Part shown: piece after piece, positions 1 to 64,000 of the stretch
Position numbering within the stretch: position 1 is the stretch's first letter
How the letters are laid out: each line of letters starts with the position of its first letter
From: an uncultured Spirochaetota bacterium
GTDB taxonomy: Bacteria; Spirochaetota; B62-G9; DRHN01
Assembly (NCBI GenBank): GCA_964433545.1
Contig: CAYSRJ010000003.1
Span: 64,904-128,903, forward strand
DNA: 64,000 nt
Direction of reading: 5' to 3'
Program-made: the position numbers and the translations under genes
Notes under the pieces: generated by a model
Told to the model about the DNA's origin: nothing
Database searches by the model: none
What the model saw: the letters and a program-made list of their open reading frames with translations, nothing else

Positions 1-152
1 TTCTGGGATTCGCCGAGGTTTTATTCGCCGGATTTCTGCCTCCGAACTACTCGGGGTACAGGGACGCCTTCGTTTTTGTTCTTCTTATCCTCATCCTGCT
101 CGTTCGACCCCAGGGGATTCTCGGATCACGAACTCGGGAGAGGAGAATCTGA
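1..152 (+). CDS. livH: branched-chain amino-acid ABC transporter permease, LivH-type, 3' end only (gene begins upstream of window)
   Basis: Frame-3 translation ...FAEVLFAGFLPPNYSGYRDAFVFVLLILILLVRPQGILGSRTRERRI* matches the conserved C-terminus of LivH-family permeases. Stop TGA at 150-152 overlaps the next start (TGATATG). Confidence 0.7.
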   Translation, partial: LGFAEVLFAGFLPPNYSGYRDAFVFVLLILILLVRPQGILGSRTRERRI

Positions 153-153
153 T

Positions 154-1179
154 ATGACAGACAAAAAACCCGTCGGACTCATCATACTCTCTCTTGTCGT
201 GCTTGGTATAATCGTCTTTTTTGTCAACACCTTTGCGAACAGCTATATAAAACGTGTTGCCAACCTGATGATGATATACATCATCCTTGCGGTAAGCCTG
301 AACCTTTTGACCGGATTTACCGGCATCGTTTCCCTCGGGCAGATAGGCTTCATGTCTATCGGCGCGTATACTTCCGCCATACTCACCCTGAGTCCCCGCC
401 TCAAGTACAGGTGGCTCATCGGGCTGCCTGAATGGCTGCAATCGGTGCACATGCATCTATTTCCTGCAATGCTCATAGGCGGTATCCTGTCGGTTATTAT
501 TGCCCTGGGAGTCGGGTATGTCATTCTGCGTCTCCGCGGTGTATATATAGCGGTGGCCACCCTTGGTTTTCTCGTCATCGTGAAGGTTATGGCTGAAAAC
601 TGGATCGGTGTCACAAGGGGAGGGCGGGGAATCTCCACGCTTCCCGGCTATACGAATCTCTGGTGGACAACGGGAGCTGCACTTGTAACGATATATGTCG
701 TATGGCGGCTGGTAAAATCACCCTACGGTCGAAAAATGACGGCAATACGGGAGCATGACCTTGCCGCGCAGAGCGTGGGCGTCCATGCGCCGAAAATACG
801 GCTCTTGTCCTTTACGGTGAGCGCCTTTTTTACCTCCATTGCCGGATCTCTCTGGGCGAATCTCATCGGTGTTGTATCGCCGGGCAGTTTCTACCTGTGG
901 CTTACCCTTCTCATTATCATCATGATGGTGGTCGGCGGAATGGGGAGCATCACGGGATCGGTTGTCTCAGTAATCGGCTTCACCATTCTTCTCGAGTGGC
1001 TGCGAAACTTCGAGAGTAGGGTTGCGGTTTACGGCATTCACTACATCCTGTTTGCGCTGATTTTTATGCTGATTATTATTTTTCGTCCCCAGGGCTTGTT
1101 TGGAACAAGAGAAATCAGCAGGGAGCAACTATCGGAGTTTATGCGCCGATTTTTAGGCCGAGGCAAAATCCGTACATAA
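154..1179 (+). CDS. livM: branched-chain amino-acid ABC transporter permease LivM-type
   Basis: ORF 76..1179; ATG at 154 (MTDKKPVGL) overlaps the livH stop. Multi-TM protein with a LivM-like C-terminus (...IIIFRPQGLFG). Confidence 0.85.
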   Translation: MTDKKPVGLIILSLVVLGIIVFFVNTFANSYIKRVANLMMIYIILAVSLNLLTGFTGIVSLGQIGFMSIGAYTSAILTLSPRLKYRWLIGLPEWLQSVHMHLFPAMLIGGILSVIIALGVGYVILRLRGVYIAVATLGFLVIVKVMAENWIGVTRGGRGISTLPGYTNLWWTTGAALVTIYVVWRLVKSPYGRKMTAIREHDLAAQSVGVHAPKIRLLSFTVSAFFTSIAGSLWANLIGVVSPGSFYLWLTLLIIIMMVVGGMGSITGSVVSVIGFTILLEWLRNFESRVAVYGIHYILFALIFMLIIIFRPQGLFGTREISREQLSEFMRRFLGRGKIRT

Positions 1180-1282
1180 GAAGGGAGGTGAGAGTGAAAT
1201 AGCATACGGTCACGATTAAGCCGACCGTAGATCAACTGAGCAATAGAGAGGTTTAAAAAATACACATATACGGAGGTGTACA

Positions 1283-2440
1283 ATGCGTAAGTTATTTATT
1301 CTTTTTCTGGTTGCAGCACTGGTTCTGGGCGCTCAGTTCGCCTTTGCCGGAAAAGGGGGAAACACGATCAAGATCGGCGCCATCGAGAACCTTACCGGTT
1401 CACAGGCGTCCCTTGATGCGCCATCTCTGAACGGAGTCAAGCTTGCCTTGAAGGAGGCCAATGATGCAGGCGGCGTGCTTGGTAAAAAAATCGAGCTCGT
1501 GGTTCGAGACGGCAAGTCCGATCCCGCAACCCTCGCTGTTGCTGCCGATGACCTTGTGAGAAAGGGTGTGGTAGCAATTACCGGTCTCAGTGACACAACT
1601 ATGGTTCTCGCGGCTGCACCTGCAGCTCAAAAAGCCGGTATACCCTTTGTTACCTCAGGCGCAACAGCACCCACCCTTCCAGATGAGGTTGGCGATTATT
1701 TGTTCATGGAGCCGTTCGGTGACAATGTGCAGGCAGCGGCAGCTGCGGAATACGCCTACCAGCAGGGCGCACGAACCGTGTGGATTCTCTACGACAAGGC
1801 CATGGACTATACCCTCCTGCTTCAGAAGTACTTCGCCGAGCGTTTCAAGCAAATGGGGGGTAAAATTATTTCAAGCGACACCTATCAGACGGGTGACACC
1901 GACTTCAGGGCTCAGCTTACACGCCTTAAGGCACTGAGCCCCCAGCCCGATATACTCTTTATTTCATCAGGACCGGATGATATCGGGACGATCATAAAAC
2001 AGGTGCGTGAGCTTGGAATCAACGCACCGATCGTCGGCGGTGACGGGTATGACACGCCCCTTCTCGTTGAGGTAGCCGGTTCCGACGCAGCGGATAATGT
2101 GTACTTTACCACACATATATCCTTTGACTCTCCCAAGGCCAAGGCATTTTCGGCAAAGTACAAGAAGATGTTCGGCCATGAACCGGAAAACGCCTTTGCC
2201 GCTCTGGGGTACGATGCCTTCAACCTGATCGTCGATGCAATCAAGCGGGCAGGCAGCGATGATCCCAAGGCGATTCGTGACGCCATCGCCGCAACAAAGG
2301 GATTTGAAGGTGTAACCGGCACAATCAATTATCCTCGCGGAAAGAGGGTGCCACAGAAATCGGTCACTATTATCCAGGTTAAAAAGGGCAAGTTCTTATT
2401 TTTAAACGAGGTCATGCCAAAAGAGATACCTACTCCATAA
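1283..2440 (+). CDS. livK: Leu/Ile/Val-binding periplasmic substrate-binding protein (LivK/LivJ family)
   Basis: Signal peptide MRKLFILFLVAALVLGAQFAFA. Mature N-terminus TIKIGAIENLTGSQASLDAPSLNGVKLALKEANDAGGVLGKKIELVVRDGKSDPA is typical of the Leu/Ile/Val-binding family. SD GGAGG lies upstream. Confidence 0.85.
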   Translation: MRKLFILFLVAALVLGAQFAFAGKGGNTIKIGAIENLTGSQASLDAPSLNGVKLALKEANDAGGVLGKKIELVVRDGKSDPATLAVAADDLVRKGVVAITGLSDTTMVLAAAPAAQKAGIPFVTSGATAPTLPDEVGDYLFMEPFGDNVQAAAAAEYAYQQGARTVWILYDKAMDYTLLLQKYFAERFKQMGGKIISSDTYQTGDTDFRAQLTRLKALSPQPDILFISSGPDDIGTIIKQVRELGINAPIVGGDGYDTPLLVEVAGSDAADNVYFTTHISFDSPKAKAFSAKYKKMFGHEPENAFAALGYDAFNLIVDAIKRAGSDDPKAIRDAIAATKGFEGVTGTINYPRGKRVPQKSVTIIQVKKGKFLFLNEVMPKEIPTP

Positions 2441-2478
2441 GTAGATGCGGAGTGAAGATGATCTCTGCCGTTTCATCA

Positions 2479-2523
2479 CTGCAGGTGCGCTTTTCCGGGG
2501 ACATTTCCCGGTGCGCATCTGCA
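2479..2523 (+). other. long imperfect stem-loop (ctgcaggtgcgc ... gcgcatctgcag) downstream of livK
   Basis: 12-nt arms with one mismatch around a structured loop (ccggggacatttcccgg). No T-run follows, so it may be a processing or attenuation structure rather than a classic terminator. Confidence 0.3.
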
Positions 2524-2588
2524 GATATAATGGATGGTATTCGGACGCTTCATGTTGGGACAATGTCGAAGATGCCGTAGGTGCTGTC

Positions 2589-2632
2589 AAGTACCGAAGG
2601 TGCCTGTGGTACTGAAAGTACCGCCGGTGCCC
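2589..2632 (+). promoter_or_regulatory. two 16-bp direct repeats AAGTACCG(AA/CC)GGTGCC in the 5' region of the creatininase/LeuA-like operon
   Basis: aagtaccgaaggtgcc at 2589-2604 and aagtaccgccggtgcc at 2616-2631, about 230 bp upstream of the start at 2855. Possible regulator-binding sites. Confidence 0.25.
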
Positions 2633-2854
2633 GTTCCCCTGGTACAAGCCATCGGCTTGATGCAGAGAATGTTGTGCCTGTCAGCCTTGAAAGGATTCAG
2701 TGATTAAAAACCGAACCGTATTGAAATGTTTTATTGAGCTGCACGCGGTCTATTGACCGTATACGGATAGAGAAACCGGAAGTACTGTTTGTAGATGCAG
2801 GGCAGCTGGAAGTGTAAAGAAAGTTCGCACTGTTACCGTACAAGGAGATACAGT

Positions 2855-3610
2855 ATGGATGAATATTTAGTTGAAGGATTAACTTCAAGCAGGTTCAAAG
2901 AAAAAGGTTTCGAAATTGCACTTGTTGCCGTCGGCTCCACAGAAACACACGGCTCCCACCTGCCGCTTTCCACCGATACATATGTCGCCTATGAGATTGC
3001 AAAAGCGGTCGCAAAACAGATTAAAAAAGCGTTTGTCGCGCCCCCTCTGTTTTTCGGAATGAGCGAACACTACCGTCAGGGGGCCTTTTTTATATCATTG
3101 AAACCGGAAAATTTGATATCAGTTCTTACCGACATCTTTGATTCCATCTACAGCAACGGTATCACACGCATTATCATGATAAACGGGCATGACGGGAACA
3201 TCGCTCCTCTCGAAGTAGCGGGAAGAAATTTCAAGGTTCATCACAAAGATGTTGTCATTGCTGTTCTCGAAAAATGGTGGGAGCTTCCCGGCAAAGTGCT
3301 GCCGGAGGGATTTTTCGAGGTGTGGGAGGGACTCGGTCATGCAGGTGAAGGGGAAACCTCCATGTGTCTGCACCTGTTTCCCGGTCTTGTCGAGATGGAT
3401 AAGGCGAAGGGCAGGGTGCCGTATCTGCCGAAAAACCTCGATGTGAAATGGGATTTCTCAGAGCTGACGGACACAGTTGCAACCGGTGATCCCACAAAGG
3501 CTACAGCTGAAAAGGGTAAAAAGATGATGGAAGTCGTCGTCGACGCAGTTGTCTCTTTTATAGAGGAGATGGATGAAAAAAAATGGCAGTACGGGTTTAA
3601 AACCTTTTGA
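2855..3610 (+). CDS. creatininase-family metal-dependent amidohydrolase (paralogue 1)
   Basis: MDEYLVEGLTSSRF...IALVAVGSTETHGSHLPLSTDTY carries the creatinine-amidohydrolase family signature (GS-E-HG-HLPL-TD). ATG follows SD AAGGAGA. Confidence 0.8.
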   Translation: MDEYLVEGLTSSRFKEKGFEIALVAVGSTETHGSHLPLSTDTYVAYEIAKAVAKQIKKAFVAPPLFFGMSEHYRQGAFFISLKPENLISVLTDIFDSIYSNGITRIIMINGHDGNIAPLEVAGRNFKVHHKDVVIAVLEKWWELPGKVLPEGFFEVWEGLGHAGEGETSMCLHLFPGLVEMDKAKGRVPYLPKNLDVKWDFSELTDTVATGDPTKATAEKGKKMMEVVVDAVVSFIEEMDEKKWQYGFKTF

Positions 3611-3629
3611 TACATATTTATCTGAAAAA

Positions 3630-5012
3630 ATGAAAGAACACCCTCTTCAAGAAGTCAAACGTCCCAAACTTCTGAAGAGCACCTTTCCCTATTCAATCCC
3701 GCCGCGCATACGGTTTGAAGATAAGATCAAAGACACAATCGACGGCAGGGAAATCGAGTTCGACACACCATCTGTCGAGAAAAGAGATCTCTTCATTACC
3801 GACACTACGTTCCGAGACGGCCAGCAATCACGCCCTCCCTACTCCGTCGAACAGACAAAAAAAATATTTGAGATGCTCTCGAAAGCCGGAGGCCCGCAGG
3901 GTGTTATCCGCCAGTCGGAGTTTTTCCTGTACACAAGGCAGGATAGGGCGAAGGTCGATGCCTGTAGGGAACTTGGCCTCAAATACCCCGAAATAACAGG
4001 GTGGATCAGAGCCCAGAAAGGCGAGCTCAGACCGGTGAAAGAAATGGGGCTGCGGGAGACCGGTATGCTCACCTCGTGCTCCGACTATCACATATTCTAC
4101 AAGCAGAAGCAGACCAGAAGAAAAGCTGCTGATCAGTATATACATGCCGTGGAGGATGCTCTTGAAGCGGGGATCAGACCGCGATGCCACCTGGAGGATA
4201 TCACCAGGGCGGATATTAAAGGATTTGTAATACCGTTTGTTCAGCGGCTTGAACGGCTTACCGAACAGAAGCCTGATTCCCTCAAAATAAAGATCCGCCT
4301 CTGCGATACAATGGGATTCGGTCTGTTTCTCCCGGGTATACCGGAGCCCAGGTCCATACCGAAGCTCATCTGGCTGATGATCAACGAGTGTGGTATACCG
4401 GGTGAGCGTCTTGAGTGGCATGGTCATAACGACTTTCACAAGGTGCACAGCAATGCCCTGGCTGCCTGGGTATACGGGGCCGACTCGGTAAACACGACCC
4501 TTTTCGGCCTCGGGGAGCGCACAGGAAACCCCCCGCTTGAAGGAGCGCTTGTCGAGTACGTGTCCATCAAGGGCAGGCTAAACGGCATACAACTTCCGGT
4601 CATAACACAGCTTGCCGACTACTATCAGTCTTCGATAGATGCCGCTGTACCCGCAAACTACCCGTTTGTCGGACGTGATTTCAACACGACGAGGGCAGGT
4701 ATTCATGCGAGGGGGCTTCGCAAAAACGAGAAGATTTACAGTATCTTTGATACAGCTGCGCTGTTGAACAGTCCGCCGAAGGTGGCCATCACCGATAAAT
4801 CTGGCACAGACGGTATAGCGCTCTGGGTAAACAATTTTCTCGGTTTGAAAGGGGATGAACGGCTTGCCCTGACAAAGGTCGTACGGATCCAGCGCTGGGT
4901 AATGGATCAGTATGAAAAAGAGGGGCGGCTTACCGCGATCTCAGAGAAGGAGCTTGCCGAACAGGTGAAGCTTCATTTCCCCGACCTGTACAGGAAAAAA
5001 AGACATGAATGA
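3630..5012 (+). CDS. DRE-TIM metallolyase, 2-isopropylmalate / homocitrate / citramalate synthase-like
   Basis: FITDTTFRDGQQS substrate/metal motif and HGHNDFHKVHSNALAAWVYGADSVNTTLFGLGERTGNPPLE (HxH..GERTGN) as in LeuA/NifV/CimA. An alternative start at 3573 would overlap the upstream gene by 38 nt. Confidence 0.7.
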   Translation: MKEHPLQEVKRPKLLKSTFPYSIPPRIRFEDKIKDTIDGREIEFDTPSVEKRDLFITDTTFRDGQQSRPPYSVEQTKKIFEMLSKAGGPQGVIRQSEFFLYTRQDRAKVDACRELGLKYPEITGWIRAQKGELRPVKEMGLRETGMLTSCSDYHIFYKQKQTRRKAADQYIHAVEDALEAGIRPRCHLEDITRADIKGFVIPFVQRLERLTEQKPDSLKIKIRLCDTMGFGLFLPGIPEPRSIPKLIWLMINECGIPGERLEWHGHNDFHKVHSNALAAWVYGADSVNTTLFGLGERTGNPPLEGALVEYVSIKGRLNGIQLPVITQLADYYQSSIDAAVPANYPFVGRDFNTTRAGIHARGLRKNEKIYSIFDTAALLNSPPKVAITDKSGTDGIALWVNNFLGLKGDERLALTKVVRIQRWVMDQYEKEGRLTAISEKELAEQVKLHFPDLYRKKRHE

Positions 5013-5039
5013 CACACCCATTCAAAGGTTATCCGGACG

Positions 5040-5064
5040 CTTTGCGTCCGGATAGTGTACCTGT
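5040..5064. repeat. REP-like palindrome TATCCGGACGCtttGCGTCCGGATA (copy 1 of 2)
   Basis: Perfect 10-bp arms between the convergent LeuA-like and ompA-like genes. A near-identical palindrome occurs at 39062-39086. Confidence 0.45.
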
Positions 5065-5107
5065 TTTGTACAGGCACCGTTATACCTCGTTTCGCATCAT
5101 ACAATGG

Positions 5108-5135
5108 CATTATAAACCGGGTAGAATGCACCCGG
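5108..5135 (-). terminator. putative rho-independent terminator of the ompA-like gene
   Basis: On the minus strand, CCGGGTgcattctACCCGG followed by TTTATAA, immediately after the stop at 5143. Confidence 0.4.
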
Positions 5136-5142
5136 CAGCGTA

Positions 5143-5841
5143 TCACATAACCCCTTCAAAGATTACGATAACCCGTCTGTTTTTGCGCCGCCCTGCCTTT
5201 GTTTCGTTTGTCGCAACAGGGTACAGCTCACCAAACGCCCGGATGCCGATTATCTCCGGATCGATACCGAGCTCAGACACCAGGGATTGTCTTACATTTT
5301 CAGCCCGCTCACGGGAGAGTTTGTAGTTGTGCGCTTCCGTGCCCACGCGATCCGCATATCCCTCCACGATAACTTGGGTAAGCTTGGCCGTGGGGTGAGC
5401 CTTCATAAAATTCACAGCCTCATCACGTTCGTTGAGATACTCAGGCTTTATATGAGCACTGTCGATATCGAATTCGAGAGTATACTCTATTTTGAATTTC
5501 TCGCCCTCCTCGACCGCACATCCATGGGCATCGACAATGGTTCCCGGTGCCGTGTCCGGGCACCTGTCTATATCATCCGGAATGCCGTCGCCGTCGCTGT
5601 CCACCTCGACAGCCGTCACCTGCGGCTCGGCCTGCGTTTCAGCTTGCGCTTCAACCTTTTCAGGCTCTTTTTTCTCGGGTTCCTGGGGCTGGGGTTCAGC
5701 CTCTGCCTGTTTCTCAGCCTGCTGCTCAACTGCAGGCTCCTCTTTGACGCTTTCGGATTTTGTTGCGCACCCCGAAAAGACAAGGAGTACGGAAAAAAAC
5801 ACGACACCTGTTATAGTCGGAATTTTCATCAGTTTCAGCAA
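5143..5841 (-). CDS. OmpA-family peptidoglycan-binding lipoprotein with thrombospondin-type-3 (DxDGDGIPD) repeat and an E/Q/A/P-rich linker
   Basis: Lipobox ...LLVFSGC. DSDGDGIPDDIDRCPDT. C-terminal OmpA-like domain (VIVEGYADRVGTEAHNYKLSRERAENV ... NRRV). The probable start is TTG, 6 nt after GGAGGG. Confidence 0.8.
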   Translation of the reverse strand: MLKLMKIPTITGVVFFSVLLVFSGCATKSESVKEEPAVEQQAEKQAEAEPQPQEPEKKEPEKVEAQAETQAEPQVTAVEVDSDGDGIPDDIDRCPDTAPGTIVDAHGCAVEEGEKFKIEYTLEFDIDSAHIKPEYLNERDEAVNFMKAHPTAKLTQVIVEGYADRVGTEAHNYKLSRERAENVRQSLVSELGIDPEIIGIRAFGELYPVATNETKAGRRKNRRVIVIFEGVM

Positions 5842-5917
5842 TTCTTCCCTCCTTTCAGTACACTAGGTAAAAAATATTCTATTACGTTTTTATTTAAAAG
5901 TACAGCAATTTCAGGGC

Positions 5918-6925
5918 TCAATTTTTCATGCTCGAATCGATCACTTTATCAAGCTTTTCGAGGAATTCCCTCTCTGAAAGCTCATACTTATTTATAAACT
6001 GCATGGTACCTATCTGCAGTTTCATACCCTCGGTCAAATTGGTTTTTTTGATAAACACGACCAGTATGTTCTTGTTTTCAGTAAAGGCAAGATTAATTTC
6101 GTTTCTCACGTTCCGCGACATCGCCGCATGAGGACTCATAAGAACGAGAAATTGGGTACAGTTGACAATAGCTTTCCCGACGATCTCGGGCCATTCATTT
6201 CCAGGCTCTATCCCCTCATCATACCATATTCGGTAGCGCTTCCTGTGAAGTTTTTTTATGATGCTGAAGACCGCTTTCATATCCTCATGTGCGTAGCTTG
6301 TAAAAAGGTATGAACGCACTCCATGATAAGCCTCAAAAGGCGGCTTGATCGGCGGCGCATGTCCCGTTCCTTTACTCTTTAAGGGTGATGTCTTCCTGGC
6401 GGGCTTTTTTGGAGCAGAGGTTTTTGCGGATACCTTTAGAGACGATTCCCGGTCCTTTTTCGCTGGTGATTTCTTTGCAGAGATCTTTTTTTGCACCTTT
6501 TTATCAGAGGTTTTAATTGCTGCTATTTTTTTTGCCGTGGATGTCTTTTTTGTCCCGGTACCCTTTTTTGCAGAAGCCCTGGTTGAAAGATCTTTCGAAG
6601 CAGTCGATCCGCCTTTCTTTGCCGCGGTTTTCTTCGTTCGTGATTTCGAAACAGCAGCAGGGGACGCCTTTCTTCCCGATAGTCCGGCCGAGGCTTTTAT
6701 CTTTGACCGGGCTTTTGATTTCGGTGTTTTTACTGATGCCGCAGTTTTTACTGCTGCCGTTTTATTTGAGCTCTTCGTTGCGGATTTTTTTGCAGAAGAT
6801 GTCAAGGTTTTTCCTGTCGACTTTGCGGCTTTTTTACCGGGTGCCCGTGAGGCAGATTTCAAATTCTGCTTCTTTTTAGCTGGAGTCCGGCTTTTTCTTG
6901 TCGCCTTCTTACTTCTCATGAACAT
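5918..6925 (-). CDS. TIR-domain protein with about 200-aa histone-H1-like Lys/Ala/Ser/Thr-rich N-terminal tail
   Basis: The C-terminal roughly 135 aa (SYLFTSYAHEDMKAVFSIIKKLHRKRYRIWYDEGIEPGNEWPEIVGKAIVNCTQFLVLMSPHAAMSRNVRNEINLAF...) fit the bacterial TIR fold: the conserved FISY-hED motif, then W-D, then the FLVLLSP-S motif. The N-terminus is low-complexity KKAAK/KTSAK repeats. Start chosen at the ATG 8 nt after GGGGAGAT (MFMRSKK); the track ORF extends to 7045. Confidence 0.8.
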   Translation of the reverse strand: MFMRSKKATRKSRTPAKKKQNLKSASRAPGKKAAKSTGKTLTSSAKKSATKSSNKTAAVKTAASVKTPKSKARSKIKASAGLSGRKASPAAVSKSRTKKTAAKKGGSTASKDLSTRASAKKGTGTKKTSTAKKIAAIKTSDKKVQKKISAKKSPAKKDRESSLKVSAKTSAPKKPARKTSPLKSKGTGHAPPIKPPFEAYHGVRSYLFTSYAHEDMKAVFSIIKKLHRKRYRIWYDEGIEPGNEWPEIVGKAIVNCTQFLVLMSPHAAMSRNVRNEINLAFTENKNILVVFIKKTNLTEGMKLQIGTMQFINKYELSEREFLEKLDKVIDSSMKN

Positions 6926-6957
6926 AGTCATATCTCCCCTGTACAAATGTATCCGAT

Positions 6958-9084
6958 CTATCCGATTTCGTTCCTCCGCTTGACGAGGTATATGGGATAG
7001 GTGCCAAACTTTTTCGGCAGAACAATAACACCAACGTATATGCACTCCAGCAGGTTTTGACTGTGTGATACAAGCAGTGACGCAAACTGCTCACTTGCAT
7101 ACACGTTTCCCGGGTTCGTTATCGGCTCAATACGCGCTGCTCTGTTTACATGACGGCCGAAATAGTTCATCTTTTTTAATATCGGCTCTTTTGCCCCAAA
7201 AACTGGACCGACATGCAGTCCTATCCGTATTTTCAGATCTTCAAAGAGGTACAGGCTCTTCCAGTCCTTTTTTTTCAATAAATCGCGGAGCTCGAGTGCA
7301 TATTCTGCTGCAGAAATAAGATCGTTGTATACGAAGTACAGAGCATCCCCCCAAATATTTTTAAAGATAGGCTTATGCTTCGTATTTTTCAGGCTTTGAG
7401 CGATGGCCCCAAGATAATTTTTTATAAAGAAGGGGATCTGCTCCTCTTTCAATGCACTGAACCCGGCAAGATCCGCAAACAACATTGCCTTCACCGAACG
7501 GTTCACATCCTTGACAGTGTCAGTCAGTTTAACAGGCGGAGCAGGAGAATGCAGTGTATCCGAAACAGATCCTTCGGCATTCATTTGACCCGTTTCCCCT
7601 TCTTCCGACGTACGTCTGTTGTCGGGAGAATCTGTTTCAAGTAATACGTTCGGGGATGGACCACTATCAGACACACTGCCGCTGTCCGGCATTCCAGTGT
7701 CCTCTATATCGTTACCCAGCAAAACGCCACGATGGGTTTTTCTTTCAGCACGCTGTTTTGAACGATTTTTACTAATCCTGTTAATATCAATGATCTCAAT
7801 AGGATATTTCTTATCTTCCCATGTTGTAATGAAATCGTACGTTCCTCCCGTCTTTCTACTCCCCTTGCCGTCCCACACTGCAATGAGAACGGACTCTGTT
7901 TCCAGAAGTTCGCTTCTTAAAAGTGTTTTTCCCATAATAATTCTATTCGCGTAATCGAACAGGAGGTCGTCACCAGAGTACTTTCCCTCCGTCGCCATGA
8001 GGACTGTGCTTCGTTTCAGGACTCGCTGTACTCGTTCAACCCATGCTCTGCCGGCAAACTCAACACTCGCATGTATAAAATCCTCTAATACGAAAGGAAG
8101 GATAATATTTGTTTCTGCTTTTCGTGTCTGCATGCACTCTAAAAAGAGTGTATCCGAACCGCAGGCCGCAGATGAGTAGCCTATTCCGGGATTGACACGT
8201 TCAAGCACATCACAAACCGCATTTTTTACATCTTCCTCGATGTCCGGCGGAAAACGGGAAGGCCTTCTTCCGGGTTTATCGATCATATGACCGGTAAAGG
8301 CGACAACAGGCGGCACCTTTAAAAGGGCAAATATTTCTTCTTCAATGTCGATATAATTCTTAAGCAGGCCCATCTGCTTGCGCGTGCTCGCCAGGTATGA
8401 AAAATTCTTCCCGCTGATACGCTGTGCGAATTTTAAGTACTGCAGGGCCTTCTCTGAATCTCCAAGAAGCAGAAGTCCCTCTCCCATTGTCGCGAGTATC
8501 CAGTAGTCACGTTTTTCACCCGCACTCATTCGATCCAGGCATATTTTCAACACCATCTTTGCGAGTCTGCCGGCATTTTCTCTTTCACCGAGCATAAGGC
8601 TCATACTCGCAGCATTTATTCCCGAATAGTAGCCTCTGCTCTTATTGAACGCCTTTAGATAGAAATTTTTTGATTTCTCGAGGTACGTGGTGTCACCCTG
8701 TGCCCCTCCTGAAATCACCCACATATCCTTGTACACCCGGCCCAGGATACCGAGCGTTTCTTCATCAAAATGGCCCTTTTTAACCAGGCCGGTGAGTATT
8801 TGCCGTGCCCTGTTTAAAAACCCGCATTTAATGAGCGAAAGGGCGTACAACTGTGTCAATCGTAGGTTTTCCGGAAAATATTCGAGCCCTTCCTTGAGAA
8901 CATCATGCGCAAACATCGACTGCCCGAGTTTGTCCGCGGTTTCACCGAGCCGAATGTAGAAGTGTGGCTGAGAGCTCCATGTAGAGTCGTCCTTGGAGAC
9001 CCAGAGCTCATGTATGACGTTTTCTATGTCTTCGGACTTTGAATCGAGATAGGTATTGAATTTTTTTATGCTTTTCTCTTCCAT
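6958..9084 (-). CDS. multidomain TPR-repeat + SLOG (LOG/DprA-like Rossmannoid) + class III adenylyl/guanylyl-type nucleotidyl cyclase protein
   Basis: C-terminus MLFADLAGFSAL ... WGDALYFVY ... IRIGLHVGPV ... GRHVNRAARIE carries class III cyclase catalytic motifs. The middle region VVAFTGH..GIGYSSAACGSDTLFLECM..ILPF..VLMATEGKYSGDD..LIAVWDGKGSRKTGGTYDFITTW matches the LOG/DprA (SLOG) pattern. The N-terminal third is TPR-like helical repeats, followed by an S/D/G/P-rich linker. Start chosen at ATG MEEKSIKK after GGGGAA; the track ORF begins at a TTG at 9198. Confidence 0.8.
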   Translation of the reverse strand: MEEKSIKKFNTYLDSKSEDIENVIHELWVSKDDSTWSSQPHFYIRLGETADKLGQSMFAHDVLKEGLEYFPENLRLTQLYALSLIKCGFLNRARQILTGLVKKGHFDEETLGILGRVYKDMWVISGGAQGDTTYLEKSKNFYLKAFNKSRGYYSGINAASMSLMLGERENAGRLAKMVLKICLDRMSAGEKRDYWILATMGEGLLLLGDSEKALQYLKFAQRISGKNFSYLASTRKQMGLLKNYIDIEEEIFALLKVPPVVAFTGHMIDKPGRRPSRFPPDIEEDVKNAVCDVLERVNPGIGYSSAACGSDTLFLECMQTRKAETNIILPFVLEDFIHASVEFAGRAWVERVQRVLKRSTVLMATEGKYSGDDLLFDYANRIIMGKTLLRSELLETESVLIAVWDGKGSRKTGGTYDFITTWEDKKYPIEIIDINRISKNRSKQRAERKTHRGVLLGNDIEDTGMPDSGSVSDSGPSPNVLLETDSPDNRRTSEEGETGQMNAEGSVSDTLHSPAPPVKLTDTVKDVNRSVKAMLFADLAGFSALKEEQIPFFIKNYLGAIAQSLKNTKHKPIFKNIWGDALYFVYNDLISAAEYALELRDLLKKKDWKSLYLFEDLKIRIGLHVGPVFGAKEPILKKMNYFGRHVNRAARIEPITNPGNVYASEQFASLLVSHSQNLLECIYVGVIVLPKKFGTYPIYLVKRRNEIG

Positions 9085-9159
9085 GATTTCGTTTCCCCGT
9101 TTGTTATCCCAAATCATAGCACATTTGGAAGAAAGAGTGGGGTTTTTTTGGCATCTATA

Positions 9160-9200
9160 TTCCATTTTATTAATAATATTCTCTAATGGAGAATACAAAC
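9160..9200 (-). promoter_or_regulatory. candidate sigma-70-like promoter with overlapping inverted repeat upstream of the cyclase gene
   Basis: Minus strand reads TTGTAT-17 bp-TATTAA. The spacer contains the inverted repeat ATTCTC-taatgg-AGAAT. Weak consensus match. Confidence 0.25.
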
Positions 9201-9241
9201 TAAATATCCGGGTGTGTCATGATAGGTTTACTACTTTTTTT

Positions 9242-9811
9242 TCAGGCGATTTCCCCAAACAGAGAAAGTGCACCGTACAGGACCGCATCATCCCACAGAA
9301 TAGCCCTCTCTATTGGTGTATTCGCATGGTTTTTAAAAAAGATCCTGCTCCTCACCCGTTCCCGTATGAGCTCGACAATGTTTGATTTTCCTGCGGTGAG
9401 CCCGCCGCCGATACCGGTGCTCATTGTGATATAGTATACCGATGAACAGTATTTTCCGCCCTCGTACAGGGCCTCTCCGAGGGCTGTGGCATTTGCATCA
9501 TTTTGTATTCGAACGGGCACGGAATACGCACGTTCAAGTGTCGATTTGAGATGAAACCCCTCCCAATCCGGTAAATTCGGCAGGGCGCCAAAAATGCCGT
9601 TATCGATGTTAAGCGGGCCCGGGGCTCCGATTCCAATTGCCTTCAAATTCTTCTGATTATGGCCAATAAACTCGTGTATGAGAAACTTGAGATCATTAAT
9701 AAATATTTCCGGGTTCTTTTTTGTTTTTATTTTTCTACTTGTTAAAAGACTGCCGTCTTCAAAACGACCTATCCATGTCTTTGTTCCGCCTATGTCGATA
9801 CCGACTATCAT
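9242..9811 (-). CDS. ROK/ASKHA-family sugar-kinase-like protein, unusually short (189 aa; C-terminal third with the zinc motif is absent)
   Basis: MIVGIDIGGTKT, GIGAPGPLNIDNG, QNDANATALGE and TGIGGGL are ROK hallmarks. The protein ends about 55 aa after the last motif with no CxCGxxGCxE region. Confidence 0.55.
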   Translation of the reverse strand: MIVGIDIGGTKTWIGRFEDGSLLTSRKIKTKKNPEIFINDLKFLIHEFIGHNQKNLKAIGIGAPGPLNIDNGIFGALPNLPDWEGFHLKSTLERAYSVPVRIQNDANATALGEALYEGGKYCSSVYYITMSTGIGGGLTAGKSNIVELIRERVRSRIFFKNHANTPIERAILWDDAVLYGALSLFGEIA

Positions 9812-10000
9812 TCTAACCGCCGATTGTTACCTGAAGGTCTGTCCGTTCCTCAATACGTTGTTTATAGGACATTACTTCTTCTGTGCGAAGTGATTTAATC
9901 TTATGTGCATTTGAAGGATTGGAATACCAGTTCCGCCGGGGCTGCTACTGTATGGACCAGTTCTTACCTGGTTTGTGTCCCGATAACGAGTTTTCCCGCA

Positions 10001-10888
10001 TTAATCTTTTTTGAAATACCCGTCACCGTACGGGTGCTCCTGTCCGAGGAACTCGCTTTTTGAAGCGCCCAATGTGTGACAGGGAAGAAGGTGCAGTTTT
10101 TTCACACCGATGTCTGCAGCATATTCAGCAATGGCAAAGAGGTCACTTTCATTCATGTTAAAACCGGGAACAACCGGCACCCTGACCGTTACATCCGGTA
10201 TAGTTCGCACCGCAGTACTGAGATTTTTTAGTACCTTTTCGTTTCCGATGCCGGTAAACCGCCTGTGGGTTTCTTTGTCCATGTGCTTGAGGTCGTAAAG
10301 TAGATGATCGATGTATGGAAGAGCCTCTTTGAACGTTTGCGAATCAACGTTGCCGTTTGTCTCGACTGCAGTGCTCAGATGATACTGTGCCGCAAGCCTG
10401 AGAAGCGATATAGCGAAATCCCTTTGAAAAAGAGGCTCTCCGCCTGAAACGGTGACTCCCCCGGCTCCACGACAGAATACCCTGTCCAAGAGCATCTCCT
10501 CCATCACGGCACCTGCGGTTATCTCTCTACCCACTATTCGAATGACCTCCGGAAAGCACACTTTCGCACACTCGAGACAGCTGCTGCATGCATCCCGGTC
10601 GATTTCCACCGCATTGGACGACGGATGCTTCTTTATCGCGCCTTCAGGGCAGATGTCGATACAATCGTACTCTCCGATGCACCGGGCGGGGTTGTACATT
10701 ATTTAAGGCGCATGCCCGATACCCTCCGGGTTTTCGCACCAGGGGCAGTGCATGTTGCACCCCTTGAGAAATACTATTGTCCGTATACCTGGGCTGTCGT
10801 GCACCGCGTAGTGCTGGATATCGAATACCACACCGGTGATTGATTCCAGGTCCTTCATCATGAATATGAACGATCCTCTCTGATGCAA
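10001..10888 (-). pseudogene. glycyl-radical-enzyme activating enzyme (radical SAM with two ferredoxin-like 4Fe-4S inserts), interrupted by an in-frame TAA
   Basis: The N-terminal piece (10703..10888) has [13 protein letters not shown] (CxxxCxxC). In-frame TAA lies at 10700-10702. The reading frame then continues CIGEYDCIDICPEGAI ... CSSCLECAKVC ... GGVTVSGGEPL (10001..10699). Both pieces are in the same frame. Confidence 0.65.
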
Positions 10889-11014
10889 AATATTTTGAAC
10901 TGCTGCTACTCAAAAATAACGAACACCGTAATTTTCATACCCTCTTATGCTCTAACATTGAGATGTACAGCTTATACCACCGCTGAATAACATATCCGGC
11001 GCCTCAAATTGAAA

Positions 11015-11042
11015 GCTTGTACCCCCCCCCGGGTACAACCAG
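11015..11042 (-). terminator. hairpin TTGTACCC-cccc-GGGTACAA downstream of the glycyl-radical-enzyme remnant
   Basis: Perfect 8-bp stem; on the minus strand it is followed by CTTTCAATTT. Confidence 0.3.
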
Positions 11043-11082
11043 TACGAAATATGTACTATGCACCCGAAATTTCCTCTTCATT

Positions 11083-12900
11083 TTAAACGGTATGCTCCGT
11101 CCTCGCGATAATATCGTCCTGCAGGGCCTCGTTCAGATCCACGAAAAACGCCGAATATCCCGCCACCCTTACCACCAGGTCCCTGTATTCATCCGGCCTT
11201 TCCTTTGCCTCTCTTAAAGTGTCCGCAGACACGACATTGAGCTGCAGATGTATATTCTTTAGCGTTATGAATCCCCTGATCAGGTCTGAAAACCTCGCAA
11301 GCCCCCGTCACCTTCAAGGGCCGAAGGATGAAACTTGAGGTTGAGCAAAGCGCCGTTTGAAGCCCTGATCTGGTCTATCCTGCTCACCGATTGCAGCACG
11401 GCAAGCGGCCCCTTTCTGTCCCTTCCTCTCACGGGAGACAGACCGCCGTCTGCAAGCGGTTCACCTGAAAGCCTGCCATCTGGTGTGGCGCCTACAGCCA
11501 AACCGAGCGGCACATGCGCGGACACGGTGTACAGTCCCGGCTGAAACTTCCCGCCCCTCTGGTTTTCATACTTCTCCACTTCACGGCTGTACAAATTCGA
11601 CCACTGGTAAGCGATTTCGTCGACTTCCGGAATATTGTTCCCGAATTTTGGAATCTTGTTCAGAATACGGTACCGGAGCATCTCATGCCTCTGAAAATTC
11701 CTGTCCAGTATATCGATCATTCTCGAGTATTCGATCTGTTTTTCTTCAAAGACCACCCTTTTTACGGAAAAAAGCGAATCGGCAATGTTCGCTACGCCCA
11801 CAGCCTGGGGGCCGGTAAAGTTGTAGAAGGCGCCACCGCCTGAAATGTCGATACCCTTTTCTAGGCAGTTGTCCACAAGTACCGAAAGAAACGGGGTCGG
11901 AAGCAGTGTATGGTGCGCAACGTCCACCGTATTACAGCCCTTCGCCATTTTTTCCACATATTTTTTGAGGTTATCCTCCATGGCATGCTCGAGAGAAGAA
12001 TAATCCCTATACGTTTTCTGCCGCATACTCACCTCTAACAGGCGGGCCGTATTGAACAGGGCAGCATCTTAAGGTATCACGAAGAAAAAAGGGGGAAAGC
12101 ACCTGGTCGAGCCTTCCCGGTGAAAACGAACTGCCGACGGACTCCAGATGAAGAATTACGAACAAAAACCAGAGCATCTGTACCGCTTCGATAAAGGTGT
12201 TGGGGGGCGAAGATGTAAGCTTTTCGCACCGTTCGGAAAACTCCTTTAGCCCCTTCCTGGAAGCCTCGTCCCTGTATCTCATAATAAATTTTGATGCCGC
12301 GCGGAGGGTGATGAGCACTGCATCATAGAAACCATGCATTTCAGGTTTATCGGTGCTCATTCTGTACTTCTGAACCTCGTCTGTCAGTCCGCCGATGCCC
12401 TTTGTAAGCCACTTCTCCGTATCGGGGATTATGTGACCCTGGGAGTGTGTCGTCTGGTTGAGGGTGTAAATACCCTTTTCAACCGGGTCCATGACATCGG
12501 TCGAAAGAGCACCAAGCAGATAATCCTTCAATGTCTTTCCCCTGAAAAAGGGAAGGACTTTTTCTCTCAACACCTGTTTATCTTCTGCCGTAATCTCGAA
12601 GGGTTCCTGCTCACGTATGCCGATCGTATCGAGCTCTTTTTCAAGCCAGTCTACAGCACCCTCAACAGCAGGCACACCCATCCTCGGAAAAACCGTTCTT
12701 CCGCCAATGATGAGCTCATCCTCACCCACTGCAATGGGTATGTTTTCAAGTATAGTTTCAAGCGCCCTTGCGCGCCTCAGAATAACGGGTTCCCCCTCCG
12801 TTTCGCTGTAGCTCTTCAAATAGTACAGACTCCTATCGAGGGATATACGCCGGTGTGTGTCCAGCACCCGGTCTTTCAGTTTCTTGATGCGCGGGGACAA
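11083..12900 (-). pseudogene. glycyl radical enzyme (PFL2 / glycerol-dehydratase-like family), frameshifted and probably internally deleted
   Basis: Three pieces in three frames. The N-terminal 297 aa (12007..12900) read MSPRIKKLKDRVL...WFLF..GRLDQ. The middle 250 aa (11280..12032) read ..GGGAFYN..GATPDGR..SNGALLNLKF. The C-terminal roughly 65 aa (11083..11281) read RVAGYSAFFVDLNEALQDDIIARTEHTV*, the glycine-radical motif. Total is about 610 aa, against about 750-850 aa for intact family members. Confidence 0.7.
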
Positions 12901-13025
12901 AGCCCTTTACTGCATCGGCAGATACTGCAATTTATTCATGACAGTCTCTCGATGAGTGGTCCGTTTTTCGCGATACGTACTCATGTGCTATCCTCTTTCT
13001 TCAGTAGGCCTTTTTCTGTTTTTCC

Positions 13026-13331
13026 TCACGAAAGTGAATCCTTTTTACTCTTCAGGTGAACGATTGTCGCGCCCCATCCGCCGGCGCCTTCGCCTGCAAG
13101 ACTGAAGGATTCGACCAGATCGATCTTTTTCAAAATGGAATGCACTGTCGCCCTCAGTATCCCCTTTCCCTTTCCGTGAACAATCCTCACCTGCATTATC
13201 CCCTTTTCCCTGCACAGGGCTAGGTAATCCGTAATAAGCCCCTTCACATCCTTCGGCTGAAAGACGTGAAGGTCAAGCGTCCCATCGATGGGAAGCTCGA
13301 CGGGCTCGAACTCCGGTTCAGAGGGATTCAT
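13026..13331 (-). CDS. Smr-domain protein
   Basis: DLHVFQPKDVKGLITDYLALCREKGIMQVRIVHGKGKGILRATVHSIL matches the DLHG...IIHGKG.G.L core of Smr domains. ATG follows AGGTGA. Confidence 0.7.
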   Translation of the reverse strand: MNPSEPEFEPVELPIDGTLDLHVFQPKDVKGLITDYLALCREKGIMQVRIVHGKGKGILRATVHSILKKIDLVESFSLAGEGAGGWGATIVHLKSKKDSLS

Positions 13332-13589
13332 TTCCAATCACCTGAAGATTATTCACATGGTAAATTCCGGCACTAGAATACTCTCTGTTTAATCGTTTAA
13401 AAAACCCATTTATAGCGGGGACACGCTGCCCTGCAGACAGCAATTGTGGGGACAGAGAAGAGGAATATCCAGGTTCAGTCTCCCTGCGGCCGGTTGAATG
13501 AAGCGCATCTGTTTAAAGAAGCATGCCGGGGCGCAAGACTCCACCGGTCCGCCCGCTTCATTACCAGACGGTCATACGAACTTCATATA

Positions 13590-14687
13590 TCAGGATTGTC
13601 CCCTGATACAGTGAAACTTCTCCGGGACAATAATGGTCACGTCCTCGCCCTTTTCATACATGCCCCTGCCCAGAGGGTCGGACACATCGACTATAAACGG
13701 CTCTTTACGCCCCTGTACCGCACATCTGTATCTCGCAATCGAGCCGATATAGGTGACATTCTGCACCACTCCTGCGATCGCATTATGGGCGGCCGCCTTG
13801 TGTTTTTTTTCAATGGCCGCTGATTCAGGCCTTATGATTGCAGTCACCCGGTCACCTGCTTTTAACGCGACTGCACTCTCGGCCGCCGTAACGAGCTCTC
13901 CCACCTCGGTGTCGATACTGCAATGTCTGCCGTCCGCTGTACGCACCCTGCCCTGCACCATGTTGATATAGCCGATGAACCCGGCCACGAAGAGTGTCTC
14001 CGGCCTCTCGTAGATTTCCGTTGGTGTTCCGATCTGCTCGATGCGGCCCTTATTCATCACCACGATTCTATCCGACATGCTCATCGCCTCTTCCTGGTCA
14101 TGGGTGACGAATATTGTGGTCAGGTTGAGAGACTGCTGAATTTTTCGAATCTCCTCCCTCATCATAACCCTGAGGCTCGCATCGAGGTTCGAAAGCGGTT
14201 CATCGAGCAGAATAAGCTCCGGTCTGAGCACGATGCTGCGCGCAAGCGCCACTCTCTGCTGTTGGCCTCCGGAAAGCTCGTTCGGCCTCCTGTTCTCGAG
14301 ACCCTCGAGCTGCACGATACTGAGAATGTTTTTAACATTTTCCTCTATCTTACTCTTTGAAAACTTTCTCAATCTCAGGCCATAGGCGATATTATCGAAA
14401 ACGCTCATATGGGGAAAGAGTGCGTAGTTCTGAAACACCATGCTCGTTTTGCGTTTTTCAGGGGGAATATCGTTTATTCTCTCACCGTGCATGACGATGT
14501 TGCCCTCAGTCGGATAGTAGAAGCCCCCTATCATTCTGAGCAGTGTCGTCTTGCCGCAGCCAGAGGGGCCGAGGAAGGTCACGAACTCCCCCCGCTTGAT
14601 ATACGGTATATCCAGGTGATCGACCGCAACGATCTCGCCGAAGCGTTTCGTAACATTACGAAGCGTTAAAACAGTGTCATTTTCCAT
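13590..14687 (-). CDS. ABC transporter ATP-binding protein with C-terminal TOBE domain (FbpC/PotA-like)
   Basis: Walker A GPSGCGKTT, signature LSGGQQQRVALAR, Walker B ILLLDEP, and a C-terminal TOBE-like region. Confidence 0.85.
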   Translation of the reverse strand: MENDTVLTLRNVTKRFGEIVAVDHLDIPYIKRGEFVTFLGPSGCGKTTLLRMIGGFYYPTEGNIVMHGERINDIPPEKRKTSMVFQNYALFPHMSVFDNIAYGLRLRKFSKSKIEENVKNILSIVQLEGLENRRPNELSGGQQQRVALARSIVLRPELILLDEPLSNLDASLRVMMREEIRKIQQSLNLTTIFVTHDQEEAMSMSDRIVVMNKGRIEQIGTPTEIYERPETLFVAGFIGYINMVQGRVRTADGRHCSIDTEVGELVTAAESAVALKAGDRVTAIIRPESAAIEKKHKAAAHNAIAGVVQNVTYIGSIARYRCAVQGRKEPFIVDVSDPLGRGMYEKGEDVTIIVPEKFHCIRGQS

Positions 14688-14689
14688 TG

Positions 14690-16351
14690 TTAAAACCCCT
14701 TCAGCATTTCCACGTTCGATTTTTGTGAGATAAGCTTTAAAAGCATGAGGCTGAGCGCAACAACAATGGTGAGTATCACCGCCATTGCGGACGCCTTGCC
14801 GATATTCCCCGTCTCCGCAAGCCGTAAAATAAGGAGTGATGCGAGATTCGTTCCCGGCGCAATAAGAAAAATAACCGCACTGATGGTAATCATCCCCACC
14901 ATGAAGGTATACAGAAAGCTCGCCGCAAACGCAGAGCTCATGAGTGGCAGCGCAATACGAATGAAGGTTTTGAAGCTGCTCGCGCCGAGGTCTCTGGACG
15001 CTTCCTCCATCGACACATCGATTTGATGAAGCTTGCTGACCCCCGCTTCAAGGCCGACAGGAAACTCCCTGAAGGAAATATTGATGATAATGATGAGAAG
15101 CGTCCCCGTAAGCAGCAGGGGATGCCGGTTGAAAACGAGAATATAACCGATCCCCATTACCGTTCCGGGTACGGCAAAGCCCAAAAGCGCGATGAACTCG
15201 AGAAGCTGCCTCGCCTTCGGCTTCTTTCGTATCAGCACATACGCGAATATTATCGATGTGAAAGAGGTGATAACCGCCGCAACGGTTGAAACCGTAAACG
15301 AAGTTTTCAATGCCCTCCAGCCTGCATAGCTTGCGAAGTGCTTAAAGGTAAGCGTATTATTGATCATGAAGAGCTTTGTGATGGAGCTGAGAAAAATAAC
15401 GGTGAAACAGGCAAGAATAGTGAGGCATACGAGAAGCGCAATAAGAAAAAATGGATACTTGATAAACCAGGCGACTTTTCTGCTCTCCGTTCCGGACATC
15501 TGGCCGCCCACTGTTACAAACGACCCCTCTTTCAGTATGTAGTTCTGTATGACGTACACGACAATAGACGGAATTATAAGCAGTATGCAGAACACAGAAG
15601 CCATTTCAACATTTTGCTCTCCTATCCACAGATTATAGGCATCGGTCGCCATTATGGGAAGCCCGCCGCCGATGAGCATCGGGTTTCCAAAATCCGCGAG
15701 CGACATGATGAATACGAGAAGTGCAGCTTTGAACAGCCCCGGCAGAGAAAGGGGCAGTATCACCTTGAACAGGGTCGTTGCCTGGCTTGCCCCGAGGTCC
15801 GACGATGCATCTTCCAGCGACGGATTGAGGGACTGCAGGACATTGTTCACCATTAAAAACCCCAGGGGGAGAAACGAGAGAACCTGTGCTGTAATAAGTC
15901 CCGGCCAACCGTAGATGTTCGGGCTTATCTTCAACAAAAGATAGATCAGACCGCGCCTTCCAGCGATGATAATCAGCGCAAGAGAAAATATGAAGGGCGG
16001 CGCAATAAGAGGCAAAATCGCAATGTTTCTCAGAAACCCCTTCAGCGGCAGTCCAGTCTTGTTGATCGTATAGGATATGGAAAAAGAGATAATAAGAATA
16101 ATCGTCGTTGTAACGGCGCCGAGTATAAGCGTGTTGACCATCGACTTGTAGTAGTAGGAGTACTTGAAAAAGCTTGCGTAGCTCAAAAGCGAGAGCTGAC
16201 CTTTATACCGGAAGGATTTCACGAGCACGGAAAAAACCGGGTATACTACAAAAAGCAGAAGAAGCAGCGTCATAATAACTGTAATTCCAATGAATACCGG
16301 GTCTTTTTTCATCCCCAGCGCTGTGCCTCTTTCACGTACAATACTCGCCAT
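14690..16351 (-). CDS. ABC transporter permease, fused double-domain (FbpB/AfuB-like, about 12 TM)
   Basis: 553 aa with two tandem permease halves, each carrying EAA-like loops. Confidence 0.85.
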   Translation of the reverse strand: MASIVRERGTALGMKKDPVFIGITVIMTLLLLLFVVYPVFSVLVKSFRYKGQLSLLSYASFFKYSYYYKSMVNTLILGAVTTTIILIISFSISYTINKTGLPLKGFLRNIAILPLIAPPFIFSLALIIIAGRRGLIYLLLKISPNIYGWPGLITAQVLSFLPLGFLMVNNVLQSLNPSLEDASSDLGASQATTLFKVILPLSLPGLFKAALLVFIMSLADFGNPMLIGGGLPIMATDAYNLWIGEQNVEMASVFCILLIIPSIVVYVIQNYILKEGSFVTVGGQMSGTESRKVAWFIKYPFFLIALLVCLTILACFTVIFLSSITKLFMINNTLTFKHFASYAGWRALKTSFTVSTVAAVITSFTSIIFAYVLIRKKPKARQLLEFIALLGFAVPGTVMGIGYILVFNRHPLLLTGTLLIIIINISFREFPVGLEAGVSKLHQIDVSMEEASRDLGASSFKTFIRIALPLMSSAFAASFLYTFMVGMITISAVIFLIAPGTNLASLLILRLAETGNIGKASAMAVILTIVVALSLMLLKLISQKSNVEMLKGF

Positions 16352-16389
16352 TGTAATCTCCCAAACCCTCTCGTACAGTTTCGATTGTG

Positions 16390-16422
16390 AAAAAACGAGA
16401 GAGGCAGAAGCCTGCCTCTCTC
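16390..16422 (-). terminator. intercistronic rho-independent terminator/attenuator between the binding-protein and permease genes
   Basis: Perfect 11-bp stem GAGAGAGGCAG-aagc-CTGCCTCTCTC. On the minus strand it is followed by GTTTTTT. Confidence 0.5.
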
Positions 16423-16446
16423 AAAAGTGATCTTTTTTTGAATCGG

Positions 16447-16540
16447 CTTCTAAGCAACTTCTCGCGAAGTTACTTTATGATATTCGGTCCCCGGGGATGT
16501 AGACCACTTCTAAGCAACTTCGAGCAAGTTCCTGTTTGAA
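16447..16540. repeat. structured intergenic repeat element, copy B (three hairpins)
   Basis: cttctaagcaACTTCtcgcGAAGTtactttatgatattcgGTCCCCGGGGAtgtagaccacttctaagcAACTTcgagcAAGTTcctgtttga. The same arrangement is at 34551..34669. Confidence 0.45.
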
Positions 16541-16564
16541 ACTCGGCCGCGAAATCGCCACTTT

Positions 16565-17569
16565 TTACTGGGAAAACTTTTCCTTCCACAAGCTCATGAT
16601 TCTATCCCTGTTGTCAGCCGCCCATCGTGCATCGTAATTGATGAGTTTCGGATTGAACTTTACGAGCGCTTCAACACCAGGGTAGGTCACCTTCGACCTG
16701 TACTGGGCAACGACTTCCTGGAATTCTTTGGTTCCGATATAGTCGATAAACTTCTTGGCCCCTTTCGGATTTTTGGTGTTCTTGTATATCACCGCGATAT
16801 CGAGCACGTACCCTGTCCCCTCTTCGGGAATCACCATCTCCACCGGATACCCCTCATCCTTCCTCTTCTGGACAGCCTGATCCCAGGTTATACCGATGAT
16901 ATATTCACCCTGCGCGGCAAGCTGGCCGGGTGCGGAACCAGACTTCGTGTACTGCGCCACATTCTTGTTGAGTTTCGCAAGGTAATCCCAACCTTCGTCC
17001 TCGCCGTAGAGCTGCATAATTGTCGACACGGTTAAAAAGGCCGTGCCGGACGTGCCGGGATTCGGCATAACGATCTCGCCCTTCCACTTGGGATCGAGCA
17101 GGTCCTTCCAGGACTTCGGCATATCATACCCTTTTTCCTTAAGAAGCTTCGTGTTGACTGCGATGCAGGCAAACCAGTAGGACCAGCCGTACCAGTAGCC
17201 GTCCGGGTCCTTGTACTGATCGGGAATATCCTTCCATGCAGAGGATTTGTACTTCATCAAAAGCCCCTTGTCCTTTGCCATGAGCGCAAATGAGAGCGGC
17301 CAGCCGAAGTGCATATCGGCGCCAATATTCGGAGCCTCTGCCTCGACCCGGGCCCACGCTTCACCCGATGAGAGCCTGAGCGGTTCGAGCTTCAGCCCTG
17401 TTCCCTTTGAGATCGCACTCGCTAAGGGGTCGAGCTCCGACTCATCGTTGTCGGTGTAGTACTTGATGACCCCCGTTTCAGCAGCTCCCTTTTCCTCACT
17501 GCCGGCAAAAAGTAAAAATGTCGGCATCGCCAAAAGGAAAGCAAGAATAAAAATCAGTGACCTTTTCAT
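16565..17569 (-). CDS. periplasmic substrate-binding protein of the ABC importer (family-1 SBP, Fe3+/AfuA-like)
   Basis: Signal peptide MKRSLIFILAFLLAMPTFLLFAGS; mature domain about 310 aa; AGGAGG SD. The gene order SBP-permease-ATPase matches afuABC/fbpABC. Confidence 0.75.
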   Translation of the reverse strand: MKRSLIFILAFLLAMPTFLLFAGSEEKGAAETGVIKYYTDNDESELDPLASAISKGTGLKLEPLRLSSGEAWARVEAEAPNIGADMHFGWPLSFALMAKDKGLLMKYKSSAWKDIPDQYKDPDGYWYGWSYWFACIAVNTKLLKEKGYDMPKSWKDLLDPKWKGEIVMPNPGTSGTAFLTVSTIMQLYGEDEGWDYLAKLNKNVAQYTKSGSAPGQLAAQGEYIIGITWDQAVQKRKDEGYPVEMVIPEEGTGYVLDIAVIYKNTKNPKGAKKFIDYIGTKEFQEVVAQYRSKVTYPGVEALVKFNPKLINYDARWAADNRDRIMSLWKEKFSQ

Positions 17570-17686
17570 AATAAAACCTCCTGTAATGAAATGTTTTTTA
17601 AATGGCTTTTAAACATACACAACTTCAATTCCTTCGCGAAGCCAATTTGAAGCGGCGCAAGTCCCCCCAAGGGAAAGTCCTTGACA

Positions 17687-17729
17687 GGATATGTCCCTAG
17701 CGGGATATGTCCCTAGCGGGATATTCCAC
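17687..17729. repeat. tandem 16-bp repeat GGATATGTCCCTAGCG x2.7 within the divergent promoter region
   Basis: Units at 17687-17702 and 17703-17718, plus a partial unit. Flanked by TCCTTGACAGGATA at 17678 and 17741, and by AGGATACATCCT, which recurs at 34605. Confidence 0.4.
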
Positions 17730-17966
17730 TTTGCGGCCGATCCTTGACAGGATACATCCTCCTGGGACTGGGTATCACACAGTAACTTGTGCGATGGTAC
17801 TTAGGAGATAGCACGTATACCGCAGGCAATACCCATAGAGAATAGTACACGTATAATTATTAATTATCAACATGTTTTATAAATGCACACGCTGTGCTTG
17901 ACCTGATCGCCTGTCGGAAGTAGTTTCTGAAAGAATCTTCAGCGCATCCTCCAAAAGAGATATAAA

Positions 17967-18887
17967 ATGCCCGAGCTTCCCGACCTCACCGTGTATATCG
18001 AAAACTTAACCCGCAGGCTCAGGGGCAAAACGCTTTTAAAGGTCCGGATGAAAAGTCCCTTCCTGCTTAGAAGCGTCGAGCCTCTCATCAGCCGGACAGA
18101 AGGAAAAGAGGTTTTAAATATAAAGCGAATCGGGAAATACATCGTTTTAGAAATGCAGAACCATTTATTTCTCGTGTTTCATTTAATGCGGGCAGGACGC
18201 TTTCAATGGAAAGCCCCGTATGCCGCAATACCAGGACATATCGGGCTTGCGGCCTTTGATTTTCAAGACGGGACTCTACTGGTAACAGAGGCCGGAACCA
18301 GGCATCGTGCTTCCCTTCATGTCGTTGAGGGTGAAGATTCCCTCGAAAAATTCGACAGTGGCGGAATTGAGATTTTCAACACGGATATCGTCTCCTTTCA
18401 GGATGCACTTCAGCGGGAAAACCACACCCTCAAACGTGCTCTCACGGACCAGCGCATCGTTGCGGGAATCGGAAACGCGTACTCGGACGAAATACTGCAC
18501 CGTGCTTGCCTTTCACCACTGAAGTTTACAGCCCGCCTGAGCAGAAACGAGATCTCACGCCTCTTCGATGCCTGCAGATCGGTTCTGGTAGAGTGGATCG
18601 AACGTCTCAGAGAGAACGCTGGCGGAACCTTTCCAAAAAAAGTAACCGCCTTTCATGACAATATGGCGGTGCACGGGCGATTCGGCAAACCATGCCCTGT
18701 GTGTGGGTCTCCTGTTCAGCGTATCGTGTACAGTGAAAATGAATGCAACTACTGCCCTTCATGTCAGACCGGGGGCAGAATTTTTTCAGACCGTGCGCTC
18801 GCGCGAATCCTGAAAGTTGACTGGCCGAAAACTCTACAAGAGCTTGACGATCTTGCCGAAAAAATGAAGAGAAATTACCGGATGTAA
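17967..18887 (+). CDS. Fpg/Nei-family DNA glycosylase/AP lyase
   Basis: MPELPDLTV starts with the catalytic Pro2/Glu3. The C-terminal zinc finger is CPVCGSPVQRIVYSENECNYCPSCQ. Confidence 0.85.
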   Translation: MPELPDLTVYIENLTRRLRGKTLLKVRMKSPFLLRSVEPLISRTEGKEVLNIKRIGKYIVLEMQNHLFLVFHLMRAGRFQWKAPYAAIPGHIGLAAFDFQDGTLLVTEAGTRHRASLHVVEGEDSLEKFDSGGIEIFNTDIVSFQDALQRENHTLKRALTDQRIVAGIGNAYSDEILHRACLSPLKFTARLSRNEISRLFDACRSVLVEWIERLRENAGGTFPKKVTAFHDNMAVHGRFGKPCPVCGSPVQRIVYSENECNYCPSCQTGGRIFSDRALARILKVDWPKTLQELDDLAEKMKRNYRM

Positions 18888-18938
18888 AGCGATCGGATAA
18901 CAGTACCTACGGATCTTCACCGCAATGGGGGCTTTTAT

Positions 18939-20114
18939 ATGAACAATTATGATGTCATTGTGGTGGGTGCCGGACCTGCAGGTGCCACTTCCGCTCGAGT
19001 GTGCGCACAGCACAATCTCAAAACTCTTCTTATAGATAAGGAAAAAATCCCCAGGGATAAACCGTGCGCTGGCGCCCTCACATCCGCTGCAGCACATGCG
19101 CTTGATTTTCAGATTCCGGATCAGCTCATCGAACGGAAATGCAGAAAGATATCCATCATGTATGAAAAGGTAAGATATATAGCACAGCTTGAAAAGCCGT
19201 TTGTTTTCCTGGTAAACAGGAAAAACTTTGATGCGTTTCTCACTGACAAAGCAGTTGAGGAGGGAGCAAGGCTACATGACAAGGAGCAATGTGTCTTTGT
19301 CAAAGCTGAAAAAAACCATGTAACGGTGAAAACAGACAAACAAAAATATACGGCCGGCATCGTCATCGGCGCGGATGGAGTATACAGCAGAGTCTTAAAA
19401 AATCTTCATGGCGGTTTCGACCGGGACGAAATTCACCTCGTTCTGACTGCAGAAATACCATTATCCAATAAAGAGATTGAAAAGCGTTTTAGAGACCTTG
19501 TAACAATTTATTATGGGTCGGAATCAATTGGTTATGCCTGGCTTTTCCCCAAAAGCGGATATGTATCCGCAGGAACCGGTATCCAGGAGGCTCAATCTAA
19601 AACACTTGTAAAACGTCTGAAGGATTTTTTGAAGATAAAAAATCTCGATTCAAATGTCCGTATCAGGGGATATTTTATCCCCGTTTCACACTTTAAAAGA
19701 CCCGTATATGGAAACAGAATTATGCTCACGGGCGATGCTGCCGGATTTGTTGACGGCTTCAGCGGTGAAGGGATACGGTATGCAGTTCTCTCTGGAAAGC
19801 TTGCCGCCCAGACTGCGATAAAAGCAACTGACTCTGGTGATTTTTCAGAAACAATATTTAAGGGCTATCAGGATGTCTGTTATTCCACATTCGGACGTGA
19901 CCTTCGGTGCGCTGCAAAAATAACGGAATATCTGAAAAATAACCGGAAATTCATTCTGGAAACAGCACTCCGGGATACACAGTCTCTCACCCGCTACTTC
20001 CACACAGTGGCCGGTGACCTTCCCCTCTGCGATTTTGTACATTGGATGCGTGAAAGGTCACCCTTTCTTTTAACCAAGCGGATCATCTTCGGCGCAAACG
20101 TACGAAGACGTTAA
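18939..20114 (+). CDS. FAD-dependent oxidoreductase, geranylgeranyl-reductase family
   Basis: YDVIVVGAGPAGATSA dinucleotide-binding motif; a GDAAG motif (LTGDAAGFVDGFSGEGI) further downstream. Confidence 0.8.
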   Translation: MNNYDVIVVGAGPAGATSARVCAQHNLKTLLIDKEKIPRDKPCAGALTSAAAHALDFQIPDQLIERKCRKISIMYEKVRYIAQLEKPFVFLVNRKNFDAFLTDKAVEEGARLHDKEQCVFVKAEKNHVTVKTDKQKYTAGIVIGADGVYSRVLKNLHGGFDRDEIHLVLTAEIPLSNKEIEKRFRDLVTIYYGSESIGYAWLFPKSGYVSAGTGIQEAQSKTLVKRLKDFLKIKNLDSNVRIRGYFIPVSHFKRPVYGNRIMLTGDAAGFVDGFSGEGIRYAVLSGKLAAQTAIKATDSGDFSETIFKGYQDVCYSTFGRDLRCAAKITEYLKNNRKFILETALRDTQSLTRYFHTVAGDLPLCDFVHWMRERSPFLLTKRIIFGANVRRR

Positions 20115-20188
20115 ACGCAAACCATGTGTCAGTGCTCATGAAAAAATTCTTTACTCCATGGCTATTTGAATCGATGTTGGAGCAGGCA

Positions 20189-20914
20189 TTACCGCACATC
20201 CGCCACCATACTCCTCAATACGTTTGCATTCTTTACAGCGTTTCCATCGGCATCGTTATTGAAATAGGCGAACACATCTCGTCCTTCATCCGCCCATCCC
20301 CTGATTTTCACCGCCCATTCTCCAAGCACCTCATCCGGATAATCACCTCCGTAGCGCTGCCGGTACCCGTGAAACCGAATATACACCGTATCAGAAGTAA
20401 CCCACAGAGGGCTTTCTCTGCCGGGAAAATCATGTATGCAGAAACCTGCTCTGATATCCCGCAGAGTATCGGCAATTTGCCCGGTATAGCAGTCTTTATT
20501 TCTGAATTCAAATACATATCTGCCTGCGGGCAGAAGCTTCGCAAAATTTCGCAACATATCTTCGTTCGGGACCAACGTTGGGGGGAGCTGGAGGAGGTAC
20601 ACTGATGTCTTTCCTGAAAGTGGAGCCATATCCCTGAAAAACCACTCCACACTATCCTCGCAATTTTTAAGCCTGTGCACATGGGTAATCAGGCGCGACA
20701 CCTTAACCGCAAAACTAAACCTTTCAGGTGTTCTCCTGTTCCAGCCTTCAGCGACACTGCTTTTGGGTATGCGATAAAAAGATGCGTTCAATTCGACGGT
20801 GCTGAACCTCTCGGCATAGTATTCGAGCCAATTTTTCTGAGCAAGGCCCTCCGGATAGAATCTGCCCCGCCAGTTCCTGTAGGTCCAACCCGATGTACCG
20901 ATCCTGATCAGCGT
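20189..20914 (-). CDS. DUF72 (YecE-like) protein; conserved N-terminus lacks a canonical start codon
   Basis: YIRFHGY..YFNNDADGNAVKNA C-terminal signature. The track ORF begins at a TTG (20791), but DUF72-like sequence LIRIGTSGWTYRNWRGRFYPE continues 41 codons upstream in the same frame, back to a TGA. The only initiation context is AAAGGAGcttcACGCTG, that is ACG or CTG. Confidence 0.7.
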   Translation of the reverse strand, partial: TLIRIGTSGWTYRNWRGRFYPEGLAQKNWLEYYAERFSTVELNASFYRIPKSSVAEGWNRRTPERFSFAVKVSRLITHVHRLKNCEDSVEWFFRDMAPLSGKTSVYLLQLPPTLVPNEDMLRNFAKLLPAGRYVFEFRNKDCYTGQIADTLRDIRAGFCIHDFPGRESPLWVTSDTVYIRFHGYRQRYGGDYPDEVLGEWAVKIRGWADEGRDVFAYFNNDADGNAVKNANVLRSMVADVR

Positions 20915-21032
20915 GAAGCTCCTTTTCAGATGAGAAGTTCGCCCGCAATCAGCAGCTCTTCATCCATAAATATATAATATAACAGGACTTCCCGCGAGGG
21001 AGAATAGTAGAAGACCGGCCCTCTATGCCCAT

Positions 21033-21467
21033 TTACTGATGATATTCGAGACACTTTCGGTCTGAACGAGACATGCTGTTGGGATTGTGAAGGAGCATCA
21101 GAAGAAATCTCCCGAACGCAGCCTCCATCACATTGTAGACGACAAATGCCAGAAGTCCGCTGTGCATGAAGCCGGACAACCTCTGGATAATGAGGTAGCT
21201 TTGCGGCAGAAACCACAAAAGGCCGATCAACGCTCCAATCCTGAGAGCACCAAAGGCATGGTTTCCAGGCGATCTCGAAAAAAGCTGAAAAAGCACAAAG
21301 AGGAGGATTAAAAACCCGATAAAAGAAAACGGTAAAATGATCTCGTATCGATGCATGGAGTATCCGATTGAAAACTGCGCCTCGATAAGCCCGTATATGA
21401 GTACGGCAATGCAAAATATAACCGTGAAGGCGACTACAATGCTGAAAATCAACCTCATCCTATTCAT
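21033..21467 (-). CDS. small integral membrane protein, about 4 TM, unknown function
   Basis: Hydrophobic segments only; no recognisable motif. The ATG at MNRMRLIF lies 5 nt after GGTGG. Confidence 0.45.
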   Translation of the reverse strand: MNRMRLIFSIVVAFTVIFCIAVLIYGLIEAQFSIGYSMHRYEIILPFSFIGFLILLFVLFQLFSRSPGNHAFGALRIGALIGLLWFLPQSYLIIQRLSGFMHSGLLAFVVYNVMEAAFGRFLLMLLHNPNSMSRSDRKCLEYHQ

Positions 21468-21758
21468 GTCTGCCACCGGAGTATTTCCAGACCTTCTCAG
21501 TATACGTTCTTACTATAAACATTGTATTTTTAACGTAGAAAAATCAACTGTTTTTTTTTGCAATGCATCTCATGCACTGAACGTCCGAATTTGTCTTGAC
21601 TTTCATTAACGTGAAGGGGTACTCTGCTTTTGCAGCGACATGTTCTCTGCAATATAAAAGCGGGAGTTATTCAGACTCTTCGTGTCCGAAGCTCGTGCAT
21701 GCGCCGGCGGCATTACCCGGATGCAAAGCAACTGGATAACATTTCACGGGGTACAGAG

Positions 21759-22826
21759 ATGAAAAAGCTCATTAATAGACCCGAAAACGTTATATCAGAC
21801 AGCCTGGCAGGAGTGGCAGCGGCCCATTCGGATATCGTCAGAATTCATACAGAACCGCGCTTCATCTACCGTGCGGATGCGCCTGTAAAAGGATGTACAG
21901 CACTTGTATCCGGCGGCGGAAGCGGGCATGAGCCCATGCATACCGGTTTTGTCGGTAAGGGAATGCTTCACGCCGCCTGCCCGGGCGAAATTTTCACATC
22001 CCCGACACCTGATCAAATGCTTGAAGCAGCAAGGAGAGTCAATAGCGGCGAGGGCGTTCTTTTCATCGTCAAGAACTACAGCGGGGATGCCATGAACTTC
22101 GAAATGGCAGTTGAGCTCGCCCAGGCAGAGGGCGTACCTGTTTCAACCGTCCTCATCGACGACGATGTTGCGGTCAGGGACAGCATTTATACACAGGGGA
22201 GGCGCGGAGTCGGCACAACCGTGCTCGCCGAAAAAATCTGCGGAGGGGCATCTGAAAAGGGGTATGATTTGAAATCTCTGACCGAACTCGGCCTGCGGGT
22301 AAATAAAAATGGCCGCAGTATGGGCGTGGCGTTCAGCTCGTGCACCATTCCCGCACGCGGGGAGCCGACTTTTAATCTCGGACCGGATGAAATCGAAATC
22401 GGCATCGGCATTCACGGGGAGCCTGGCAGGGAACGGATTGGTCTGAAAACAGCCGAAGAAATCACGAGAATTCTTACCCTTTCTATTATCGAGGACCCGG
22501 CCTACACCAGGACACACCGTTTATGGGGCGCCGGGGCCTGGGTTGAAGAGGAGATGACGGACACCCCGTTTCAAAGGGGGGACCGGGTCATCGCATTCGT
22601 AAACAGTATGGGTGGAACGCCGCTTTCAGAGCTTTATATAGTGTACAAGACGCTCGAAGAAATCTGCAGGGATAAAGGGCTTGTCATCGTCAGAAATCTG
22701 ATTGGACCCTATATCACTTCACTTGAGATGCAGGGCTGTTCCATCACCCTGCTCAAAATGGATGATGAGCTTCTCGAGCTCTGGGATGCACCGGTGCATA
22801 CCCCGTCGCTTCGCTGGGGCATGTAG
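21759..22826 (+). CDS. dhaK: dihydroxyacetone kinase, DhaK subunit
   Basis: [42 protein letters not shown] is the DhaK signature. Confidence 0.9.
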
Positions 22827-22836
22827 GGGGAAGTAT

Positions 22837-23463
22837 ATGCTAACGAAAAACCAGATAGTCGGCTGGCTGAGGCATTCAGCCAAAGTCATGAAGGAAAAGA
22901 GCAGCTACCTGTCCGAACTTGACGCCGTCATCGGTGATGGTGATCATGGTATCAATATGGAGCGAGGATTTAAAAAGGTGCTCGAAAAACTTGAGACGGG
23001 TGAACAACAAGATATTGCGGCGGTTCTTCGAGAAACAGGGATGGCGCTCATCTCTTCAGTCGGAGGGGCGAGCGGTCCGCTGTACGGAACTTTCTTCATC
23101 ACTGCCGGTGCGAACCTCAGCGGAAAAACGCAGGTCTCAACCGATGACCTTGCCGCATCTTTCAGGGCGGGCGCCGATGCACTTGCTCAGCGAGGACGAG
23201 CCCTGGAAGGCGATAAAACTATAGTCGACGCGCTCATGCCGGCAGTCAGAGAACTCGAGCAAGCGGCAGGCGCCGGAGAATCGGTACACAACGCATTGAA
23301 TAAAGCAGCGCAGGCGACGCAGCAGGGGATGGAAAAAACAATCGAAATGACGGCACGAAAGGGACGGGCGAGCTATCTTGGTGAAAGGAGTGTCGGCCAT
23401 CAGGACCCGGGAGCATCCTCGGCATACCTCCTGCTGAAAGCCCTGTATGAAGCGGCTTCCTGA
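22837..23463 (+). CDS. dhaL: dihydroxyacetone kinase, ADP-binding DhaL subunit
   Basis: ELDAVIGDGDHGINMERGF is the DhaL motif. The start is 10 nt after the dhaK stop. Confidence 0.9.
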   Translation: MLTKNQIVGWLRHSAKVMKEKSSYLSELDAVIGDGDHGINMERGFKKVLEKLETGEQQDIAAVLRETGMALISSVGGASGPLYGTFFITAGANLSGKTQVSTDDLAASFRAGADALAQRGRALEGDKTIVDALMPAVRELEQAAGAGESVHNALNKAAQATQQGMEKTIEMTARKGRASYLGERSVGHQDPGASSAYLLLKALYEAAS

Positions 23464-23582
23464 ACAGTGTGGAAACGAATGGTATTATTCTGGAATAGTC
23501 CGTACATTTGGATAACTCCCGGTTCAGGGACCACATACCGCGTAACTGTCCTATCAGCATTTGACAGGGAACTATCGGTAAG

Positions 23583-26246
23583 TTGCGGACACAGGAAAAA
23601 GCAGTGGTCGGTATCGTACTCGTCACCCATAGTGCAGCACTGGCACAGGGCATAAAAGAACTTGCCGGACAGATGGCCGGCGGCAGTGTCCCCATTGGAC
23701 TTGCAGGCGGTATAGACGATGAAGACCATCCATTCGGCACGGATGCAACCCGTATATCAGCAGCAATCGAATCCGTATGCAGCGACGACGGCGCGCTCGT
23801 GCTGATGGACATGGGAAGCAGTCTTCTCAGTGCAGGACTTGCCCTGGAGTTTTTACCAGAAGAAAAACGAAATAAGGTTTTGCTCTGTGAGGCGCCGCTT
23901 GTCGAAGGGACTATTGCCGCAGCGGTGCGTTCCAAAGGCGGAGGGACACTTGCTGAGGTCGCCCGGGAAGCTCGAAACGCACTTTCTATAAAACAAACAC
24001 AGCTTGCCGGAACATCCGTTGAATCCCCGGGGCCAGGCCATGGAGACACGGACGAATTTCGTCAGGGCGCCAAACAAAAAACACAGGGCGCTGTGAGAGA
24101 AGCCGCTGCGTATCCTCCTGCGGGCGGCGGGGGTAGAAGCATCATTCTGACCGTTCCAAACAGACTCGGTTTTCACGCGCGCCCTGCATCGAAATTTGTA
24201 CTCACCGCTTCAGGATTCAGAGCGAACATCACCGTACAAAACATCACCCGCAAAACCGAGCCCGTCGATGCGCGGAGTATCAACGCACTAATGACCCTCG
24301 GAGTTCGCGGAAGTCATGAAATCTGCATATCTGCGAATGGACCCGATGCAGATGCGGCGCTCACTGCTTTGAAAAGCCTGGTCGAAGCTGGCTTCGGGGA
24401 GGAGAGAACGTCCTCCGGCCAGGTAGCAACGAAAAAACCGGGATATAGGCAAAAAAAAGAGGGAGACGACTCAAGAGAGGCGGCTGCCCTGAAGGAAAAG
24501 AAAGAAAGGGACAAAACCGCACCCGCCAGCATTCAAAAGGGTGTGCAGATTCGTGGTATTCCCGCCTCACCGGGCATCGCAATCGGTCCTGCCATGCGTT
24601 ACCAGCCCGTCTTTAAGCTGGTTGTTAAAAGAACGCCTGAAGATCCGCAAACCGAATGGGCCAGGCTGCAGGCCGCACTGCAGATCGTCCGTGAACAGAT
24701 TGCCCGTTCACAAAGACGCATGGCGGCAGAGGCTGGAAAATATGAAGCGTCCATCTTCGACGCTCATATTTTGACTCTCAGAGACCCCACCCTGCTGGAA
24801 CCTGCAAAAAGAACGATATTCAGCACATCATGCACCGCAGAGGAAGCATGGAAATCTGTGGTAGACAGTCTCCTTGCGTCCTACCGTGCCGACGATTCCT
24901 CCTATATCCGCGCCCGGGAATCGGATCTCGAGGGTATTTCAATACAGGTCCTTCGAATCCTTTCAAAGGCAGGGCGACCTCATCTGGGATTGCCGCATCC
25001 CTGTATCGTTCTTGCTGCCCGCATTGTTCCTTCAGATATAGCAGGCCTCGATCGAAAAAAAGTGCTCGGCATCTGCACAGCATACGGAGCAACAAACTCG
25101 CACACGATGATACTTCTCCGTTCACTCGATATACCGACACTCACCGCTGCAGGAATAGAAATCATGAGTATCCCCGATGAAACACCGCTCGCACTCAACG
25201 CCGGCACGGGCATGCTCATTGTAAATCCCAAACAAACCAAACGGTACATACAAGCACAAAAAAACTGGCAGGTTTCTATTGCACTGGAAAAAAAAGAAGC
25301 CGGTAATGCGGCAGTCTCGACTGATGGGAAAAAAGTCCCTGTGCTCGCCAACATCGGGTCTATTGACGAGGCCATTCCTGCTCGTGAAAAAGGCGCAGAT
25401 GGTATCGGTGTGCTCAGAACGGAGTTTCTCTTCCTTCAGCGTGAATACCCGCCGACAGAAGACGAGCAGGTCGAGGCATACACCGCTATCGCCGATGCCT
25501 TCGACAAACTGCCTGTTACCGTCAGAACACTCGACGCAGGGGGTGACAAGCCGCTTCACTTTCTCTCTGCTCAAGCCGGGGACAATCCTGCCCTCGGTAA
25601 AAGGGGTATACGTCTTATTCTTGACCATCCAGATATTTTGAAAACCCAGTTTCGAGCAATTTTGAAAGCGTCTGCCGGATACTCAATGAAAATTATGCTT
25701 CCCATGGTTACATCGGTTTATGAGATGCGCACTGCAAAGAATATATTTGCCAGAGCAAAAGAAGGGCTCAAAGTGGAAGGCAGGCGGTTCGATCCGTCAG
25801 CATCGCTTGGGATAATGATTGAAGTACCTGCAGCCGCGCTTATTTCTGCATCCCTCGCCCGTGAATCCGACTTCTTCAGTATCGGAACGAACGACCTCTG
25901 CCAGTACACACTGGCGGCGGACAGGACAAGTCCCGATGTATCGCCATTAAACGATGCACTGCACCCGGCACTGCTCTACATGATTAAATGCACCGTGTCC
26001 GCAGGACAAAAAGCGGGTATATCGGTGAGTGTATGCGGGGAGATCGCGGCCGACCCGGATGCGGTTGCCGTGCTTCTCGGACTCGGCATCGATGCGCTCA
26101 GCATGAACCCATCATCCATTCCCCGTATAAAATCAGAAATCAGGAAAATCGCGGCCGTGGATGCAAAACATCTGGCAAAAACGGCACTCCGGTGCAGCTC
26201 GGCTGAAGAAGTGCGGGAGGTCATCCGGCGCGTCAAAAAGATTTGA
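23583..26246 (+). CDS. dhaM: DhaM-type multiphosphoryl transfer protein: EIIA(Man/Dha)-HPr-Enzyme I fusion
   Basis: N-terminal EIIA-Man-like domain (VGIVLVTHSAALAQG). HPr motif GFHARPASKF. EI domain with GATNSHTMILLRSLDIPT and FSIGTNDLCQYTLAADR. The likely start is the GTG at 23604, after AGGAAA; the track gives TTG at 23583. Confidence 0.85.
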   Translation: MRTQEKAVVGIVLVTHSAALAQGIKELAGQMAGGSVPIGLAGGIDDEDHPFGTDATRISAAIESVCSDDGALVLMDMGSSLLSAGLALEFLPEEKRNKVLLCEAPLVEGTIAAAVRSKGGGTLAEVAREARNALSIKQTQLAGTSVESPGPGHGDTDEFRQGAKQKTQGAVREAAAYPPAGGGGRSIILTVPNRLGFHARPASKFVLTASGFRANITVQNITRKTEPVDARSINALMTLGVRGSHEICISANGPDADAALTALKSLVEAGFGEERTSSGQVATKKPGYRQKKEGDDSREAAALKEKKERDKTAPASIQKGVQIRGIPASPGIAIGPAMRYQPVFKLVVKRTPEDPQTEWARLQAALQIVREQIARSQRRMAAEAGKYEASIFDAHILTLRDPTLLEPAKRTIFSTSCTAEEAWKSVVDSLLASYRADDSSYIRARESDLEGISIQVLRILSKAGRPHLGLPHPCIVLAARIVPSDIAGLDRKKVLGICTAYGATNSHTMILLRSLDIPTLTAAGIEIMSIPDETPLALNAGTGMLIVNPKQTKRYIQAQKNWQVSIALEKKEAGNAAVSTDGKKVPVLANIGSIDEAIPAREKGADGIGVLRTEFLFLQREYPPTEDEQVEAYTAIADAFDKLPVTVRTLDAGGDKPLHFLSAQAGDNPALGKRGIRLILDHPDILKTQFRAILKASAGYSMKIMLPMVTSVYEMRTAKNIFARAKEGLKVEGRRFDPSASLGIMIEVPAAALISASLARESDFFSIGTNDLCQYTLAADRTSPDVSPLNDALHPALLYMIKCTVSAGQKAGISVSVCGEIAADPDAVAVLLGLGIDALSMNPSSIPRIKSEIRKIAAVDAKHLAKTALRCSSAEEVREVIRRVKKI

Positions 26247-27651
26247 AAATCGAAATATCGATATTGAGCGTTTTTATCATGTCCTGAAACTGCCTCCTGT
26301 CAAGTCCGGCGCTCTTCGCGCTTACACTTACATTCCCCCCGTTTTTAATAAGAAGCTTTTCGATAAATAGTTTCTCGAGCTGTTTTTTCCTCTCTTTGAG
26401 AACCCCGGATTTGTATTTTTTAAATTCCTCCCATGTGCCGGGAATATCTTCATCGCTGTATTCCGGAATTACTTCCTTCGACTCGTGCAAATCAACATCT
26501 ATCAGGACCCTTTTTATCACGCGGCCGTTTTCAGCCATAAGCACCGAACGCTCCATTGTATTTTTCAGTTCCCGAACATTACCGGGCCAGTTGTAGTTGA
26601 AAAGTTGCAGCTTTGCTTCGGGAGAGAGGATAAGCTCCGCATTCTTCTGTTTTAAAAAATATTCAACAAGCGGTATAATATCACATTTTCTATCATTGAG
26701 CGGGGCAATGGCGATCGGAACGACCGCTATTCTGTAGTACAGGTCATTTCTGAAAGAGCCTTCATCAACCATCTTTCTCAGGTTTTTATTCGTGGCTGCA
26801 ACAAGAGACAGATCGATGCGCCTTTTTTCATTGCTTCCGATCGGATAATATTCGGGAATTTCCAGAACTCTGAGCAGCTTCGCCTGCAGCTCGAGCGGAA
26901 GTTCTCCGATTTCATCGAGAAAAAGGGTGCCTCCGTCGGAATAGGCAATCTTGCCCGTATAATCACGGACCGCGCCGGTGAATGCGCCTTTTTTGTACCC
27001 GAACAACTCTCCTTCAAGCAGGTCCTTCGGAATCGAGGCACAGTTGAGCTGCACGTAGGGACCTGTTCTTCCAGACTTTTCGTGAATATACCGGGCAATA
27101 ATCTCTTTCCCCGTACCGGTTTCTCCGTATATAACAATCGGTGAATCAAATGTCGCCGCCTTCTGCGCAAGCTGGAGCATTTGAATCGTTGCCGGGTCCC
27201 GTGTAATGAATTCCGTCTCATTCTCGTCAATAAAGACTTTATACCGGTCGTCAACCCTGACATCGCTTCTGGAAACCTCAATGTATGAAAGCGAACGTTC
27301 TATTGATCTTATCAGGTCTTCTATTTTTATCGGTTTCGCAAGATAATCAAACGCGCCTCTTTTGATAGTGTCAACAGCATGGTTTATACTTCCGTACCCG
27401 GTGAATACGATAAATGGTATATCGTGATTTATCACCTTCACACTATCCATGAACTCGATACCGTCCATACCCGGCAGGCGAACATCGGTCACAATAATAT
27501 CCGGGCGATGCTCTTTAAGGTTGCTGAATGCACCCTCGGCGTCTTTGAAAAGGTGTAATACATACCGGCTGGAGAGATTAATTCTGAGTATATCCCGCAT
27601 TTTTTCCTCATCTTCAACGATGTATATCACCGGTTTCATTTTATTTTTCAT
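26233..27651 (-). CDS. sigma-54-dependent response regulator (NtrC family: receiver + AAA+ activator + HTH)
   Basis: Receiver domain ...IIVTDVRLPGMDG. AAA+ motifs GETGTGKEIIARYIH, GAFTGA and ESELFGY. Overlaps the kinase stop. Confidence 0.85.
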   Translation of the reverse strand: MKNKMKPVIYIVEDEEKMRDILRINLSSRYVLHLFKDAEGAFSNLKEHRPDIIVTDVRLPGMDGIEFMDSVKVINHDIPFIVFTGYGSINHAVDTIKRGAFDYLAKPIKIEDLIRSIERSLSYIEVSRSDVRVDDRYKVFIDENETEFITRDPATIQMLQLAQKAATFDSPIVIYGETGTGKEIIARYIHEKSGRTGPYVQLNCASIPKDLLEGELFGYKKGAFTGAVRDYTGKIAYSDGGTLFLDEIGELPLELQAKLLRVLEIPEYYPIGSNEKRRIDLSLVAATNKNLRKMVDEGSFRNDLYYRIAVVPIAIAPLNDRKCDIIPLVEYFLKQKNAELILSPEAKLQLFNYNWPGNVRELKNTMERSVLMAENGRVIKRVLIDVDLHESKEVIPEYSDEDIPGTWEEFKKYKSGVLKERKKQLEKLFIEKLLIKNGGNVSVSAKSAGLDRRQFQDMIKTLNIDISIFKSF

Positions 27652-29749
27652 TGTCTTGATCCCGAGTCGGCGATTGCGGGATTGTGCACTTGAAACGGGC
27701 ACCCTCTTTAGACGGCAGCAGGGTGATACTTCCGAACAGGTTTTCAATAAGTTTTTTTGTTACGGCCAGGCCGAGCCCGGTCCCCTGTTTCTTGGTCGTG
27801 AAGAGAGGATCGAATATCTTGTCTCTTGCATGCGGAGGGATGCCCGGGCCGTTATCGCTTATAATTATTGAAACAGAACTTTCATCATATGTATAATCCA
27901 GCTGTATGGCACCCCCCTCTCCAACCGCTTCTATAGAATTTAATACGAGATTGAGCAGTATTTGAAATAGAATCGTAGATTCGGAGACAACAAAATAGGG
28001 TCTCTCGTTCACTATTTCAAAAGAAATACTGCTCTCCTTTAATTTAAAACGGAGGAAATCTTTAAGCTTATGAAAAAAAACCACAATGTCTATTCTCTCG
28101 AGTTCCGGTTTTTTTTGAAAATCGATACTCAGCATCCTGGTTGCGAGCACATTAATCCGGTCCGTTTCCTCCTGTATGTAGCGCAGCATCTTTTTTTTAT
28201 CTTCCTCATTAATATCCTCCCGCATCATGGTCTCGACAGAGGTCGATATGATTGAGAGAGGGTTTCGTATTTCATGGGCAAGTCCTGAGGACATCTGTCC
28301 CATCACCATGAGCTGCTCCATCCTGTACTGGTGCTTCTCGATCTCCCGTTCGCTCTCATACATGACACAGCGATCGATGAGAGATGGGAGCATGACCCTG
28401 ATATAATCCAGGGAAGCGATATCCTCACAACTCCACCTCTGAAATATTCCTTTTTTAGGTAGCAGAATAAGCGCGATAACATCATCTCCCCTGTTGACCG
28501 GAATGATGAGGTCCACACCAGCCTCGTGAAAAAGCCTGATTTCACGACGTTTGTTCATAAAGAAAAGCAGCTCTTCGAGGGTAATACCTCGATCAATCCG
28601 TTTCACCACCTTTATTACATCACTCGATTTTTTAACCACCGGCATACCACTGTCTTCAACGCACCGGTATTCACTCCGATCGTTATCCAGAAGAAAAAGA
28701 TGCACATCCTCCGATTTATTGTACCGGCGAAAAACAGTTTTGAGCCGTCGTGAAAGCCCCTTTAACGTTCGTGCGTAGGAAAGATACGCGAGGGTTTCCG
28801 TATCAACCGTACGTAATCCCGACACCCTGGCAAAGCTCCTTCGTAGAAAAGGAATATCCAGTAGACGCCTGAAGGTTGAAACCATCATGTAAATGACGAA
28901 TACTTCAATAACGAGGGTGACACTTACCGGAAGGATGAAAGCATTGGCGATCTTCTGCTGGTTTTTGAGAATAAAAAAGATATAGATAAATACCAGAATG
29001 GCAATAAGGGCGGGAAAGAATATTATGCCGTTTACCAATCTCTTGACATCGACGAGATGAAACCTGAATATGAGCAGCACCAGAAAAAAAGTAAAAACTG
29101 CAAGCAGAATCCCGATCCAGGGAAAGGGGATATAAAAGAAGTAATTGATAACACTGACGAGCGAAAGCAGGTATGCGAGGGGCAGGCCGATTACAATGAG
29201 CAGTTTCACCGTGAGTTTTTCGTAAGAAATTATATCTTCTCTGAATGAGCGCGCCAGATTTTTTGTTGTAAGAACAAGCAGAACAACCGAGTAGGATGAC
29301 AGAAGGAAGTACAGAGATACAAATGCAAACGGAAGATTTTTTAATGAAATGTTCTGTATGTCCGACGGTATGACGATCTTTTCACCTATGTAGGCTTTCG
29401 GGAAGGTAAAGGTAATGAGAATAGAAAATAACAGTGAGACGCTGTACAGAGAAAAAAGATAGTATTTTCGAAAAGATTTTTCTATCGGATAGAAGAGAGA
29501 GAGAGTATAGAGAAGCGGAGGAAAAAAGGACAGGCCAAGCGATCCTAACACGATGGTTGCCTTGAGATACCTCTGCTCTCCGGTCTTCAGGTTGAATAAA
29601 AGGCTTACATCGATAAGCAGAATGCACAGAATTATCAGGGTGAGTATTCTGTTCAGGTTGCTCTTCGAGTTGTACGTCCAGACGATGTATCCCAGGGTAA
29701 GATTGAGGAGAATTATTATCGTCTGTACATGAATGTAGTTGAGTGTCAT
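27641..29749 (-). CDS. sensor histidine kinase with N-terminal 7TM receptor domain, GAF-like domain, HisKA/HATPase
   Basis: Seven hydrophobic helices N-terminally. H-box MSSGLAHEIRNPL. N/G boxes (DNGPGIP, GTGLGLAV). The ATG at MTLNYIHV follows AGGAAC. Confidence 0.8.
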   Translation of the reverse strand: MTLNYIHVQTIIILLNLTLGYIVWTYNSKSNLNRILTLIILCILLIDVSLLFNLKTGEQRYLKATIVLGSLGLSFFPPLLYTLSLFYPIEKSFRKYYLFSLYSVSLLFSILITFTFPKAYIGEKIVIPSDIQNISLKNLPFAFVSLYFLLSSYSVVLLVLTTKNLARSFREDIISYEKLTVKLLIVIGLPLAYLLSLVSVINYFFYIPFPWIGILLAVFTFFLVLLIFRFHLVDVKRLVNGIIFFPALIAILVFIYIFFILKNQQKIANAFILPVSVTLVIEVFVIYMMVSTFRRLLDIPFLRRSFARVSGLRTVDTETLAYLSYARTLKGLSRRLKTVFRRYNKSEDVHLFLLDNDRSEYRCVEDSGMPVVKKSSDVIKVVKRIDRGITLEELLFFMNKRREIRLFHEAGVDLIIPVNRGDDVIALILLPKKGIFQRWSCEDIASLDYIRVMLPSLIDRCVMYESEREIEKHQYRMEQLMVMGQMSSGLAHEIRNPLSIISTSVETMMREDINEEDKKKMLRYIQEETDRINVLATRMLSIDFQKKPELERIDIVVFFHKLKDFLRFKLKESSISFEIVNERPYFVVSESTILFQILLNLVLNSIEAVGEGGAIQLDYTYDESSVSIIISDNGPGIPPHARDKIFDPLFTTKKQGTGLGLAVTKKLIENLFGSITLLPSKEGARFKCTIPQSPTRDQDNEK

Positions 29750-29857
29750 GGGTTCCTGCGGGCGACCTTCTTTACCGCATGCCACCCGCCGTGAAATTCT
29801 GACATAAAACTATCCTTATATTCAGCACATTAACCTGAACCGGTAAACCTTATTGCT

Positions 29858-29977
29858 TTATATCTCTTTTTTTAAACGCGATTCGACCTTTTTAATTCTT
29901 CGTTCCATTTCTGAGAGTTTCTTTTCATAGCTTTTCATTTTTCTCTCTAACTCTTCAATCTTCTTATCAGTATCCAT
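29858..29977 (-). CDS. small (39-aa) predicted coiled-coil protein, not in the >=60-aa ORF track
   Basis: GGGGGAGGAAAAAACACATG precedes the ORF. It encodes MDTDKKIEELERKMKSYEKKLSEMERRIKKVESRLKKEI*, a heptad-like charge pattern. It lies directly upstream of the kinase gene on the same strand. Confidence 0.3.
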   Translation of the reverse strand: MDTDKKIEELERKMKSYEKKLSEMERRIKKVESRLKKEI

Positions 29978-30113
29978 GTGTTTTTTCCTCCCCCTGTAGA
30001 AGAATAGGATTGTAGAGAAGACTACAAACTAAAAATAACAAAGATAAAAACAAATTTCAATTTTCATGTTGCAATGGGCACACAACGAAGAGAGACATTA
30101 ATTTCTGATGGAA

Positions 30114-31193
30114 CTATATCCACCTTTTTCTTTTGAACAGTATAAACATAATAATCCCGAGACCAGCCATAACACCCCACACAACTGGATATGACCACCG
30201 CCAGCCTAATTCCGGCATATGCGTAAAATTCATTCCGTATACACCTGTTAGAAATGTAAGCGGGATGAAAATCGTTGCGATCACAGTCAGGACTTTCATT
30301 ACTTCATTCATTCGATTACTCAAACTGGAAAGATAAACATCGAGCATTCCTGATATCATGTCCCTGAAAGATTCAACGGAATCGATTATCTGAATCGTAT
30401 GTTCATACACATCCCGTAGATAGGGCAGTATCGGTTTCGTAATCAGTTTTGATTCACTCCGCTCAAGTCCGGCAATCAGCTCGCGAAGGGGCCATACAGA
30501 CCTGCGGAGAAAAATCAACTCTCGTTTTAATGCGTGTATTGAAGCGGATGCAGTCACGGAAGCAGGATTGTTCAATATTTCCTCTTCAAGAAGTTCTACT
30601 CTATCCCCTATTTTTTCCATGATGATAAAATAATTGTCGATCATCGCATCAATCAAAATATATGCGAGATAATCCGCACCCATCTTCCTCACTCTCCCCC
30701 TGCTTGTTCGTATTCTGTCTCTTATTCTGTCAAACACATCACCTGGTTTCTCCTGAAATGAGAGCACGAAATTTTTACCAAGGATTATACTGACCTGTTC
30801 ATTGTCGATCCGTTCACTGTTTTCGTCGTACGACAGCATCTTCATCACAACATAGATTCGTTCTTCGAGATCTTCCATTTTTGGACGCTGATCGACATCG
30901 AGTATATCTTCGAGCATGAGCGGATGAATATCGTACTGAAGGCCTATCGTTTTAACAATCTCAAGATCGTGCAGTCCTGCAATATTTATCCAGGTAACGG
31001 TTTCTTTGTCTTTGAACGTGCCGCACTTTTCAGCCGTTGAGTATTCCTCCTCTACAAAATTGCTCCGGTTGTAGTCGAAAACCGTAATCCGTACCTCTTC
31101 TGTCCTCTTCTCACCGGTATACACAAACGACCCGGGAGGGCTTCCGACATTTTTCGTTTTTTTTCCGAAAAACCTATCCTTCAAACCTCCCAT
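30114..31193 (-). CDS. corA: magnesium/cobalt transporter CorA
   Basis: C-terminal YGMNF motif and two TM helices; AAGGAG SD. Confidence 0.85.
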   Translation of the reverse strand: MGGLKDRFFGKKTKNVGSPPGSFVYTGEKRTEEVRITVFDYNRSNFVEEEYSTAEKCGTFKDKETVTWINIAGLHDLEIVKTIGLQYDIHPLMLEDILDVDQRPKMEDLEERIYVVMKMLSYDENSERIDNEQVSIILGKNFVLSFQEKPGDVFDRIRDRIRTSRGRVRKMGADYLAYILIDAMIDNYFIIMEKIGDRVELLEEEILNNPASVTASASIHALKRELIFLRRSVWPLRELIAGLERSESKLITKPILPYLRDVYEHTIQIIDSVESFRDMISGMLDVYLSSLSNRMNEVMKVLTVIATIFIPLTFLTGVYGMNFTHMPELGWRWSYPVVWGVMAGLGIIMFILFKRKRWI

Positions 31194-31220
31194 TTCTGTT
31201 CTCCTTAACAGTAGTAATTT

Positions 31221-32105
31221 TCACTTTTTTTCTTTCATACCTTTAACAGCATCATCACACACATCTTCGACGATCTGAACTGGAAACGGGTTGGTTACTG
31301 TTCCCGAGTAGATGCTCATATGCGGAAATGGTATCTCAATACCCTCTTTATCGAACCGTTCTTTTATCGACTGCATGACCGAGTTTTTCAGCAGCAGGTA
31401 ATCGGTTTTTACGAACCACAGCCCGAGAAGCAGTCCTACACCGCTGGTGCCGAACTCCTTGATCACAAAAAGCGGCTCGGGATTGTCAAGACAGTACGGA
31501 TTGTCTTTGGCAATCTCCAGAAGTATCTCTTTCACTCTGCCGAGGTCCTCTTTATAGGCAATACTGACATCGATATTGAGCCGCCTGATTGGAAATCTGG
31601 TGACATTGGTGACCTCAGTTTTGATCAACGTTTCATTCGGTATCCGAATAAACATATTGTCGAAAGTCCTTATTTTGATGGATAAAAGATCGATTGATAA
31701 AATGATTCCCGTCGTGTCACCCACCTTAATTATGTCGTCCACTGCAAACGGTTTTTCAGAAATGAGAAAAATACCGCTGATAATGTTGGAAACACTGGTC
31801 TGTGATGCAAACCCGAGCGCGATGCCCACGATACCGGCCGCCCCTAACAGTGCTGTGAGCTTGAAGCCAAGCTGCCGCAGAACCGTCACGAAAATAATGA
31901 GTGCCCCTGTATAAAATATAGCCTTCTTTACAAGCATCGCGGAATGCGGGGACAACCGTTTTTTAACCGTCTTTCCCGTCGTGAAGGTTATGATTTTTAA
32001 AAGAATAAAACCGGCAATGACGATTACGACAACGCGTAAACCGGTCATAAGTGTTTCACCACTCAGCAGTGTATCCATGTTAAAGGAAAAAATATTCGCC
32101 ATCAC
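31221..32105 (-). CDS. mechanosensitive ion channel, MscS family
   Basis: The three N-terminal TM helices, then a beta domain (GIALGFASQTSVSNIISGIFLISEKPFAVDDIIKVGDTTG). Confidence 0.85.
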   Translation of the reverse strand: MMANIFSFNMDTLLSGETLMTGLRVVVIVIAGFILLKIITFTTGKTVKKRLSPHSAMLVKKAIFYTGALIIFVTVLRQLGFKLTALLGAAGIVGIALGFASQTSVSNIISGIFLISEKPFAVDDIIKVGDTTGIILSIDLLSIKIRTFDNMFIRIPNETLIKTEVTNVTRFPIRRLNIDVSIAYKEDLGRVKEILLEIAKDNPYCLDNPEPLFVIKEFGTSGVGLLLGLWFVKTDYLLLKNSVMQSIKERFDKEGIEIPFPHMSIYSGTVTNPFPVQIVEDVCDDAVKGMKEKK

Positions 32106-32113
32106 GACACCTC

Positions 32114-32896
32114 CTATTCGAATGTCGTAATATGTTTCAATACGTCAAGGCTTTTTTTAAAGAGGCTTTTTGTCACCGGTACACGTTCATCTGAAATAAG
32201 CCTGCATCCCTTTTCCCATAAGGGTTTCTCATCAGAAAAAGTCACCTGACTCGGCTGTTCGATGCCGAAAAAACGGATAGTGACCTCATTTGTCCAGAGT
32301 TTTTCAGGACCGGCGAATATCCTCAAATGCTCCACATGGACGCAGATCTTTTGAAAATCGATCTGCCCCGCTGAATTGTTATGAATCAGGACAGGGCACA
32401 CAGCATATCCGGAATACTTCAGAGCCGGATCGATTGCGCGCCGTGCATGGGTATCAATACTGTAACCAAGCTCTCCGCTTATCACATCACCAAACCAGCT
32501 GTTTGGAAGCTTCGTGCTCGGAATATCACAAAGAAGTGTATCTGTTTTTTTTCCCGCATATACCCTGACCCAGACTGGAATGCGGATAAAAAACTGCGCA
32601 CTGCTTTTCGGCAGTATCTTGACCGGCAATTCCGCACTCACAACAACCACCCTGTCGGGCATTACCGGACATAATCGAGCGTAATTCGTCGCACCTGAAA
32701 AAATAAACCTGTTCCACTGTACAGACTCGGGTTTTTGAGACGGCTCCCCGATGACAGCCATGTCACTGTTATCAGCGGTGTACTCATACCCGACAAGCCA
32801 CTCTATCTTTATCGGTTTTATCCAGAGATTGAGCAGTCCGATTTTCCAGCGGTACTCGTGATCATTTTGAATTGCTTTCGGATCCCAGAGATTCAT
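32114..32896 (-). CDS. hypothetical protein (no confident family assignment), probably co-transcribed with mscS-corA
   Basis: GGGAG SD and an ATG start; ends 9 nt before the mscS-like start. No motifs recognised. Confidence 0.45.
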   Translation of the reverse strand: MNLWDPKAIQNDHEYRWKIGLLNLWIKPIKIEWLVGYEYTADNSDMAVIGEPSQKPESVQWNRFIFSGATNYARLCPVMPDRVVVVSAELPVKILPKSSAQFFIRIPVWVRVYAGKKTDTLLCDIPSTKLPNSWFGDVISGELGYSIDTHARRAIDPALKYSGYAVCPVLIHNNSAGQIDFQKICVHVEHLRIFAGPEKLWTNEVTIRFFGIEQPSQVTFSDEKPLWEKGCRLISDERVPVTKSLFKKSLDVLKHITTFE

Positions 32897-33125
32897 GTGG
32901 GCACTCCCAAACTAATAATAATCAATTATACCATACCATGGCCGGTTGAGCCTTAAATTCTTGTAAAAGTATTTGACCTGAAGGCGCTTCTTACATACTA
33001 CCATCTATGTTTTGAGATGCGAGGGAAATTACAGGAGAGTTTTGTTAGCAGATAGTTGATCCCCTGCATACGATCAACATTTCTTTTACGACGGCCGGGG
33101 TAAATAGTTTTAAAGAAAATTCCTA

Positions 33126-34535
33126 TCAGGCAATGCTTTCAACAAGCCCTTCTTCTACCTCGTCCTTCCCTATTTCTGGTACTGTTTTCTCATTCAGCTC
33201 CTTGTAAACGATACATCCCGGATCAGGACCGAGTATATTTCCGTATGCATGCGCCCGTGCCCTGCAGCCGCCGCAGATTGTCTTGTACGGACAGCTGAAC
33301 GCGAAACTGTCGCGGTCACACATCTGTTTGCTTATTTTCGAGTTTCTCCAGATGTCAACAAATCTCTGCTTCCTGATATCTCCGATTATCACATCAGGCA
33401 TGAATACGCAGGGGCTCATGAGCCCATTCGGCTGCATGGCGGCATACACCCTGCCGGCACCGCATCCTCCGGCGTATTCGATAATCCCCGCAATCTGATC
33501 GGCCTTATCTGAGGTGTAGTGAAACAACCCTGCTGTTTTACCTTGTGACCGCTCATAGATTACCCGTGCAAAGGTCGGAGATGTGCTGACAATATTTAAC
33601 CCTGTGCTCCTGCGATTTGAGTGCCATTCATAGAGGAGGTTCATCAAACCTTCCCTCTGCTCAGAAGTAAGGTCCTGATCATAATCCTTCTTGCCCCTGC
33701 CTGTTGGAATAAAGTTGTAATGGCTGAACGAGTTGACCCCGAGATTCACTGCAAGCTCGAGCACCTTCGGCACTTCATCGAAGTTTCTCTTCGTCACCAC
33801 CATGTTTATTCCAACGTGCAGGTGCTCATTCGCTGCAATATTTTTTATTCCGGCGATTGTCTTTTTGAAATTTCCATCTCCTCTGATAAAATCATGAGAC
33901 TGGGCTGTTGCGCCGTCAAGGCTCACAAAAACGTTTTGCACACCGCAGTCCGCAATACGGGTTACGTCTCTGTTTCCTAAAAGGGTACCGTTGCTTGCAA
34001 TGCTCGTGTGCAGGAACCTGCTCGCATACTTCAGCACGTCCCAGAACCGCGTTCCCAGTATGGGCTCGCCCCCTGAAAAGGCAACAAATGCAACATGGGC
34101 ATCAACCATCTGGTTGACAAGATCGATCTTCTCCTCGAAACTAAGCTCATCAGGGGCAGGCTTTCCTGCGCTCTGGTAGCAGTACCGGCACCTGAGGTTG
34201 CAAACATTGGTGAAGTTCCAGACAACAACAAGCGGTGCATCGAATCGAAACGGCTGCTTCAATCCGTATTTTCCGATTGTAGCCATGACGTTAAGGACCA
34301 TCTGTTTGTTGAATGGGCGAGTAAAAAAAATGTCTTTCATATCCCGGGTGACTCCGATTTTTTTCAACCCGATGTTCAACGCCGTCTTTACCGGTATTCG
34401 GCCGATTGCCGCCTTCAGGGAACGTTTCTTCGCCGCGCCGAAAAGCTCGTCGATTCTCATTTGCCCCGATGTGGTGTAGTGATTGAAAAGGTTTCGCACG
34501 GTCTTCCTGTTCATTACATCTTCCAATTTAGACAT
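33126..34535 (-). CDS. radical SAM / SPASM-domain enzyme with about 110-aa N-terminal extension (anSME / peptide-maturase-like)
   Basis: CNLRCRYC (CxxxCxxC) at about residue 115. C-terminal Cys-rich SPASM region CVFMPD...CPYKTICGGCRARAH. AAAGGGG SD. Confidence 0.8.
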   Translation of the reverse strand: MSKLEDVMNRKTVRNLFNHYTTSGQMRIDELFGAAKKRSLKAAIGRIPVKTALNIGLKKIGVTRDMKDIFFTRPFNKQMVLNVMATIGKYGLKQPFRFDAPLVVVWNFTNVCNLRCRYCYQSAGKPAPDELSFEEKIDLVNQMVDAHVAFVAFSGGEPILGTRFWDVLKYASRFLHTSIASNGTLLGNRDVTRIADCGVQNVFVSLDGATAQSHDFIRGDGNFKKTIAGIKNIAANEHLHVGINMVVTKRNFDEVPKVLELAVNLGVNSFSHYNFIPTGRGKKDYDQDLTSEQREGLMNLLYEWHSNRRSTGLNIVSTSPTFARVIYERSQGKTAGLFHYTSDKADQIAGIIEYAGGCGAGRVYAAMQPNGLMSPCVFMPDVIIGDIRKQRFVDIWRNSKISKQMCDRDSFAFSCPYKTICGGCRARAHAYGNILGPDPGCIVYKELNEKTVPEIGKDEVEEGLVESIA

Positions 34536-34550
34536 ATGTACCCCTTTCCA

Positions 34551-34669
34551 AGTTACTTCTCACGAAGTTGCTTTACGATACCCCGTCCTGCCAAGGATCG
34601 GTCCCCCAGGGATACATCCTGTAAAGGACGCAGACCACTTCTAAGTAACTTCGAGCAAGTTAGTTTTGA
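34551..34669. repeat. structured intergenic repeat element, copy A (longer variant of the 16447..16540 element)
   Basis: agttACTTCtcacGAAGTtgctttacgata...cgGTCCCCcaGGGAtacatcct...gcagaccacttctaagtAACTTcgagcAAGTTagttttga. It is collinear with copy B, with two insertions. Confidence 0.45.
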
Positions 34670-34770
34670 TACCTATATAAGAGCAAAATATGTGCCAAAT
34701 AAGCATCCATTTACTAAATCTATATATTAGGAAGTTTATCGAATTCATCACCTTTTCTTGAATTAACAAA

Positions 34771-34789
34771 TGCGAGAAATTATCTCGCA
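34771..34789. promoter_or_regulatory. perfect 19-bp palindrome TGCGAGAAATTATCTCGCA in the promoter region of the UPF0261 gene
   Basis: Located about 125 bp upstream of the GTG start, just after a TTGAAT -35-like hexamer. Typical geometry for a dimeric repressor operator. Confidence 0.3.
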
Positions 34790-34913
34790 CTTGCCCGCGT
34801 TTGGTGCGACCAGTCGGCTGTTTTTTCCTCTTTTCTTATAAACACAAAAATGATACACTGTGTCCCGGATAAGGCATCTCGTGTTTTGTATTCGTTTATC
34901 AAGGAAACCGGCA

Positions 34914-36170
34914 GTGAAAACTATCGTTCTCATCGGAACACTCGACACAAAGGGAGTAGAGTACGAATACATAAAACGATGTATAGAAGAAAAAGGGTGC
35001 AAAACCCTCGTTATCGATGCGGGTATTCTCGATACACCCTTCTTCCAGCCCGATGTCCCCCGTACGAAAATTGCCCGCCTGGGCGGGAGCAGCATCGGGA
35101 AGCTCGTCGAGGAAGGAGACAGGGGCAGGGCTGTTAAGACCATGAGCAGAGGAGTCGAAATCTTCCTTTCAAACCTGTACAGTAAAGGACACGTAGACGG
35201 TGTCATCGCCATGGGCGGCGGCGGCGGTACGTCCATTGCGTGCAGCGGCATGAGAGCCCTTCCTTTCGGTATTCCGAAGGTTATGGTGTCGACCCTCGCA
35301 GGCAGGGATGTGTCGGGATATGTCGGTATAAAGGACATTGTCATGATGCCGAGCATTGTCGACATATCGGGCATCAACTCTATAAGCAGGGATGTTTTTA
35401 GAAAGGCAGCGGCAGCCGTGTGCGCAATGGCTGAAGCAACCAGCCGGGATCAGAAAGACAAAAAACTCATAGCAGCAACCATGTTCGGCAACACAACGCC
35501 TGCAATTACGAATGCACGGAAAATTCTTGAGAGCACGGAGCACGAGGTCGCTATTTTTCCCTGCTCCGGGACGAGCGGCAAGGTAATGGAAGACCTCATC
35601 TGTTCGGACCGGATTGCAGGTGTTCTCGATATAACTACTACGGAGTTGGCTGATGAAATTGCAGGAGGTGTGCTCTCGGCAGGGCCGAATCGTCTCGAGG
35701 CTGCATCGAAAAACGGCATTCCGCAGGTGGTGGTACCGGGCTGTCTCGATATGGTTAACTTCTGGGAACCGGAAACCATACCCGTTCAGTACAGGGATAG
35801 AAAATTCTACCGGCACAATCAAAATATCACCCTCATGAGGACGAATATCGAGGAGAACAGGATGCTTGGCGAAATCATTGCGAGGAAACTGAATATGAGC
35901 GACGCGGGCACTCAAAAGATAAATGTCTACATCCCGCTGAAGGGATTGAGCATGATCGACAAGCCGGGAGGTCCCTTCTGGTGGCCCGAGGCGGATGCCG
36001 CATTGTTCAGCGCACTGAAGGCGAATCTCAGAAATGATATACCTTTAATTGTAATAAACTGCAACATAAACGATCCGGCCTTCTCCTCGGCCTGTGCCGA
36101 AGCACTTTTCAGACTGATGGGAGAAGACTCGGGCGAGGACGGAGGCATAAATGGACGAAACAAGAGCTGA
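34914..36170 (+). CDS. UPF0261-family protein (Tm-1-like N-terminal domain homologue)
   Basis: The GTG start after AAGGAA gives [20 protein letters not shown], the characteristic UPF0261 N-terminus. The track ORF begins at an earlier GTG. Confidence 0.7.
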
Positions 36171-36981
36171 AATACTTCAAAAGTTCAGGAAAAAAATCGA
36201 ACAGACCAGGCCCATTATCGGTGGCGGAGCCGGCACGGGAATCAGCGCCAAATTCGAAGAGGCGGGCGGTATCGATCTTATCATCATTTACAATTCCGGC
36301 CGATTCCGAATGGCCGGCCATGGATCGATGGCCGGACTGCTCCCCTTCGGGGACGCAAACGCAATAGTGATGGAAATGGCTCGTGAAGTGCTTCCAATAG
36401 TACAGCGTACACCTGTTCTTGCGGGGGTATGCGGAACGGACCCGATGAGGATTATGCCGAAATTTCTTGAAGAGATCAAGAGGGCCGGTTTTTCAGGTGT
36501 GCAAAATTTCCCCACCGTCGGTCTTATGGATGGACACTGGCGGATCAACCTGGAGGAAACGGGATTCGGGTACTACAAAGAGGTTGAAATGATACGAATG
36601 GCCCGCGATATCGATCTGCTTACCACACCCTATGTTTTCGGCACAGAGGATGCGAAGCAGATGGCCGGGGCAGGAGCCGATATCATTGTTGCCCATATGG
36701 GCACAACCGTTTCAGGTTCGATCGGGGCAAAAACCGTGAAATCGCTCGACGATTCGGTCGATCTCATCAACCGTATCATTGACGCAGCAAAAACCGTGCG
36801 CGATAACATCATCTTCCTCTGCCACGGAGGGCCGATTGCCGAACCCGAGGATGCCGAGTACATCATTAAAACCTGCCCGGGCATAGACGGTTTTTACGGG
36901 GCAAGCTCCATGGAACGTCTTCCGGTGGAGCGCGCTATTAAGGAGCAGACAGAGCGGTTTGTAAAAATCAGGCGCACCTGA
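36151..36981 (+). CDS. TIM-barrel protein, phosphoenolpyruvate-hydrolase-like family (Tm-1-like C-terminal domain homologue)
   Basis: Overlaps the UPF0261 gene by 20 nt (translational coupling). About 276 aa, with (beta/alpha) barrel-like periodicity. This pairing with UPF0261 is the split form of plant Tm-1. Confidence 0.65.
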
Positions 36982-37036
36982 AAGGCGAGGATATACCTTC
37001 CAGCTCATGACGATTTTACTTTATGCGGTATATCTA

Positions 37037-37486
37037 TCAGAAAAGCACGCCTTTCGGAAATGGAACGAGGAGCAGCTTCGAAAAAAAGAGGTAGAAAAAC
37101 ACGACTGTCGCAACCACGACCCCGATCTTTTTCAGGAGGTACAGGGCTGTTTTTTTCTTGCTGTCGAAAATGATCGTAATGACCGAAAAGAAGACGGCGC
37201 TCGTTACCACGAACCCGAGCAGTTTGATGAAAAAGGTCCAGGCAATTATCAGAAGCCCGGCAATTACGATATTGATATACTTCACGCCGGTTTGTTCGAA
37301 GGCCTTTACCTTTTCCCGCCTTCTGAAAAAACTCACAATTAAAAGCATGAGCGCAAGGAGACTGAGTGCAATCACCACTGCCTGCGGGAACAGCGAACCG
37401 AACTTCGTAAACCGGGTCGACTCGTACCAGAAATATGCGCAGAGGCCGAGAATGACAATCGATGATATTCTGTCCGCGTTTTTCAT
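37037..37486 (-). CDS. tctB: tripartite tricarboxylate transporter small subunit TctB
   Basis: About 150 aa, 4 TM. Start ATG overlaps the tctA stop (ATGA). Confidence 0.7.
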   Translation of the reverse strand: MKNADRISSIVILGLCAYFWYESTRFTKFGSLFPQAVVIALSLLALMLLIVSFFRRREKVKAFEQTGVKYINIVIAGLLIIAWTFFIKLLGFVVTSAVFFSVITIIFDSKKKTALYLLKKIGVVVATVVFFYLFFSKLLLVPFPKGVLF

Positions 37487-38988
37487 TTCTTCTTTGCCCC
37501 ACCCAGAAACTTTCTTAAAATCGGCCAGCATGCAGAAACCACGGTGAGAAAAATCAGAATGATCGAAATAGGGCGGGTAAAAAAAATCGAAACAATCGAA
37601 CCCGCGGCCCTGCCCATCAGTATCGACTGAACCAATCCCTGCTCACAGATTTTCCCAAGTATCAGCCCGAGCACAATAGGCCCCGGTCCGAACCCGACCT
37701 TTTTCCCCACGTATCCGATAATACCGAAGAAGACCATCACATACACATCGAAGATATTATTATGAATGGAGTACGACCCTATTATGCTCAGGAAAACGAC
37801 AAAGGGGGCGAGGAACGTGACCGGTATATTGGTAATGAGCTTCGATACCAGTTTGCCGCTGTATATTCCCATGGGCAATATCAGCAGATTCGCAAGTATC
37901 AGTGAAAATATGAAGGTGTAGATGACACCCGCATGCACGGTAAACAGGTCCGCGCCAGGCCGCATGCCCTGCAGCAAAAGCGCGCCGAGGAGTACGGCAG
38001 CAGGCGGCGCACCTGGTATGCCGAGAGTCAAAAGCGGTATGAGTGAGCCTGAAACTTCTGCGTTATTCGACGTTTCGGATGCAATAACACCGTCGACTAT
38101 ACCCCGGCCGAACTTCTGTGGATATTTAGATGCGCGGACCGCCTCGTTGTACGATACCAGACCCGCGATATTTCCGCCTGCCCCGGGGATGATCCCGACA
38201 ATAGTGCCTATAACTGCGGACCTGATGACAAGCACAGGCTTTTTAAGGAGCTTGCGCATTACGTTCAATACGACATTTTTCTGTTTTCTGTAGGTAATGA
38301 CGTGATAGTGTCTTTCCTTCTTCTCGATCATGCCTAATACTTCCGGAATACAGAAAAATCCGATCAGCGCCGGAATAAGGCCAATGCCTTCCTGCAGGCT
38401 TACTGTTCCGAAGGTAAAACGGACGCTCCCCCCTATCATCGCGATACCGATTGTGCTTATCAACAGCCCGAATGCACCGCCTATCAGCCCCTTGAGTATA
38501 GACTTCGATGCGAGGGTGGCAATGATTGTAAGCCCGAAGGTGGTGAGCCAGAAGAACTCGGGCGGGCCGAACTTGAGTGACGCTCTGGAGAGCGGCGGTG
38601 ACAAGAAGATAAGAAAGAGCACACCGATAAGCCCACCGACAACCGACGAAACGGTAGCGGTCACAATCGCCTTGTAGGCCTCTCCCTTCTTTGCGAGAGG
38701 GTACCCGTCGAATGTTGTAGCGATGGCGGACGGCGTTCCCGGTGTGTTGATGAGTATGGCGGAAAAACAGCCGCCGTATATCGCACCGCAGTATATAGCA
38801 CCGAGAAGAACAAGACCGTGAATAGGCGCCATGGCAAAGGTAAAGGGTACGAGAAGCGCGATTGCCATCGTTGCGGTCAGGCCGGGAAGGGCCCCAACCA
38901 TAATACCGGAACCAACCCCGAGAACGATGAAAAGCAGGTTCATCGGGTAGAAAATAGCGATGAAGGACGACATCACGTTTACGTTCAT
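37483..38988 (-). CDS. tctA: tripartite tricarboxylate transporter large permease TctA
   Basis: 501 aa, polytopic. Begins MNVNVMSSFIAIFYPMNLLFIVLGVGSGIMVGALPGLTATMAIALLVPFTF, typical of TctA. Confidence 0.85.
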   Translation of the reverse strand: MNVNVMSSFIAIFYPMNLLFIVLGVGSGIMVGALPGLTATMAIALLVPFTFAMAPIHGLVLLGAIYCGAIYGGCFSAILINTPGTPSAIATTFDGYPLAKKGEAYKAIVTATVSSVVGGLIGVLFLIFLSPPLSRASLKFGPPEFFWLTTFGLTIIATLASKSILKGLIGGAFGLLISTIGIAMIGGSVRFTFGTVSLQEGIGLIPALIGFFCIPEVLGMIEKKERHYHVITYRKQKNVVLNVMRKLLKKPVLVIRSAVIGTIVGIIPGAGGNIAGLVSYNEAVRASKYPQKFGRGIVDGVIASETSNNAEVSGSLIPLLTLGIPGAPPAAVLLGALLLQGMRPGADLFTVHAGVIYTFIFSLILANLLILPMGIYSGKLVSKLITNIPVTFLAPFVVFLSIIGSYSIHNNIFDVYVMVFFGIIGYVGKKVGFGPGPIVLGLILGKICEQGLVQSILMGRAAGSIVSIFFTRPISIILIFLTVVSACWPILRKFLGGAKKK

Positions 38989-39061
38989 ATTTGATTCCCG
39001 TACCTTCTATCATACAACATTCACATTGAACATGTGAAAAGATATCATGCCAACATACAGC

Positions 39062-39086
39062 TATCCGGACGCACTGCGCCCGGATA
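39062..39086. repeat. REP-like palindrome TATCCGGACGCactGCGCCCGGATA (copy 2 of 2)
   Basis: Near-identical to 5040..5064; located between tctC and tctA. Confidence 0.45.
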
Positions 39087-39099
39087 ATAACACCCTGTA

Positions 39100-40085
39100 T
39101 TAAATAGCGCCGAGTCCTTTCAGAATCTCGGTGTACACAACCTTTTTCTTTTCGATGTACGCCTTGAACTCCTCTGACCTCATCTGCTGCACGAGAAAAC
39201 CGAGCTCTTTCATCTTGTTCACGAATGTCGGGCTTTTACACACCGCCCCGAATGCGTCCTCGAGCCGCTTGATAACCTCGTCCGGTGTTCCCGGAGGCAC
39301 GCAAACTCCGCGGTCTATACCTGCTGTCATATCATACCCGAGCTCCATAAAGGTCGGCACATCCGGAAGATGCGGCAGAAACCTCTTCTCTGTTCCAATC
39401 GCAAGAATGGTGATCTTTTCCTTGTGCTGGACAAGATCGTCGGAATTCGCAAACAGGGCCTCGGTATGGCCACCGAGGAAATTGGCAACGGACGGAGCGG
39501 CGCCTGTCGACGGAATGTAGGTGAACTCTACACCGGCAAGCTTCTGAAGCTGCAGCAGTGCGAGATGGTGACCGCTGTGGGTTCCGGAACCGCCGATTGT
39601 AATCTCCCCCGGATGACCCTTCGCATAATCGATGAACTGCTCCAGGGTTTTGAACCTGCTGTCCTTCAGCACCGCAAGCCCTATAGGGGTCGTCTCGAAC
39701 ATGTACACGGGCACAAGCTGATCCGTTTCATACCCAGCATTGTCCCTTACAAGCGGCTGAATGATAATATGGGGAATATTGTTTCCGCATATGGTGTAGC
39801 CGTCCGGTTTGTCCTTCACCAGGCTTGACCATGCAACGGCACCGCCCGCACCGGGCATATACTTGATGATTACATTGACGCCGAGATTCTTCTGAAGGTC
39901 TACCTTTTGAAACTGCGCCGTTATATCCGACTGTCCACCCGGATTGAACGGTATTATATACTCGATGTTCCTTGAGGGGTATTTCTCCACCTCTTCACGC
40001 TCACCGGCGGCAAACATAGCAGAAGCGGCGGATAAAAGCATGGCGCATACCATGAAGCCAACTACCAATCCTTTCGAATTTTTCA
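39100..40085 (-). CDS. tctC: tripartite tricarboxylate transporter substrate-binding protein TctC (Bug family)
   Basis: Signal peptide, then YPSRNIEYIIPFNPGGQSDITAQ, the Bug/TctC N-terminal motif. AGGAGG SD. Confidence 0.85.
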
Positions 40086-40390
40086 TAACAACCTCCTGTC
40101 GAATTTTACTGATACAAGAGTAACGCAGATTTAACCGGAGGTAAAGGAGGGTACAGAACAAAAATATAAAAAATACTTATAATTAATACAGGACTATAAT
40201 TAATTCTTATATGTTTCACTCTGCCCGTGCATATCCATAGAGGTGAAAATATAAAGGGTTGTAAGCGATACTGCCATCGCTTCCGAAAATACCCGCCCGA
40301 GCTGTTTTTATTTTCTTCTCAGACATTGATTTGATCAAGCGGGCTAATGTACTATATTATAGAAAACCTGTCTGGTAATGGAGGAACTTG

Positions 40391-41377
40391 ATGAAGAAGG
40401 TGGTGTTTACCGGAGATCGGCTATTCTTAAAGTTTAAAAACTTCGAATACTTCGAAAAGCGGGCCTCAGAAGCAGATCTAAAAATCGCGTACGTTCAAAG
40501 CGAAGACGACAATGACCTTAAAAAAGATGTAAAGGATGCTTCAGCCGTCGTGCTGATTGCGAGAAACATTAACCCTGATATCATCGAAAACATGGAAAAA
40601 TGCGAGCTCATACTAACGCTTTCGGTCGGCTATGACTGTGTCGACCTCGCGGCGGCAACAAGAAAAAAAATTCCTGTATGCAATACGCCCTCTTACTGCA
40701 CGGATGATGTTGCCAACCATGCAATGACGCTCGTGCTGTCCCTTGTAAGGAAGATAGAGCTGATCATCCCGAATACACGGAATGCAAGCTGGGAGTACAG
40801 GTATACGAAACCGATCTTCAACTACCGGGATAAAATATTCGCGATCATCGGACTTGGAAAGATCGGGCGGTCCATAGTTCCCAAAGCGAAGGGATTCGGT
40901 ATGCGCGTTATTGCGTACGACCCGTATGTCGATGACGATATTTTCATGCTGACCGGTGTCGAGCGCATGTACGAGCTCGAGGAGCTCCTCCGTGAAGCGG
41001 ATTATATTACCATCCATGCACCCCTCACCGCGGAGACGCACCACATGATCGATGAACAGGCATTCAGCCTCATGAAGGAGAATGCGGTTATTGTGAACAC
41101 TGCCCGGGGTGCCATTATCGACCAGGACGCGCTGTGCGATGCGCTCAGTCAGGGAAAAATAGCAGGTGCAGGCATAGATGTGCTCGAAAAGGAGCCGCCC
41201 GCCAAAGACAATCCGCTGCTGTCTTTTGATAACGCGATTATTACGCCTCATATCGCCTGGTATTCGGAGGAGAGCTTCAAGAAAGATATGAAGCAGGGGA
41301 TGGATGAGCTTATCCGCGTGCTGGGCGGTCACCGGCCGAGACATATTGTCAATCCCGAAATTTTCGGTACTGTGTAG
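40391..41377 (+). CDS. D-isomer-specific 2-hydroxyacid dehydrogenase (phosphoglycerate/glyoxylate-reductase-like)
   Basis: NAD-binding GLGKIGRSIV..RVIAYDP; catalytic region VNTARGAIID...GAGIDVLEKEP; H at PHIAW. Confidence 0.85.
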   Translation: MKKVVFTGDRLFLKFKNFEYFEKRASEADLKIAYVQSEDDNDLKKDVKDASAVVLIARNINPDIIENMEKCELILTLSVGYDCVDLAAATRKKIPVCNTPSYCTDDVANHAMTLVLSLVRKIELIIPNTRNASWEYRYTKPIFNYRDKIFAIIGLGKIGRSIVPKAKGFGMRVIAYDPYVDDDIFMLTGVERMYELEELLREADYITIHAPLTAETHHMIDEQAFSLMKENAVIVNTARGAIIDQDALCDALSQGKIAGAGIDVLEKEPPAKDNPLLSFDNAIITPHIAWYSEESFKKDMKQGMDELIRVLGGHRPRHIVNPEIFGTV

Positions 41378-41391
41378 AGGTGCACTGTTTA

Positions 41392-42567
41392 ATGATCATC
41401 GAACCGAAAATACGAAACAATGTCTGCCTCACCGCACACCCGGCCGGGTGCGCTGCCCAGGTAGAGAAGCAGATTGACTATGTGAAAAAAACGGGCACCT
41501 TTACAGGACCCCGTACTGCGCTTATAATCGGTGCTTCAAACGGGTACGGCCTTGCATCCCGCATAGTAGCGGCCTTTGCGTGCGGTGCGGCTACAATTGG
41601 GGTTTCCTACGAAAAGCCCGGATCAGAAAAAAGAACCGGCACAGCAGGCTGGCACAACAATACCGCGTTTGAAAAAGCTGCATATGAAGCGGGTCTTTCG
41701 GCCTGGAGTATCAATGGTGATGCTTTTACCCAAGAAATCAAGGAAGAGGCCCTGGCACTGGTGCGGAAAAAAATGGGGAAAGTTGACCTCATTATCTACA
41801 GTATCGCCTCACCGCGGCGCATCGACCCGGCAACAGGAGAGCTCTATTCAACGGTCATAAAGCCTGTCGGCAGGGCTTTCACCGCAAAGATGGTTGATTT
41901 CGAAAACGGCACGGTCGTTCACACGACCTCGGAGCCTGCAACAAAAGAAGAAATACGGGCCACCGTCAAGGTTATGGGAGGCGAGGACTGGGATCTCTGG
42001 ATCAGGACAATGCTTGATAATGATCTTCTCGCCGAGACAGCAACGACAATCGCCTTCTCCTATATCGGCCCTGAAATAACGGCCCCCATCTACCGCAACG
42101 GAACAATCGGCCTGGCAAAAAAACACCTGGAAGAAACCGCAAAAAATCTCGACCGGTTGCTTTCTGCAGGGGGAGGAAGAGCCTTGGTTTCGGTGAACAA
42201 GGCGCTCGTAACGCGGGCAAGCGCAGTTATACCCGCAGTTCCGCTGTACATCGCCCTTTTATACCAGGTAATGAAAAAAAAAGAAATCCATGAGGGATGT
42301 ATCGAACAGATGTACCGGCTTTTCAGGGATTTTCTCTATGCCGACAGGCCGCTGCCACTCGATATGGAGGGAAGGATACGCCTGGACGATTATGAGATCA
42401 GGCAGGATGTTCAGGATGAGGTGCTCGAGCTCTGGCGGAGAGTTAATTCCGAGAACATCGAAGAGCTTTCCGATATACAGGGATTCAGGGATGAATTCCT
42501 GCGCCATCACGGATTCGGCATGGCGGGAGTAGACTATGCGGCTGATGTTGAGGTGAACGGAATCTAG
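41392..42567 (+). CDS. fabV: trans-2-enoyl-CoA/ACP reductase (FabV/TER family)
   Basis: MIIEPKIRNNVCLTAHPAGC...TALIIGASNGYGLASRI is the FabV N-terminus and Rossmann motif. Confidence 0.85.
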   Translation: MIIEPKIRNNVCLTAHPAGCAAQVEKQIDYVKKTGTFTGPRTALIIGASNGYGLASRIVAAFACGAATIGVSYEKPGSEKRTGTAGWHNNTAFEKAAYEAGLSAWSINGDAFTQEIKEEALALVRKKMGKVDLIIYSIASPRRIDPATGELYSTVIKPVGRAFTAKMVDFENGTVVHTTSEPATKEEIRATVKVMGGEDWDLWIRTMLDNDLLAETATTIAFSYIGPEITAPIYRNGTIGLAKKHLEETAKNLDRLLSAGGGRALVSVNKALVTRASAVIPAVPLYIALLYQVMKKKEIHEGCIEQMYRLFRDFLYADRPLPLDMEGRIRLDDYEIRQDVQDEVLELWRRVNSENIEELSDIQGFRDEFLRHHGFGMAGVDYAADVEVNGI

Positions 42568-42721
42568 CGTATGTCGGTTTTTATATTCCTCCGTTCCTCA
42601 GCACGCGTTTCAAGAATGCTCGTTTAAATCAATAGATCCAGCATTTCAGGCACGTGGTTTATAGAAAAAACACACAACTTCAACTACTCGTAAATAAGGA
42701 AGCCAGGGGCATTTACCGAAC

Positions 42722-44206
42722 TCAATCCTGCTCGTAAGCTCCAATTGACCAGGCTCCGTCCCGGGGGTTGTCGTCCCGGTCGTAGTTGAACTGATCGTTG
42801 AAGAAGGTCGACCCGCCGCCCTTCACCTCAGCAGGGGAGCCTGCGGTGAGATGCCAGTCGTTGTCATCTATTGTTGAAACATCGTTGTCAGTGCCGTCAA
42901 GGTCTGCAAATACCGGATCAGAATCGATGTTTCCACCGGCAAAGCTCTGATCATTGACACCGCTTCCGCCCTCCAGTAACGGATAGTTGCTGCCATTGAA
43001 ACGCAGATAGATGGCACCGCCGTAACTCCAGAGATCGTTCGCATACAACGCTTTTGGGTACGCTGTAGTATCCGCGCAGTAGACGCAGTACTGGGTACTG
43101 ACGCCTGAGATAAAGACGATATTGTTCCGTATATCCGGCTTGGCTCCGAGGCTGAGCGTGATACCGTATGCATCGTCGCTCACTCCACCGTCTATCGTGT
43201 TGTTCACGATGTATCCGGTCGAAGAGTTACTAACCTCCATTCCCTGGGATCCGCCGGTCGGATCTCCTGCGTACAAAAGGTTATTCCGTATGAACATATC
43301 TGACGCTAACCCGATAAATATTCCCGTTGCATAATTACCGTTCTCACCGCCGGATATAGTGTTGTTTTCAACCACACCTTTCGAGCCATTTATTCTTATA
43401 CCGGTTGTACCACTGTTACCGTCATTGAAGTCACCGTAACCACCGTATATGAAGTTGTCCCGTATGGTAATCGAGTCGCTGCCCTGCAGTCCGATACCGC
43501 CGCAGTCAATCCCCTGCCCGGTATAAATATCGTTTCCTTCCACCATGGTTTCTCCAGTTACACTATCGATAAACAGGGCAGTGGTCGCACCTACCGCCGT
43601 ATCACCGCTGTACAGGGTACAATTCTCAATCGTGCTGTCCTGACCATCCATACTAATGCACTGAGTATCCCCCGGATTTCCAACAGCATCCCCGCCGTAC
43701 ACCGTGTTGTTGCTGAAGCTCACGTTGCCATGTATACTTACCGCGCGCGAGCTTCCCGAAACATCCGCGCCTTCAATGGTAAAACCGTCCATGATCGAGT
43801 TAACCAGCGACATGGTGTTAACCCACTCTCCTGATGTGCGGGTGTCAGTGATTGTTGTTTGATAGGTTGTGATACTTCTGTTGCTGAAGTCAGGAGAATA
43901 CCCACCATAGATCTCGTCATTTTCAAAATCGAGCTGTTCAGTCGTGACATTGTAGGTCCCCTTTGCAACGTGGATGTTGGCAGAATGCGCCTCTTCACTG
44001 CTCTTCATCAGAAGCGCTGCCTGTATGGTTGCAAGTGGTCCTTCCATTGTTCCATCGTTTGAATCGTTTCCTGTACTGCTGCTTACATAAATGGTAATCG
44101 TGCCCCCTACACTTCCACTGTTATCTCCCCCTCCGCTGCAGCCGATGAGGAGCAGCATGCTCACCAAGAAAACCGTTGCAAGAGCAGCAAAACCGCATCC
44201 TTTCAT
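42722..44206 (-). CDS. secreted right-handed parallel beta-helix repeat lipoprotein (pectate-lyase/NosD-like fold)
   Basis: Lipobox LLLIGCSGG. Many tandem G-x-N/D-x-I beta-helix rungs (NNTVYGG, ENNTISGG, IRNNLLYAG, VNNTIDGG). Confidence 0.7.
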   Translation of the reverse strand: MKGCGFAALATVFLVSMLLLIGCSGGGDNSGSVGGTITIYVSSSTGNDSNDGTMEGPLATIQAALLMKSSEEAHSANIHVAKGTYNVTTEQLDFENDEIYGGYSPDFSNRSITTYQTTITDTRTSGEWVNTMSLVNSIMDGFTIEGADVSGSSRAVSIHGNVSFSNNTVYGGDAVGNPGDTQCISMDGQDSTIENCTLYSGDTAVGATTALFIDSVTGETMVEGNDIYTGQGIDCGGIGLQGSDSITIRDNFIYGGYGDFNDGNSGTTGIRINGSKGVVENNTISGGENGNYATGIFIGLASDMFIRNNLLYAGDPTGGSQGMEVSNSSTGYIVNNTIDGGVSDDAYGITLSLGAKPDIRNNIVFISGVSTQYCVYCADTTAYPKALYANDLWSYGGAIYLRFNGSNYPLLEGGSGVNDQSFAGGNIDSDPVFADLDGTDNDVSTIDDNDWHLTAGSPAEVKGGGSTFFNDQFNYDRDDNPRDGAWSIGAYEQD

Positions 44207-44727
44207 CTTTTCCCCCCTTTTAATAAAAAATTTAGTGATATGTCATCATTTTATTGTACCACATGGCCCACATAACAGTGATCATACGCTTCCGTTCCAC
44301 CATTTAAAAGCTCCTCTGATTCAGTAAGGAACATGCGCCACCGGAGTTTTTTAGGAGAACATCTCCTTCGGGCGTAACAGGACATGTTCACGATTTCAGT
44401 GCATATTTTCACCATACAACTTAATTATATTATGTCAATAATGAATTTTAGTAGTAAAGATCTATAAAAAATCTTATTTTTAGATATGAACGTTTTTAAT
44501 AATATTATTCCAACTATGAAATAACTTTGTGGGTATCATACGTAATTATTTTTCTGTAGAATCGGCCCCATACAACCGAATATCATAGGGTAATTTTTTT
44601 AATGCGTTTACTAAGAGGTGGGGTACACTGCTGGAGCAGCTGAGTATCAACGGGTCATTTTTTCAAGCTACTGAAAACACTGCAGGCCGCCCTTCAGACG
44701 AGTATCCTGCAATAATCTGGAAAAAAA

Positions 44728-45738
44728 TTATATAATGGGCACGTACTGTTGCGCAAGATCGAAACAGGAGATAATTGCCTCCTCCATGCTCACCGGATTC
44801 GCCGTTCCCTTCCACGCAATGTCAAATGCCGTGCCGTGATCGACCGAGGTTCTGATAAAGGGAAGGCCGAGAGTAACGCTCACGGTACGGTAAAAATCGT
44901 ACGTTTTTGCCGCAATATGCCCCTGGTCATGGTAGAGGGATAAAACCGCGTCGAACTCGCCTTCGAGCGCACGATGAAAAACACTGTCTGCAGGTAGGGG
45001 CCCCTTAACATCCGTTCCTCTCTCCCGCGCTTCCGCACAGGCGGGAACGAGAATCTCCGCCTCCTCGCTGCCGAAAAGCCCACCGTCAGAAGCATGGGGA
45101 TTGAATGCCGCAAGGGCGAGCCTTCTTTTTACGTATCCCAGAGAGCGCAGGCAGATATCAGCAAAAAGGATACTGTCTGTGACTCCCGCGATATTCAATT
45201 CCTCCATCATCTTTCTGAGGGAGATGTGCCTTGTATGGAAGAATATCCTGAGATTGTCGACCATGAACATGGTAACACTGCTGGAGGAGCCTGCCATGTG
45301 TGAGAGCATCTCGGTATGGCCTTTAAAGGAGAACCCCGCCTTTCGAAGTGCCTCCTTGTTTATCGGCGCCGTCGCAATCCCGTCAACCTTTCCGTCCAGG
45401 GCAAGATCGGCTGCTTTTCGTACACAGGCCACTGCAGCCCTGCCGCCGAGCTTGGATATCTCGCCAACCCTGAATGAAGAAACATCCTTTACAATCCCAG
45501 TATCGATGACAGGAACCGCATCTCCCGTATCCAGAGCCTCATCAACACTCTCAACCCGCCTGATTTTTACATCCATACCAAGCCGGTCCCGCACCGCTTC
45601 CATCACCGCCATGTCGCCACACACAACAACTGTCCCCTTTACTCTGACGACCCTTTCAGAGGTGCATGCCCTGAGCACGATCTCGGGCCCAACACCCGAA
45701 GGGTCCCCCATGGTTACGGCGATTAATCTCCCCTTCAT
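44728..45738 (-). CDS. pdxA: PdxA-family NAD-dependent 4-hydroxythreonine-4-phosphate / 4-phospho-hydroxyacid dehydrogenase
   Basis: IAVTMGDPSGVGPEI N-terminus; HTEMLS and HDQGHIAAK metal-site motifs. Confidence 0.85.
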   Translation of the reverse strand: MKGRLIAVTMGDPSGVGPEIVLRACTSERVVRVKGTVVVCGDMAVMEAVRDRLGMDVKIRRVESVDEALDTGDAVPVIDTGIVKDVSSFRVGEISKLGGRAAVACVRKAADLALDGKVDGIATAPINKEALRKAGFSFKGHTEMLSHMAGSSSSVTMFMVDNLRIFFHTRHISLRKMMEELNIAGVTDSILFADICLRSLGYVKRRLALAAFNPHASDGGLFGSEEAEILVPACAEARERGTDVKGPLPADSVFHRALEGEFDAVLSLYHDQGHIAAKTYDFYRTVSVTLGLPFIRTSVDHGTAFDIAWKGTANPVSMEEAIISCFDLAQQYVPII

Positions 45739-46373
45739 TTACTCCTCCATTTCCGGTACATACCACCGACCCCGGCATTACGAACACGTTTTTCGTTCGA
45801 ATAACCCAATTCATTTTTTCTTTTTTCTTTTCAGCATGTTTGTTAACCGTTTACCAACCCTCGAAACCTGCATCTGCACCTGTTCGGCTTTCTAGGCCAT
45901 ATCGGAAAGCATGCTTTCCCGCTCCGTCGTACATAGAACAAGATCGAGTTCGTTTTTGGCATTCAATACGGGTAAGAGCTCGAGCATGGCATCAAAATAC
46001 TTCTTTCCTGACGTGAGAGCTGTGATATCTTGTCAAGCTCCCGAAACACCTGAACGTTTTTCCTGCCCATGATAATATAGAGCACGGCTACGATCACATT
46101 TGACTTTTCACGTTTCTTCATAAACACAGTGCCCATACCGGAGAGACACTTTCGATCCGGGTTTTACGTAATATGAATATCTTCTTTTCAGTGCTCCAAT
46201 ATAACATAGTGTACCCGCACGGAAAACTTCAAAAAAGAGCGTGGCTTTGCATACAATTGTCATCAACACTTGTTGTTCAACAGGGGTTCGAAACGAATGG
46301 AAATGATGTTGCATGGAAACGCATGAATCATGAGGAAGAAGAGACGCCGGTTTAGAATTGATCCACCGGGATT

Positions 46374-47870
46374 TTATCTGTGATGTATCACTCGATATAG
46401 CTGTTCACCGATACGTTCCTGAGAGTACACCCGTTCTACCACCTCCTTGTTTACCTGTACCAGCGCTTCCCGGCGCTCCTGGTCGAAGAGCCGCAGGGTT
46501 GCAAGCACACTCGTTTCATTGCGGTCGATGAAACCCTTTACGTATCCAGGATTTTTGAGCTTAAGCACCTTCTTCAGTCGTTCCTGCAGGCCCAAATCCG
46601 GATCTTTTTCGGCATTTCCAATATCCTTGTAATCCTTACCGTCAACAATCAATGCATTGTAGAGATGACCAAGCTTCATGCCCGCAGCCTGAAAGTCGGG
46701 TGTTGTGTAGGGAATGCTTCTGCCGATAACGGCCCTGTCCAGCAGCCAGGGTTCTATATAGGAGAATCCGAATCCCTCCAGAACACTCGTGGTGATGACA
46801 AGGTCTGAAGCGCTGTAAAGATCACCTATACTGTAACTGACTATTTTCGAGCTGTCCACCGGATCATACTCGCGTTCAAGTGAGATGAGGTCTCCGAGGC
46901 CGATAGTCACGGGCAACCCATGTTTCTGTACGAATCCAACGAGCTGGTCTGCATACACAGCGTCGTCACCCGATCCCGGTTTGATGCTCACGAGCAGGTG
47001 AGAGGGTTCCTTCAACCTGCAGTTGTCCCGCACCCCGGTATTATCGACGAGGCGGTTGAAAAAATTGATGAGGAATATCGCCTCTTCCACATTCTTCCGG
47101 CGCACACAGCGCACAGGATAAAGGAGAAATCGAATGTCGGGGCTCAGGCCTTCCCTGGTGATAATTTTTTCACGAAGCTCTTTTCTGCGGTCATCGGGAG
47201 GCACGATTGTCCTGTCAACCGGATTGGGGACATAGTATATGTTTTCCTCTTCAATGCCGTGCTCAAGAAGCCGCATTCGATCATAGCGGTTTATAGCGAT
47301 GTACGTAATACTTGGGTACGCAGGATAGAGAATGCTGTGCCAGTCAGGCACCACCCCGAACCTAGGGTGATGAAACTTCTTTACATTCCTGAAGAATGCA
47401 GGGCGCTGCTGTACAAAGTCATGACATCGGTAGATAAACCTCTTGCCCATCCCCCTGGTATATGCATACTGCGTATACAGGTAGAATGCATAGGTGATAT
47501 AGGGCTGTATACCGATCCCCAGGTTTTCAATCATGATGATATCCATATCGGCAAGTTTGTCCACCAGCACCTCGGCCAGATTGGTGCCCATCCATACGTA
47601 ATCCTGCACCTGCTGATCGAAAACCGTTTTACCACTAAGCCTGCCGGCAGCCTCCTCAGCGTTGAACTCGTCAATATTTCGAAAATCCACGTTCGGAGGC
47701 AGGGGCTTTATGAAATCCTCATAATCAGGGGCCAGCTTGCCAAAGAGCGTAATTCTCATGTCGGGATCGATAACACTCAGGGCGCGTACATTCCGTGCAA
47801 TCACCGTGTTTACGCCATCTCTGAATCCGATGCCGTAGTGGCCGATCCCGAGGTGCAGCTTTTTTTTCAT
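46374..47870 (-). CDS. GT-B glycosyltransferase, GT4-like (498 aa)
   Basis: C-terminal retaining GT4 E-x7-E type motif (VLEGFGFSYIEPWLLDRAVIG). Last gene of the operon. Confidence 0.6.
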   Translation of the reverse strand: MKKKLHLGIGHYGIGFRDGVNTVIARNVRALSVIDPDMRITLFGKLAPDYEDFIKPLPPNVDFRNIDEFNAEEAAGRLSGKTVFDQQVQDYVWMGTNLAEVLVDKLADMDIIMIENLGIGIQPYITYAFYLYTQYAYTRGMGKRFIYRCHDFVQQRPAFFRNVKKFHHPRFGVVPDWHSILYPAYPSITYIAINRYDRMRLLEHGIEEENIYYVPNPVDRTIVPPDDRRKELREKIITREGLSPDIRFLLYPVRCVRRKNVEEAIFLINFFNRLVDNTGVRDNCRLKEPSHLLVSIKPGSGDDAVYADQLVGFVQKHGLPVTIGLGDLISLEREYDPVDSSKIVSYSIGDLYSASDLVITTSVLEGFGFSYIEPWLLDRAVIGRSIPYTTPDFQAAGMKLGHLYNALIVDGKDYKDIGNAEKDPDLGLQERLKKVLKLKNPGYVKGFIDRNETSVLATLRLFDQERREALVQVNKEVVERVYSQERIGEQLYRVIHHR

Positions 47871-47899
47871 CCTCTCACCCCCTCGCTCATTCCCTAATG

Positions 47900-49096
47900 T
47901 CAGGTTTGTTGTGTTTTCAGGAGGGCCCGATCCCTGAGACTGATAGGAACGGTTTTTTTATCGACCATCACCTTCCTGTACAGTTTTATATGTTTCTGTG
48001 CTGTAATGTTCCATCCGATAGATTCACGGACATACCTGATCGCCCGTTTACTGTACTCAGCCTTAAGATCGTCGTCTTCCATGATGTTGATAATTGCTCG
48101 CTTTAATTCTGTGTCATTACCAGGCGGCACCGCTAATCCTGCACCGCTCGCCTCTACTTCTGCTTTGAGTCCCGCGATTCCGGAAGCTACAACAGGAACG
48201 CCGAGAGAAAAGGAGTGGGCAAGATTTCCACTCTGTGAGGCAAAGGTATACGGCATAACCATTGCGTCAAAGGAGGTGAGAATCCGCTCATACTCCTCGG
48301 GTGAAAAACTTCCCAGCAGCACCTTGATACTGTTCTTTGCAGCACTCTTTTCGACAATGTCGAGGAGTTTTTTCTTGTACTCGATCTGTTGGGGATCTCC
48401 AAGCCGTGCATCACCTGCGAGCACCAGAACCGTTTCAGGGTCCAGATGGCCGAACACCTCATCCCACATAGACAGCACCCGGTGAAATCCCTTTGTGGGA
48501 GTGAACCAGCCGAGCATACCGAGCACTTTCTTGCCCCTCAGACCGAGCGCATCCTTCGCTTTACCCCTGGAAATGGATTTTCGTACTGATGCACCGTGAG
48601 GTATGACATACATATTATCCACGATGCGGCCCAGGTTTGTGTGGAGATAGGCCCACTGGTAGACTGCATGCACGATCCCCGCATCTACAAGCTTTTGCAT
48701 CGTATCCATGTATGTGCTGATCATGAAGCTCAGCTCTGTGTACACGGAATGGTAGGTTACAACCACGGGAGGCTTGCCCTCGGCTTTCCACCGAAACAAT
48801 GGTCTGAAGAGGCCGCTCGCATTATCCCCGCCGGTGCGGTAGAGTCCGAACTCATGCTGAATATGCACGACATCAGGCCGTATGCTCTTAACTACCTCGT
48901 ACACAGACTCATCCCAGCCGTGATGATCGGTATCGATTACCGGATATACATTTTTTTCTCCCGGAGCTCCGCCATCCGGATGACAGATAATAGAGACCTC
49001 ATTGCCCTCGCGCTGTATCGCGTCGACCAGCTCTTTTGAGTAGGTTGCTATGCCGCAGTGCCGCGGAGGCCAGCTCGACAACCATGCAATCTTCAT
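47900..49096 (-). CDS. glycosyltransferase family 4 (glycosyl transferase group 1)
   Basis: MKIAWLSSWPPRHCGIATYS N-terminus; C-terminal GT4 domain (VVASGIAGLKAEVEASGAGLAVPPGN). GAGGAGAG SD. Confidence 0.8.
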   Translation of the reverse strand: MKIAWLSSWPPRHCGIATYSKELVDAIQREGNEVSIICHPDGGAPGEKNVYPVIDTDHHGWDESVYEVVKSIRPDVVHIQHEFGLYRTGGDNASGLFRPLFRWKAEGKPPVVVTYHSVYTELSFMISTYMDTMQKLVDAGIVHAVYQWAYLHTNLGRIVDNMYVIPHGASVRKSISRGKAKDALGLRGKKVLGMLGWFTPTKGFHRVLSMWDEVFGHLDPETVLVLAGDARLGDPQQIEYKKKLLDIVEKSAAKNSIKVLLGSFSPEEYERILTSFDAMVMPYTFASQSGNLAHSFSLGVPVVASGIAGLKAEVEASGAGLAVPPGNDTELKRAIINIMEDDDLKAEYSKRAIRYVRESIGWNITAQKHIKLYRKVMVDKKTVPISLRDRALLKTQQT

Positions 49097-49133
49097 AATA
49101 GTCTCTCCTCAGATATTGATAAACTCATTGTTA

Positions 49134-50207
49134 TTACAAAAATTCTTGCGGTTCGCATCCCAGACCCGGCCGGTCTCCCGCATAAAGCACTCCGTCTCTC
49201 AGAATGAGAGATCCTTTTGTCGGGTCACCCTGGAGTCCCATGAATCCATCCAGATCCGCATAGAGCACATTTGACCGCGCAAGGGCAAAGTGGAGGCCGG
49301 CGGCTATTGCAAGCTCACACTCATCCATACAGCCAACCATCACCTCGAGACCGGCCGATCGAGCCACGGCGTTTATCATAAGTGCTTCATAAATTCCCCC
49401 GGCTTTCATTATCTTGATGTTCACCATATCAACAAGCTCTCCGCGAGCAAGGCGGAATGCATCCCTGAGCGACAAGATGCTCTCATCCGCCATAATGGGA
49501 ATAGCCGCCTCATGCGTTACTGCCCCAAGCAGGGGAAGCTCATCTCTGGGTGTCGGCTGCTCTAAAAGTTCGATACGGGTGCATTCTGTTTCTCGTATGA
49601 ACCGCATTGCCTGTTCCTTTGAATAACCCTGGTTGGCATCGAACCGGAGCTCCAGTTCATCGCCTGCTTTTTTCCGCACCCGCAGGATACGCTCGATATC
49701 CTCTTCCACGTTCAGGCCGCCCTTTAGCTTAACCGCTGTAAACCCGCTTCTCATATATGAGAGTACCCGCTCAACGGTTCTGTCAACCGGGAGTATACCC
49801 ACGGTGATGCTGGTTTTTATGCACGGCCGGTATCCACCGAGCAGCTTCCAGAGCGGAAGGCCGCATACTTTCCCCAGTATGTCGTGCAGGGCCATATCGA
49901 CACATGCTTCTGATGAAGGATGTCTTTTGAGATGAGGCCTGAGTTCCTCAAGCAGCAGAGCTATGCGAAGCGGGTCTCGCCCTCGCAGAGCAGAATCGAT
50001 CGTATCACGCACATCCTGCATAACCGTATCTGCCGTTTCTCCTGTAACCGCCCGGTCAGGAGCGGCGCAGCCGTAGCCAACGATACCCCCATCCGTTTCC
50101 ACGCGTAGAAACACGTTCACCGCTGTTTCAACCCGTTCATACGCAATAGAGTAGGGTTCCTTGAGGGATAAGGAAAGTGGATGTGCCTCGATTGTTCGTA
50201 TCTTCAT
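49134..50207 (-). CDS. enolase-superfamily MR/MLE member, dipeptide (L-Ala-D/L-Glu) epimerase or N-acyl-amino-acid racemase subgroup
   Basis: Catalytic KxK (AVKLKGG), D (RFDANQG), E (LLEQP), D (MADES), and second K (NIKIMKAGG). Confidence 0.85.
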   Translation of the reverse strand: MKIRTIEAHPLSLSLKEPYSIAYERVETAVNVFLRVETDGGIVGYGCAAPDRAVTGETADTVMQDVRDTIDSALRGRDPLRIALLLEELRPHLKRHPSSEACVDMALHDILGKVCGLPLWKLLGGYRPCIKTSITVGILPVDRTVERVLSYMRSGFTAVKLKGGLNVEEDIERILRVRKKAGDELELRFDANQGYSKEQAMRFIRETECTRIELLEQPTPRDELPLLGAVTHEAAIPIMADESILSLRDAFRLARGELVDMVNIKIMKAGGIYEALMINAVARSAGLEVMVGCMDECELAIAAGLHFALARSNVLYADLDGFMGLQGDPTKGSLILRDGVLYAGDRPGLGCEPQEFL

Positions 50208-50209
50208 TT

Positions 50210-51010
50210 TCAGTACCGTTTCTCGTGTATCTCATCCATGTTGAGATGCCTTAAATCATCCACGAAACGAACAAGATGTTCAATCATGATATGCCACAGC
50301 CGTTCACCCTTTTCACGAGTTGCTTTCGTTGGGTCTCCCAGAATTCCACTCCGTGAAATCTTCTCTGTCTGCGTATACCACTCAACGCTTCTGCTCGTAC
50401 TGAAGTTGAGATACCTGCTCGAAAATCTGGGGATTGATTTCTTTGCCTTTTTCATATCGACCAATTCGGGTCTTACTGCCAGAGCAGTGCTTGTCTCCAT
50501 TTCTCCGGCATGAGCGTCGTTTGGGGTTTCGATAATTTTCTGCACATCCACGTCACTCGTCTCACCGGTATCGACACAGGCGAAGATGCGGGCTTCACGG
50601 TTTATCATCTGGGCCGCATTCTGTAACGCAGGACCATTACCCCCGTGACCATTGATGATCACCAGCTTACGTACACCGTGACGCACTATACTCATACCTA
50701 TCTCATACACCAGCCTGGTGAGAGTCTCATTGCTGAGGCTGATAGTACCACTGAACCCCATGTGATGGTAAGATACACCATAGGGGACCGCCGGGAGCAC
50801 GATGGGTTTCGGTTCGCTCAGTGCCTCTGCAACTGCTCTGGCAAGATACTCCGCATCGAATGCATCGGTGTCCAGGGGTAGATGAGGGCCGTGCTGCTCG
50901 GTGGAGCCTACGGGAAGAAGCGCGATATCGATATCGGAGAAGCGCTGTTTTGCCTCAACCCAGGTAAGTTCCCCAAGCAAGATACCAGATTTCCCTTTCT
51001 TCACATCCAT
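50210..51010 (-). CDS. creatininase-family metal-dependent amidohydrolase (paralogue 2)
   Basis: GELTWVEAKQRF ... ALLPVGSTEQHGPHLPLDTD signature. The start is taken at the ATG 6 nt after AAAAGGAGA; an earlier ATG at 51031 overlaps the upstream stop. Confidence 0.8.
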   Translation of the reverse strand: MDVKKGKSGILLGELTWVEAKQRFSDIDIALLPVGSTEQHGPHLPLDTDAFDAEYLARAVAEALSEPKPIVLPAVPYGVSYHHMGFSGTISLSNETLTRLVYEIGMSIVRHGVRKLVIINGHGGNGPALQNAAQMINREARIFACVDTGETSDVDVQKIIETPNDAHAGEMETSTALAVRPELVDMKKAKKSIPRFSSRYLNFSTSRSVEWYTQTEKISRSGILGDPTKATREKGERLWHIMIEHLVRFVDDLRHLNMDEIHEKRY

Positions 51011-51027
51011 CGACATTCTCCTTTTTA

Positions 51028-53595
51028 TCATACCGAAAGTGGATCAAAACTCCGCCACTGGACATTTTCTCTTCTGAGCGCTCCCCGGGCATGCTGGAGA
51101 TAGATGCGAAACAGTGGTCCTCGTATTTTGGGAGGTATGGTTTCAAAAGGTGAGTGCTCGGCGTCGAAACGAAGGCTCTCCACCTCAGGATGAGGCGTTG
51201 CCCCTCCAGAAAGCATCCCCTTCTCACTGAGCAGGTAGAGAACATGATCCATAACAGAAGACTCCTGATGCAGGTGCATGCAGGGCAATTCTCCAATACA
51301 CGCTGCCACCTGTTTTTCCGTATAGCCGCAGAGGGACGGATCTGCGTCCACTGCTTTTAACATCCCTATAATGCGTTGACACTTTTCACACTTCCCGCAT
51401 GGTCGAGTACGATTCTGTTCTATCGAAGCAGCATGACAGGATACTTGATTGCGCTGCAATTGGGGGTACCGCTCCACAAGTATCTTTTGTACCATCAACT
51501 CGGAAAGTGGCCGAAGAATGGAAAACTGCTCGATACCGTATCCCTTGGCGTTGAAGTAGTTGCTCAGCGTAAGGTCGAAGTATCGACTCTGATCGTAAAG
51601 GCCGTCGTAATGCGGGATTCCTTGCAAGAAGCAGCGTCGTGTTGTATCGTATTCGTCACCAATAAGCAGAAGCCCAATGCCACGTTTCCTGAGCACAGGA
51701 AGCGCGCCGAATAGAAACACGGCTACAGTCCAGAGCCGTATCGGATAGTCATCAGCCCGTATATCAAGAAAATTCTGTCTGATAAAGGGAAAATGTTCGA
51801 GCATCCAGGAAAAAACACGGTCAGAGTTGGTCCACACCCTGGCGGTTCGCTGAATCCCGGACCTGAATGCACGGTAGCTGTTCAGTGCCGTGTACCAGTG
51901 TCTTCCTGATTCGTTGATAAACACCGGATGAGCCTCTATACAGATCTCATCCATAAGCCCGAAACTCAGGAGGCTCTCCTTTCCCCCGCTGGTCAGTACG
52001 GCACAGCGGTTTCGATCGGTATCCCAGCACTGTAACGATTCGGGCTGTAGATCGGGAAATAAAAGCTCGGCCTGCACATAGGATGGCCTTTTCTCGATCT
52101 TCATGGGATGAAATCCGGCTATAAGAAACGGATTGTGCTCGAGAAACTTCTTCACATATATTTCCCTCGCCGTATTACGGAGCATGTAACTGAGAAATCG
52201 TCGATCGAACTCATCGTATACACCGTGCAGAACAATGCTCCGGCAGAAAAGACCGTAGTTGAGCGCAATCTGCACAGCTATCATAGACGCCAGGTTTGTT
52301 GATGCCGTGTCTTCAGGCTGAAACATCTCCTCTTCAAAGCGGTATATTAGATCGATGCTGTCGACCGCACCTCCCCTGTGAATCGAATAGGGGGCTATAA
52401 CGCGGTCCCGCTCTACACGAATTGGCCCCACCACGAGCGAGTCGATGATACGCAGGCTACTGGTTTCTTCGCCCCAGGATTTTCGTTCCTTCTGCTTCTT
52501 GCGGTACTTCCTGTTCACCTCGGGTTTGTATCGAACGAGATGCGCTGCAACTTCATCCGCCCCCGAAATGAGTACGTCGGCAACAGGAAGGCCCGTCTCT
52601 TTTGAAATACGACTGCAAACGTGCCTTATTTCTTCCGGTTTCAGACCTTCATGGTTCAGGGTGACAGCACCGACCGGTCTTCCCGAAACGATTTCCAGTG
52701 CCTTTATCTGCAGGCCGAGCGGATGTAGCGCATATCCGGGAAACCCGTCGTACTCCTTCCGCGAAGGCGCATGCTGAAGCACGATAACATCGGGACGTCC
52801 TGCTGTAAGTATCTCCATTCCGCCCGGGTAGGCCGGATTCAGGAAGCTTCCCTGCCCTTCAATCAAAATCACATCTGGGTGGTTGTCGTGCCAGGCCTGC
52901 CAGACCGCATTCTCGATCTCGCCGGTCACGAAATCAACAATAAGGGAGTCGATGATGATGCTGTAGTGCGCCCCCTGCATCCATGCCGTCTGACCCGTAC
53001 CGACGAGCTCGACGCCGAGCCCCGCCTCCCGGAATGCATCGTACAGAATCCAGGCTGTTGTTCTCTTGCCGAGCGCAGAATCCGTTCCGAGTACCGCAAT
53101 CTTCAGTGATTTGACTTCCTCGATTTTTCCGCTGAAGAAGTGCATTTCCTCTCTGGGAGGAAGCTTCCGTATATCGCGTAACCTGACGTTGTGCCGAGCG
53201 GCAAGTTCTGCAAAAACCGGATCTTCGGATAGTAAATGGTGCAGACCGCTATCCACATGGAGCCCGAGACTGATTGCCCCTTTCACATCCTCCCGCGCTT
53301 TTTCGTTCAACCTCCCACCGTCCGGCGCAAGGCCCACAACAAAATGAGTGGCCTGCGTACCGGCTTCCTCAGCTGCCTTTACGGCAGCGGCCAGGTCTTC
53401 AAACACGGGAATACCCGTAGCTCTGCCGTCGAGCACCTCGCCCGCATCCCTTCCCGTATAACGGCTGTCGATTACGGAAAGAACGCGGTAGCGCTGGGTT
53501 CGGCGTACGAGACCGTGGGCCGTTTTGCCGTTCGTTGTCGCGAAGGCCCCCTCGCAGTACACGATTGCGTTGCCATCGGGCCAGTGATTCATCAT
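51028..53595 (-). CDS. two-domain fusion: N-terminal DUF1611 (DgcN-like) domain + C-terminal PP-loop ATP-pyrophosphatase (adenine-nucleotide alpha-hydrolase) domain with Cys4 zinc ribbon
   Basis: N-terminal region LKIAVLGTDSALGKRTTAWIL is the DUF1611 P-loop-like motif. C-terminal region AVLTSGGKESLLSFGL is a PP-loop SGGxDS variant. CGKCEKCQRI...C is a QueC-like zinc motif. GGGAGGAG SD. Confidence 0.65.
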   Translation of the reverse strand: MMNHWPDGNAIVYCEGAFATTNGKTAHGLVRRTQRYRVLSVIDSRYTGRDAGEVLDGRATGIPVFEDLAAAVKAAEEAGTQATHFVVGLAPDGGRLNEKAREDVKGAISLGLHVDSGLHHLLSEDPVFAELAARHNVRLRDIRKLPPREEMHFFSGKIEEVKSLKIAVLGTDSALGKRTTAWILYDAFREAGLGVELVGTGQTAWMQGAHYSIIIDSLIVDFVTGEIENAVWQAWHDNHPDVILIEGQGSFLNPAYPGGMEILTAGRPDVIVLQHAPSRKEYDGFPGYALHPLGLQIKALEIVSGRPVGAVTLNHEGLKPEEIRHVCSRISKETGLPVADVLISGADEVAAHLVRYKPEVNRKYRKKQKERKSWGEETSSLRIIDSLVVGPIRVERDRVIAPYSIHRGGAVDSIDLIYRFEEEMFQPEDTASTNLASMIAVQIALNYGLFCRSIVLHGVYDEFDRRFLSYMLRNTAREIYVKKFLEHNPFLIAGFHPMKIEKRPSYVQAELLFPDLQPESLQCWDTDRNRCAVLTSGGKESLLSFGLMDEICIEAHPVFINESGRHWYTALNSYRAFRSGIQRTARVWTNSDRVFSWMLEHFPFIRQNFLDIRADDYPIRLWTVAVFLFGALPVLRKRGIGLLLIGDEYDTTRRCFLQGIPHYDGLYDQSRYFDLTLSNYFNAKGYGIEQFSILRPLSELMVQKILVERYPQLQRNQVSCHAASIEQNRTRPCGKCEKCQRIIGMLKAVDADPSLCGYTEKQVAACIGELPCMHLHQESSVMDHVLYLLSEKGMLSGGATPHPEVESLRFDAEHSPFETIPPKIRGPLFRIYLQHARGALRRENVQWRSFDPLSV

Positions 53596-54703
53596 CTCCT
53601 CCCCGTGAGAATCACAACGTATCTGCCGGGCTCGAGGCTCCGCTCCCGATACCCATTCGCGAGAACGGCCAGTCCCGCGGTGGAGGCAGGAAGTACACTG
53701 AGCCCCTCCTGTTCGCGGACCATTCGCGAAAAGGACATCATACTTCTATCTGAGACATACCCGGCAAGCCCACCGGTTCTCCGAATGGCTTCCAGTGCAA
53801 GGTCACCGTCGATGGAGTGCCAGTTGATGAGCGGTTCGTTGATCTTTGTTTCCCGTATGTCCTCAGCAGAAAGATCCTCGCAGGACGGCAGGTTTTTCAG
53901 ATACGCCTGAACGATCGGATTTTTCCCGTACGAGGAACCGGCAATAAGTTTTGGAACATGGGACGTTTTTCCACGTCTGTACAGGCTGACGAAACCTTTG
54001 TACAGGCCTGCAAGGGTGGTCCCGTTGGACACCGGAACTGCAACGGCAGTCGGGGCGTCACGGAGCTCATCGTATATCTCATAGGCAATCTCGCCGTACG
54101 CACTGAGCTGTAGAGCGGTATTTTCACCCCCGGGATTTGCGTCGTAGATCTCTTTTTCCGCTGCGTACTCCTGTGAGAGCTGTACTGTCTGTTCATAGTC
54201 ACTTGGGGTCCTAATGATCTCGGCACCGAATTTCCTGATCTCATCGATACGTTTTGTCTGATAGTTTTTAGGTATGAATATGAAACACTTGAGCCCTGCC
54301 ATGTACGATGCAAGTGCGATAGCCACACCATAATTGCCGCAGGTAGCAACGGTCACTGCGTCGTATCCGCGCCTGAGTGCATCCATGCCCTGGGCAAAGG
54401 CGATACGATCCTTCTGTGTGCCTGTCGGGTTGCTCCCTTCGAACTTCATATAGATCTGTCGAAGCCCTATCTCCCGTTCACTGTTCCGGGTGCGGGTCAT
54501 GGTTGTGTCGCCCACCTGCGACTCGAATATATCCTCGTATGCCTCGAGGCGTTCTTCGACGGTGAACTCAGGAGAGGATGCAATCTGGATCTGCCTTTCC
54601 GTATCGATGAGTATATCAGGCGAGTCCGGAGTGGCACCGTCGATGAGAGAAAAATTTCTATTCGATGAAGGTGAGCTGTTCTGGTCTTCTGATTCATTCA
54701 TAT
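53592..54703 (-). CDS. PLP-dependent fold-type II enzyme, threonine-synthase-like
   Basis: FEGSNPTGTQKDRIAF (PLP-Lys motif related to NPTGSFKDRG) and a glycine-rich loop. The start is taken at MNESEDQ after GAGGAG; the track ORF begins further upstream at 54833. Confidence 0.75.
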
Positions 54704-55014
54704 TCGGCGGCTCCTCGTTACAATTAATAAAAACACCGAAAATGTACTGTATTGCCCCTATTCTCCCCTGCTCCGGAAAACAGGCACGTACTAAAAAGAT
54801 AGGCAAGTGCACTTTCAATCGTAAAAGGTTCAACCAATACTTGCCGAATGGTTTTTACCTTAATTTCCCAATGCTAAAAAAGCCATGGAAAAGAAAAAGA
54901 CCGTAATCTATTGTAAATTCTTGTACAAAATACCAGATTTTTAATGAAAAAACCATACATATAATTTACCATTGCGAGCAACTGAAACAGACCCATGATA
55001 ATCTTGTCAGTGAG

Positions 55015-55473
55015 ATGAAGAAAGAGATCGATAGCGGGGAAATCCAGATCAAGCAGGTCAAAGGCCGCCTGCAAATGACGATGGCGGAACGTCTGTTCTT
55101 CGAATCCGGCAAGGCTGAGATAAAGCCGGAGGGGCAGGCTGTGCTGCGTCGTGTCGGGCCAACCCTAAAAAAGATACCCGAGAAGAATATCAGGGTCGAG
55201 GGCCATACCGACAATGTGCCGATCGGACAGTCACTGCGTACGCAGTATTCCACTAACCGGGAGCTTGGAGCAGCACGGGCGGTCAATGTGGTGCGTTTTC
55301 TACAAAATGAGTCGAGTATCGATCCCCTCCGTCTGAGCGCAGTCTCCTACGGCCAGTACCGTCCCATCGCAACAAACAAGACCAAACAGGGACAGTCAAA
55401 AAACAGACGAATCGAGATCATACTGATCGACAGAGATCTGGACCTGGCGAAGAAGATGCGACAGTATCTCTAA
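55015..55473 (+). pseudogene. MotB/OmpA-like C-terminal peptidoglycan-binding domain; the gene lacks the N-terminal TM/linker part (5'-truncated remnant)
   Basis: LFFESGKAEIKPEG...VEGHTDNVPIG...NRELGAARAVNVVRFL...NRRIEIIL is a MotB/OmpA C-domain. The ORF starts directly inside the linker, and the upstream sequence is non-coding with an in-frame stop. Confidence 0.55.
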
Positions 55474-55636
55474 GATGCGTGTTTTCATAAACCAATTTGC
55501 ATTCTGTATGAAAGGTATTACAGTTTCGAAAGGTCCGCCAGTCTTCATTATTTAGGTTGTCATCGATACCAAGTTTCGATATACTTCTGTATCATACGTT
55601 GTGTAAGAGTTTCGTTTTATTGCAAAGGAGGAACGC
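55474..55636. repeat. diverged segmental duplicate (copy 1) of the promoter and first codons of the Omp85-like gene at 60035..61207
   Basis: The 24 bp gatgcgtgttttcataaaccaatt are identical to 61193-61216. On the minus strand this is ATGAAAACACGCATC, that is MKTRI, the start of the Omp85-like protein. The next roughly 110 bp are about 75% identical. Confidence 0.55.
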
Positions 55637-55882
55637 ATGAAATTCATCATTGGTATCATTATCGGCATTCTCGTTATCGTATTTATGGTGCAGAATGTAG
55701 AGGTTGTCGATATAAGCTTCCTTGCATGGACCATGCATCTACCCCGTGCAATCATGATAATGATTGTCTTCGTTCTTGGCATTGGCGTTGGATACATTGC
55801 ACGCGGTGTTCGCACCCGCAAGAAGGAGAAGAAGGAAGAGCTCGAAGACCTGAAAGAATCTGTAAAGGACGTACGGAAATAA
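55637..55882 (+). CDS. small inner-membrane protein, LapA/YciS (DUF1049)-like
   Basis: MKFIIGIIIGILVIVFMVQNVEVVDISFLAW...IMIMIVFVLGIGVGYI, then a charged tail. AAAGGAGG SD. Confidence 0.6.
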   Translation: MKFIIGIIIGILVIVFMVQNVEVVDISFLAWTMHLPRAIMIMIVFVLGIGVGYIARGVRTRKKEKKEELEDLKESVKDVRK

Positions 55883-56010
55883 CAACGAGTCCCTCTACAC
55901 CTGTATTATTCTGAATATCCTTTTTTTATATCTCCGGAAATACCGTATACTAAAAGCATCAATTAAAATACAGATAGAAATCATGCGCCATCATCTAAGG
56001 ATTCATACGT

Positions 56011-56457
56011 TCACTCGTGAACTGGTGAAAACCAGACAGCCCGATGATGCAGCCGCACACTTCCCCGCACCCACTGCCATGCCTTCTCAGCTAAACGGCG
56101 CGTCAGAAGAAGAAGGAGGTCGTCAGGTACACCTGCTGCCCGAAAGGATTGCGACGAAACGCCACACTGGTCGTTCATATAATCAATCACTACGAATTTA
56201 TTACTACGTTTGCTCATGGCTGTTTCACATGAAAACCATTCGATACGGACAATATCGGCGATATCAGACGCAATTCTGACCATCGACATCAGCCTGTGCT
56301 GCTCGAACTCTCGGATCATCGCATGCCGGTACACACCGCTTTGTGGATTCCACCAGCAGGGAAACAGCTCCCCGAACAGGTAAAAGATCCTGAACCATGC
56401 AACCATCCCCTCAAATACCTCCAGCTCCACAAACTCCTGCAGGAGAAATTTGTCCAT
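56011..56457 (-). CDS. hypothetical protein (149 aa), no recognised family
   Basis: The ATG at MDKFLLQEF lies 9 nt after AAAAAGGTG. Divergent from glgP. Confidence 0.45.
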   Translation of the reverse strand: MDKFLLQEFVELEVFEGMVAWFRIFYLFGELFPCWWNPQSGVYRHAMIREFEQHRLMSMVRIASDIADIVRIEWFSCETAMSKRSNKFVVIDYMNDQCGVSSQSFRAAGVPDDLLLLLTRRLAEKAWQWVRGSVRLHHRAVWFSPVHE

Positions 56458-56715
56458 TTTTCGACACCTTTTTCTAACCATGCATGTTAAATATACTATG
56501 CGTTCAGGTGCAAATCCATACGAGTATCTGCCTGAACACCCTCTCTCGACACAGCATTGACAAAAACCTACTCAATTATGCTCATCCTGGAGGGATGGTC
56601 GATAAAAATTCCGGTATCATCATCAAAAAGTAATCAAAAAAATTGCAGATACCACAACATATTCCATTTGTAATTATTTGGATTATAATTATAATCAATA
56701 TAAAGGAATCCCTCA

Positions 56716-59232
56716 ATGAGCAAAACAACATCCAAACAACAAACCAGACCATCTCTATCCGTGGCGGCATTTAAAGGAACAGACCCGGCAAGCCTTGAGG
56801 ATTCCTTCAGGTATCACCTCGAGTACTCCCTGGGTAAGGACGAGTACAGCGCTACACAACGCGACCTCTTCAAGAGCCTTGCCATGACGGTGCGGGACCT
56901 CCTGTTCGAGCGCTGGACCGAAACTCAGCAGACCTACTATCAGAAGGCGGCAAAGAGGGTATACTACCTGTCCCTGGAGTTTTTGATCGGGAGGATGCTC
57001 AGCGACGCCCTCATAAACCTGGGGATATACGAAAATATGCGAAAAGCCATGACCGCACTCGGCTGTGATATCGAATCTCTCAAGGAAATCGAGTTTGATG
57101 CAGGCCTCGGTAACGGCGGCCTGGGACGCCTTGCCGCCTGTTTCATGGACTCAATGGCCACACTCGGCATACCCGCATACGGGTACGGGATCCGCTACGA
57201 GTATGGTATCTTCTTCCAGAGAATAAAAAACGGGTACCAGGTGGAGACGCCCGACAACTGGCTGAGGTACGGAAATCCCTGGGAGATCGAGCGTCCCGAG
57301 CACCTCTATCCCGTGAAGTTCTATGGGAGGGTGCACCAGTCCACCGATGACCATGGAAACTTTCACTGTGGCTGGGTGGACACTCAGGATGTCCTGGCCA
57401 TGGCCTACGATACGCCCGTGCCCGGATACCGGAACAACACGGTGAACAACCTCCGGCTCTGGTCCGCCAAATCAACCCGGGAGTTTAATCTCGACTACTT
57501 CAACCACGGAGACTACGAACGGGCTGTCGCCGATAAGGCCCTTTCGGAAACCATCTCCATGGTCCTGTACCCCAACGACAACATGTTCGAGGGGAAGGAG
57601 CTCAGGCTGAAGCAGGAGTACTTCTTCGTATCTGCAACCCTGCAGGACATCATGAGGCGTTTCAGGAAGACCAATCCAAAAGGGTTCCAGCGATTTCCCG
57701 AAGAGGTCACAATACAGCTCAATGACACGCATCCGGCCATTGCAATACCAGAGCTCATACGTTTGCTTGTTGACGAGGAGCAGGTGGGCTGGGACGAGGC
57801 ATGGGATATAACAGTCAGGAGCTTTGGGTACACAAATCACACGATTATGGGAGAAGCGCTGGAGAAATGGCCGGTGAGTCTCATTGGGCGCGTTCTTCCC
57901 CGGCACCTGCAGATCATCTACGAGATCAATCGGCGTTTTCTCGATCATGTACAATCGTTGCTCATCTCCGACAACGACCTCAAGATTCAAAACCTCTCCC
58001 TTATTGAGGAGGGGGCCGAAAAGAGGGTGCGGATGGCCAGCCTGGCGATCGTGGGCAGTCATTCTGTGAACGGTGTGTCGGAGATCCATACCGGGCTGCT
58101 TAAAAGTGTGCTATTCAGAGATTTTTATGAGCTCTGGCCTGAACGGTTCAAAAATATAACCAACGGAATCACACAGCGCCGATGGCTGAAGATATGCAAC
58201 CCTGAGCTTGCGGAATTAATCACCAGCCACATTGGCGAGGGATGGATCACCGATCTGTCCCAGCTGGAAAAGCTGGTTCCCCTCGCCGATGATGATGGAT
58301 TTCAGAAATCGTGGCTGGAGGTCAAACTGAAAAACAAGAAGAAGCTGGCAGAGTTTATCCCGAACCATGTAACGGTCAATCCATCCGCACTCTTCGACTG
58401 CCAGGTGAAGAGATTCCACGAGTACAAGCGTCAGCTTCTCAATGCCCTGCACATCGTGTACCTTTTCAACCGTATAAAGAGGGGCAATAACCCGATGCCC
58501 GCGCCCCGGGTGTTTATTTTTGCCGGCAAGGCGGCCCCCGGGTATTGGACGGCAAAGCTCATCATCAAACTTATTAATTCCATTGCCGACAAGGTGAATC
58601 ATGACAAGGATGTGAATGACAGGATGAAGGTCGTGTTCCTCTCCAATTACGATGTCTCACTGGCAGAGCGGATCATCCCGGCCGCCGATCTATCCGAGCA
58701 GATTTCAACGGCAGGAACCGAAGCTTCAGGGACTAGCAATATGAAGTTTGCACTCAATGGAGCCTTGACCATCGGGACCATGGACGGTGCCAACGTCGAG
58801 ATACTTCAAGAGGTCGGCAAGGAGAACTTTTTCATCTTCGGATTGACCACCGAGAAGATAGGGTCCTTACGAATTTCAGGGTACAATCCCCGGGAGTACT
58901 ACGAGGGCAATCCGTATTTGAAAGAGGTGATTGATCTCATTTCGAACGGATACTTTTCACCCGACGAACCGTCGCTCTTCAAACCCCTTGTCGATTCACT
59001 GTTAAACGGGGGCGACCCATATCTCCTGCTGGCGGATTTCGCCGACTATCTTCGATGCCAGGAAGAAGTGGTAAAAACGTACTTAAATAAAAGTAAATGG
59101 ACACGGATGTCGATCTTAAACGTAGCTCACATGGGTAAGTTTTCAAGCGACCGTACGATTCAAGAGTACGCGCGGGAAATCTGGGATATCAAACCGGTTC
59201 TTGTCGAAGCTCCCCCACCAGAGTCCGTGTGA
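56716..59232 (+). CDS. glgP: glycogen/maltodextrin phosphorylase
   Basis: EFLIGRMLSDAL, GNGGLGRLAACFMDS and the PLP-lysine site EASGTSNMKFALNGA. AAAGGAAT SD. Confidence 0.95.
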   Translation: MSKTTSKQQTRPSLSVAAFKGTDPASLEDSFRYHLEYSLGKDEYSATQRDLFKSLAMTVRDLLFERWTETQQTYYQKAAKRVYYLSLEFLIGRMLSDALINLGIYENMRKAMTALGCDIESLKEIEFDAGLGNGGLGRLAACFMDSMATLGIPAYGYGIRYEYGIFFQRIKNGYQVETPDNWLRYGNPWEIERPEHLYPVKFYGRVHQSTDDHGNFHCGWVDTQDVLAMAYDTPVPGYRNNTVNNLRLWSAKSTREFNLDYFNHGDYERAVADKALSETISMVLYPNDNMFEGKELRLKQEYFFVSATLQDIMRRFRKTNPKGFQRFPEEVTIQLNDTHPAIAIPELIRLLVDEEQVGWDEAWDITVRSFGYTNHTIMGEALEKWPVSLIGRVLPRHLQIIYEINRRFLDHVQSLLISDNDLKIQNLSLIEEGAEKRVRMASLAIVGSHSVNGVSEIHTGLLKSVLFRDFYELWPERFKNITNGITQRRWLKICNPELAELITSHIGEGWITDLSQLEKLVPLADDDGFQKSWLEVKLKNKKKLAEFIPNHVTVNPSALFDCQVKRFHEYKRQLLNALHIVYLFNRIKRGNNPMPAPRVFIFAGKAAPGYWTAKLIIKLINSIADKVNHDKDVNDRMKVVFLSNYDVSLAERIIPAADLSEQISTAGTEASGTSNMKFALNGALTIGTMDGANVEILQEVGKENFFIFGLTTEKIGSLRISGYNPREYYEGNPYLKEVIDLISNGYFSPDEPSLFKPLVDSLLNGGDPYLLLADFADYLRCQEEVVKTYLNKSKWTRMSILNVAHMGKFSSDRTIQEYAREIWDIKPVLVEAPPPESV

Positions 59233-59243
59233 TGATAGAGTTG

Positions 59244-59486
59244 TTACTTGAGCAACGCGATCATTTTTTTCTGGTCCCGAACATTCTCTACCTTTTTGGC
59301 GACCTCCGGGTCAAGGCAGTTCAGAAGCCAGTTGTACACGTCGTTCTTCTCATTGTTTACATAGGTTGCAAACTCTTGTGGTGTGAGCTTTTTAAGCTGT
59401 GCTACGAGCTGGGCCTTGTTTTCGACGTAGGTTCCGTTATGAAAGTAGAATGCTTCGCCCGGTTTTACCTTTTTTCTTTTTTCCAT
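59244..59486 (-). CDS. small hypothetical protein (80 aa)
   Basis: The ATG at MEKRKKVKPGE lies 9 nt after GGGGAG. Convergent with glgP. Confidence 0.4.
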   Translation of the reverse strand: MEKRKKVKPGEAFYFHNGTYVENKAQLVAQLKKLTPQEFATYVNNEKNDVYNWLLNCLDPEVAKKVENVRDQKKMIALLK

Positions 59487-59537
59487 GGTGAGAGCTCCCC
59501 GTGAGATGGTCCACCTCTGTACCAGTATTGTAAGCAT

Positions 59538-59813
59538 ATGATCTGTAAAAAGCAAGAGTTAAACAGGGCAAATTTTGATCTTCATACCGTAAAAAAATGC
59601 TTAACATGCAGATTCGGAACTTTCATTTTCCGCCACGGCGAGCACTTCTATCATTTTCAGGGTTTGCGGGAGTTCAAAGAGAAGCTTGATCCTGTCTGGA
59701 AATCCAGGTACCTCGTCCTGCCCGGCGGTCTTGCCCTCCCACGGGTTCTCTTCGATGTGGCAACACTTATATTGAAGGGCAGGGGCGTCAATATCGCGGG
59801 TCTTGGAAGATGA
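59538..59813 (+). pseudogene. C-terminal remnant of a DUF2156 / MprF-C-domain-like gene
   Basis: ...FRHGEHFYHFQGLREFKEKLDPVWKSRYLVLPGG matches the conserved C-terminal block of lysyl-phosphatidylglycerol-synthase C-domain proteins. Only about 60 homologous residues remain. Confidence 0.4.
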
Positions 59814-60034
59814 TGTCGTAATCGAGGCTACGGTGTCCCGTCACACTTTGAAAAACGTGCGCACCCTGGCGGCTATCTGACGGTCGGTCATCTTGTCCGC
59901 CCTTTGGACACCTTTTACACGGCTGCCAAGCTCCTTCGATCTTTGGATATGCCCCTCCAATTCCTCTTTTGCCTCACCGGGCCCGAAGATACAGTATCTC
60001 TAAGACATTTTCCTATAACAGAAGCTCATACTCA

Positions 60035-61207
60035 TCAGAGTGACTTCTCTAGATTGAAGAGGGATGTACGAAAATAGAGGATGGGCTTATTTCTACTCTG
60101 GAGCCCCTGGGCTGCGGAGAACTCAATTTTGAAATGGCTTTTTTTCTGCCCGGAGAGTACAAAGGAAAACCCTGCACCAAGGCTTGCGAGATAGCCCAGA
60201 TCGGACTTCAAACCGATACTTTCCTGATAGAGAAGCGAATCGGTAAACAGTTTCACCCTGAACTGATGAATCCTGAGGTTGTTTTTGAACAGATTGAGCT
60301 CTCTATCTCTGAACAACTCATGTTCAGTATCGACTGTGAAAAGGTTGAAGCTGAATGCGTTGATCGATCCATTCTCGTATCCCCGAATAGAGTCGAAGCC
60401 GCCGAGCTCGTAATAACCTGCAAGCTTCTTTTCCCAGATTGCGATTGGATAGTCGAGTGTCCCCCTGAGAATGAAAAACCAGCTGCTCCGGATGTTGAAG
60501 TGGGATAGAAGCTGGTTCTCGTTACGCATGTCAACCGGTGTATCGAAGCTGTCCCGAAACCGTGCCTTGAAGACCGTACGGTAACTGAGGCCTTTGAAGT
60601 AGAGCTTGTTCGCTGGATCGAGCGCCCTCACACCGTCGTATATGAAGCTGAGCTTGGGCACCAGATCGAAACCATCCTCGAGGACCCGTGTTTCGGTCAG
60701 GCTCCCCTTGAACACCTCGTCAAGCAGGAATGCAGGCTCCAGGTACAGCTTTGGAGCCAGACGATAGCCGATCCCCCCTTCAAAGCCCCTGTTGCGCTCT
60801 ATATATTTGTCTGTGGGAACGAGCACGATGTCCGAGCCGCTTATCCCCGGCGCAACCAGATTCTCGAAGTCCGTGCTCTGAAAAAATTTTAGATACGGCC
60901 GGAAGCGTTTGATATTATAGGCAAATGTAAGCTCGCTGTTGATATTGCTTGAAATAATGCCGTAGCCCAGATAAAAGATGAGATCCAGTCTATTGATGGG
61001 CTGTGTGAATGTGAGCCTCACATTGCCGCTTGGAAGGACAAGATCGAGAGACGGACTCACCTGTGCTTGCACCGTTGAAAATTTCACATTCAACTTCTCA
61101 GCCTCTTCAGTCTTCGGTTCATCACTCACTTTATCTTCGGCTGCAACCTTAGTTCCAAAGAAAGAAATCATGAAAAGAAAAGACAATGATACGATGCGTG
61201 TTTTCAT
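60035..61207 (-). CDS. outer-membrane beta-barrel protein, Omp85/surface-antigen-D15-like C-terminal domain
   Basis: Signal peptide MKTRIVSLSFLFMISFFGTKVAA. Alternating amphipathic beta-strands. YYELGGFDSIRGYENGS resembles the Omp85 GG..S.RGF motif. Confidence 0.6.
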   Translation of the reverse strand: MKTRIVSLSFLFMISFFGTKVAAEDKVSDEPKTEEAEKLNVKFSTVQAQVSPSLDLVLPSGNVRLTFTQPINRLDLIFYLGYGIISSNINSELTFAYNIKRFRPYLKFFQSTDFENLVAPGISGSDIVLVPTDKYIERNRGFEGGIGYRLAPKLYLEPAFLLDEVFKGSLTETRVLEDGFDLVPKLSFIYDGVRALDPANKLYFKGLSYRTVFKARFRDSFDTPVDMRNENQLLSHFNIRSSWFFILRGTLDYPIAIWEKKLAGYYELGGFDSIRGYENGSINAFSFNLFTVDTEHELFRDRELNLFKNNLRIHQFRVKLFTDSLLYQESIGLKSDLGYLASLGAGFSFVLSGQKKSHFKIEFSAAQGLQSRNKPILYFRTSLFNLEKSL

Positions 61208-61370
61208 AAACCAATTCCCATGCTAAACAAAAGGCATTACTGTATAAAACGATCTATCAGTCTTCAACTTAAAATTGCCGCAGGTACTGAATTTCAGTAT
61301 ACATCTGTATCATATATTTGTGCAATGGTTTCGTAACGTACTGAAAAGAGGACTGTATAAAGCTCCTCAT
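61193..61370. repeat. diverged segmental duplicate (copy 2); native promoter and 5' end of the Omp85-like gene
   Basis: See 55474..55636. A degenerate LapA-like start (ATG..MLLIVFIFGFVVGINYYT*) at about 61616-61672 suggests the duplicated unit once included the lapA-like 5' end. Confidence 0.5.
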
Positions 61371-62002
61371 TGGCACCATCATCTCAGAATTCCTGAGTTC
61401 ACTCATGAACTCATGAAAACCGTATAGCCGATAATACAGACGTAAAAGTTCGAGTGCGTTTGAGCCTTCGGAACTATTCATTTCTCTTTTAAGCGTCTTT
61501 TCAAAGCTGAAGAGTGGTGTTTTTAAAATAAGAGGGCAAACTTAAAGGAAGGGCGTATGCGCGCGCTCAAACGGGAAACACGGAATCCTGGCATGCAATC
61601 ATTTCCCGGGCGATCATGTTACTCATCGTGTTTATATTTGGTTTCGTCGTCGGCATAAATTACTATACTTAAACGTATAAACCATGGTAATGAGCATCTT
61701 TCTTACAGGTAAACCTAAAAGCAACAGTAAAAGAAATTATTTATTTTTTTCATCGCGTTTTATTCTCGCTTCTGCGGCTTCCAAAAATAATTTTAATATT
61801 CACGAAACAAAAACCGGTCTTCTCAATAACATTCTACCCGCAACAGAACAGTTAATCAACAAAGAAGTGATTCGGATCCCCCGCGTCCGAATAATATCAC
61901 CTGCAGGCGGCAACACGAAGACGCTTTTTTTCCGACTAACTCAACTAATTGTAAACCACTCCTCTTTAAAAAGCAAAATGTCTTGACCGATATGCTTAAA
62001 AC

Positions 62003-62020
62003 ATGCATATTAATGCATAT
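62003..62020. promoter_or_regulatory. candidate VapB operator: direct repeat of the palindromic hexamer ATGCAT (ATGCATattaATGCATat) within the vapBC promoter
   Basis: Located 35-50 bp upstream of the vapB start, between TTGACC and TATAAT-like hexamers. Confidence 0.3.
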
Positions 62021-62054
62021 AATTATGTGTTGTAAAGTTTTCAAGGAGACCATG

Positions 62055-62252
62055 ATGAGAACAACAATAAATATTGATGACACATTGATTGAAAGAGCTT
62101 CAAAATTAACAGGGATAAAGGAAAAAACGTCTCTGGTGAAACGTGGTTTGGAATCGTTGATTGCTCTTGAAAGCAGCAAAAAACTTGCACGATTGGGGAG
62201 CAGTGAAAAAAAGCTGAATCCTGTGCCCCGAAGAAGAACAGCGAGCGAATGA
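62055..62252 (+). CDS. vapB: type II antitoxin VapB (MRTTINIDD... family)
   Basis: MRTTINIDDTLIERASKLTGIKEKTSLVKRGLESLI, with AAGGAGA SD. The stop TGA overlaps the vapC ATG (TGATATG). Confidence 0.8.
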   Translation: MRTTINIDDTLIERASKLTGIKEKTSLVKRGLESLIALESSKKLARLGSSEKKLNPVPRRRTASE

Positions 62253-62253
62253 T

Positions 62254-62622
62254 ATGGTTCTGGTTGACACATCTGTCTGGATATCTCACCTGCGCATTGG
62301 CGAGCCTGATCTTGAGATTCTCCTCAATAACGGGAATGTCATCTGTCATCCGTTTATCATTGGAGAACTTGCCTGCGGCAACCTTGCAAACCGTGCTGAG
62401 ATTCTTTCACTTCTCCAGGCACTCCCCCGGGCCGAATGTGCCGGTGATGAAGAAGTATTATACTTTATCGAAAAAAACCATCTTATGGGCAGGGGAATCG
62501 GATATATTGATGCTCATCTGCTCGCTTCCGCAGTTTTAACCGACACCCCCATATGGACCTTCGATATACAGTTACAGAAGACAGCGTTTAATTTGGGCTT
62601 GAGTGCAGGAACCCATGAATAA
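62254..62622 (+). CDS. vapC: type II toxin VapC (PIN-domain ribonuclease)
   Basis: MVLVDTSVWISHL...HPFIIGEL..., with D4 and the distal acidic residue (TFD) of PIN domains. Confidence 0.85.
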   Translation: MVLVDTSVWISHLRIGEPDLEILLNNGNVICHPFIIGELACGNLANRAEILSLLQALPRAECAGDEEVLYFIEKNHLMGRGIGYIDAHLLASAVLTDTPIWTFDIQLQKTAFNLGLSAGTHE

Positions 62623-63868
62623 AAAAAGCATACCCCCCTACTTTTCCACAGGTGAAAAGGGCTCTTTTGCAGAAAAAACCCTGCAAATGAGAAAACCCTC
62701 CATAGTGGACAGGGTCATAAAGGCGAATAGTTTCAATAAAAGCCAGAAAAATGCCCTTCTTGCTCTCAAAGAGGAGATAAAAGCAGGCCAAATCACAAAC
62801 CCCTTCAACAACCCCGCAGTTCGTATCGATACGATGGAGGAACAATCTCTTTCTCTCTGGAGGCGGGAGGCCTCCCGCTACGAGGGAGGTTCATGGCTTG
62901 ACATCCCATTCTACTTCGCCGAGGCCTACTTCTACATGAGGATACTCATTGTAATCGGGTACTTCGACAATACGTCGTCCTTTCACCTGAAAGACCCGTA
63001 CAGTCCCTTTAAAGAACGTGAGCTCTATGCGGAAAACGGTGGGCTCGAGCTGGGGAGAACAATCGTCGGGTTTTTCGAAGAGCATCTTTTTGAAACCGGT
63101 CTTCCCATCGAGGAGCAGAAAAAGGAGCTTGAATCCATCCTCTATTACGAGCTCTGGGGGAACCGGGTCGATTTGAGTCTCTTTTCTATCGCAGACGATT
63201 CGAGGGAGAAAACCTCGGAGCATGAGTCGCATAACCTGCTCATCGATCATAGTGAGCGGCTCATCGAGCTTTTAATCGATTTAAAAAGAGTAGACATGGT
63301 ACTTGACAACTCGGGGCAGGAGCTCGTATGCGACCTGCTTCTCACCTGGTATCTTCTTGCGATCTCACCTGAAAAAAAGATCCATCTTCACGCGAAAAAA
63401 TATCCTTTCTACGTATCCGATGCCATGCTGAAGGATGTCATGGAGACCATCAGTGCGTTTCAAAACGAAAAAAATGGAATACTTGCACGAATCGGCGCCG
63501 AGCTTTTCGGGTTTCAGGAGCGGGGGAGGCTTTTTTTACACGATCACTACTTCTGGAACAGCCCCCTCGGTTACGACCAGCTACCCGAAGACATCTCACA
63601 GGAGCTTGCCCGTTCTAATATCGTCCTGCTCAAAGGAGATGTAAACTACAGAAGGATGCTTTCGGACAGAAAGTGGGAGACGTCTCGGAACATGGAGGAA
63701 TTGATCGGATTTTTCCCCGCATCCTTCGCGCTTATCAGGACAATGAAGAGTGAATCCATTGTCGATATCGACGAACGGAGGGCAAATGAGCTTTTCATGG
63801 AGGACCCCGACTGGCTTGTTAACGGTATCCGTGGCATTATCAGGGTGGTTGAAAAGGCAAGGGCATAA
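62615..63868 (+). CDS. DUF89 (ARMT1-like) metal-dependent phosphatase / damage-control family protein
   Basis: VLDNSGQELVCDLLL and LLKGDVNYRRM correspond to the DUF89 DN-G-E and KGD-NYR motifs. ATG follows GCAGGAA; the track ORF starts at a GTG at 62603. Confidence 0.7.
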   Translation: MNKKSIPPYFSTGEKGSFAEKTLQMRKPSIVDRVIKANSFNKSQKNALLALKEEIKAGQITNPFNNPAVRIDTMEEQSLSLWRREASRYEGGSWLDIPFYFAEAYFYMRILIVIGYFDNTSSFHLKDPYSPFKERELYAENGGLELGRTIVGFFEEHLFETGLPIEEQKKELESILYYELWGNRVDLSLFSIADDSREKTSEHESHNLLIDHSERLIELLIDLKRVDMVLDNSGQELVCDLLLTWYLLAISPEKKIHLHAKKYPFYVSDAMLKDVMETISAFQNEKNGILARIGAELFGFQERGRLFLHDHYFWNSPLGYDQLPEDISQELARSNIVLLKGDVNYRRMLSDRKWETSRNMEELIGFFPASFALIRTMKSESIVDIDERRANELFMEDPDWLVNGIRGIIRVVEKARA

Positions 63869-64000
63869 GGTTTTGTGCAAATGGCTCCGTTTAAACGTCT
63901 GCATTTATTGACACACTGTTTTTTCAAAATTATCTTTAAAATAGGGGGATGTTTTTTGAGCCTGTACCGTGTACATTTCAAGTGGAAAGAAAAAGAGATG

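Follow-up and report, generated by a model that had tools for sequence, protein, structure and literature searches.

In animals and plants as well as bacteria, TIR domains play a central part in immune signalling; in characterised systems, self-association of these domains turns on the cleavage or cyclisation of NAD+. To our knowledge, the triggers of bacterial TIRs are mostly unknown. In Brucella TcpB (BtpA), the TIR domain is preceded by a lysine-rich, phosphoinositide-binding segment. A basic, lysine-rich N-terminal segment that targets the protein to the membrane stands right before the TIR domain of TIRAP/Mal as well (PMC5796906). In type I Thoeris, the signal 3'cADPR is bound by a SLOG domain, and the effector of type VIII Thoeris, which combines TPR with a CMP-hydrolase, is cADPR-responsive (bioRxiv 10.64898/2025.12.03.692087).

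The locus described here lies in a 64-kb stretch of DNA from an uncultured member of the Spirochaetota, analysed as a whole and called the window below. Like Thoeris, it is a two-gene module with a small TIR protein, whose match to ThsB_TIR (PF08937) stands above the cut-off (28.9 bits against 21.2), and its partner protein carries SLOG and/or TIR-associated TPR regions as a putative reader of an ADPR-derived signal. Unlike Thoeris, where the output domain arrests or kills the cell (SIR2, membrane-disrupting, nucleotide-degrading and similar), the module has a class III nucleotide cyclase as output; no cyclase figures among the effectors of types I–XI in a 2025 survey. Its TIR protein bears a polycationic tail of ~190 residues or, in sister proteins, a polytopic membrane domain. 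The pair also differs from Thoeris in its housekeeping surroundings, its stability over about 50 Spirochaetota species and the lack of copies found in viruses or plasmids. With Pycsar (PycC and the PycTIR effector) it shares a class III-type cyclase gene adjoining a TIR gene, together with weak similarity to the PycC HMM; the TIR protein here is, however, without a cyclic-nucleotide-binding domain, and its cyclase has N-terminal TPR-S and SLOG regions that are not known from Pycsar cyclases. The segments of TIRAP/Mal and TcpB comprise a few tens of residues and are aimed at host membranes, whereas the present tail would lie in the cytoplasm of the free-living bacterium itself and goes together with a cyclase partner. 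The gene pair looks like a relative of the Thoeris-type NAD-signalling systems that has gone undescribed.

The combination of such a tail with a TIR domain had been put forward as undescribed, and the literature searched agrees with this: no description was found of TIR with a lysine-rich or H1-like tail, of TPR-S with a cyclase, or of DUF4071 with TIR. The 2015 NAR paper of Burroughs et al., which reportedly defined the SLOG families, lay outside this search and may mention a TIR/SLOG/cyclase neighbourhood.

The Tailed TIR Protein

Tail and C-terminal TIR domain both lie within one open reading frame on the reverse strand (5918..7045), and the features of the locus are collected in Table 1. 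In-frame ATGs at 6931 and 6919 flank the one at 6925, and the protein has 337 residues if read from the former. ATG 6925 is the likely start, favoured by the GGAG upstream of it and by the conservation of the same ATG (third codon) in the two closest relatives, L006 and L007. The initial annotation saw no in-frame start with an SD between the tail and the TIR domain, and the lack of internal starts is not strictly correct: five in-frame alternatives are present (TTG 6862, TTG 6805, GTG 6496, GTG 6319 and ATG 6280), and a GAGG sits upstream of GTG 6319. With these alternatives at hand, a tail-less isoform may be made from an internal start, as judged on the window sequence alone.

Table 1. Features of the tailed TIR gene and its partner gene, in window coordinates.
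Feature	Position	Strand	Details	Basis
Polycation-tailed TIR gene	5918..6925	(-)	335 aa from ATG 6925; stop 5918..5920	ORF list, translation, start/SD analysis
Shine-Dalgarno-like GGGGAG	6934..6939	(-)	8 nt upstream of ATG 6925	sequence read
Polycationic N-terminal tail, predicted disordered	6362..6925	(-)	residues 3-190, numbered from ATG 6931	composition, AF2, conservation
Linker HAPPIKPPFEAYHGVRSYL into first TIR strand	6305..6361	(-)		motif near-invariant in alignments
TIR domain (Pfam TIR_2 envelope)	5984..6304	(-)	residues 210-316	PF13676, PF01582, PF08937
Glu278 codon, TIR catalytic-Glu position	6098..6100	(-)	motif SRNVRNEIN	alignment
Antisense Phe-rich shadow ORF	6345..6983	(+)	212 aa	ORF list; called as gene in L001-L004
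Partner gene, TPR-S/SLOG/class III cyclase	6958..9198	(-)	maximal ORF 746 aa	Pfam; homologue upstream in 48 species
Partner TPR region (TPR-S / MAP3K TRAFs-binding-type repeats)	8332..9021	(-)	residues about 60-289	Pfam, conservation profile
Partner SLOG-superfamily domain, predicted	7765..8331	(-)	residues 290-478	AF2 + Foldseek
Partner low-complexity linker	7489..7764	(-)	expanded, mildly acidic in window lineage	
Class III nucleotide cyclase catalytic domain	6961..7488	(-)		PF00211, 48.6 bits (cut-off 21.9)

A PPxKPPFEAY linker joins the tail to the TIR_2 domain; its motif, xKPPFEAYxGxKPY, is near-invariant in the two alignments (A1, A3) and occurs too in tail-less relatives of other phyla. 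The TIR domain itself is matched by TIR_2 (59.1 bits, cut-off 28, E = 7.8e-16, residues 210-316) and by TIR PF01582 (30.1 bits, cut-off 21.3), along with a weak PADLOC match to ThsB (E = 9.5e-4). AlphaFold2 (AF2) models residues 200-337 with pLDDT of about 90, and the top Foldseek matches of the model are the TIR domains of SARM1, TLR15 and SPARTA, which points to a flavodoxin-like TIR fold. Glu278 is invariant in both alignments, where it falls in line with the glutamate of WCWDELEQA in the Cat1 TIR and with that of the TLR TIR. The domain is canonical in that it keeps the catalytic-position glutamate, and its NAD-cleaving activity is putative. Profile searches with the TIR protein returned no match beyond TIR families and a weak HC2, and no cyclic-nucleotide-binding domain.

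The Polycationic Tail

The tail of the window protein measures ~188–190 residues. Between residues 6 and 190 it consists of 27% K, 17% S, 17% A, 11% T and 5% R, with a net charge (K+R minus D+E) of +56, 15 KK pairs and not a single F, W or Y. The Shannon entropy is 3.3 bits in the tail versus 4.1 in the TIR part, and AF2 models the tail without secondary structure at a pLDDT of about 50, so that it is predicted to be intrinsically disordered. Within the 64-kb window, it is the only polybasic stretch sustained in a credible reading frame. These measurements agree with the initial description of a highly basic, low-complexity tail in frame with the TIR domain, and they trim the low-complexity part from residues 5-230 to about 6-190.

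The label "histone-H1-like", given to the tail at first, is apt for the composition and fails for homology, the match to HC2 (PF07382) being below the cut-off (17.1 bits against 40, E = 0.006) and a linker-histone globular domain being absent. With the H1 C-terminal domain, Hc1/Hc2 of Chlamydia, AlgP of Pseudomonas and the mycobacterial HupB tail it has in common a K/A/S/T/P-rich, disordered and strongly positive character, as well as S/T-P-x-K motifs (TPAK, SPAK, SPLK). It differs from them in lacking detectable homology and a globular histone or HU domain, in being less lysine-dense, and in its fusion to an enzyme or signalling domain instead of a DNA-binding fold. From the sequence, we infer binding to nucleic acid or polyphosphate.

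A homologue search gave 203 homologues, most of them with a basic tail; the suspicion that orthologous TIR proteins might be without it is thereby removed. In all 46 Spirochaetota species compared, no stop interrupts the sense frame between the end of the upstream gene and the TIR core. Over 48 Spirochaetota loci, the tail has a median length of 204 residues and about 37.5% K+R with D/E nearly absent, and its R/(K+R) ratio correlates with the GC content of the locus (r = 0.75). Among close relatives, dN/dS is 0.37–0.69 for the tail versus 0.05–0.08 for the TIR domain, and every indel in the tail is in frame. What is conserved is the length, the charge and the near-lack of acidic residues, and not the sequence, which evolves fast. 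A recent repeat expansion as the origin of the tail was ruled out, as a search of the tail-coding DNA for tandem repeats found none and tails of similar length are present in 46–48 species.

Antisense Frame and Public Gene Calls

On identical contigs, the public gene calls consist of a 120-aa TIR fragment and a 212-aa antisense ORF. If these calls were right, the tail would be untranslated, and the real genes would be the fragment starting from ATG 6280 and the antisense, Phe-rich ORF. The automatic calls are matched exactly by this reading, and codon statistics on the single sequence fail to tell the sense frame from its mirror, the codon model giving even the TIR domain a poor score. The frames were therefore compared across species by counting where each stays open: stops break the mirror frame in 10 of the 46 species and the sense frame in none. 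A start at 6280 would also lose the first TIR strand along with the invariant F-x-S-Y-x-H motif; the close-relative indels and a tail dN/dS below 1 speak for translation, and several public representatives are already annotated at full length, tail included. An untranslated tail is thus scarcely credible, and the antisense ORF, taken from the start to be spurious, can be set aside.

The case exposes a systematic annotation failure, in which K/R-rich disordered tails are replaced by antisense shadow ORFs and the real gene is truncated. Because gene callers work in this way, public protein sets for the most part fail to show the architecture.

The Partner Gene

The main context of the tailed TIR, passed over in the initial annotation, is the upstream TPR-S/SLOG/cyclase gene. 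Its start is likely ATG 9084 or the start of the public 719-aa protein, and its stop lies ~30 nt ahead of the TIR start on the same strand. A homologue is found immediately upstream and on the same strand in 48 Spirochaetota species, typically with a gap of 4–26 nt. Pfam recognises TPR-S, MAP3K_TRAF_bd and Guanylate_cyc in the protein, the TPR region scoring 72.7 bits with PF20308 and 58 bits with PF13281.

The middle domain gave nothing in Pfam even at E up to 10 and no matches in NCBIfam and PADLOC. Its AF2 model (pLDDT 93.5) is matched by Foldseek to YpsA (2nx2, E = 7e-8, TM 0.67), DprA, ShosA, MCP and LOG. Like YpsA, DprA and LOG, it has in this model a Rossmann-like SLOG fold, with G-H, G-x-D and G-G-T loops; unlike them, it is missed by the SLOG families of Pfam and sits between TPR-S and a cyclase. 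It is a new YpsA-like SLOG domain by predicted fold, from a family for which Pfam has no model. Stand-alone homologues of ~190 residues exist, and the Gly-rich motifs are common to fused and stand-alone forms, with G14/H15, G58/D60 and G162/G163 invariant. A word-indexed search with the middle domain returned only seven stand-alone proteins; the orthologues were recovered with the full-length partner as query.

The low-complexity linker that follows is elsewhere mostly short, with a median of 35 aa, and basic, with a net charge of +7. Pairing of the tail with an acidic partner linker through complementary charge was considered and ruled out, the linker being acidic in the window lineage only; across loci, its charge is uncorrelated with that of the tail. 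In the cyclase domain, the metal-binding Asp pair (D576, D618) and the transition-state Asn/Arg (N685, R689) each show 95% conservation or more across 44 orthologues. The PADLOC match to PycC is weak (21.4 bits, E = 2.8e-5) and covers the generic cyclase core.

The Gene Pair and Its Membrane-Domain Sisters

The TIR and partner genes are apparently co-transcribed, as suggested by their common strand, the spacing of ~30 nt and a search of the coding strand that found no terminator-like site between them. Their divergences are correlated (r = 0.75). The window pair is set among housekeeping genes, and the flanks differ between species: no flank family recurs in more than 8 of 43 loci, while the pair is always retained. 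No copies of the module were found in viral contigs and plasmids, and no cNMP receptor is linked to the gene pair. For one tailed TIR (L055), the upstream 4.6 kb contain no cyclase gene. The pair behaves as a stable chromosomal module and not as a mobile defence cassette. Physiologically, it could serve in defence or in stress signalling.

Three sister proteins (P0280, P0282 and P0287), overlooked in the initial annotation, have 11–12 TM-like segments ahead of the TIR domain and no tail, and each adjoins a TPR-S/cyclase gene. Because a membrane domain replaces the tail in TIRs that share this partner, the N-terminal part seems to be a module for tethering or sensing, in which tail and membrane domain are exchangeable. 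Together, the sisters and the partner gene shift the reading from an NADase tethered to a polyanion towards the signal-generating half of a two-gene relay.

Proposed Mechanism and Alternatives

The reading that we favour, though tentatively and at somewhat below even confidence, is a relay akin to Thoeris, in which a TIR tethered to a polyanion would produce an NAD-derived signal that is sensed by SLOG/TPR-S, whereupon the cyclase would emit a cNMP. The N-terminal module would hold the TIR at some surface in the cell. In the tailed protein this surface would be a polyanion, with DNA of the nucleoid or RNA as the most likely candidates and polyphosphate or anionic lipid as less likely ones. Whether TIR domains are crowded on such a scaffold or released from it would control their self-association. 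The partner SLOG (and/or TPR-S) would read the NAD-derived product as in Thoeris, and the partner cyclase would thereby be activated to give a cyclic mononucleotide as output. The direction of signalling from TIR to cyclase is inferred by analogy with Thoeris. The membrane-domain variants imply that the tail might target the membrane rather than nucleic acid, and the housekeeping setting with no viral or plasmid copies, atypical for defence, means that the Thoeris analogy may mislead on the role.

Polybasic lipid anchors, where known, are short, and hydrophobic residues usually accompany the basic ones. We consider it unlikely that the tail is such an electrostatic anchor, a lengthened form of the lysine-rich, phosphoinositide-binding motif in TIRAP/Mal and Brucella TcpB, holding the TIR at anionic membrane lipids so that the module signals on the inner side of the cytoplasmic membrane. 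The precedent of TIRAP speaks for it, and so do the closest same-partner relatives with their 11–12-helix membrane domain in place of the tail. With ~190 residues, a charge of +56 and no aromatic or clustered hydrophobic residues, however, the tail is far longer than those anchors and lacks their usual hydrophobic residues, and nucleic acids would be expected to capture most of such a polycation in the bacterial cytoplasm. The partner linker, basic in most species, fits co-localisation of the two proteins on a soluble polyanion as well as on a membrane. A nucleoid-associated enzyme, brought by its tail to a substrate that is itself nucleic acid (with 2',3'-cNMP as product) or a chromatin-like target, is a very unlikely alternative on the present evidence. 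Some plant TIR domains do bind dsDNA or dsRNA and release 2',3'-cNMPs, which gives a precedent for such release from RNA or DNA; the composition resembles nucleoid- and chromatin-binding tails, down to the weak HC2 match, and DprA, an ssDNA-binding member of the SLOG superfamily, is among the fold matches of the partner. Yet the TIR sequence carries no specific sign of nuclease-type activity, the structure is matched best by TIR domains that cleave NAD, and a nucleic-acid substrate is difficult to square with membrane-anchored sisters that have the same partner.

The direction of signalling could also be reversed as in Pycsar, the TPR-S/SLOG/cyclase protein being the sensor. The cyclic nucleotide that it makes would switch on the TIR as an abortive-infection effector depleting NAD+, and the tail would only localise or restrain this effector. 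The two-gene layout of cyclase and TIR resembles Pycsar and related cyclase-TIR systems, the weak PycC match falls on the cyclase domain, and TPR-S is named as a sensor repeat. The TIR protein, though, consists of the disordered tail and the TIR domain, without a cyclic-nucleotide-binding or other recognisable ligand-binding domain, the conserved SLOG domain of the cyclase protein would be left without a role, and the pair stands outside defence-island and mobile contexts; we hold this reversal to be quite unlikely.

Implications

A more specific version, conceivable though doubtful in our judgement, is not an anti-phage cassette but a resident second-messenger relay of a group of Spirochaetota, in which the H1-like-tailed TIR would coat the nucleoid or RNA and report the state of the polyanion, e.g., exposure, damage or invasion by foreign DNA, through the NAD-derived signal, the SLOG-gated cyclase converting this into cAMP or cGMP. 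In that case, no earlier relay would have run from a TIR to a cyclase, the TIR would be the first in bacteria with an activity scaffolded by a non-specific polyanion, and the sister version would report from the membrane.

A long conserved polycation as the sole extra element suggests that TIR domains may be activated or restrained by non-specific binding to polyanions, an idea supported by the exchange of the tail for a membrane domain in the sister proteins. If true, this would be a simple trigger mechanism. The partner, in turn, appears to couple a receptor of the NAD-signal type (SLOG/TPR-S) to a cNMP cyclase, and the union of the two in one protein would mean cross-talk between two families of second messengers that have until now been studied separately.

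The TIR gene and the composition of its tail

Three closely spaced ATGs (6931, 6925 and 6919) were found in the TIR-containing ORF, 3′ of a GGGGAG motif. ATG 6925 is the likely start of the gene, since GGAG precedes it by 8 nt and the two closest relatives keep this ATG; residues of the 337-aa protein are numbered from ATG 6931. Residues 6-190 consist of K (27%), S (17%), A (17%), T (11%), R (5%), G (5%) and P (4%), with a net charge of +56, 15 hydrophobic residues (ILVMFWY) out of 185 and, by composition count, no aromatic residue. No comparable stretch was found in any other credible frame of the 64-kb window. In the AlphaFold2 model, obtained with 35 homologues, residues 1-190 are without secondary structure (pLDDT about 50) while residues 200-337 give a confident TIR fold (pLDDT about 90), and the two are joined by the linker HAPPIKPPFEAYHG.

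The initial annotation described a histone-H1-like tail fused to TIR. The likeness to the H1 C-terminal domain, Hc1/Hc2 and AlgP holds in composition only; the sole histone-type Pfam match, HC2, scored 17 bits against a cut-off of 40, so that "H1-like" denotes composition and not homology. A smaller-scale precedent is the basic segment before the TIR domain in TIRAP and TcpB.

The TIR domain itself exceeds the Pfam cut-offs for TIR_2 (59 bits), TIR (30 bits) and ThsB_TIR (29 bits), and structural comparison places its model nearest to the solved TIR domains of SARM1, TLR15 and SPARTA. Glu278, in the motif SRNVRNEIN, is invariant across the family alignments; in the Cat1 and TLR TIR domains, the residue aligned with it is the catalytic-position Glu.

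Coordinates of features in the window
Feature	Position	Strand	Remark
TIR-containing ORF	5918..7045	-	from the ORF list
Phe-rich antisense ORF	6345..6983	+	opposite the tail
Partner gene	6958..9198	-	stop about 30 nt before TIR start
Partner middle domain	7765..8331	-	residues 290-478; strongly conserved; SLOG-type fold
SLOG-cyclase linker of partner	7489..7764	-	about 90 residues; Ser/Asp/Glu/Pro-rich, mildly acidic
OmpA-family lipoprotein gene	5143..5841	-	downstream gene
Glycyl-radical enzyme (PFL-like)	11280..12900	-	L001 (identical public record) 1381..3001

Conservation of the tail

A homologue search with the TIR core alone yielded 203 proteins with core identities of 55-75%, almost all of them encoded in metagenome-assembled genomes of Spirochaetota; most carry a K/R/A/S/T/P-rich N-terminal extension of variable length. 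The DNA of 76 genomic loci from species-representative genomes was then re-read directly. The window's partner has a homologue directly upstream of the TIR gene, on the same strand, in 48 Spirochaetota loci, and there the TIR-core frame is open back to 4-26 nt from the partner stop. The tails in these loci have a median length of 204 aa (typically 110-300), a median K+R of 37.5% and usually 0-3 D+E residues, while R/(K+R) tracks locus GC (r = 0.75, GC range 41-69%). On this basis, tail composition is maintained while codons drift with genome GC. Comparison of the window with its two closest relatives gave dN/dS of 0.37-0.69 for the tail and 0.05-0.08 for the TIR domain; every indel preserves the reading frame, and tails stay within 193-199 aa. 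Orthologues thus keep the basic tail, and a recent repeat expansion, considered in the initial annotation, was rejected, as the tails recur in 48 loci and no tandem DNA repeat was found in the tail-coding DNA.

In three loci (L041, L028 and L052), the first in-frame TIR start comes only 290-580 nt after the cyclase stop; in L041, a long-read MAG, the cyclase match is split over frames. Assembly frameshifts are the likely cause of these gaps, and shorter tails are possible. R-rich high-GC lineages (e.g., loci L021, L020 and L034; proteins P0039, P0049, P0051 and P0061) have a conserved motif RFPKAPARAA...RFSLRKLAARLxPPxKPP between tail and TIR, replaced in another lineage by SLQKVLAAHGVEKKAPAVRPPFPAY. 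Both are possible short structured or interaction elements, absent from the window's protein.

The antisense ORF and public gene calls

Public calls on contigs identical to the window (L001-L004) place a 212-aa gene for a hypothetical protein on the antisense strand and cut the TIR protein to 120 aa with a start at ATG 6280. The same type of antisense call (171 aa, hypothetical protein) is found in the distant complete genome CP070696.1 (L005 7439..7954). All of 46 loci compared have an open sense frame, partly by construction as the tail was defined as an in-frame ORF, and 10 of them have interruptions in the mirror antisense frame. Since the sense ORF fills the entire gap from partner stop to TIR core in the 46 loci and the mirror frame is broken in 10, the antisense ORF is a shadow of the K-rich sense frame, in line with its earlier reading as spurious. 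Single-sequence codon statistics do not separate the two frames, and this is the probable reason for the public mis-calls. An untranslated tail, as the public annotation implies, was rejected on the filled gap, the tail dN/dS, the in-frame indels and the start at 6280, which would remove the first TIR strand and the invariant F-x-S-Y-x-H motif. Taken together, the antisense call and the TIR truncation suggest that gene callers err systematically where a disordered region is K/R-rich.

A true start downstream of the tail had been deemed unlikely, but the supporting statement that no in-frame start with a Shine-Dalgarno sequence exists does not strictly hold: in-frame internal starts are present, e.g., GTG 6319 with GAGG upstream. 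Therefore, an additional tail-less TIR isoform may be made besides the full-length protein.

The partner gene and its neighborhood

No terminator-like site was found on the coding strand between the partner and the TIR gene. Pfam assigns TPR-S and MAP3K_TRAF_bd repeats to the N-terminus of the partner and a class III cyclase domain to its C-terminus, in which both metal-binding Asp and the Asn/Arg pair are kept in at least 95% of 44 orthologues. The middle domain has no Pfam, NCBIfam or PADLOC match. Its predicted fold (pLDDT 93.5) matches the SLOG superfamily, with YpsA (2nx2) best (E = 7e-8, TM 0.67), followed by DprA, ShosA, MCP and LOG, which identifies it as a SLOG-superfamily domain of a family that has no Pfam model. 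It also occurs as stand-alone proteins of ~190 aa (P0121-P0127), which show the motifs LFTGHMID, GACGGD and WDGKGGDGPGGT; the Gly-rich motifs are invariant in fused and stand-alone forms alike. The expanded, mildly acidic SLOG-cyclase linker is limited to the window's lineage, and in most other species the linker is of about 35 residues and basic.

The pair is constant across loci and surrounded by ordinary metabolic and transport genes, any one flank family being common to at most 8 of 43 loci. Divergences of TIR and partner are correlated (r = 0.75), and no copy of the pair was found in the viral contigs and plasmids searched. The window's OmpA-family lipoprotein has a low-complexity spacer rich in E, Q, P, K and A, and an Asp-rich motif that resembles thrombospondin type 3; in most other species it is not beside the pair. 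The PFL-like gene adjoins its radical-SAM activase and was called as two short pieces (297 and 233-250 aa) in place of a single protein of ~800 aa; the gene may be split or degraded, or the enzyme may be unusually small.

Two other layouts were observed. A sub-lineage represented by L046 5659..8011 (and P0064, P0084, P0095, P0096, P0099, P0105 and P0115) has the tailed TIR first and a much more divergent partner-like gene (33% identity) downstream. L055 4634..5716 encodes a 360-aa tailed TIR; its contig (GC 67%) was binned as Anaerolineae, and the 4.6 kb upstream contain no cyclase gene. Wrong binning of the contig or horizontal transfer could account for this case, or the copy may be uncoupled.

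TIR relatives with other N-termini

When 1.8 billion representative proteins were searched by HMM without filters, the nearest TIR relatives showed three architectures: a polybasic tail with C-terminal TIR (at least 12 clusters at 50% identity), a C-terminal TIR preceded by a polytopic membrane domain, and either tandem TIR arrays or a TIR at the N-terminus followed by a long C-terminal region. Among the genomic loci, those from other phyla have the N-terminal-TIR form, with neither tail nor cyclase. The membrane-type proteins P0280, P0282 and P0287 have 11-12 TM-like segments, and a TPR-S/cyclase gene adjoins each; the partner in locus L082 is 40% identical to that of the window over the TPR, SLOG and cyclase regions. 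Because membrane-type TIRs adjoin the same type of partner, the conserved unit is TIR plus TPR-S/SLOG/cyclase, and the N-terminus of the TIR protein is a module that can be exchanged between a disordered polycationic chain and a membrane domain. This exchange points to a tethering or sensing role of the tail. Another relative, P0292 (L083 87..1914), has 3-5 N-terminal TM-like segments and lies beside a second small TIR gene, not a cyclase, which suggests further module combinations within the subfamily.

Proposed mechanism and alternatives

TIR enzymatic activity generally needs self-association, as in SARM1, plant TIR receptors, TIR-SAVED and SPARTA. The +56 tail would sit on nucleic acid, or less likely on polyphosphate or anionic lipid; a polycation so placed could set the local TIR concentration and thereby gate activity. 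As most partner orthologues have a short basic interdomain linker, a meeting of both proteins on the same polyanion is compatible with their sequences.

Beyond the parts and their conservation, which are observed, we infer how information would flow between TIR and partner. In Thoeris, TIR makes an ADPR-derived molecule, which a SLOG domain perceives in type I and an effector containing a TPR in type VIII (bioRxiv 10.64898/2025.12.03.692087); SLOG domains serve to bind nucleotides and ligands (PMC6459960). By analogy, the TIR protein would generate the signal, the SLOG/TPR-S region of the partner would receive it, and the cyclase would turn the NAD-derived signal into a cyclic mononucleotide. 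Thoeris is the closest system in working, with its TIR/SLOG pair, but the window's pair departs from it in output domain and genomic behavior. The reverse flow from cyclase to TIR, as in Pycsar, is an alternative whose likeness is limited to a cyclase beside a TIR; against it, a cNMP-binding domain is missing from the TIR protein, and the presence of the SLOG domain would have no explanation. Membrane-anchored sister TIRs favor the tail as a membrane-targeting segment; how long and how charged the tail is, and the absence from it of aromatic or clustered hydrophobic residues, speak against this. Alternatively, the TIR domain might act directly on nucleic acid.

The tailed TIR and its in-frame tail are thus confirmed and extended, and the initial interpretation is partly supported. 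The system is of the TIR/SLOG nucleotide signaling kind, unusual in a conserved polycationic disordered segment, a putative tether, on the TIR and in a putative cyclase output. Neither a TIR with a long polycationic tail nor a TIR/SLOG-cyclase module was found described in the searchable literature, whose reach excludes the 2015 paper defining SLOG families. The tailed TIR also exposes a recurrent annotation error.

Follow-up and report, generated by a model that had tools for sequence, protein, structure and literature searches.

The middle domain of a three-domain protein encoded on the minus strand of the window (the whole stretch of 64,000 nucleotides that was analysed) is a member of the SLOG superfamily, and it is closest to the YpsA clade, not to LOG or DprA proper. 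It is preceded by a TPR-S scaffold and followed by a class III nucleotidyl cyclase domain, and the gene is accompanied by a second one coding for a TIR protein. For a Thoeris-like two-gene module, in which a NAD-derived ligand made by the TIR protein would bind the TPR-S/SLOG part and switch on the cyclase, we see an even chance. The features concerned are the following.

6958..9084, minus strand: gene of the TPR-S/SLOG/class III cyclase protein (host gene), 708 aa from the ATG at 9084 (ORF list, domain matches)
8362..9081, minus strand: N-terminal, all-helical TPR-S scaffold, aa 40-279
8602-8895, minus strand: Pfam TPR-S core, aa 102-199
7747..8313, minus strand: YpsA-like SLOG domain, aa 296-484 (translation, AF2, Foldseek, hhalign, conservation)
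7519..7746, minus strand: Ser/Asp/Glu/Pro-rich linker, aa 485-560, mostly insertion
6961..7512, minus strand: class III nucleotidyl cyclase domain, aa 563-746 (PF00211)
5918..6931, minus strand: TIR partner gene, starting 26 nt downstream of the host gene, ribosome-binding site aggggaga
6344-6931, minus strand: Lys-rich (26% K) low-complexity tail of the partner, 196 aa, preceding the TIR domain
5918-6343, minus strand: C-terminal TIR domain of the partner (TIR_2 at 8.7e-16, Pfam)

The mechanical ORF call begins at a TTG at position 9198 (6958..9198, minus strand, 746 aa), and residues are numbered in this 746-aa frame throughout. The true start is likely the ATG at 9084 (MEEKSIKKF), since the upstream sequence and the N-terminus of the homologue P0004 agree on it. 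In the resulting protein of about 708 aa, the order of the domains is TPR-S, SLOG, then class III cyclase. When the full protein was scanned with Pfam, the N-terminal part was matched by TPR-S (PF20308; 72.7 bits against a cut-off of 27.6, 4.1e-20) and by MAP3K_TRAF_bd (PF13281; 58 bits against 24.1, 1.1e-15), and the C-terminal part by Guanylate_cyc (PF00211; 48.6 bits against 21.9, 9.2e-13). In the alignment of 75 homologues, most sequences have gaps at the linker columns (aa 485-560). The preliminary description had placed a SLOG domain at 7758-8313, between TPR repeats and a cyclase. This interval corresponds on the minus strand to residues 296-480, the quoted peptide had been read exactly, and the placement is borne out, with TPR-S/MAP3K_TRAF_bd on one side and Guanylate_cyc on the other.

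The SLOG domain was modelled by AF2 with a pLDDT of 93.5 and a pTM of 0.90, and the model shows the alternating beta-alpha elements of a Rossmannoid fold. When this model was compared with the PDB by Foldseek, the top match was YpsA (2nx2; E 1e-6, TM 0.67/0.73, rmsd 3.6), and the 13 best matches were all SLOG proteins, with DprA, ShosA, the Moco carrier protein, LOG and TRPM2 (MHR) following YpsA. The BFVD viral library gave the same answer (DprA-like, cpYpsA SLOG and DUF2493 proteins). Finally, alignment of the domain family by hhalign with the YpsA/YoqJ (PF06908) alignment reached a probability of 95.7% (E 8.5e-9, 163 columns), and all four motifs were in register. The SLOG domain announced from the sequence by eye is thus real, with the AF2 fold, Foldseek, BFVD and hhalign in agreement; neither a non-Rossmannoid fold nor a TIR-like or STAND family, the two outcomes that would have spoken against it, emerged from the structure and profile searches, and TIR-like and STAND folds were rejected as they are absent from the matches.

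When the whole protein was scanned with Pfam, PADLOC and NCBIfam, residues 296-480 were matched by no model, and the LOG and DprA models of Pfam, which the preliminary description had proposed to use, were silent on the full protein and on 40 family members at E<=10. Neither PF06908 nor any other Pfam SLOG model matched one of these 40 members at that threshold, the scan giving chance matches only, and a search of all PDB sequences with the family HMM returned one chance match only. In addition, with a single YoqJ sequence as counterpart, hhalign reached a probability of just 1.5%, significance being reached with the YoqJ/YpsA family alignment. The silence of the Pfam, NCBIfam and PDB sequence profiles even at E<=10 and this last value would be expected if the domain had a generic Rossmann-like resemblance to SLOG proteins and no homology with them. 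Set against the profile-profile alignment over 163 columns with its four aligned motifs, and against two structure libraries which give SLOG proteins only as best matches, this reading receives almost no credence from us.

Within the superfamily, the assignment to the YpsA clade follows from the best structural match, from an invariant GxD signature and from the lack of conservation of the LOG catalytic Glu. The label "LOG/DprA-like" initially given to the domain therefore stands for the superfamily and gives way to YpsA for the clade (TM 0.67-0.73 for YpsA, 0.33-0.46 for LOG and DprA). A LOG-type hydrolase was rejected because the catalytic Glu of PGGxGTxxE is not conserved, and DprA because of its different flanking domains and low TM (0.42-0.46). 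On the whole, the middle domain is best described as a divergent YpsA-clade SLOG, that is, a Rossmannoid module predicted to bind a small nucleotide. A two-domain AF2 model (pLDDT 89.8, pTM 0.84), helical through model residue 241, suggests that the TPR-S and SLOG parts are packed in a fixed manner, the pTM being an indirect sign of packing. The same TPR+SLOG arrangement is absent from known structures, where the two-domain fold search found only generic TPR proteins (OGT, SPY).

The conserved residues of the SLOG domain are distributed as follows.

Residues 301-317 (motif 1): F301-x-G303-H304-M-x-D307...R315-F316-P317
Residues 343-354 (motif 2): S343-A-A-C346-G347-x-D349-x-x-F352-x-E354
Residues 367-423 (middle motifs): L367-P368-F; W386-x-x-R389; G423
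Residues 441-460 (C-terminal part): V441-W-D443...G451-G452-T453...W460

Thirteen positions of the domain are identical in 75/75 homologues which share about 31-85% identity, an invariance which suggests, as judged from the alignment, that the domain has a single specific ligand or substrate. D307, C346, D349, E354 and R389 are found in all 75 homologues and H304 in 72 of them. The G347-x-D349 motif (75/75) corresponds to the GxD signature of YpsA at the start of helix 2 and aligns with the YoqJ-like G-x-D; in the YpsA family, the GxD/E signature is predicted to bind the substrate, and a conserved aromatic residue occupies the first loop after strand 1 (PMC6459960). Here, the position in this loop is His304 (72/75), in a F-x-G-H motif for which the YoqJ-like branch has F-T-G-H. 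In the GGT loop, G451, G452 and T453 are conserved in 71, 74 and 59 of the 75 homologues, respectively. As for the positions of the LOG Glu, residue 456 (T+3) is F, T or A, and residue 455 (T+2) is Asp in only 28/75. Most of the motif pairing made by eye is retained: VVAFTGH is strand 1 with its loop, SAACGSD the Gly-rich loop, ILPF strand 3, and AVWDG...GGT a loop of the PGGxGT type; its failing point is the Glu of LOG PGGxGTxxE. The six polar residues named above would fit an enzyme active site equally well.

The cyclase domain is likely active, because D576, D618 and R689 are conserved and N685 is present. The two Asp are the metal-binding residues (72/75 each), as mapped from a PDB alignment to the soluble guanylate cyclase (sGC) 3et6. 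Both transition-state residues, N685 and R689, occur in this protein, and in 32 and 70 of the 75 family members, respectively. The base-specifying positions are N614 (63/75) and N678 (45/75), where the alignment places Glu and Cys in 3et6. Neither canonical pair (Lys/Asp for ATP, Glu/Cys for GTP) is present at 614/678, and with an Asn/Asn pair the cyclic-nucleotide product is not predictable. The PycC model of PADLOC gave a weak match to the cyclase (2.8e-5, 21 bits).

The family comprises 2,942 clusters at 50% identity and is present in at least 572 of 185,579 species genomes, and current annotations of its members go no further than "TRAFs-binding domain-containing" or "adenylate cyclase". 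Each of the 75 complete genomic homologues possesses the TPR-S-like N-terminus and the cyclase, and the order of the three domains is constant. Apparently stand-alone SLOG proteins proved not to be independent architectures: they belong to split TPR-S|SLOG|cyclase|TIR loci or lie beside a TPR-S fragment. Some relatives carry N-terminally fused GAF and RyR domains. In the window, the pair of genes is flanked by housekeeping genes in synteny with a related genome (L001), and there is no obvious defence island. Between the two genomes, the host protein is 80% and the TIR protein 62% identical; on one side, the transport and metabolic genes are 85-94% identical and, on the other, OmpA, PFL fragments, ROK and rSAM activase reach only 67-77%. 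In the loci L002-L007, the flanks differ and the host + TIR pair is kept.

Orthologous host + TIR pairs were found in L001-L007. The catalytic Glu is present in the TIR domain of the window (..SRNVRNEINLA..) and conserved in 18/18 partner TIRs. Among the immediate downstream co-directional genes (n=23), 11 encode TIR_2 and four DUF4062, which we take to be TIR-like from its Pfam clan; L001 and L007 add two more. A TIR ORF occurs in 31/80 loci, within 300 nt of the host gene in 17 of the 31 and within 3 kb in 29. In one locus with split genes, the order TPR-S | SLOG | cyclase | TIR is retained, and in the protein P0078 a TIR match (E 6e-4; 20.7 bits, under the 28-bit gathering cut-off) is located C-terminal to SLOG and cyclase. 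Elsewhere, the partners are built of TPR arrays, WD40 arrays and NACHT/STAND modules (TIR-WD40, TIR-TPR, DUF4062-NACHT), and CHAT, nSTAND1 and LSDAT proteins are further neighbours among the homologue loci. No cyclic-nucleotide-binding domain was detected in the TIR protein of the window or in ten individually scanned partners. Pfam and PADLOC scans revealed no toxic domain, and the PADLOC scan of the partner proteins gave nothing informative.

These data lead us to the following putative mechanism. Upon some trigger, the TIR enzyme would turn NAD+ into an ADP-ribose-derived signal. A rigid TPR-S + SLOG unit would then bind this signal, and not cleave it, in a predicted pocket formed by the invariant residues of GHMxD, ACGxD..E and W..R. 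Class III cyclases are active only as dimers, and the ligand could pair or re-orient two chains in such a way that the cyclase dimer is assembled. The cyclic mononucleotide, of unspecified base, would finally reach receptors encoded elsewhere in the genome; because the operon encodes neither a cyclic-nucleotide receptor nor a killing effector, this output step is without visible target. Ligand gating of the cyclase is plausible, and the idea is strengthened by the TPR-S scaffold, by the TIR gene 26 nt downstream and by the recurrent TIR or TIR-like neighbours. Burroughs & Aravind 2020 predicted that the TPR-S scaffold senses NAD+-derived signals made by TIRs (as cited in 10.1101/2023.05.26.542521 and 10.64898/2025.12.03.692087). 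On the other hand, the ligand may be a common metabolite instead of a TIR product, since a TIR gene lies nearby in under half of the 80 loci and the predicted pocket is invariant in all. As a tentative extension, which is possible but which we would not favour, the module could be a two-tier relay in bacterial immunity, where the NAD+-derived signal of the TIR is passed through the TPR-S/SLOG receptor to a cyclic mononucleotide and from there to unlinked effectors or regulators. The base specificity of such a relay would be non-canonical, given Asn/Asn at the specificity positions. A module of this kind, present in at least 572 species genomes, would join Thoeris-type to Pycsar/cAMP-type signalling.

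The binding of a ligand by the SLOG domain has to be weighed against catalysis. As an enzyme and not a sensor, the domain would act as a nucleotide N-glycosidase or otherwise process nucleotides, so as to produce, convert or remove the signal. Trimming of the TIR or cyclase product is one example, and the protein would then have two catalytic centres. True hydrolases such as LOG do exist among SLOG members, the polar conservation of the pocket is unusually strong, and the related BcTpr (DrHyd-TPR-S) offers a case in which the domain joined to TPR-S performs catalysis (10.1101/2023.05.26.542521). We nevertheless regard this reading as unlikely: the LOG Glu is not conserved, as described, the literature on the YpsA clade was not found to report catalysis by its members, and the SLOG domain of ThsA, the best-characterised in conflict systems, is a non-catalytic sensor (10.64898/2025.12.03.692087).

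The role and the direction of the signalling may also differ from our proposal. A cNMP cyclase that tracks the NAD+/ADP-ribose pool or another nucleotide pool in normal physiology, beside a TIR acting as housekeeping NAD+ hydrolase, would agree with the housekeeping flanks and their synteny with L001, with the absence of a nearby TIR from more than half of the loci, with the N-terminal GAF/RyR fusions and with the functions of B. subtilis YpsA, which lie in cell division and in oxidative stress and outside defence (PMC6459960). It appears quite unlikely in view of the tight clustering of TIR genes by the host gene, the conflict-type partners and the CHAT, nSTAND1 and LSDAT neighbours; moreover, the pair is less conserved towards L001 than most flanking genes and is kept while the flanks vary in L002-L007. 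Very doubtful to us is the inverse, Pycsar-like direction, where infection or a metabolite would be perceived by TPR-S/SLOG, the primary signal would come from the cyclase, and the TIR would serve as an effector depleting NAD+. The order cyclase-then-TIR resembles that of Pycsar operons, which reportedly include TIR effectors (Tal et al. 2021), and the PycC model does match, but with just 21 bits. The partner TIRs are devoid of a cyclic-nucleotide-binding domain and bear instead a Lys-rich tail here and sensor-type modules (TPR, WD40, NACHT/STAND) elsewhere, and the tie of TPR-S to NAD+-derived signals places it downstream of the TIR. In the systematic Thoeris survey, TIRs in Pycsar contexts were dropped, so that such loci would be unclassified there (10.64898/2025.12.03.692087), which leaves room for this direction.

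If the Thoeris-like reading is true, the module would be the first in which a TIR/NAD+-derived signal is passed into a cyclic-nucleotide signal, a cascade and not a one-step alarm firing a killing effector. Thoeris-like systems would gain a class with a cyclase as output, and the YpsA clade, which is poorly understood, would obtain a biochemical role open to testing. The family is a well-defined target for ligand discovery, because it is large, lacks a Pfam or NCBIfam model and has an extremely conserved predicted pocket; its SLOG domain deserves a family model of its own. The novelty is moderate, as the parts have been catalogued computationally by the Aravind group and the system itself is uncharacterised. 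The three-domain architecture may already be depicted in Burroughs 2015 (NAR) or in Burroughs & Aravind 2020 (J Bacteriol).

Among known proteins, YpsA/YoqJ (PF06908, DUF1273; the "YpsA proper" clade) have several motifs in common with the present domain: F-T-G-H behind strand 1, G-x-D where helix 2 begins, P-F behind strand 3, and aVxDG..GGT. The invariant Cys346, Glu354, Trp386 and Arg389 are additional here, and the loop before GGT is 4 residues longer. Furthermore, YpsA/YoqJ are stand-alone proteins, whereas the domain described here is embedded in a multidomain protein, and the known phenotype of YpsA is inhibition of cell division; a figure legend on the YpsA family does list adenylyl/guanylyl cyclase among its architectures or neighbourhoods (PMC6459960). 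With LOG phosphoribohydrolases (5zi9, 1rcu) and DprA (5mll, 3uqz, 4ljk), all at TM 0.33-0.46 among the structure matches, the superfamily fold and the order of the Gly-rich loops are shared. However, the SAM and winged-helix (C-terminal DNA-binding) domains flanking DprA are absent here, as is the conserved catalytic Glu of LOG, and neither PF02481 (DprA) nor PF03641 (LOG) matches.

In type I Thoeris, ThsA (SIR2-SLOG) likewise combines SLOG and an enzymatic output domain in one protein, with the TIR that generates the signal encoded next to it; its SLOG binds 3'cADPR, which activates the output (10.64898/2025.12.03.692087; PMC9503650). The ThsA SLOG is absent from the 50 best Foldseek matches in the PDB, and the STALD model of Pfam is silent. 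The output is a signalling cyclase here and not an NADase, and the TPR-S scaffold is additional. Pycsar has in common a class III-type cyclase beside a TIR protein and the weak PycC match, and differs by the cNMP-binding domain that our TIR partners lack, by the large N-terminal TPR-S + SLOG part found here and by the Asn/Asn pair.

Type VIII Thoeris (TIR ThsB + ThsI, CMP-hydrolase/DrHyd-TPR) and BcTir/BcTpr are two-gene TIR modules as well; ThsI is activated by canonical cADPR made by the TIR (10.64898/2025.12.03.692087), and BcTpr complexes with BcTir (10.1101/2023.05.26.542521). The likeness to ThsI and BcTpr, judged by description, lies in a TPR scaffold for which Burroughs & Aravind predicted a part in TIR signalling. 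In the accessible text and supplements of the Thoeris survey, the only cyclases mentioned are those of CBASS and ADP-ribosyl cyclases (10.64898/2025.12.03.692087). In these systems, a nucleotide hydrolase is N-terminal, whereas here a SLOG domain and a class III cyclase are C-terminal to TPR-S; no cell-killing or nucleotide-depleting activity is evident here, and the TIR partner has a polycationic tail. The Thoeris-type feature itself, a TIR with its catalytic Glu in an operon with a protein bearing TPR-S and SLOG, is present.

The peptide quoted in the preliminary description is the exact translation of positions 7758-8313 on the reverse strand, that is, residues 296-480 of an open reading frame at 6958..9198 (-). 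The host protein probably starts at the ATG at 9084, just downstream of a purine-rich stretch, and would thus comprise 708 residues, because the resulting N-terminus (MEEKSIKKF) lines up with that of the homologue P0004; the 746-residue numbering was kept throughout. A Pfam scan of this protein revealed TPR-S (PF20308, 72.7 bits) and MAP3K_TRAF_bd at residues 102-284 and Guanylate_cyc at residues 571-711 (48.6 bits), which confirmed that the segment, described as a SLOG domain, lies between TPR-S and a cyclase. Between these two flanking regions, no match was obtained with Pfam, NCBIfam or PADLOC. The following features belong to the host gene and to its TIR partner.

Features of the host and partner genes
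7519-7746, reverse strand: linker between SLOG and cyclase, about 76 residues, rich in Ser, Asp, Glu and Pro
6344-6931, reverse strand: Lys-rich tail of the TIR partner, 26% Lys, rich in K, S, A and T, histone-H1/HC2-like

Most of the linker (residues 482-551) is an insertion missing from most homologues.

In order to identify the middle domain, residues 290-484 were used as a HMMER query in a full scan of 1.84 billion representative proteins. The 2,942 clusters recovered at E<=1e-3 (237 at E<=1e-30) indicate a large domain family. When 40 diverse members were aligned (A1), strongly conserved motifs emerged: GHMxD..RFP following strand 1, then S-A-A-C-G-x-D-x-x-F-x-E, LPF, W..R and VWD...GGT...W. 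The A1 profile matched no PDB sequence, and none of the 40 members reached any Pfam family at E<=10, all SLOG families included. The AlphaFold2 model built from A1 (pLDDT 93.5, pTM 0.90) showed alternating strands and helices, and a non-Rossmannoid fold was not obtained. Its top Foldseek match in the PDB was YpsA (2nx2; E 1e-6, TM 0.67/0.73, rmsd 3.6 Å), followed by DprA (5mll, 3uqz, 4ljk), ShosA (8zva), the Moco carrier protein (2iz6/7) and type-II LOG (5zi9), then, lower, by the TRPM2 N-terminal domain (8src) and TM1055 (1rcu); every one of these belongs to the SLOG superfamily. Matches in a viral structure library were DprA-like, 'cpYpsA-related SLOG' and DUF2493 proteins.

The PF06908 relatives of the SPbeta phage protein YoqJ, a YpsA paralogue, were then collected and 16 of them aligned (A4). 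Profile-profile comparison of A1 with A4 by hhalign gave a probability of 95.7% (E 8.5e-9) over 163 columns, in which the motifs F-T-G-H, G-x-D, P-F and aVxDG..GGT coincide; against the single YoqJ sequence the comparison was not significant. Structure and profile searches led to SLOG proteins and not to a TIR-like or STAND family. The YpsA clade has a published signature, the predicted substrate-binding motif GxD/E (PMC6459960), of which G347 and D349 are invariant in 75 homologues. These proteins do not conserve the Glu of PGGxGTxxE, the LOG motif, and a LOG or DprA identity was rejected. It was concluded that the middle domain belongs to the YpsA clade of SLOG domains but is too divergent for any curated model: the superfamily proposed in the preliminary description stands (Foldseek, hhalign), whereas membership of the LOG/DprA group does not. 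Modelling of TPR-S and SLOG together (AlphaFold, residues 39-485; pLDDT 89.8, pTM 0.84) suggests, without proving it, that they are packed as a single rigid unit; a fold search with this model returned generic TPR proteins only.

When one genome per species was scanned, at least 572 loci carried a host-type gene, in Spirochaetota, Pseudomonadota, Cyanobacteria, Verrucomicrobiota, Acidobacteriota, Bacteroidota and other phyla. Eighty loci were fetched, from which 75 complete host proteins were used for conservation counts. A TPR-S-like N-terminus and a cyclase were present in all 75, as were thirteen SLOG residues (G303, D307, F316, A345, C346, G347, D349, F352, E354, P368, W386, R389 and G423), and H304 was kept in 72. 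Several architectures were encountered.

Architectures seen among representative protein matches
TPR-S + middle domain + cyclase (main architecture)
CHAT + middle domain + cyclase
RyR + TPR-S + middle domain, cyclase present or absent
GAF + TPR-S + middle domain + cyclase
middle domain + cyclase + HATPase_c_2
middle domain + cyclase + TIR (TIR under the Pfam gathering score)

Cyclase residues were assigned by HMMER alignment to the soluble guanylate cyclase 3et6. The metal-binding aspartates D576 and D618 are present (each in 72/75 homologues), as is R689 (70/75); the transition-state Asn, N685 in the window protein, occurs in only 32/75. From these residues, the cyclase looks active. The base-specifying pair is Lys/Asp in adenylyl cyclases and Glu/Cys in guanylyl cyclases; here both positions are Asn (Asn614, 63/75, 7355-7357 (-); Asn678, 45/75, 7163-7165 (-)), from which the nucleotide product cannot be named and may be non-canonical. 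Class III cyclases are active solely as dimers, with the active sites at the interface.

The partner gene starts 26 nt past the host stop codon and is preceded by a good ribosome-binding site; its product consists of a 196-residue Lys-rich tail and, C-terminal to it, a TIR domain (TIR_2, 8.7e-16). This tail may serve as sensor of the trigger and may bind nucleic acid or some other polyanion. In the partner orthologues of other Spirochaetota (loci L001-L007), the tails measure 120-260 residues with 29-50% Lys+Arg, and the KPPIKPP[IF]E junction before TIR is conserved. The pair occurs in all seven of these closest loci; L001 is syntenic with the window across the whole neighbourhood, whereas L002-L007 share the pair only. 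Among 23 co-directional downstream neighbours (<=200 nt) in the 80 loci, 11 were TIR_2 and 4 DUF4062, which we take to be TIR-like. With an iterated TIR profile (E<1e-7) and a reach of about 10 kb on either side, a TIR ORF was detected in 31/80 loci, within 300 nt of the host gene in 17 of the 31 and within 3 kb in 29. Partners comprised TIR-TPR arrays, TIR-WD40 arrays, DUF4062-NACHT and short TIR proteins, and the catalytic Glu was found in 18/18 aligned TIRs. Upstream neighbours varied (GGDEF, nSTAND1, LSDAT_prok, CHAT, housekeeping genes). In the split metagenomic locus L082 (1-3734 (-)), the order TPR-S, SLOG, cyclase, TIR is kept; the opposite strand encodes a second TIR_2 protein (508 residues) and an nSTAND1 NTPase, which hints at a larger conflict-system island. 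In a Lysobacterales clade and relatives (L011, L028, L031, L035, L069, L073, L077), the TIR protein has about 675-695 residues and its gene is divergent and lies upstream of the SLOG-cyclase gene at a distance of 0.6-1.4 kb, instead of downstream on the same strand.

Between the window and L001, identity is 80% for the host protein and 62% for TIR, and 85-94% for flanking transport and metabolic genes. The GC content of the pair (5918-9084) is slightly lower, 45-48% versus about 49-52%. L001 encodes a single 764-residue glycyl-radical (PFL-like) enzyme, a 350-residue activase and a 328-residue ROK kinase; in the window (9242-9811, 10001-10913 and 11280-12900 (-)), PFL and activase are each split into two ORFs and ROK has 189 residues, reflecting either pseudogenes or assembly frameshift errors. 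No such disruption affects the SLOG-cyclase and TIR genes.

The initial interpretation is sharpened to a YpsA-like SLOG domain with TPR-S and a TIR partner, a reading that is supported. In the most economical model, to which we would give roughly even chances, the TIR protein would make an ADP-ribose-derived signal, the TPR-S/SLOG unit would bind it, ligand-dependent pairing or re-orientation would assemble the cyclase dimer, and the latter would release a cyclic mononucleotide. This model is built on the dimer requirement of the cyclase and on the sensing attributed to the other two domains. TPR-S was predicted (Burroughs & Aravind 2020) to read NAD+-derived TIR signals, as described in 10.1101/2023.05.26.542521 and 10.64898/2025.12.03.692087. 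The second of these, a preprint, demonstrates activation of type VIII Thoeris effectors (CMP-hydrolase with this TPR) by canonical cADPR made by TIR, and restates that 3'cADPR is sensed by the ThsA SLOG domain.

Against a TIR-made ligand, no TIR lies close to the host gene in over half of the loci, yet the pocket is invariant, and the setting of the window pair among housekeeping genes is a weak point; non-immune, metabolite-gated signalling is nevertheless quite unlikely. The residues kept throughout (Cys, Asp, Glu, Arg) and the near-invariant His304 would fit an active site equally well, and a catalytic SLOG domain is conceivable, if unlikely. The window operon contains no receptor for the cyclase product, and no cyclic-nucleotide-binding effector was seen among window proteins and scanned TIR partners; a Pycsar-like reverse direction, weakened by TIR partners devoid of cNMP-binding domains, is less probable still. 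Given the Foldseek and hhalign matches, we consider it extremely improbable that the middle domain has no true homology to SLOG.

The middle domain is homologous to the YpsA-clade SLOG domains and probably works like them, although it is not recognized by the curated Pfam family. In PMC6459960, a figure legend lists 'A/G_cyclase' among the YpsA-family contexts, so that the SLOG-cyclase fusion had already been noticed by comparative genomics. In the available text and supplements of a systematic Thoeris survey (10.64898/2025.12.03.692087), the 29 predicted effector types are nucleases, phospholipases, hydrolases, transmembrane proteins and DUFs, and no class III cyclase was found; TIRs in Pycsar contexts were discarded there, which may have removed loci like the window pair. 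The three-domain system is foreshadowed by computational work and has no model in the family databases. Its logic resembles that of Thoeris types I and VIII, in which TIR is combined with a SLOG- or TPR-bearing partner, but its output is a signalling cyclase.

Follow-up and report, generated by a model that had tools for sequence, protein, structure and literature searches.

A co-conserved four-gene core and a separable glycosyltransferase pair in an uncultured Spirochaetota bacterium point to a possible uncharacterised amino-acid conjugate pathway

A compact run of six genes in an uncultured Spirochaetota bacterium raises the question of which pathway could employ a threonine-synthase-like PLP enzyme (gene A), a DUF1611 protein fused to a PP-loop domain (gene B, with halves B1 and B2), a creatininase-family amidohydrolase (gene C), an enolase-superfamily epimerase (gene D) and two glycosyltransferases (genes E and F). 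We analyzed the locus within a window of 64,000 nucleotides, the whole stretch of DNA under study. The initial annotation had proposed that these genes form a single unit around a DgcN/DgcA-like pair. All six minus-strand open reading frames that it described are found in the window, and its domain calls for all six genes are borne out by Pfam matches, motifs and predicted folds. Of its wider interpretation, the co-conservation of the first four genes and the absence of a corresponding named pathway are retained, whereas the idea of one six-gene unit is not. We found no paper on the gene cluster, and no core member other than A reaches an NCBIfam equivalog cutoff.

The genes are tightly packed as originally described, with overlaps or gaps of no more than 37 nt: A and B overlap by 4 nt, B and C either overlap by 4 nt or are separated by 17 nt depending on the start chosen for C, and the C/D, D/E and E/F junctions span 2, 37 and 29 nt, respectively. 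The six genes are uniform in GC content (0.50–0.535) and GC3. The D/E gap contains a sigma-70-like hexamer pair. The start of gene A (53592..54701, minus strand) had been placed at 54703, 2 nt off; its ATG sits at 54701, preceded by a GAGGAG Shine-Dalgarno sequence, and the resulting 369-aa protein is also present in independent gene calls on identical contigs. For gene C (50210..51031, minus strand), a start at 51010 is likelier, with AAGGAG 7 nt upstream, yielding a protein of 266 aa that matches the gene callers, compared to 273 aa from 51031.

The first four genes constitute a core that recurs across phyla. The domain order A, B1, B2, C, D was identical in all 88 related loci read, far more than expected by chance, and at least 496 metagenome stretches in one scan encode a relative of B2. 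Amino acid identity between the core of the window and loci of other phyla (by protein labels, Gemmatimonadota, Acidobacteria, Planctomycetota, Desulfobacterales, Chitinivibrionia and Eisenbacteria) ranges from 53% to 71%. The fusion points vary: B1 is joined to B2 here, B2 to C in more than 50 loci, and all are separate in locus L022; B1 is a stand-alone gene in most other lineages, and in most lineages the PP-loop domain carries gene C as a C-terminal fusion. These alternative fusions indicate that B1, B2 and C are functionally linked. An archaeal-looking locus (L007) comprises only A and the B1-B2 fusion, suggesting that epimerization and hydrolysis, the presumed tasks of D and C, are not essential to the minimal function. 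Together, we infer from the sequences that the core encodes a widely conserved, uncharacterised pathway in which a small amino-acid conjugate would be built and stereochemically edited.

The co-conservation expected by the initial annotation was strong for A-D, but E and F adjoin the core only in close relatives (L001, L002, L006, L009 and L011), and no relative of either gene lies within 10 kb of the core in ~80 of the 88 loci. The pair is convergent to the core, not co-oriented, in L006, sits 8 kb away from a core with the other architecture in L094, and occurs without the core in L095, beside malic enzyme, and in L096, beside glycogen genes and GH130; in L094–L096, E is paired with F away from the core. 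The locus is made up of two modules that are co-transcribed here, the A-D core and the E-F pair, the latter being a separate module joined to the core only in this spirochaete lineage.

Our preferred explanation, to which we assign a probability of roughly 40%, combines an amino-acid conjugate pathway encoded by A-D with a separable glycoside module encoded by E-F. That all six genes instead make one glycosylated D-amino-acid derivative, with the glycosyltransferases decorating the A-D product, appears rather improbable. The common orientation, short gaps and uniform composition would fit such a pathway, as would the persistence of E-F beside the core down to 61–63% identity (L006) and its location in L094, the presence of a different, MGS-like glycosyltransferase directly 3' of D in L040 and L067, and the ability of BshA and MshA, the closest structural relatives of F, to glycosylate small acids or polyols. 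It is opposed by the absence of E and F near most cores, by their occurrence without a core and their convergent orientation in L006, and also by the hexamer pair between D and E and the loss of the catalytic-motif glutamates from E.

Gene E (47900..49096, minus strand; 398 aa) is a GT4-family glycosyltransferase with Pfam Glycos_transf_1 and Glyco_transf_4 matches above cutoff. Its motif is atypical: PYTFASQSGNLAHSF replaces E-x7-E in gene E and in all relatives read (Q...H for E...E), making its activity uncertain. Gene F (46374..47870, minus strand; 498 aa), of the GT-B retaining type, yields only a sub-threshold GT4 Pfam match. Its AlphaFold model (pLDDT 83.6) has the GT-B fold, with Foldseek matches to GlgM, BshA, archaeal glycogen synthase, MshA, SPS and TreT (E ~1e-12 to 1e-9), and E365-x7-E373 is invariant. 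F shares this fold and the EX7E motif with MggS as well as with BshA, MshA, GlgM, TreT and SPS, and the solved structures nearest to it are of enzymes with small acceptors. Among NCBIfam families, only MggS is matched by all 29 F relatives (best 5e-21, far below cutoff), and F itself scores 47.7 bits against the mannosylglucosylglycerate synthase model NF041101 (cutoff 640), suggesting a distant relationship to this enzyme. The GH130 and glycogen genes that adjoin the pair elsewhere are a further point in common. Unlike MggS and the other small-acceptor enzymes, F carries an extra C-terminal helical region of ~80 residues and has a partner devoid of EX7E.

Within the core, gene A is a fold-type II PLP enzyme (Pfam PALP, 190 bits) that exceeds the cutoff of the NCBIfam 'threonine synthase' model NF004996 (415.9 vs. 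266 bits) and remains under that of TIGR00260 thrC (91.1 vs. 167.1 bits). The PLP lysine lies within NPTGTQKDR (residue 97), ATCGNYG is invariant among 52 orthologues, and the protein has a conserved N-terminal extension of ~60 residues. T88 and R160 of T. thermophilus ThrC, which we take to bind the substrate phosphate, are absent from gene A, where the aligned residues are Y and Q, both inside family-conserved motifs. NF004996 evidently describes gene A's own family, and the 'threonine synthase' label of that model is itself doubtful.

The N-terminal half of gene B (51028-53595, minus strand), B1 (52516..53595, minus strand), consists of a Rossmann-like DUF1611_N domain (82.9 bits) and a P-loop DUF1611_C domain (207.2 bits) whose P-loop is intact (Walker-A-like GTDSALGKRTT at residue 170); its sequence matches in the PDB are 2g0t, 2obn and 7xrj. 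DgcN and DgcA are the D-glutamate N-acetyltransferase and N-acetyl-D-glutamate racemase of D-Glu catabolism. The proposed correspondence of B1 and D to this pair holds as a family-level likeness but not as orthology. B1 looks DgcN-like over its whole length; its 142.1 bits over residues 72–352 against NCBIfam DgcN (NF041892) miss the cutoff of 480, which rules it out as a DgcN orthologue. Gene D, in turn, is excluded as a DgcA orthologue by 146.6 bits against NF042940 (cutoff 400), and its higher dipeptide-epimerase matches (223.5 and 236 bits) place it closer to those enzymes. As in the DgcN/DgcA system, one operon encodes both a DUF1611 protein and a racemase or epimerase of the enolase superfamily, and the acylate, epimerize, deacylate logic of that system would be completed here by the added amidohydrolase. 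Unlike in that system, a PP-loop domain and a creatininase separate B1 from D, a PLP enzyme always accompanies the cluster, and D retains a dipeptide-epimerase DxD motif.

The C-terminal half of gene B, B2 (51028..52482, minus strand; ~480 aa), is the largest domain of the core and has no Pfam family. The earlier PP-loop call is backed by SGGKES at residue 536 of gene B (S, G, G, K and S invariant in 18 family members), by a four-cysteine motif and by the predicted fold, and can be narrowed to a QueC/MurL-like type. The Pfam QueC family (PF06508) gives no hit for the window protein and weak matches in 11 of the 18 family members (best E 0.011, below the gathering score). Four invariant cysteines, C720...C733-x2-C736-x2-C739, fall in SCHAA at 719 and CGKCEKC at 733, and their spacing, C-x12-C-x2-C-x2-C, fits the QueC zinc site. 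The AlphaFold model (pLDDT 83.8) has QatC (9y01_B), QueC (2pg3 and 3bl5) and Cap9 (9nto_B) as top Foldseek matches, followed by TtuA and YcfA, with NcsA likewise among the fold matches. The probability is 1.0 for 9y01_B, 2pg3, 3bl5_A and 9nto_B, and the target-normalized TM scores are 0.59–0.68 for the latter three and 0.38 for 9y01_B. B2 shares with QueC, QatC and Cap9 the SGGxxS PP-loop, the predicted C...CxxCxxC zinc motif and the fold, implying that it may follow QueC-family chemistry, in which carboxylate adenylation precedes attack by ammonia or an amine. It differs from them in its sequence identity of only 13–16%, in having an additional subdomain of ~150 residues at the N-terminus and a long helical stretch at the C-terminus, and in being fused to DUF1611 or creatininase, with no queuosine or defence partners.

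This last difference bears on an anti-phage defence role akin to QatABCD or type IV CBASS, systems that rely on a QueC-like enzyme to conjugate a deazaguanine to a protein. We consider such a role close to negligible in probability: QatC and Cap9 do top the fold matches of B2, but none of the six proteins gave a significant PADLOC hit, QatA, QatB, QatD, CD-NTase or nuclease partners are absent, and the actual partners are all small-molecule metabolic enzymes in an order fixed across phyla, with uniform composition and no sign of a mobile island. The same fold search would also accommodate sulfur insertion, in which B2 would bind an Fe-S cluster through its four cysteines and thiolate a carboxylate or carbonyl activated by adenylation, as TtuA, NcsA, LarE and YcfA do. 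Gene A would then be a partner resembling cysteine synthase, and the product a thio-amino acid or thiocarboxylate. TtuA, NcsA and YcfA are among the fold matches, the cysteines are invariant, the carriers are mostly anoxic-sediment bacteria, and a rhodanese gene lies upstream in L006. Against this stand the QueC zinc-site spacing, the better matches to QueC, QatC and Cap9, and the lack of a conserved sulfur-carrier (ThiS/MoaD-like) or cysteine desulfurase gene nearby, leaving sulfur insertion with only a slim chance.

B2 also appears to be a remote homologue of the ATP-dependent epimerase MurL. All 18 family members give weak NCBIfam MurL matches (19–38 bits; 18.7 bits for B2 against NF041275, cutoff 700), and hhalign links B2 at 99.9% probability to P0366, a bridging protein with its own 225-residue match to MurL. 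In the MurL reaction, the alpha-carboxylate of a C-terminal Glu becomes adenylated (PMC8788868); B2 is similarly predicted to be ATP-dependent and is encoded beside enzymes predicted to act on a C-terminal amino-acid residue. Unlike MurL, it has no MurD2 partner, and the operon contains its own enolase-type epimerase, so that B2 need not epimerize. One could envision a MurD2/MurL analogue that supplies a D-amino acid such as D-Glu to the cell wall by placing an L-residue on a handle, epimerizing it at the expense of ATP and releasing it. The homology and chemistry of MurL and the resemblance of D to L-Ala-D/L-Glu epimerases agree with this scheme, which is nonetheless very unlikely given the weakness of the MurL match, the A and B genes of the archaeal-type locus and the missing Glu-binding Arg of D; no mur gene is linked, and no Mur ligase gene was present, at the window locus or the related loci read. 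The QueC/MurL-like nature of B2 points to carboxylate activation and amide formation.

Gene D (49134..50207, minus strand; 357 aa) belongs to the MLE subgroup of the enolase superfamily (Pfam MR_MLE_N/C) and scores 236 bits against the B. subtilis L-Ala-D/L-Glu epimerase YkfB (1jpm), 234 against 3jva (E. faecalis) and 222 against 3rit (M. capsulatus). The complete catalytic set noted before (K160/K162, D190, E216, D241 and K265) aligns with 1jpm and is conserved in 48 orthologues together with D318-x-D320, and the K-x-K, D, E, D, K and DxD residues are identical to those of all three enzymes. D318-L-D320, within the conserved YADLDG, aligns with FDFD of YkfB; we take the DxD motif of dipeptide epimerases to bind the N-terminal ammonium group. 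The position of YkfB R24 in the 20s loop, which presumably binds the Glu side chain, is a Glu in gene D (E24) that is conserved among orthologues. D was rejected as an L-Ala-D/L-Glu epimerase specifically, given the absence of a Glu-binding Arg and scores of 223.5 bits for NF041118 (cutoff 500) and 86.5 bits for NF011708 (cutoff 343). Unlike dipeptide epimerases, it thus misses the equivalog cutoffs, and its partners are not murein-recycling genes: the LD-carboxypeptidase, gamma-D-Glu-DAP endopeptidase or amidase, and peptide transporter genes of ykfA-D- or mpaA-ycjG-type operons are absent from the window and from recurrent neighbour clusters.

These features also inform a catabolic or salvage alternative, an extended DgcN/DgcA- or YkfB/YcjG-type recycling route in which imported D-amino-acid material (muropeptide L-Ala-D-Glu, N-acyl-D-amino acids or D-Glu) is converted to L-amino acids, with A catalyzing a last deamination or dehydration. 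The characterised proteins closest to B1 and D operate in D-Glu catabolism, those closest to D also in murein-peptide recycling, and ammonia-lyases are numerous among fold-type II PLP enzymes. In ~18 loci the core is flanked by MFS transporters, and L,D-transpeptidase and DUF882 genes lie upstream of it in a few. The annotated peptidoglycan-recycling operons that would have explained the cluster were not encountered, and a Peptidase_S66 (LD-carboxypeptidase) gene adjoins the core in L010 only among the loci read. Moreover, the core shows no conserved association with a binding-protein-dependent peptide transporter, an endopeptidase or an MpaA/YkfC-like gene, the Arg24 position is altered, and an ATP-consuming PP-loop step would be unusual for catabolism. 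The high conservation, the fixed cross-phylum order and the archaeal A plus B1-B2 arrangement better fit a biosynthetic housekeeping or stress role, and we regard the catabolic alternative as unlikely, though worth weighing.

Gene C matches Pfam Creatininase (PF02633) with 258.4 bits (cutoff 31.3) and contains STEQHGPH, LDTD, NGHGGN and HAGEMETS. The E-x-H...D, H and E motifs therein are present at what we take to be the metal-ligand positions of the creatininase family. Scores against MftE (168 bits, cutoff 172) and the creatininase equivalog (132.4 bits, cutoff 235) fall short, and none of the loci read contains mycofactocin genes.

In the preferred two-module explanation, each chemical step of the A-D pathway is deduced from superfamily membership. 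Gene A, ThrC-like with two phosphate-binding residues missing, would make or supply a non-standard amino acid by beta/gamma-replacement or elimination. B2 would then adenylate the carboxylate of an amino-acid or dipeptide-type substrate and couple the adenylate to an amine or ammonia, forming an amide as in QueC, Cap9 and QatC. B1 could use a CoA thioester to acylate an amine, D could epimerize the C-alpha of the C-terminal residue through a Mg2+-stabilized enolate and a two-lysine acid/base pair, and C could remove the acyl or aminoacyl handle, or open or close the amide. The last three steps would reproduce the acylation, epimerization and deacylation of DgcN/DgcA and N-succinyl-amino-acid racemase operons, to which B2 would add ATP-driven amide formation. 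Judging by its DxD motif, D would act on a substrate whose N-terminal amine is free, which is awkward to reconcile with an N-acetylating B1 acting earlier. An ATP-grasp ligase may assist in some lineages and has been lost here. E and F, resembling GT-B enzymes with small-molecule acceptors (BshA, MshA, GlgM, MggS), may make a glycoside, possibly from the product of the first module. That product would be a small dipeptide-like or N-acyl D-amino-acid compound, probably related to stress or osmolytes. In its most specific form, to which we attach a low probability, A-D would be a previously unrecognised cross-phylum pathway whose carboxylate-amine ligase comes from a new branch of QueC/MurL-type PP-loop enzymes and is joined by a DUF1611 acyltransferase, an enolase epimerase and a hydrolase of the creatininase type. 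It would yield a new D-residue dipeptide, amide or polyamine conjugate used by sediment bacteria as a compatible solute or stress metabolite, glycosylated here by the MggS-like pair.

The neighbourhoods of the core lend circumstantial support to the unusual compatible solute suggested in the initial annotation. Upstream of gene A, alignment to L001 identifies a 3' remnant of a RimK-like ATP-grasp gene (56011..56481, minus strand): window positions 56454-55905 align to L001 8162-8710 (92%), and the window lacks L001 5061-8162, a segment with a DHS-like gene, PvlArgDC, agmatinase and the 5' half of the ATP-grasp gene. The intact L001 protein has 322 aa with weak RimK and ATP-grasp_3 Pfam matches, the truncated arrangement is repeated in independent assemblies (L089, L090 and L092), and six loci have a RimK-like ATP-grasp gene within the core or on its upstream or downstream side. 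The ATP-grasp gene belongs to the ancestral cluster, and only a remnant persists in this genome. PvlArgDC, DHS-like and agmatinase genes are found in L001, L002 and L094, the latter two also in L012, and lysine-2,3-aminomutase and GNAT genes in L022 and L043. A TrkH-like transporter (L001) and K+ channels (L002; L094, Pfam Ion_trans_2 and TrkA) lie near the core, those of L001 and L002 by our own reading of the sequence, and MscS/MS-channel and glucan phosphorylase genes recur there. Since, in most loci, none of the ATP-grasp, polyamine or osmotic-stress genes lies within 10 kb of the core, these associations are minority patterns and could reflect the shared ancestry of a few lineages. Taken together, the neighbourhoods suggest a role for both modules in adaptation to stress or osmotic conditions.

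Environmental bacteria commonly carry the core operon, among them Gemmatimonadota, Acidobacteria, Planctomycetota, Desulfobacterota, Spirochaetota and members of other phyla, and its alternative fusions provide a clear, testable hypothesis on which steps are coupled. Solving the cluster would assign functions to two clades, a new QueC/MurL-like one and one of creatininases, give DUF1611 a function outside D-Glu catabolism, and correct a probable 'threonine synthase' misannotation spread by annotation pipelines. It might also reveal a new D-amino-acid-containing metabolite or osmolyte.

The operon comprises six consecutive minus-strand genes, running from 46374 to 54701 in the ORF list: A, a threonine-synthase-like PLP enzyme; B, a fusion of a DgcN-like DUF1611 domain (B1) to a PP-loop domain (B2); C, a creatininase-type amidohydrolase; D, a dipeptide-epimerase-like enzyme of the enolase superfamily; E, a GT4 glycosyltransferase; and F, a GT-B glycosyltransferase. 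Every domain call of the initial annotation was confirmed by Pfam and NCBIfam, with PALP in A, Creatininase in C, MR_MLE_N/C in D and GT4 in E; B consists of DUF1611_N and DUF1611_C followed by ~480 residues without a Pfam family, and the GT4 match of F is sub-threshold only. The tight packing described there also stands, with a 4-nt overlap at A/B and junctions of 2 nt (C/D), 37 nt (D/E) and 29 nt (E/F), while B and C either overlap by 4 nt or lie 17 nt apart, according to which C start is chosen. Its end coordinate of 54703 is 2 nt off, because the ATG of A at 54701, residue 45 of the mechanical TTG ORF, is preceded by a GAGGAG Shine-Dalgarno sequence and gene callers likewise give a 369-aa A product on identical public contigs. 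Composition is even over all six genes, and this uniformity of GC and GC3 speaks against a recent horizontal insertion of the glycosyltransferase genes.

The suggestion of a regulated promoter upstream of A found no support: neither the window nor the upstream regions of 58 orthologues showed a sigma-54 promoter there, and a sigma-70 consensus scan of 54702-55000 gave no minus-strand site. Sigma-54 activator genes adjoin 15 loci. No riboswitch or leader RNA was matched in Rfam over 44000-57000 at E ≤ 1, and we found no published account of the cluster in the literature on its families and family combinations.

Searching with B retrieved ~28 full-length DUF1611-PP-loop fusions, together with many proteins in which the PP-loop domain (55-58% identity) is either joined to a creatininase or free-standing; where named, these are labelled Gemmatimonadota, Acidobacteria, Planctomycetota, Desulfobacterales, Chitinivibrionia and Eisenbacteria. 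The nearest genomic locus, L001, is from a Spirochaetota MAG (93% identity). In precomputed annotations of a complete Gemmatimonadota genome and of metagenome contigs, PALP, DUF1611, PP-loop-creatininase and MR_MLE are direct neighbours, and a metagenome scan found PP-loop-domain relatives encoded on at least 496 stretches. Genes A to D, hereafter the core, are conserved together elsewhere: the order A, B1, B2, C, D was kept in 88 of 88 related loci read, as far as each contig reaches, at 53-71% identity to the window proteins.

The fusion points are the sole variable in core layout between loci. The dominant architecture is A, B1, B2-C, D (35 complete loci plus partial ones), the window and its relatives have A, B1-B2, C, D, and all five domains are separate in L022; L008, L030, L047 and L067 are without the creatininase. 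This variety of fusions speaks for DUF1611, the PP-loop domain and the creatininase working on one intermediate or on successive ones. The archaeal-looking locus L007 has only A and B1-B2, without a creatininase or enolase gene, and so may be a minimal form of the system. At L007 6909-10469, the PLP gene (313 aa) is without the N-terminal extension and the DUF1611-PP-loop fusion shows 40% identity; contig neighbours are of archaeal type (UPF0113, ribosomal S10 and alternative haem genes).

B2 carries the motif SGGKES and, in SCHAA and CGKCEKC together, a C-x12-C-x2-C-x2-C pattern. A sequence search of B2 against the PDB returned only noise, so a fold search was needed. Using an AlphaFold model built from an alignment of 18 homologues (mean pLDDT 83.8), the best Foldseek matches were QatC (9y01_B), QueC (2pg3 and 3bl5) and Cap9 (9nto_B), followed by TtuA, NcsA, YcfA and asparagine synthetase. 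The MurL NCBIfam model matched 18 of 18 B2 family members weakly, and Pfam QueC 11 of the 18, also weakly. A B2 profile search of 1.84 billion representatives yielded 620 proteins at E ≤ 0.001. B2 was compared with MurL through a bridge, the distant B2-family protein P0366, which aligns with the B2 family over 326 columns (probability 99.9%) and with the MurL model over 225 residues (E 7e-10). Together, motifs, modelled fold, family matches and bridge identify B2 as a predicted QueC/MurL-like PP-loop ATP pyrophosphatase domain.

Characterised relatives of B2 adenylate carboxylates; the next step is addition of ammonia in QueC and coupling to an amine of a protein in QatC and Cap9. For MurL, the proposal is that adenylation of the alpha-carboxylate prepares a C-terminal Glu for epimerisation (PMC8788868). 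Sulfur insertion as the task of the system is decidedly improbable, and a defence system, for which PADLOC gave no significant match, can be given almost no weight.

In an alignment with T. thermophilus threonine synthase, A keeps the PLP lysine and has Y and Q opposite T88 and R160, ligands of the substrate phosphate. The motifs round these sites are invariant in 52 orthologues, and A always lies within the core operon. A (53592-54701, minus strand) fails TIGR00260 and passes the NCBIfam equivalog NF004996 'threonine synthase' (416 vs 266), so annotation pipelines will call it threonine synthase; this name probably denotes the family, not a function, and its use a probable case of systematic misannotation. 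D has K160/K162, D190, E216, D241 and K265 and, like dipeptide epimerases, keeps the DxD motif; unlike B. subtilis YkfB, it has a conserved Glu at the position of Arg24, the Glu-binding residue of YkfB. Judged from sequence, this replacement argues against L-Ala-D/L-Glu as the D substrate and would suit a cationic side chain. Along its entire length B1 is matched by the DgcN model, but it scores 142 bits where the cutoff is 480.

Neighbours were identified by grouping every ORF of the 88 loci into clusters, from which representatives were run against Pfam; each recurrent neighbour type is a minority pattern. L001, L002 and L010 carry an intact RimK-like ATP-grasp gene (322 aa) immediately upstream of the PALP gene A; in L040 and L048 such a gene falls between C and D, and in L043 it comes after D. 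In the window, a 156-aa ORF (56011-56481, minus strand) is the 3' remnant of such a gene; relative to L001, ~3.1 kb is missing, namely a deoxyhypusine-synthase-like gene, PvlArgDC, agmatinase and the ATP-grasp 5' half. Between remnant and operon, an OmpA-family C-terminal-domain ORF (55015-55473, plus strand) and a small LapA_dom membrane ORF (55637-55882, plus strand) take up ~1.2 kb in place of 153 bp of L001. An assembly artefact was ruled out for the truncation because independent assemblies share the arrangement. L008 likewise has LapA_dom genes and a glucan phosphorylase close to its core.

A polyamine set (pyruvoyl arginine decarboxylase, deoxyhypusine-synthase-like gene and agmatinase) and K+ uptake genes flank the cluster in L001 (4939-8605 and 17709-21004) and L094 (5042-11500), and are absent from the window; L001, L002 and L094 each have a TrkH-like gene or K+ channels close to the core. 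A lysine-ketoglutarate-reductase/saccharopine-dehydrogenase-like gene sits between B1 and B2 in L040 (8590-9930) and L048 (8612-9937), and MGS-like glycosyltransferases with an MS-channel gene follow D in L040 and L067. Five loci, as well as the window and L001, have glucan phosphorylase near the core, and four have a glutamine-synthetase-like gene; MscS, MFS transporters, YitT/DUF2179 and Ser/Thr kinases recur there too. Lysine-2,3-aminomutase, GNAT, GNAT-HDAC and two Ddl-like ligases adjoin the core in L022 (1693-7429) and L043 (13149-18171), a set resembling N-epsilon-acetyl-beta-lysine genes.

Taken together, these neighbours suggest a link with cationic amines, amide ligation and osmotic or stress adaptation. 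Murein recycling is not indicated, because an LD-carboxypeptidase occurs in L010 only; the prospect that orthologous clusters would prove to be annotated peptidoglycan-recycling operons was not borne out. That the core supplies a cell-wall D-amino acid is improbable.

Elsewhere in the window lie a radical SAM/SPASM gene (33126-34535, minus strand), a UPF0261 and PEP-hydrolase-like gene pair (34860-36981, plus strand) and TctA/TctC tricarboxylate transporter genes (37483-40161, minus strand), none related to the operon. The 494-aa product of 42722-44206 (minus strand) is a predicted lipoprotein, repetitive and Gly/Asn/Asp-rich, with a Cys-containing signal peptide and only a weak DUF7537 match.

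Relatives of E and F adjoin the core only in L001, L002, L009 and L011, in the window order, and in L006, convergent to the core (61-63% identity). The pair follows a malic-enzyme gene in L095, with no core within 10 kb, and debranching enzyme, glucan phosphorylase, glycogen synthase, branching enzyme and GH130 in L096, with no core in the 10 kb upstream and the contig stopping ~1.4 kb past F. In L094, E-F comes after PvlArgDC, the deoxyhypusine-synthase-like gene, agmatinase and GH130; the polyamine, GH130, GT4 and F arrangement thus recurs there, with a core of the other, dominant architecture ~8 kb off. The F family is well conserved and present in Spirochaetota and Desulfobacterales. F is modelled with a GT-B fold (pLDDT 83.6), nearest to GlgM, BshA, archaeal glycogen synthase, MshA, SPS and TreT, and 29 of 29 aligned family members match the mannosylglucosylglycerate synthase model far below cutoff. 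E-x7-E is the usual motif of GT4 enzymes, and in F E365-x7-E373 is invariant. At this site E (47900-49096, minus strand; residues ~283-297) reads PYTFASQSGNLAHSF, including SQSGNLAHS, as do all relatives read (L001, L006, L094, L095 and L096); E may be non-catalytic or mechanistically atypical. Given the contexts without a core and the small-acceptor relatives, E-F is therefore a separable module of small-acceptor glycosyltransferase type, outside the conserved pathway and recruited beside the core in the window's lineage. Of the one pathway originally proposed for all six genes, the joint conservation of A-D holds and the inclusion of E-F does not, so that a single glycoconjugate pathway is quite unlikely.

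Our tentative reading, with a probability of roughly 0.40 as a whole, is a core conjugate pathway plus a separable E-F glycoside module. B1, D and C would acylate, epimerise and deacylate in sequence, a logic established for DgcN/DgcA and N-succinyl-amino-acid racemase operons; B2 would provide ATP-driven carboxylate activation and amide formation, and A would supply or remove a non-standard amino acid. A small dipeptide-like or N-acyl D-amino-acid compound is the predicted product, perhaps amidated or amine-joined, and E-F would make a glycoside with or without use of it. Catabolism or salvage by the same enzymes is unlikely, if still worth considering. The initial annotation is thus partly supported, in that four genes rather than six form the conserved unit. 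The core is a variation on known stereo-inversion and PP-loop ligase chemistry, not a categorically new system, and the unit of interest is this core of four genes and five domains, common and strongly conserved yet uncharacterised.
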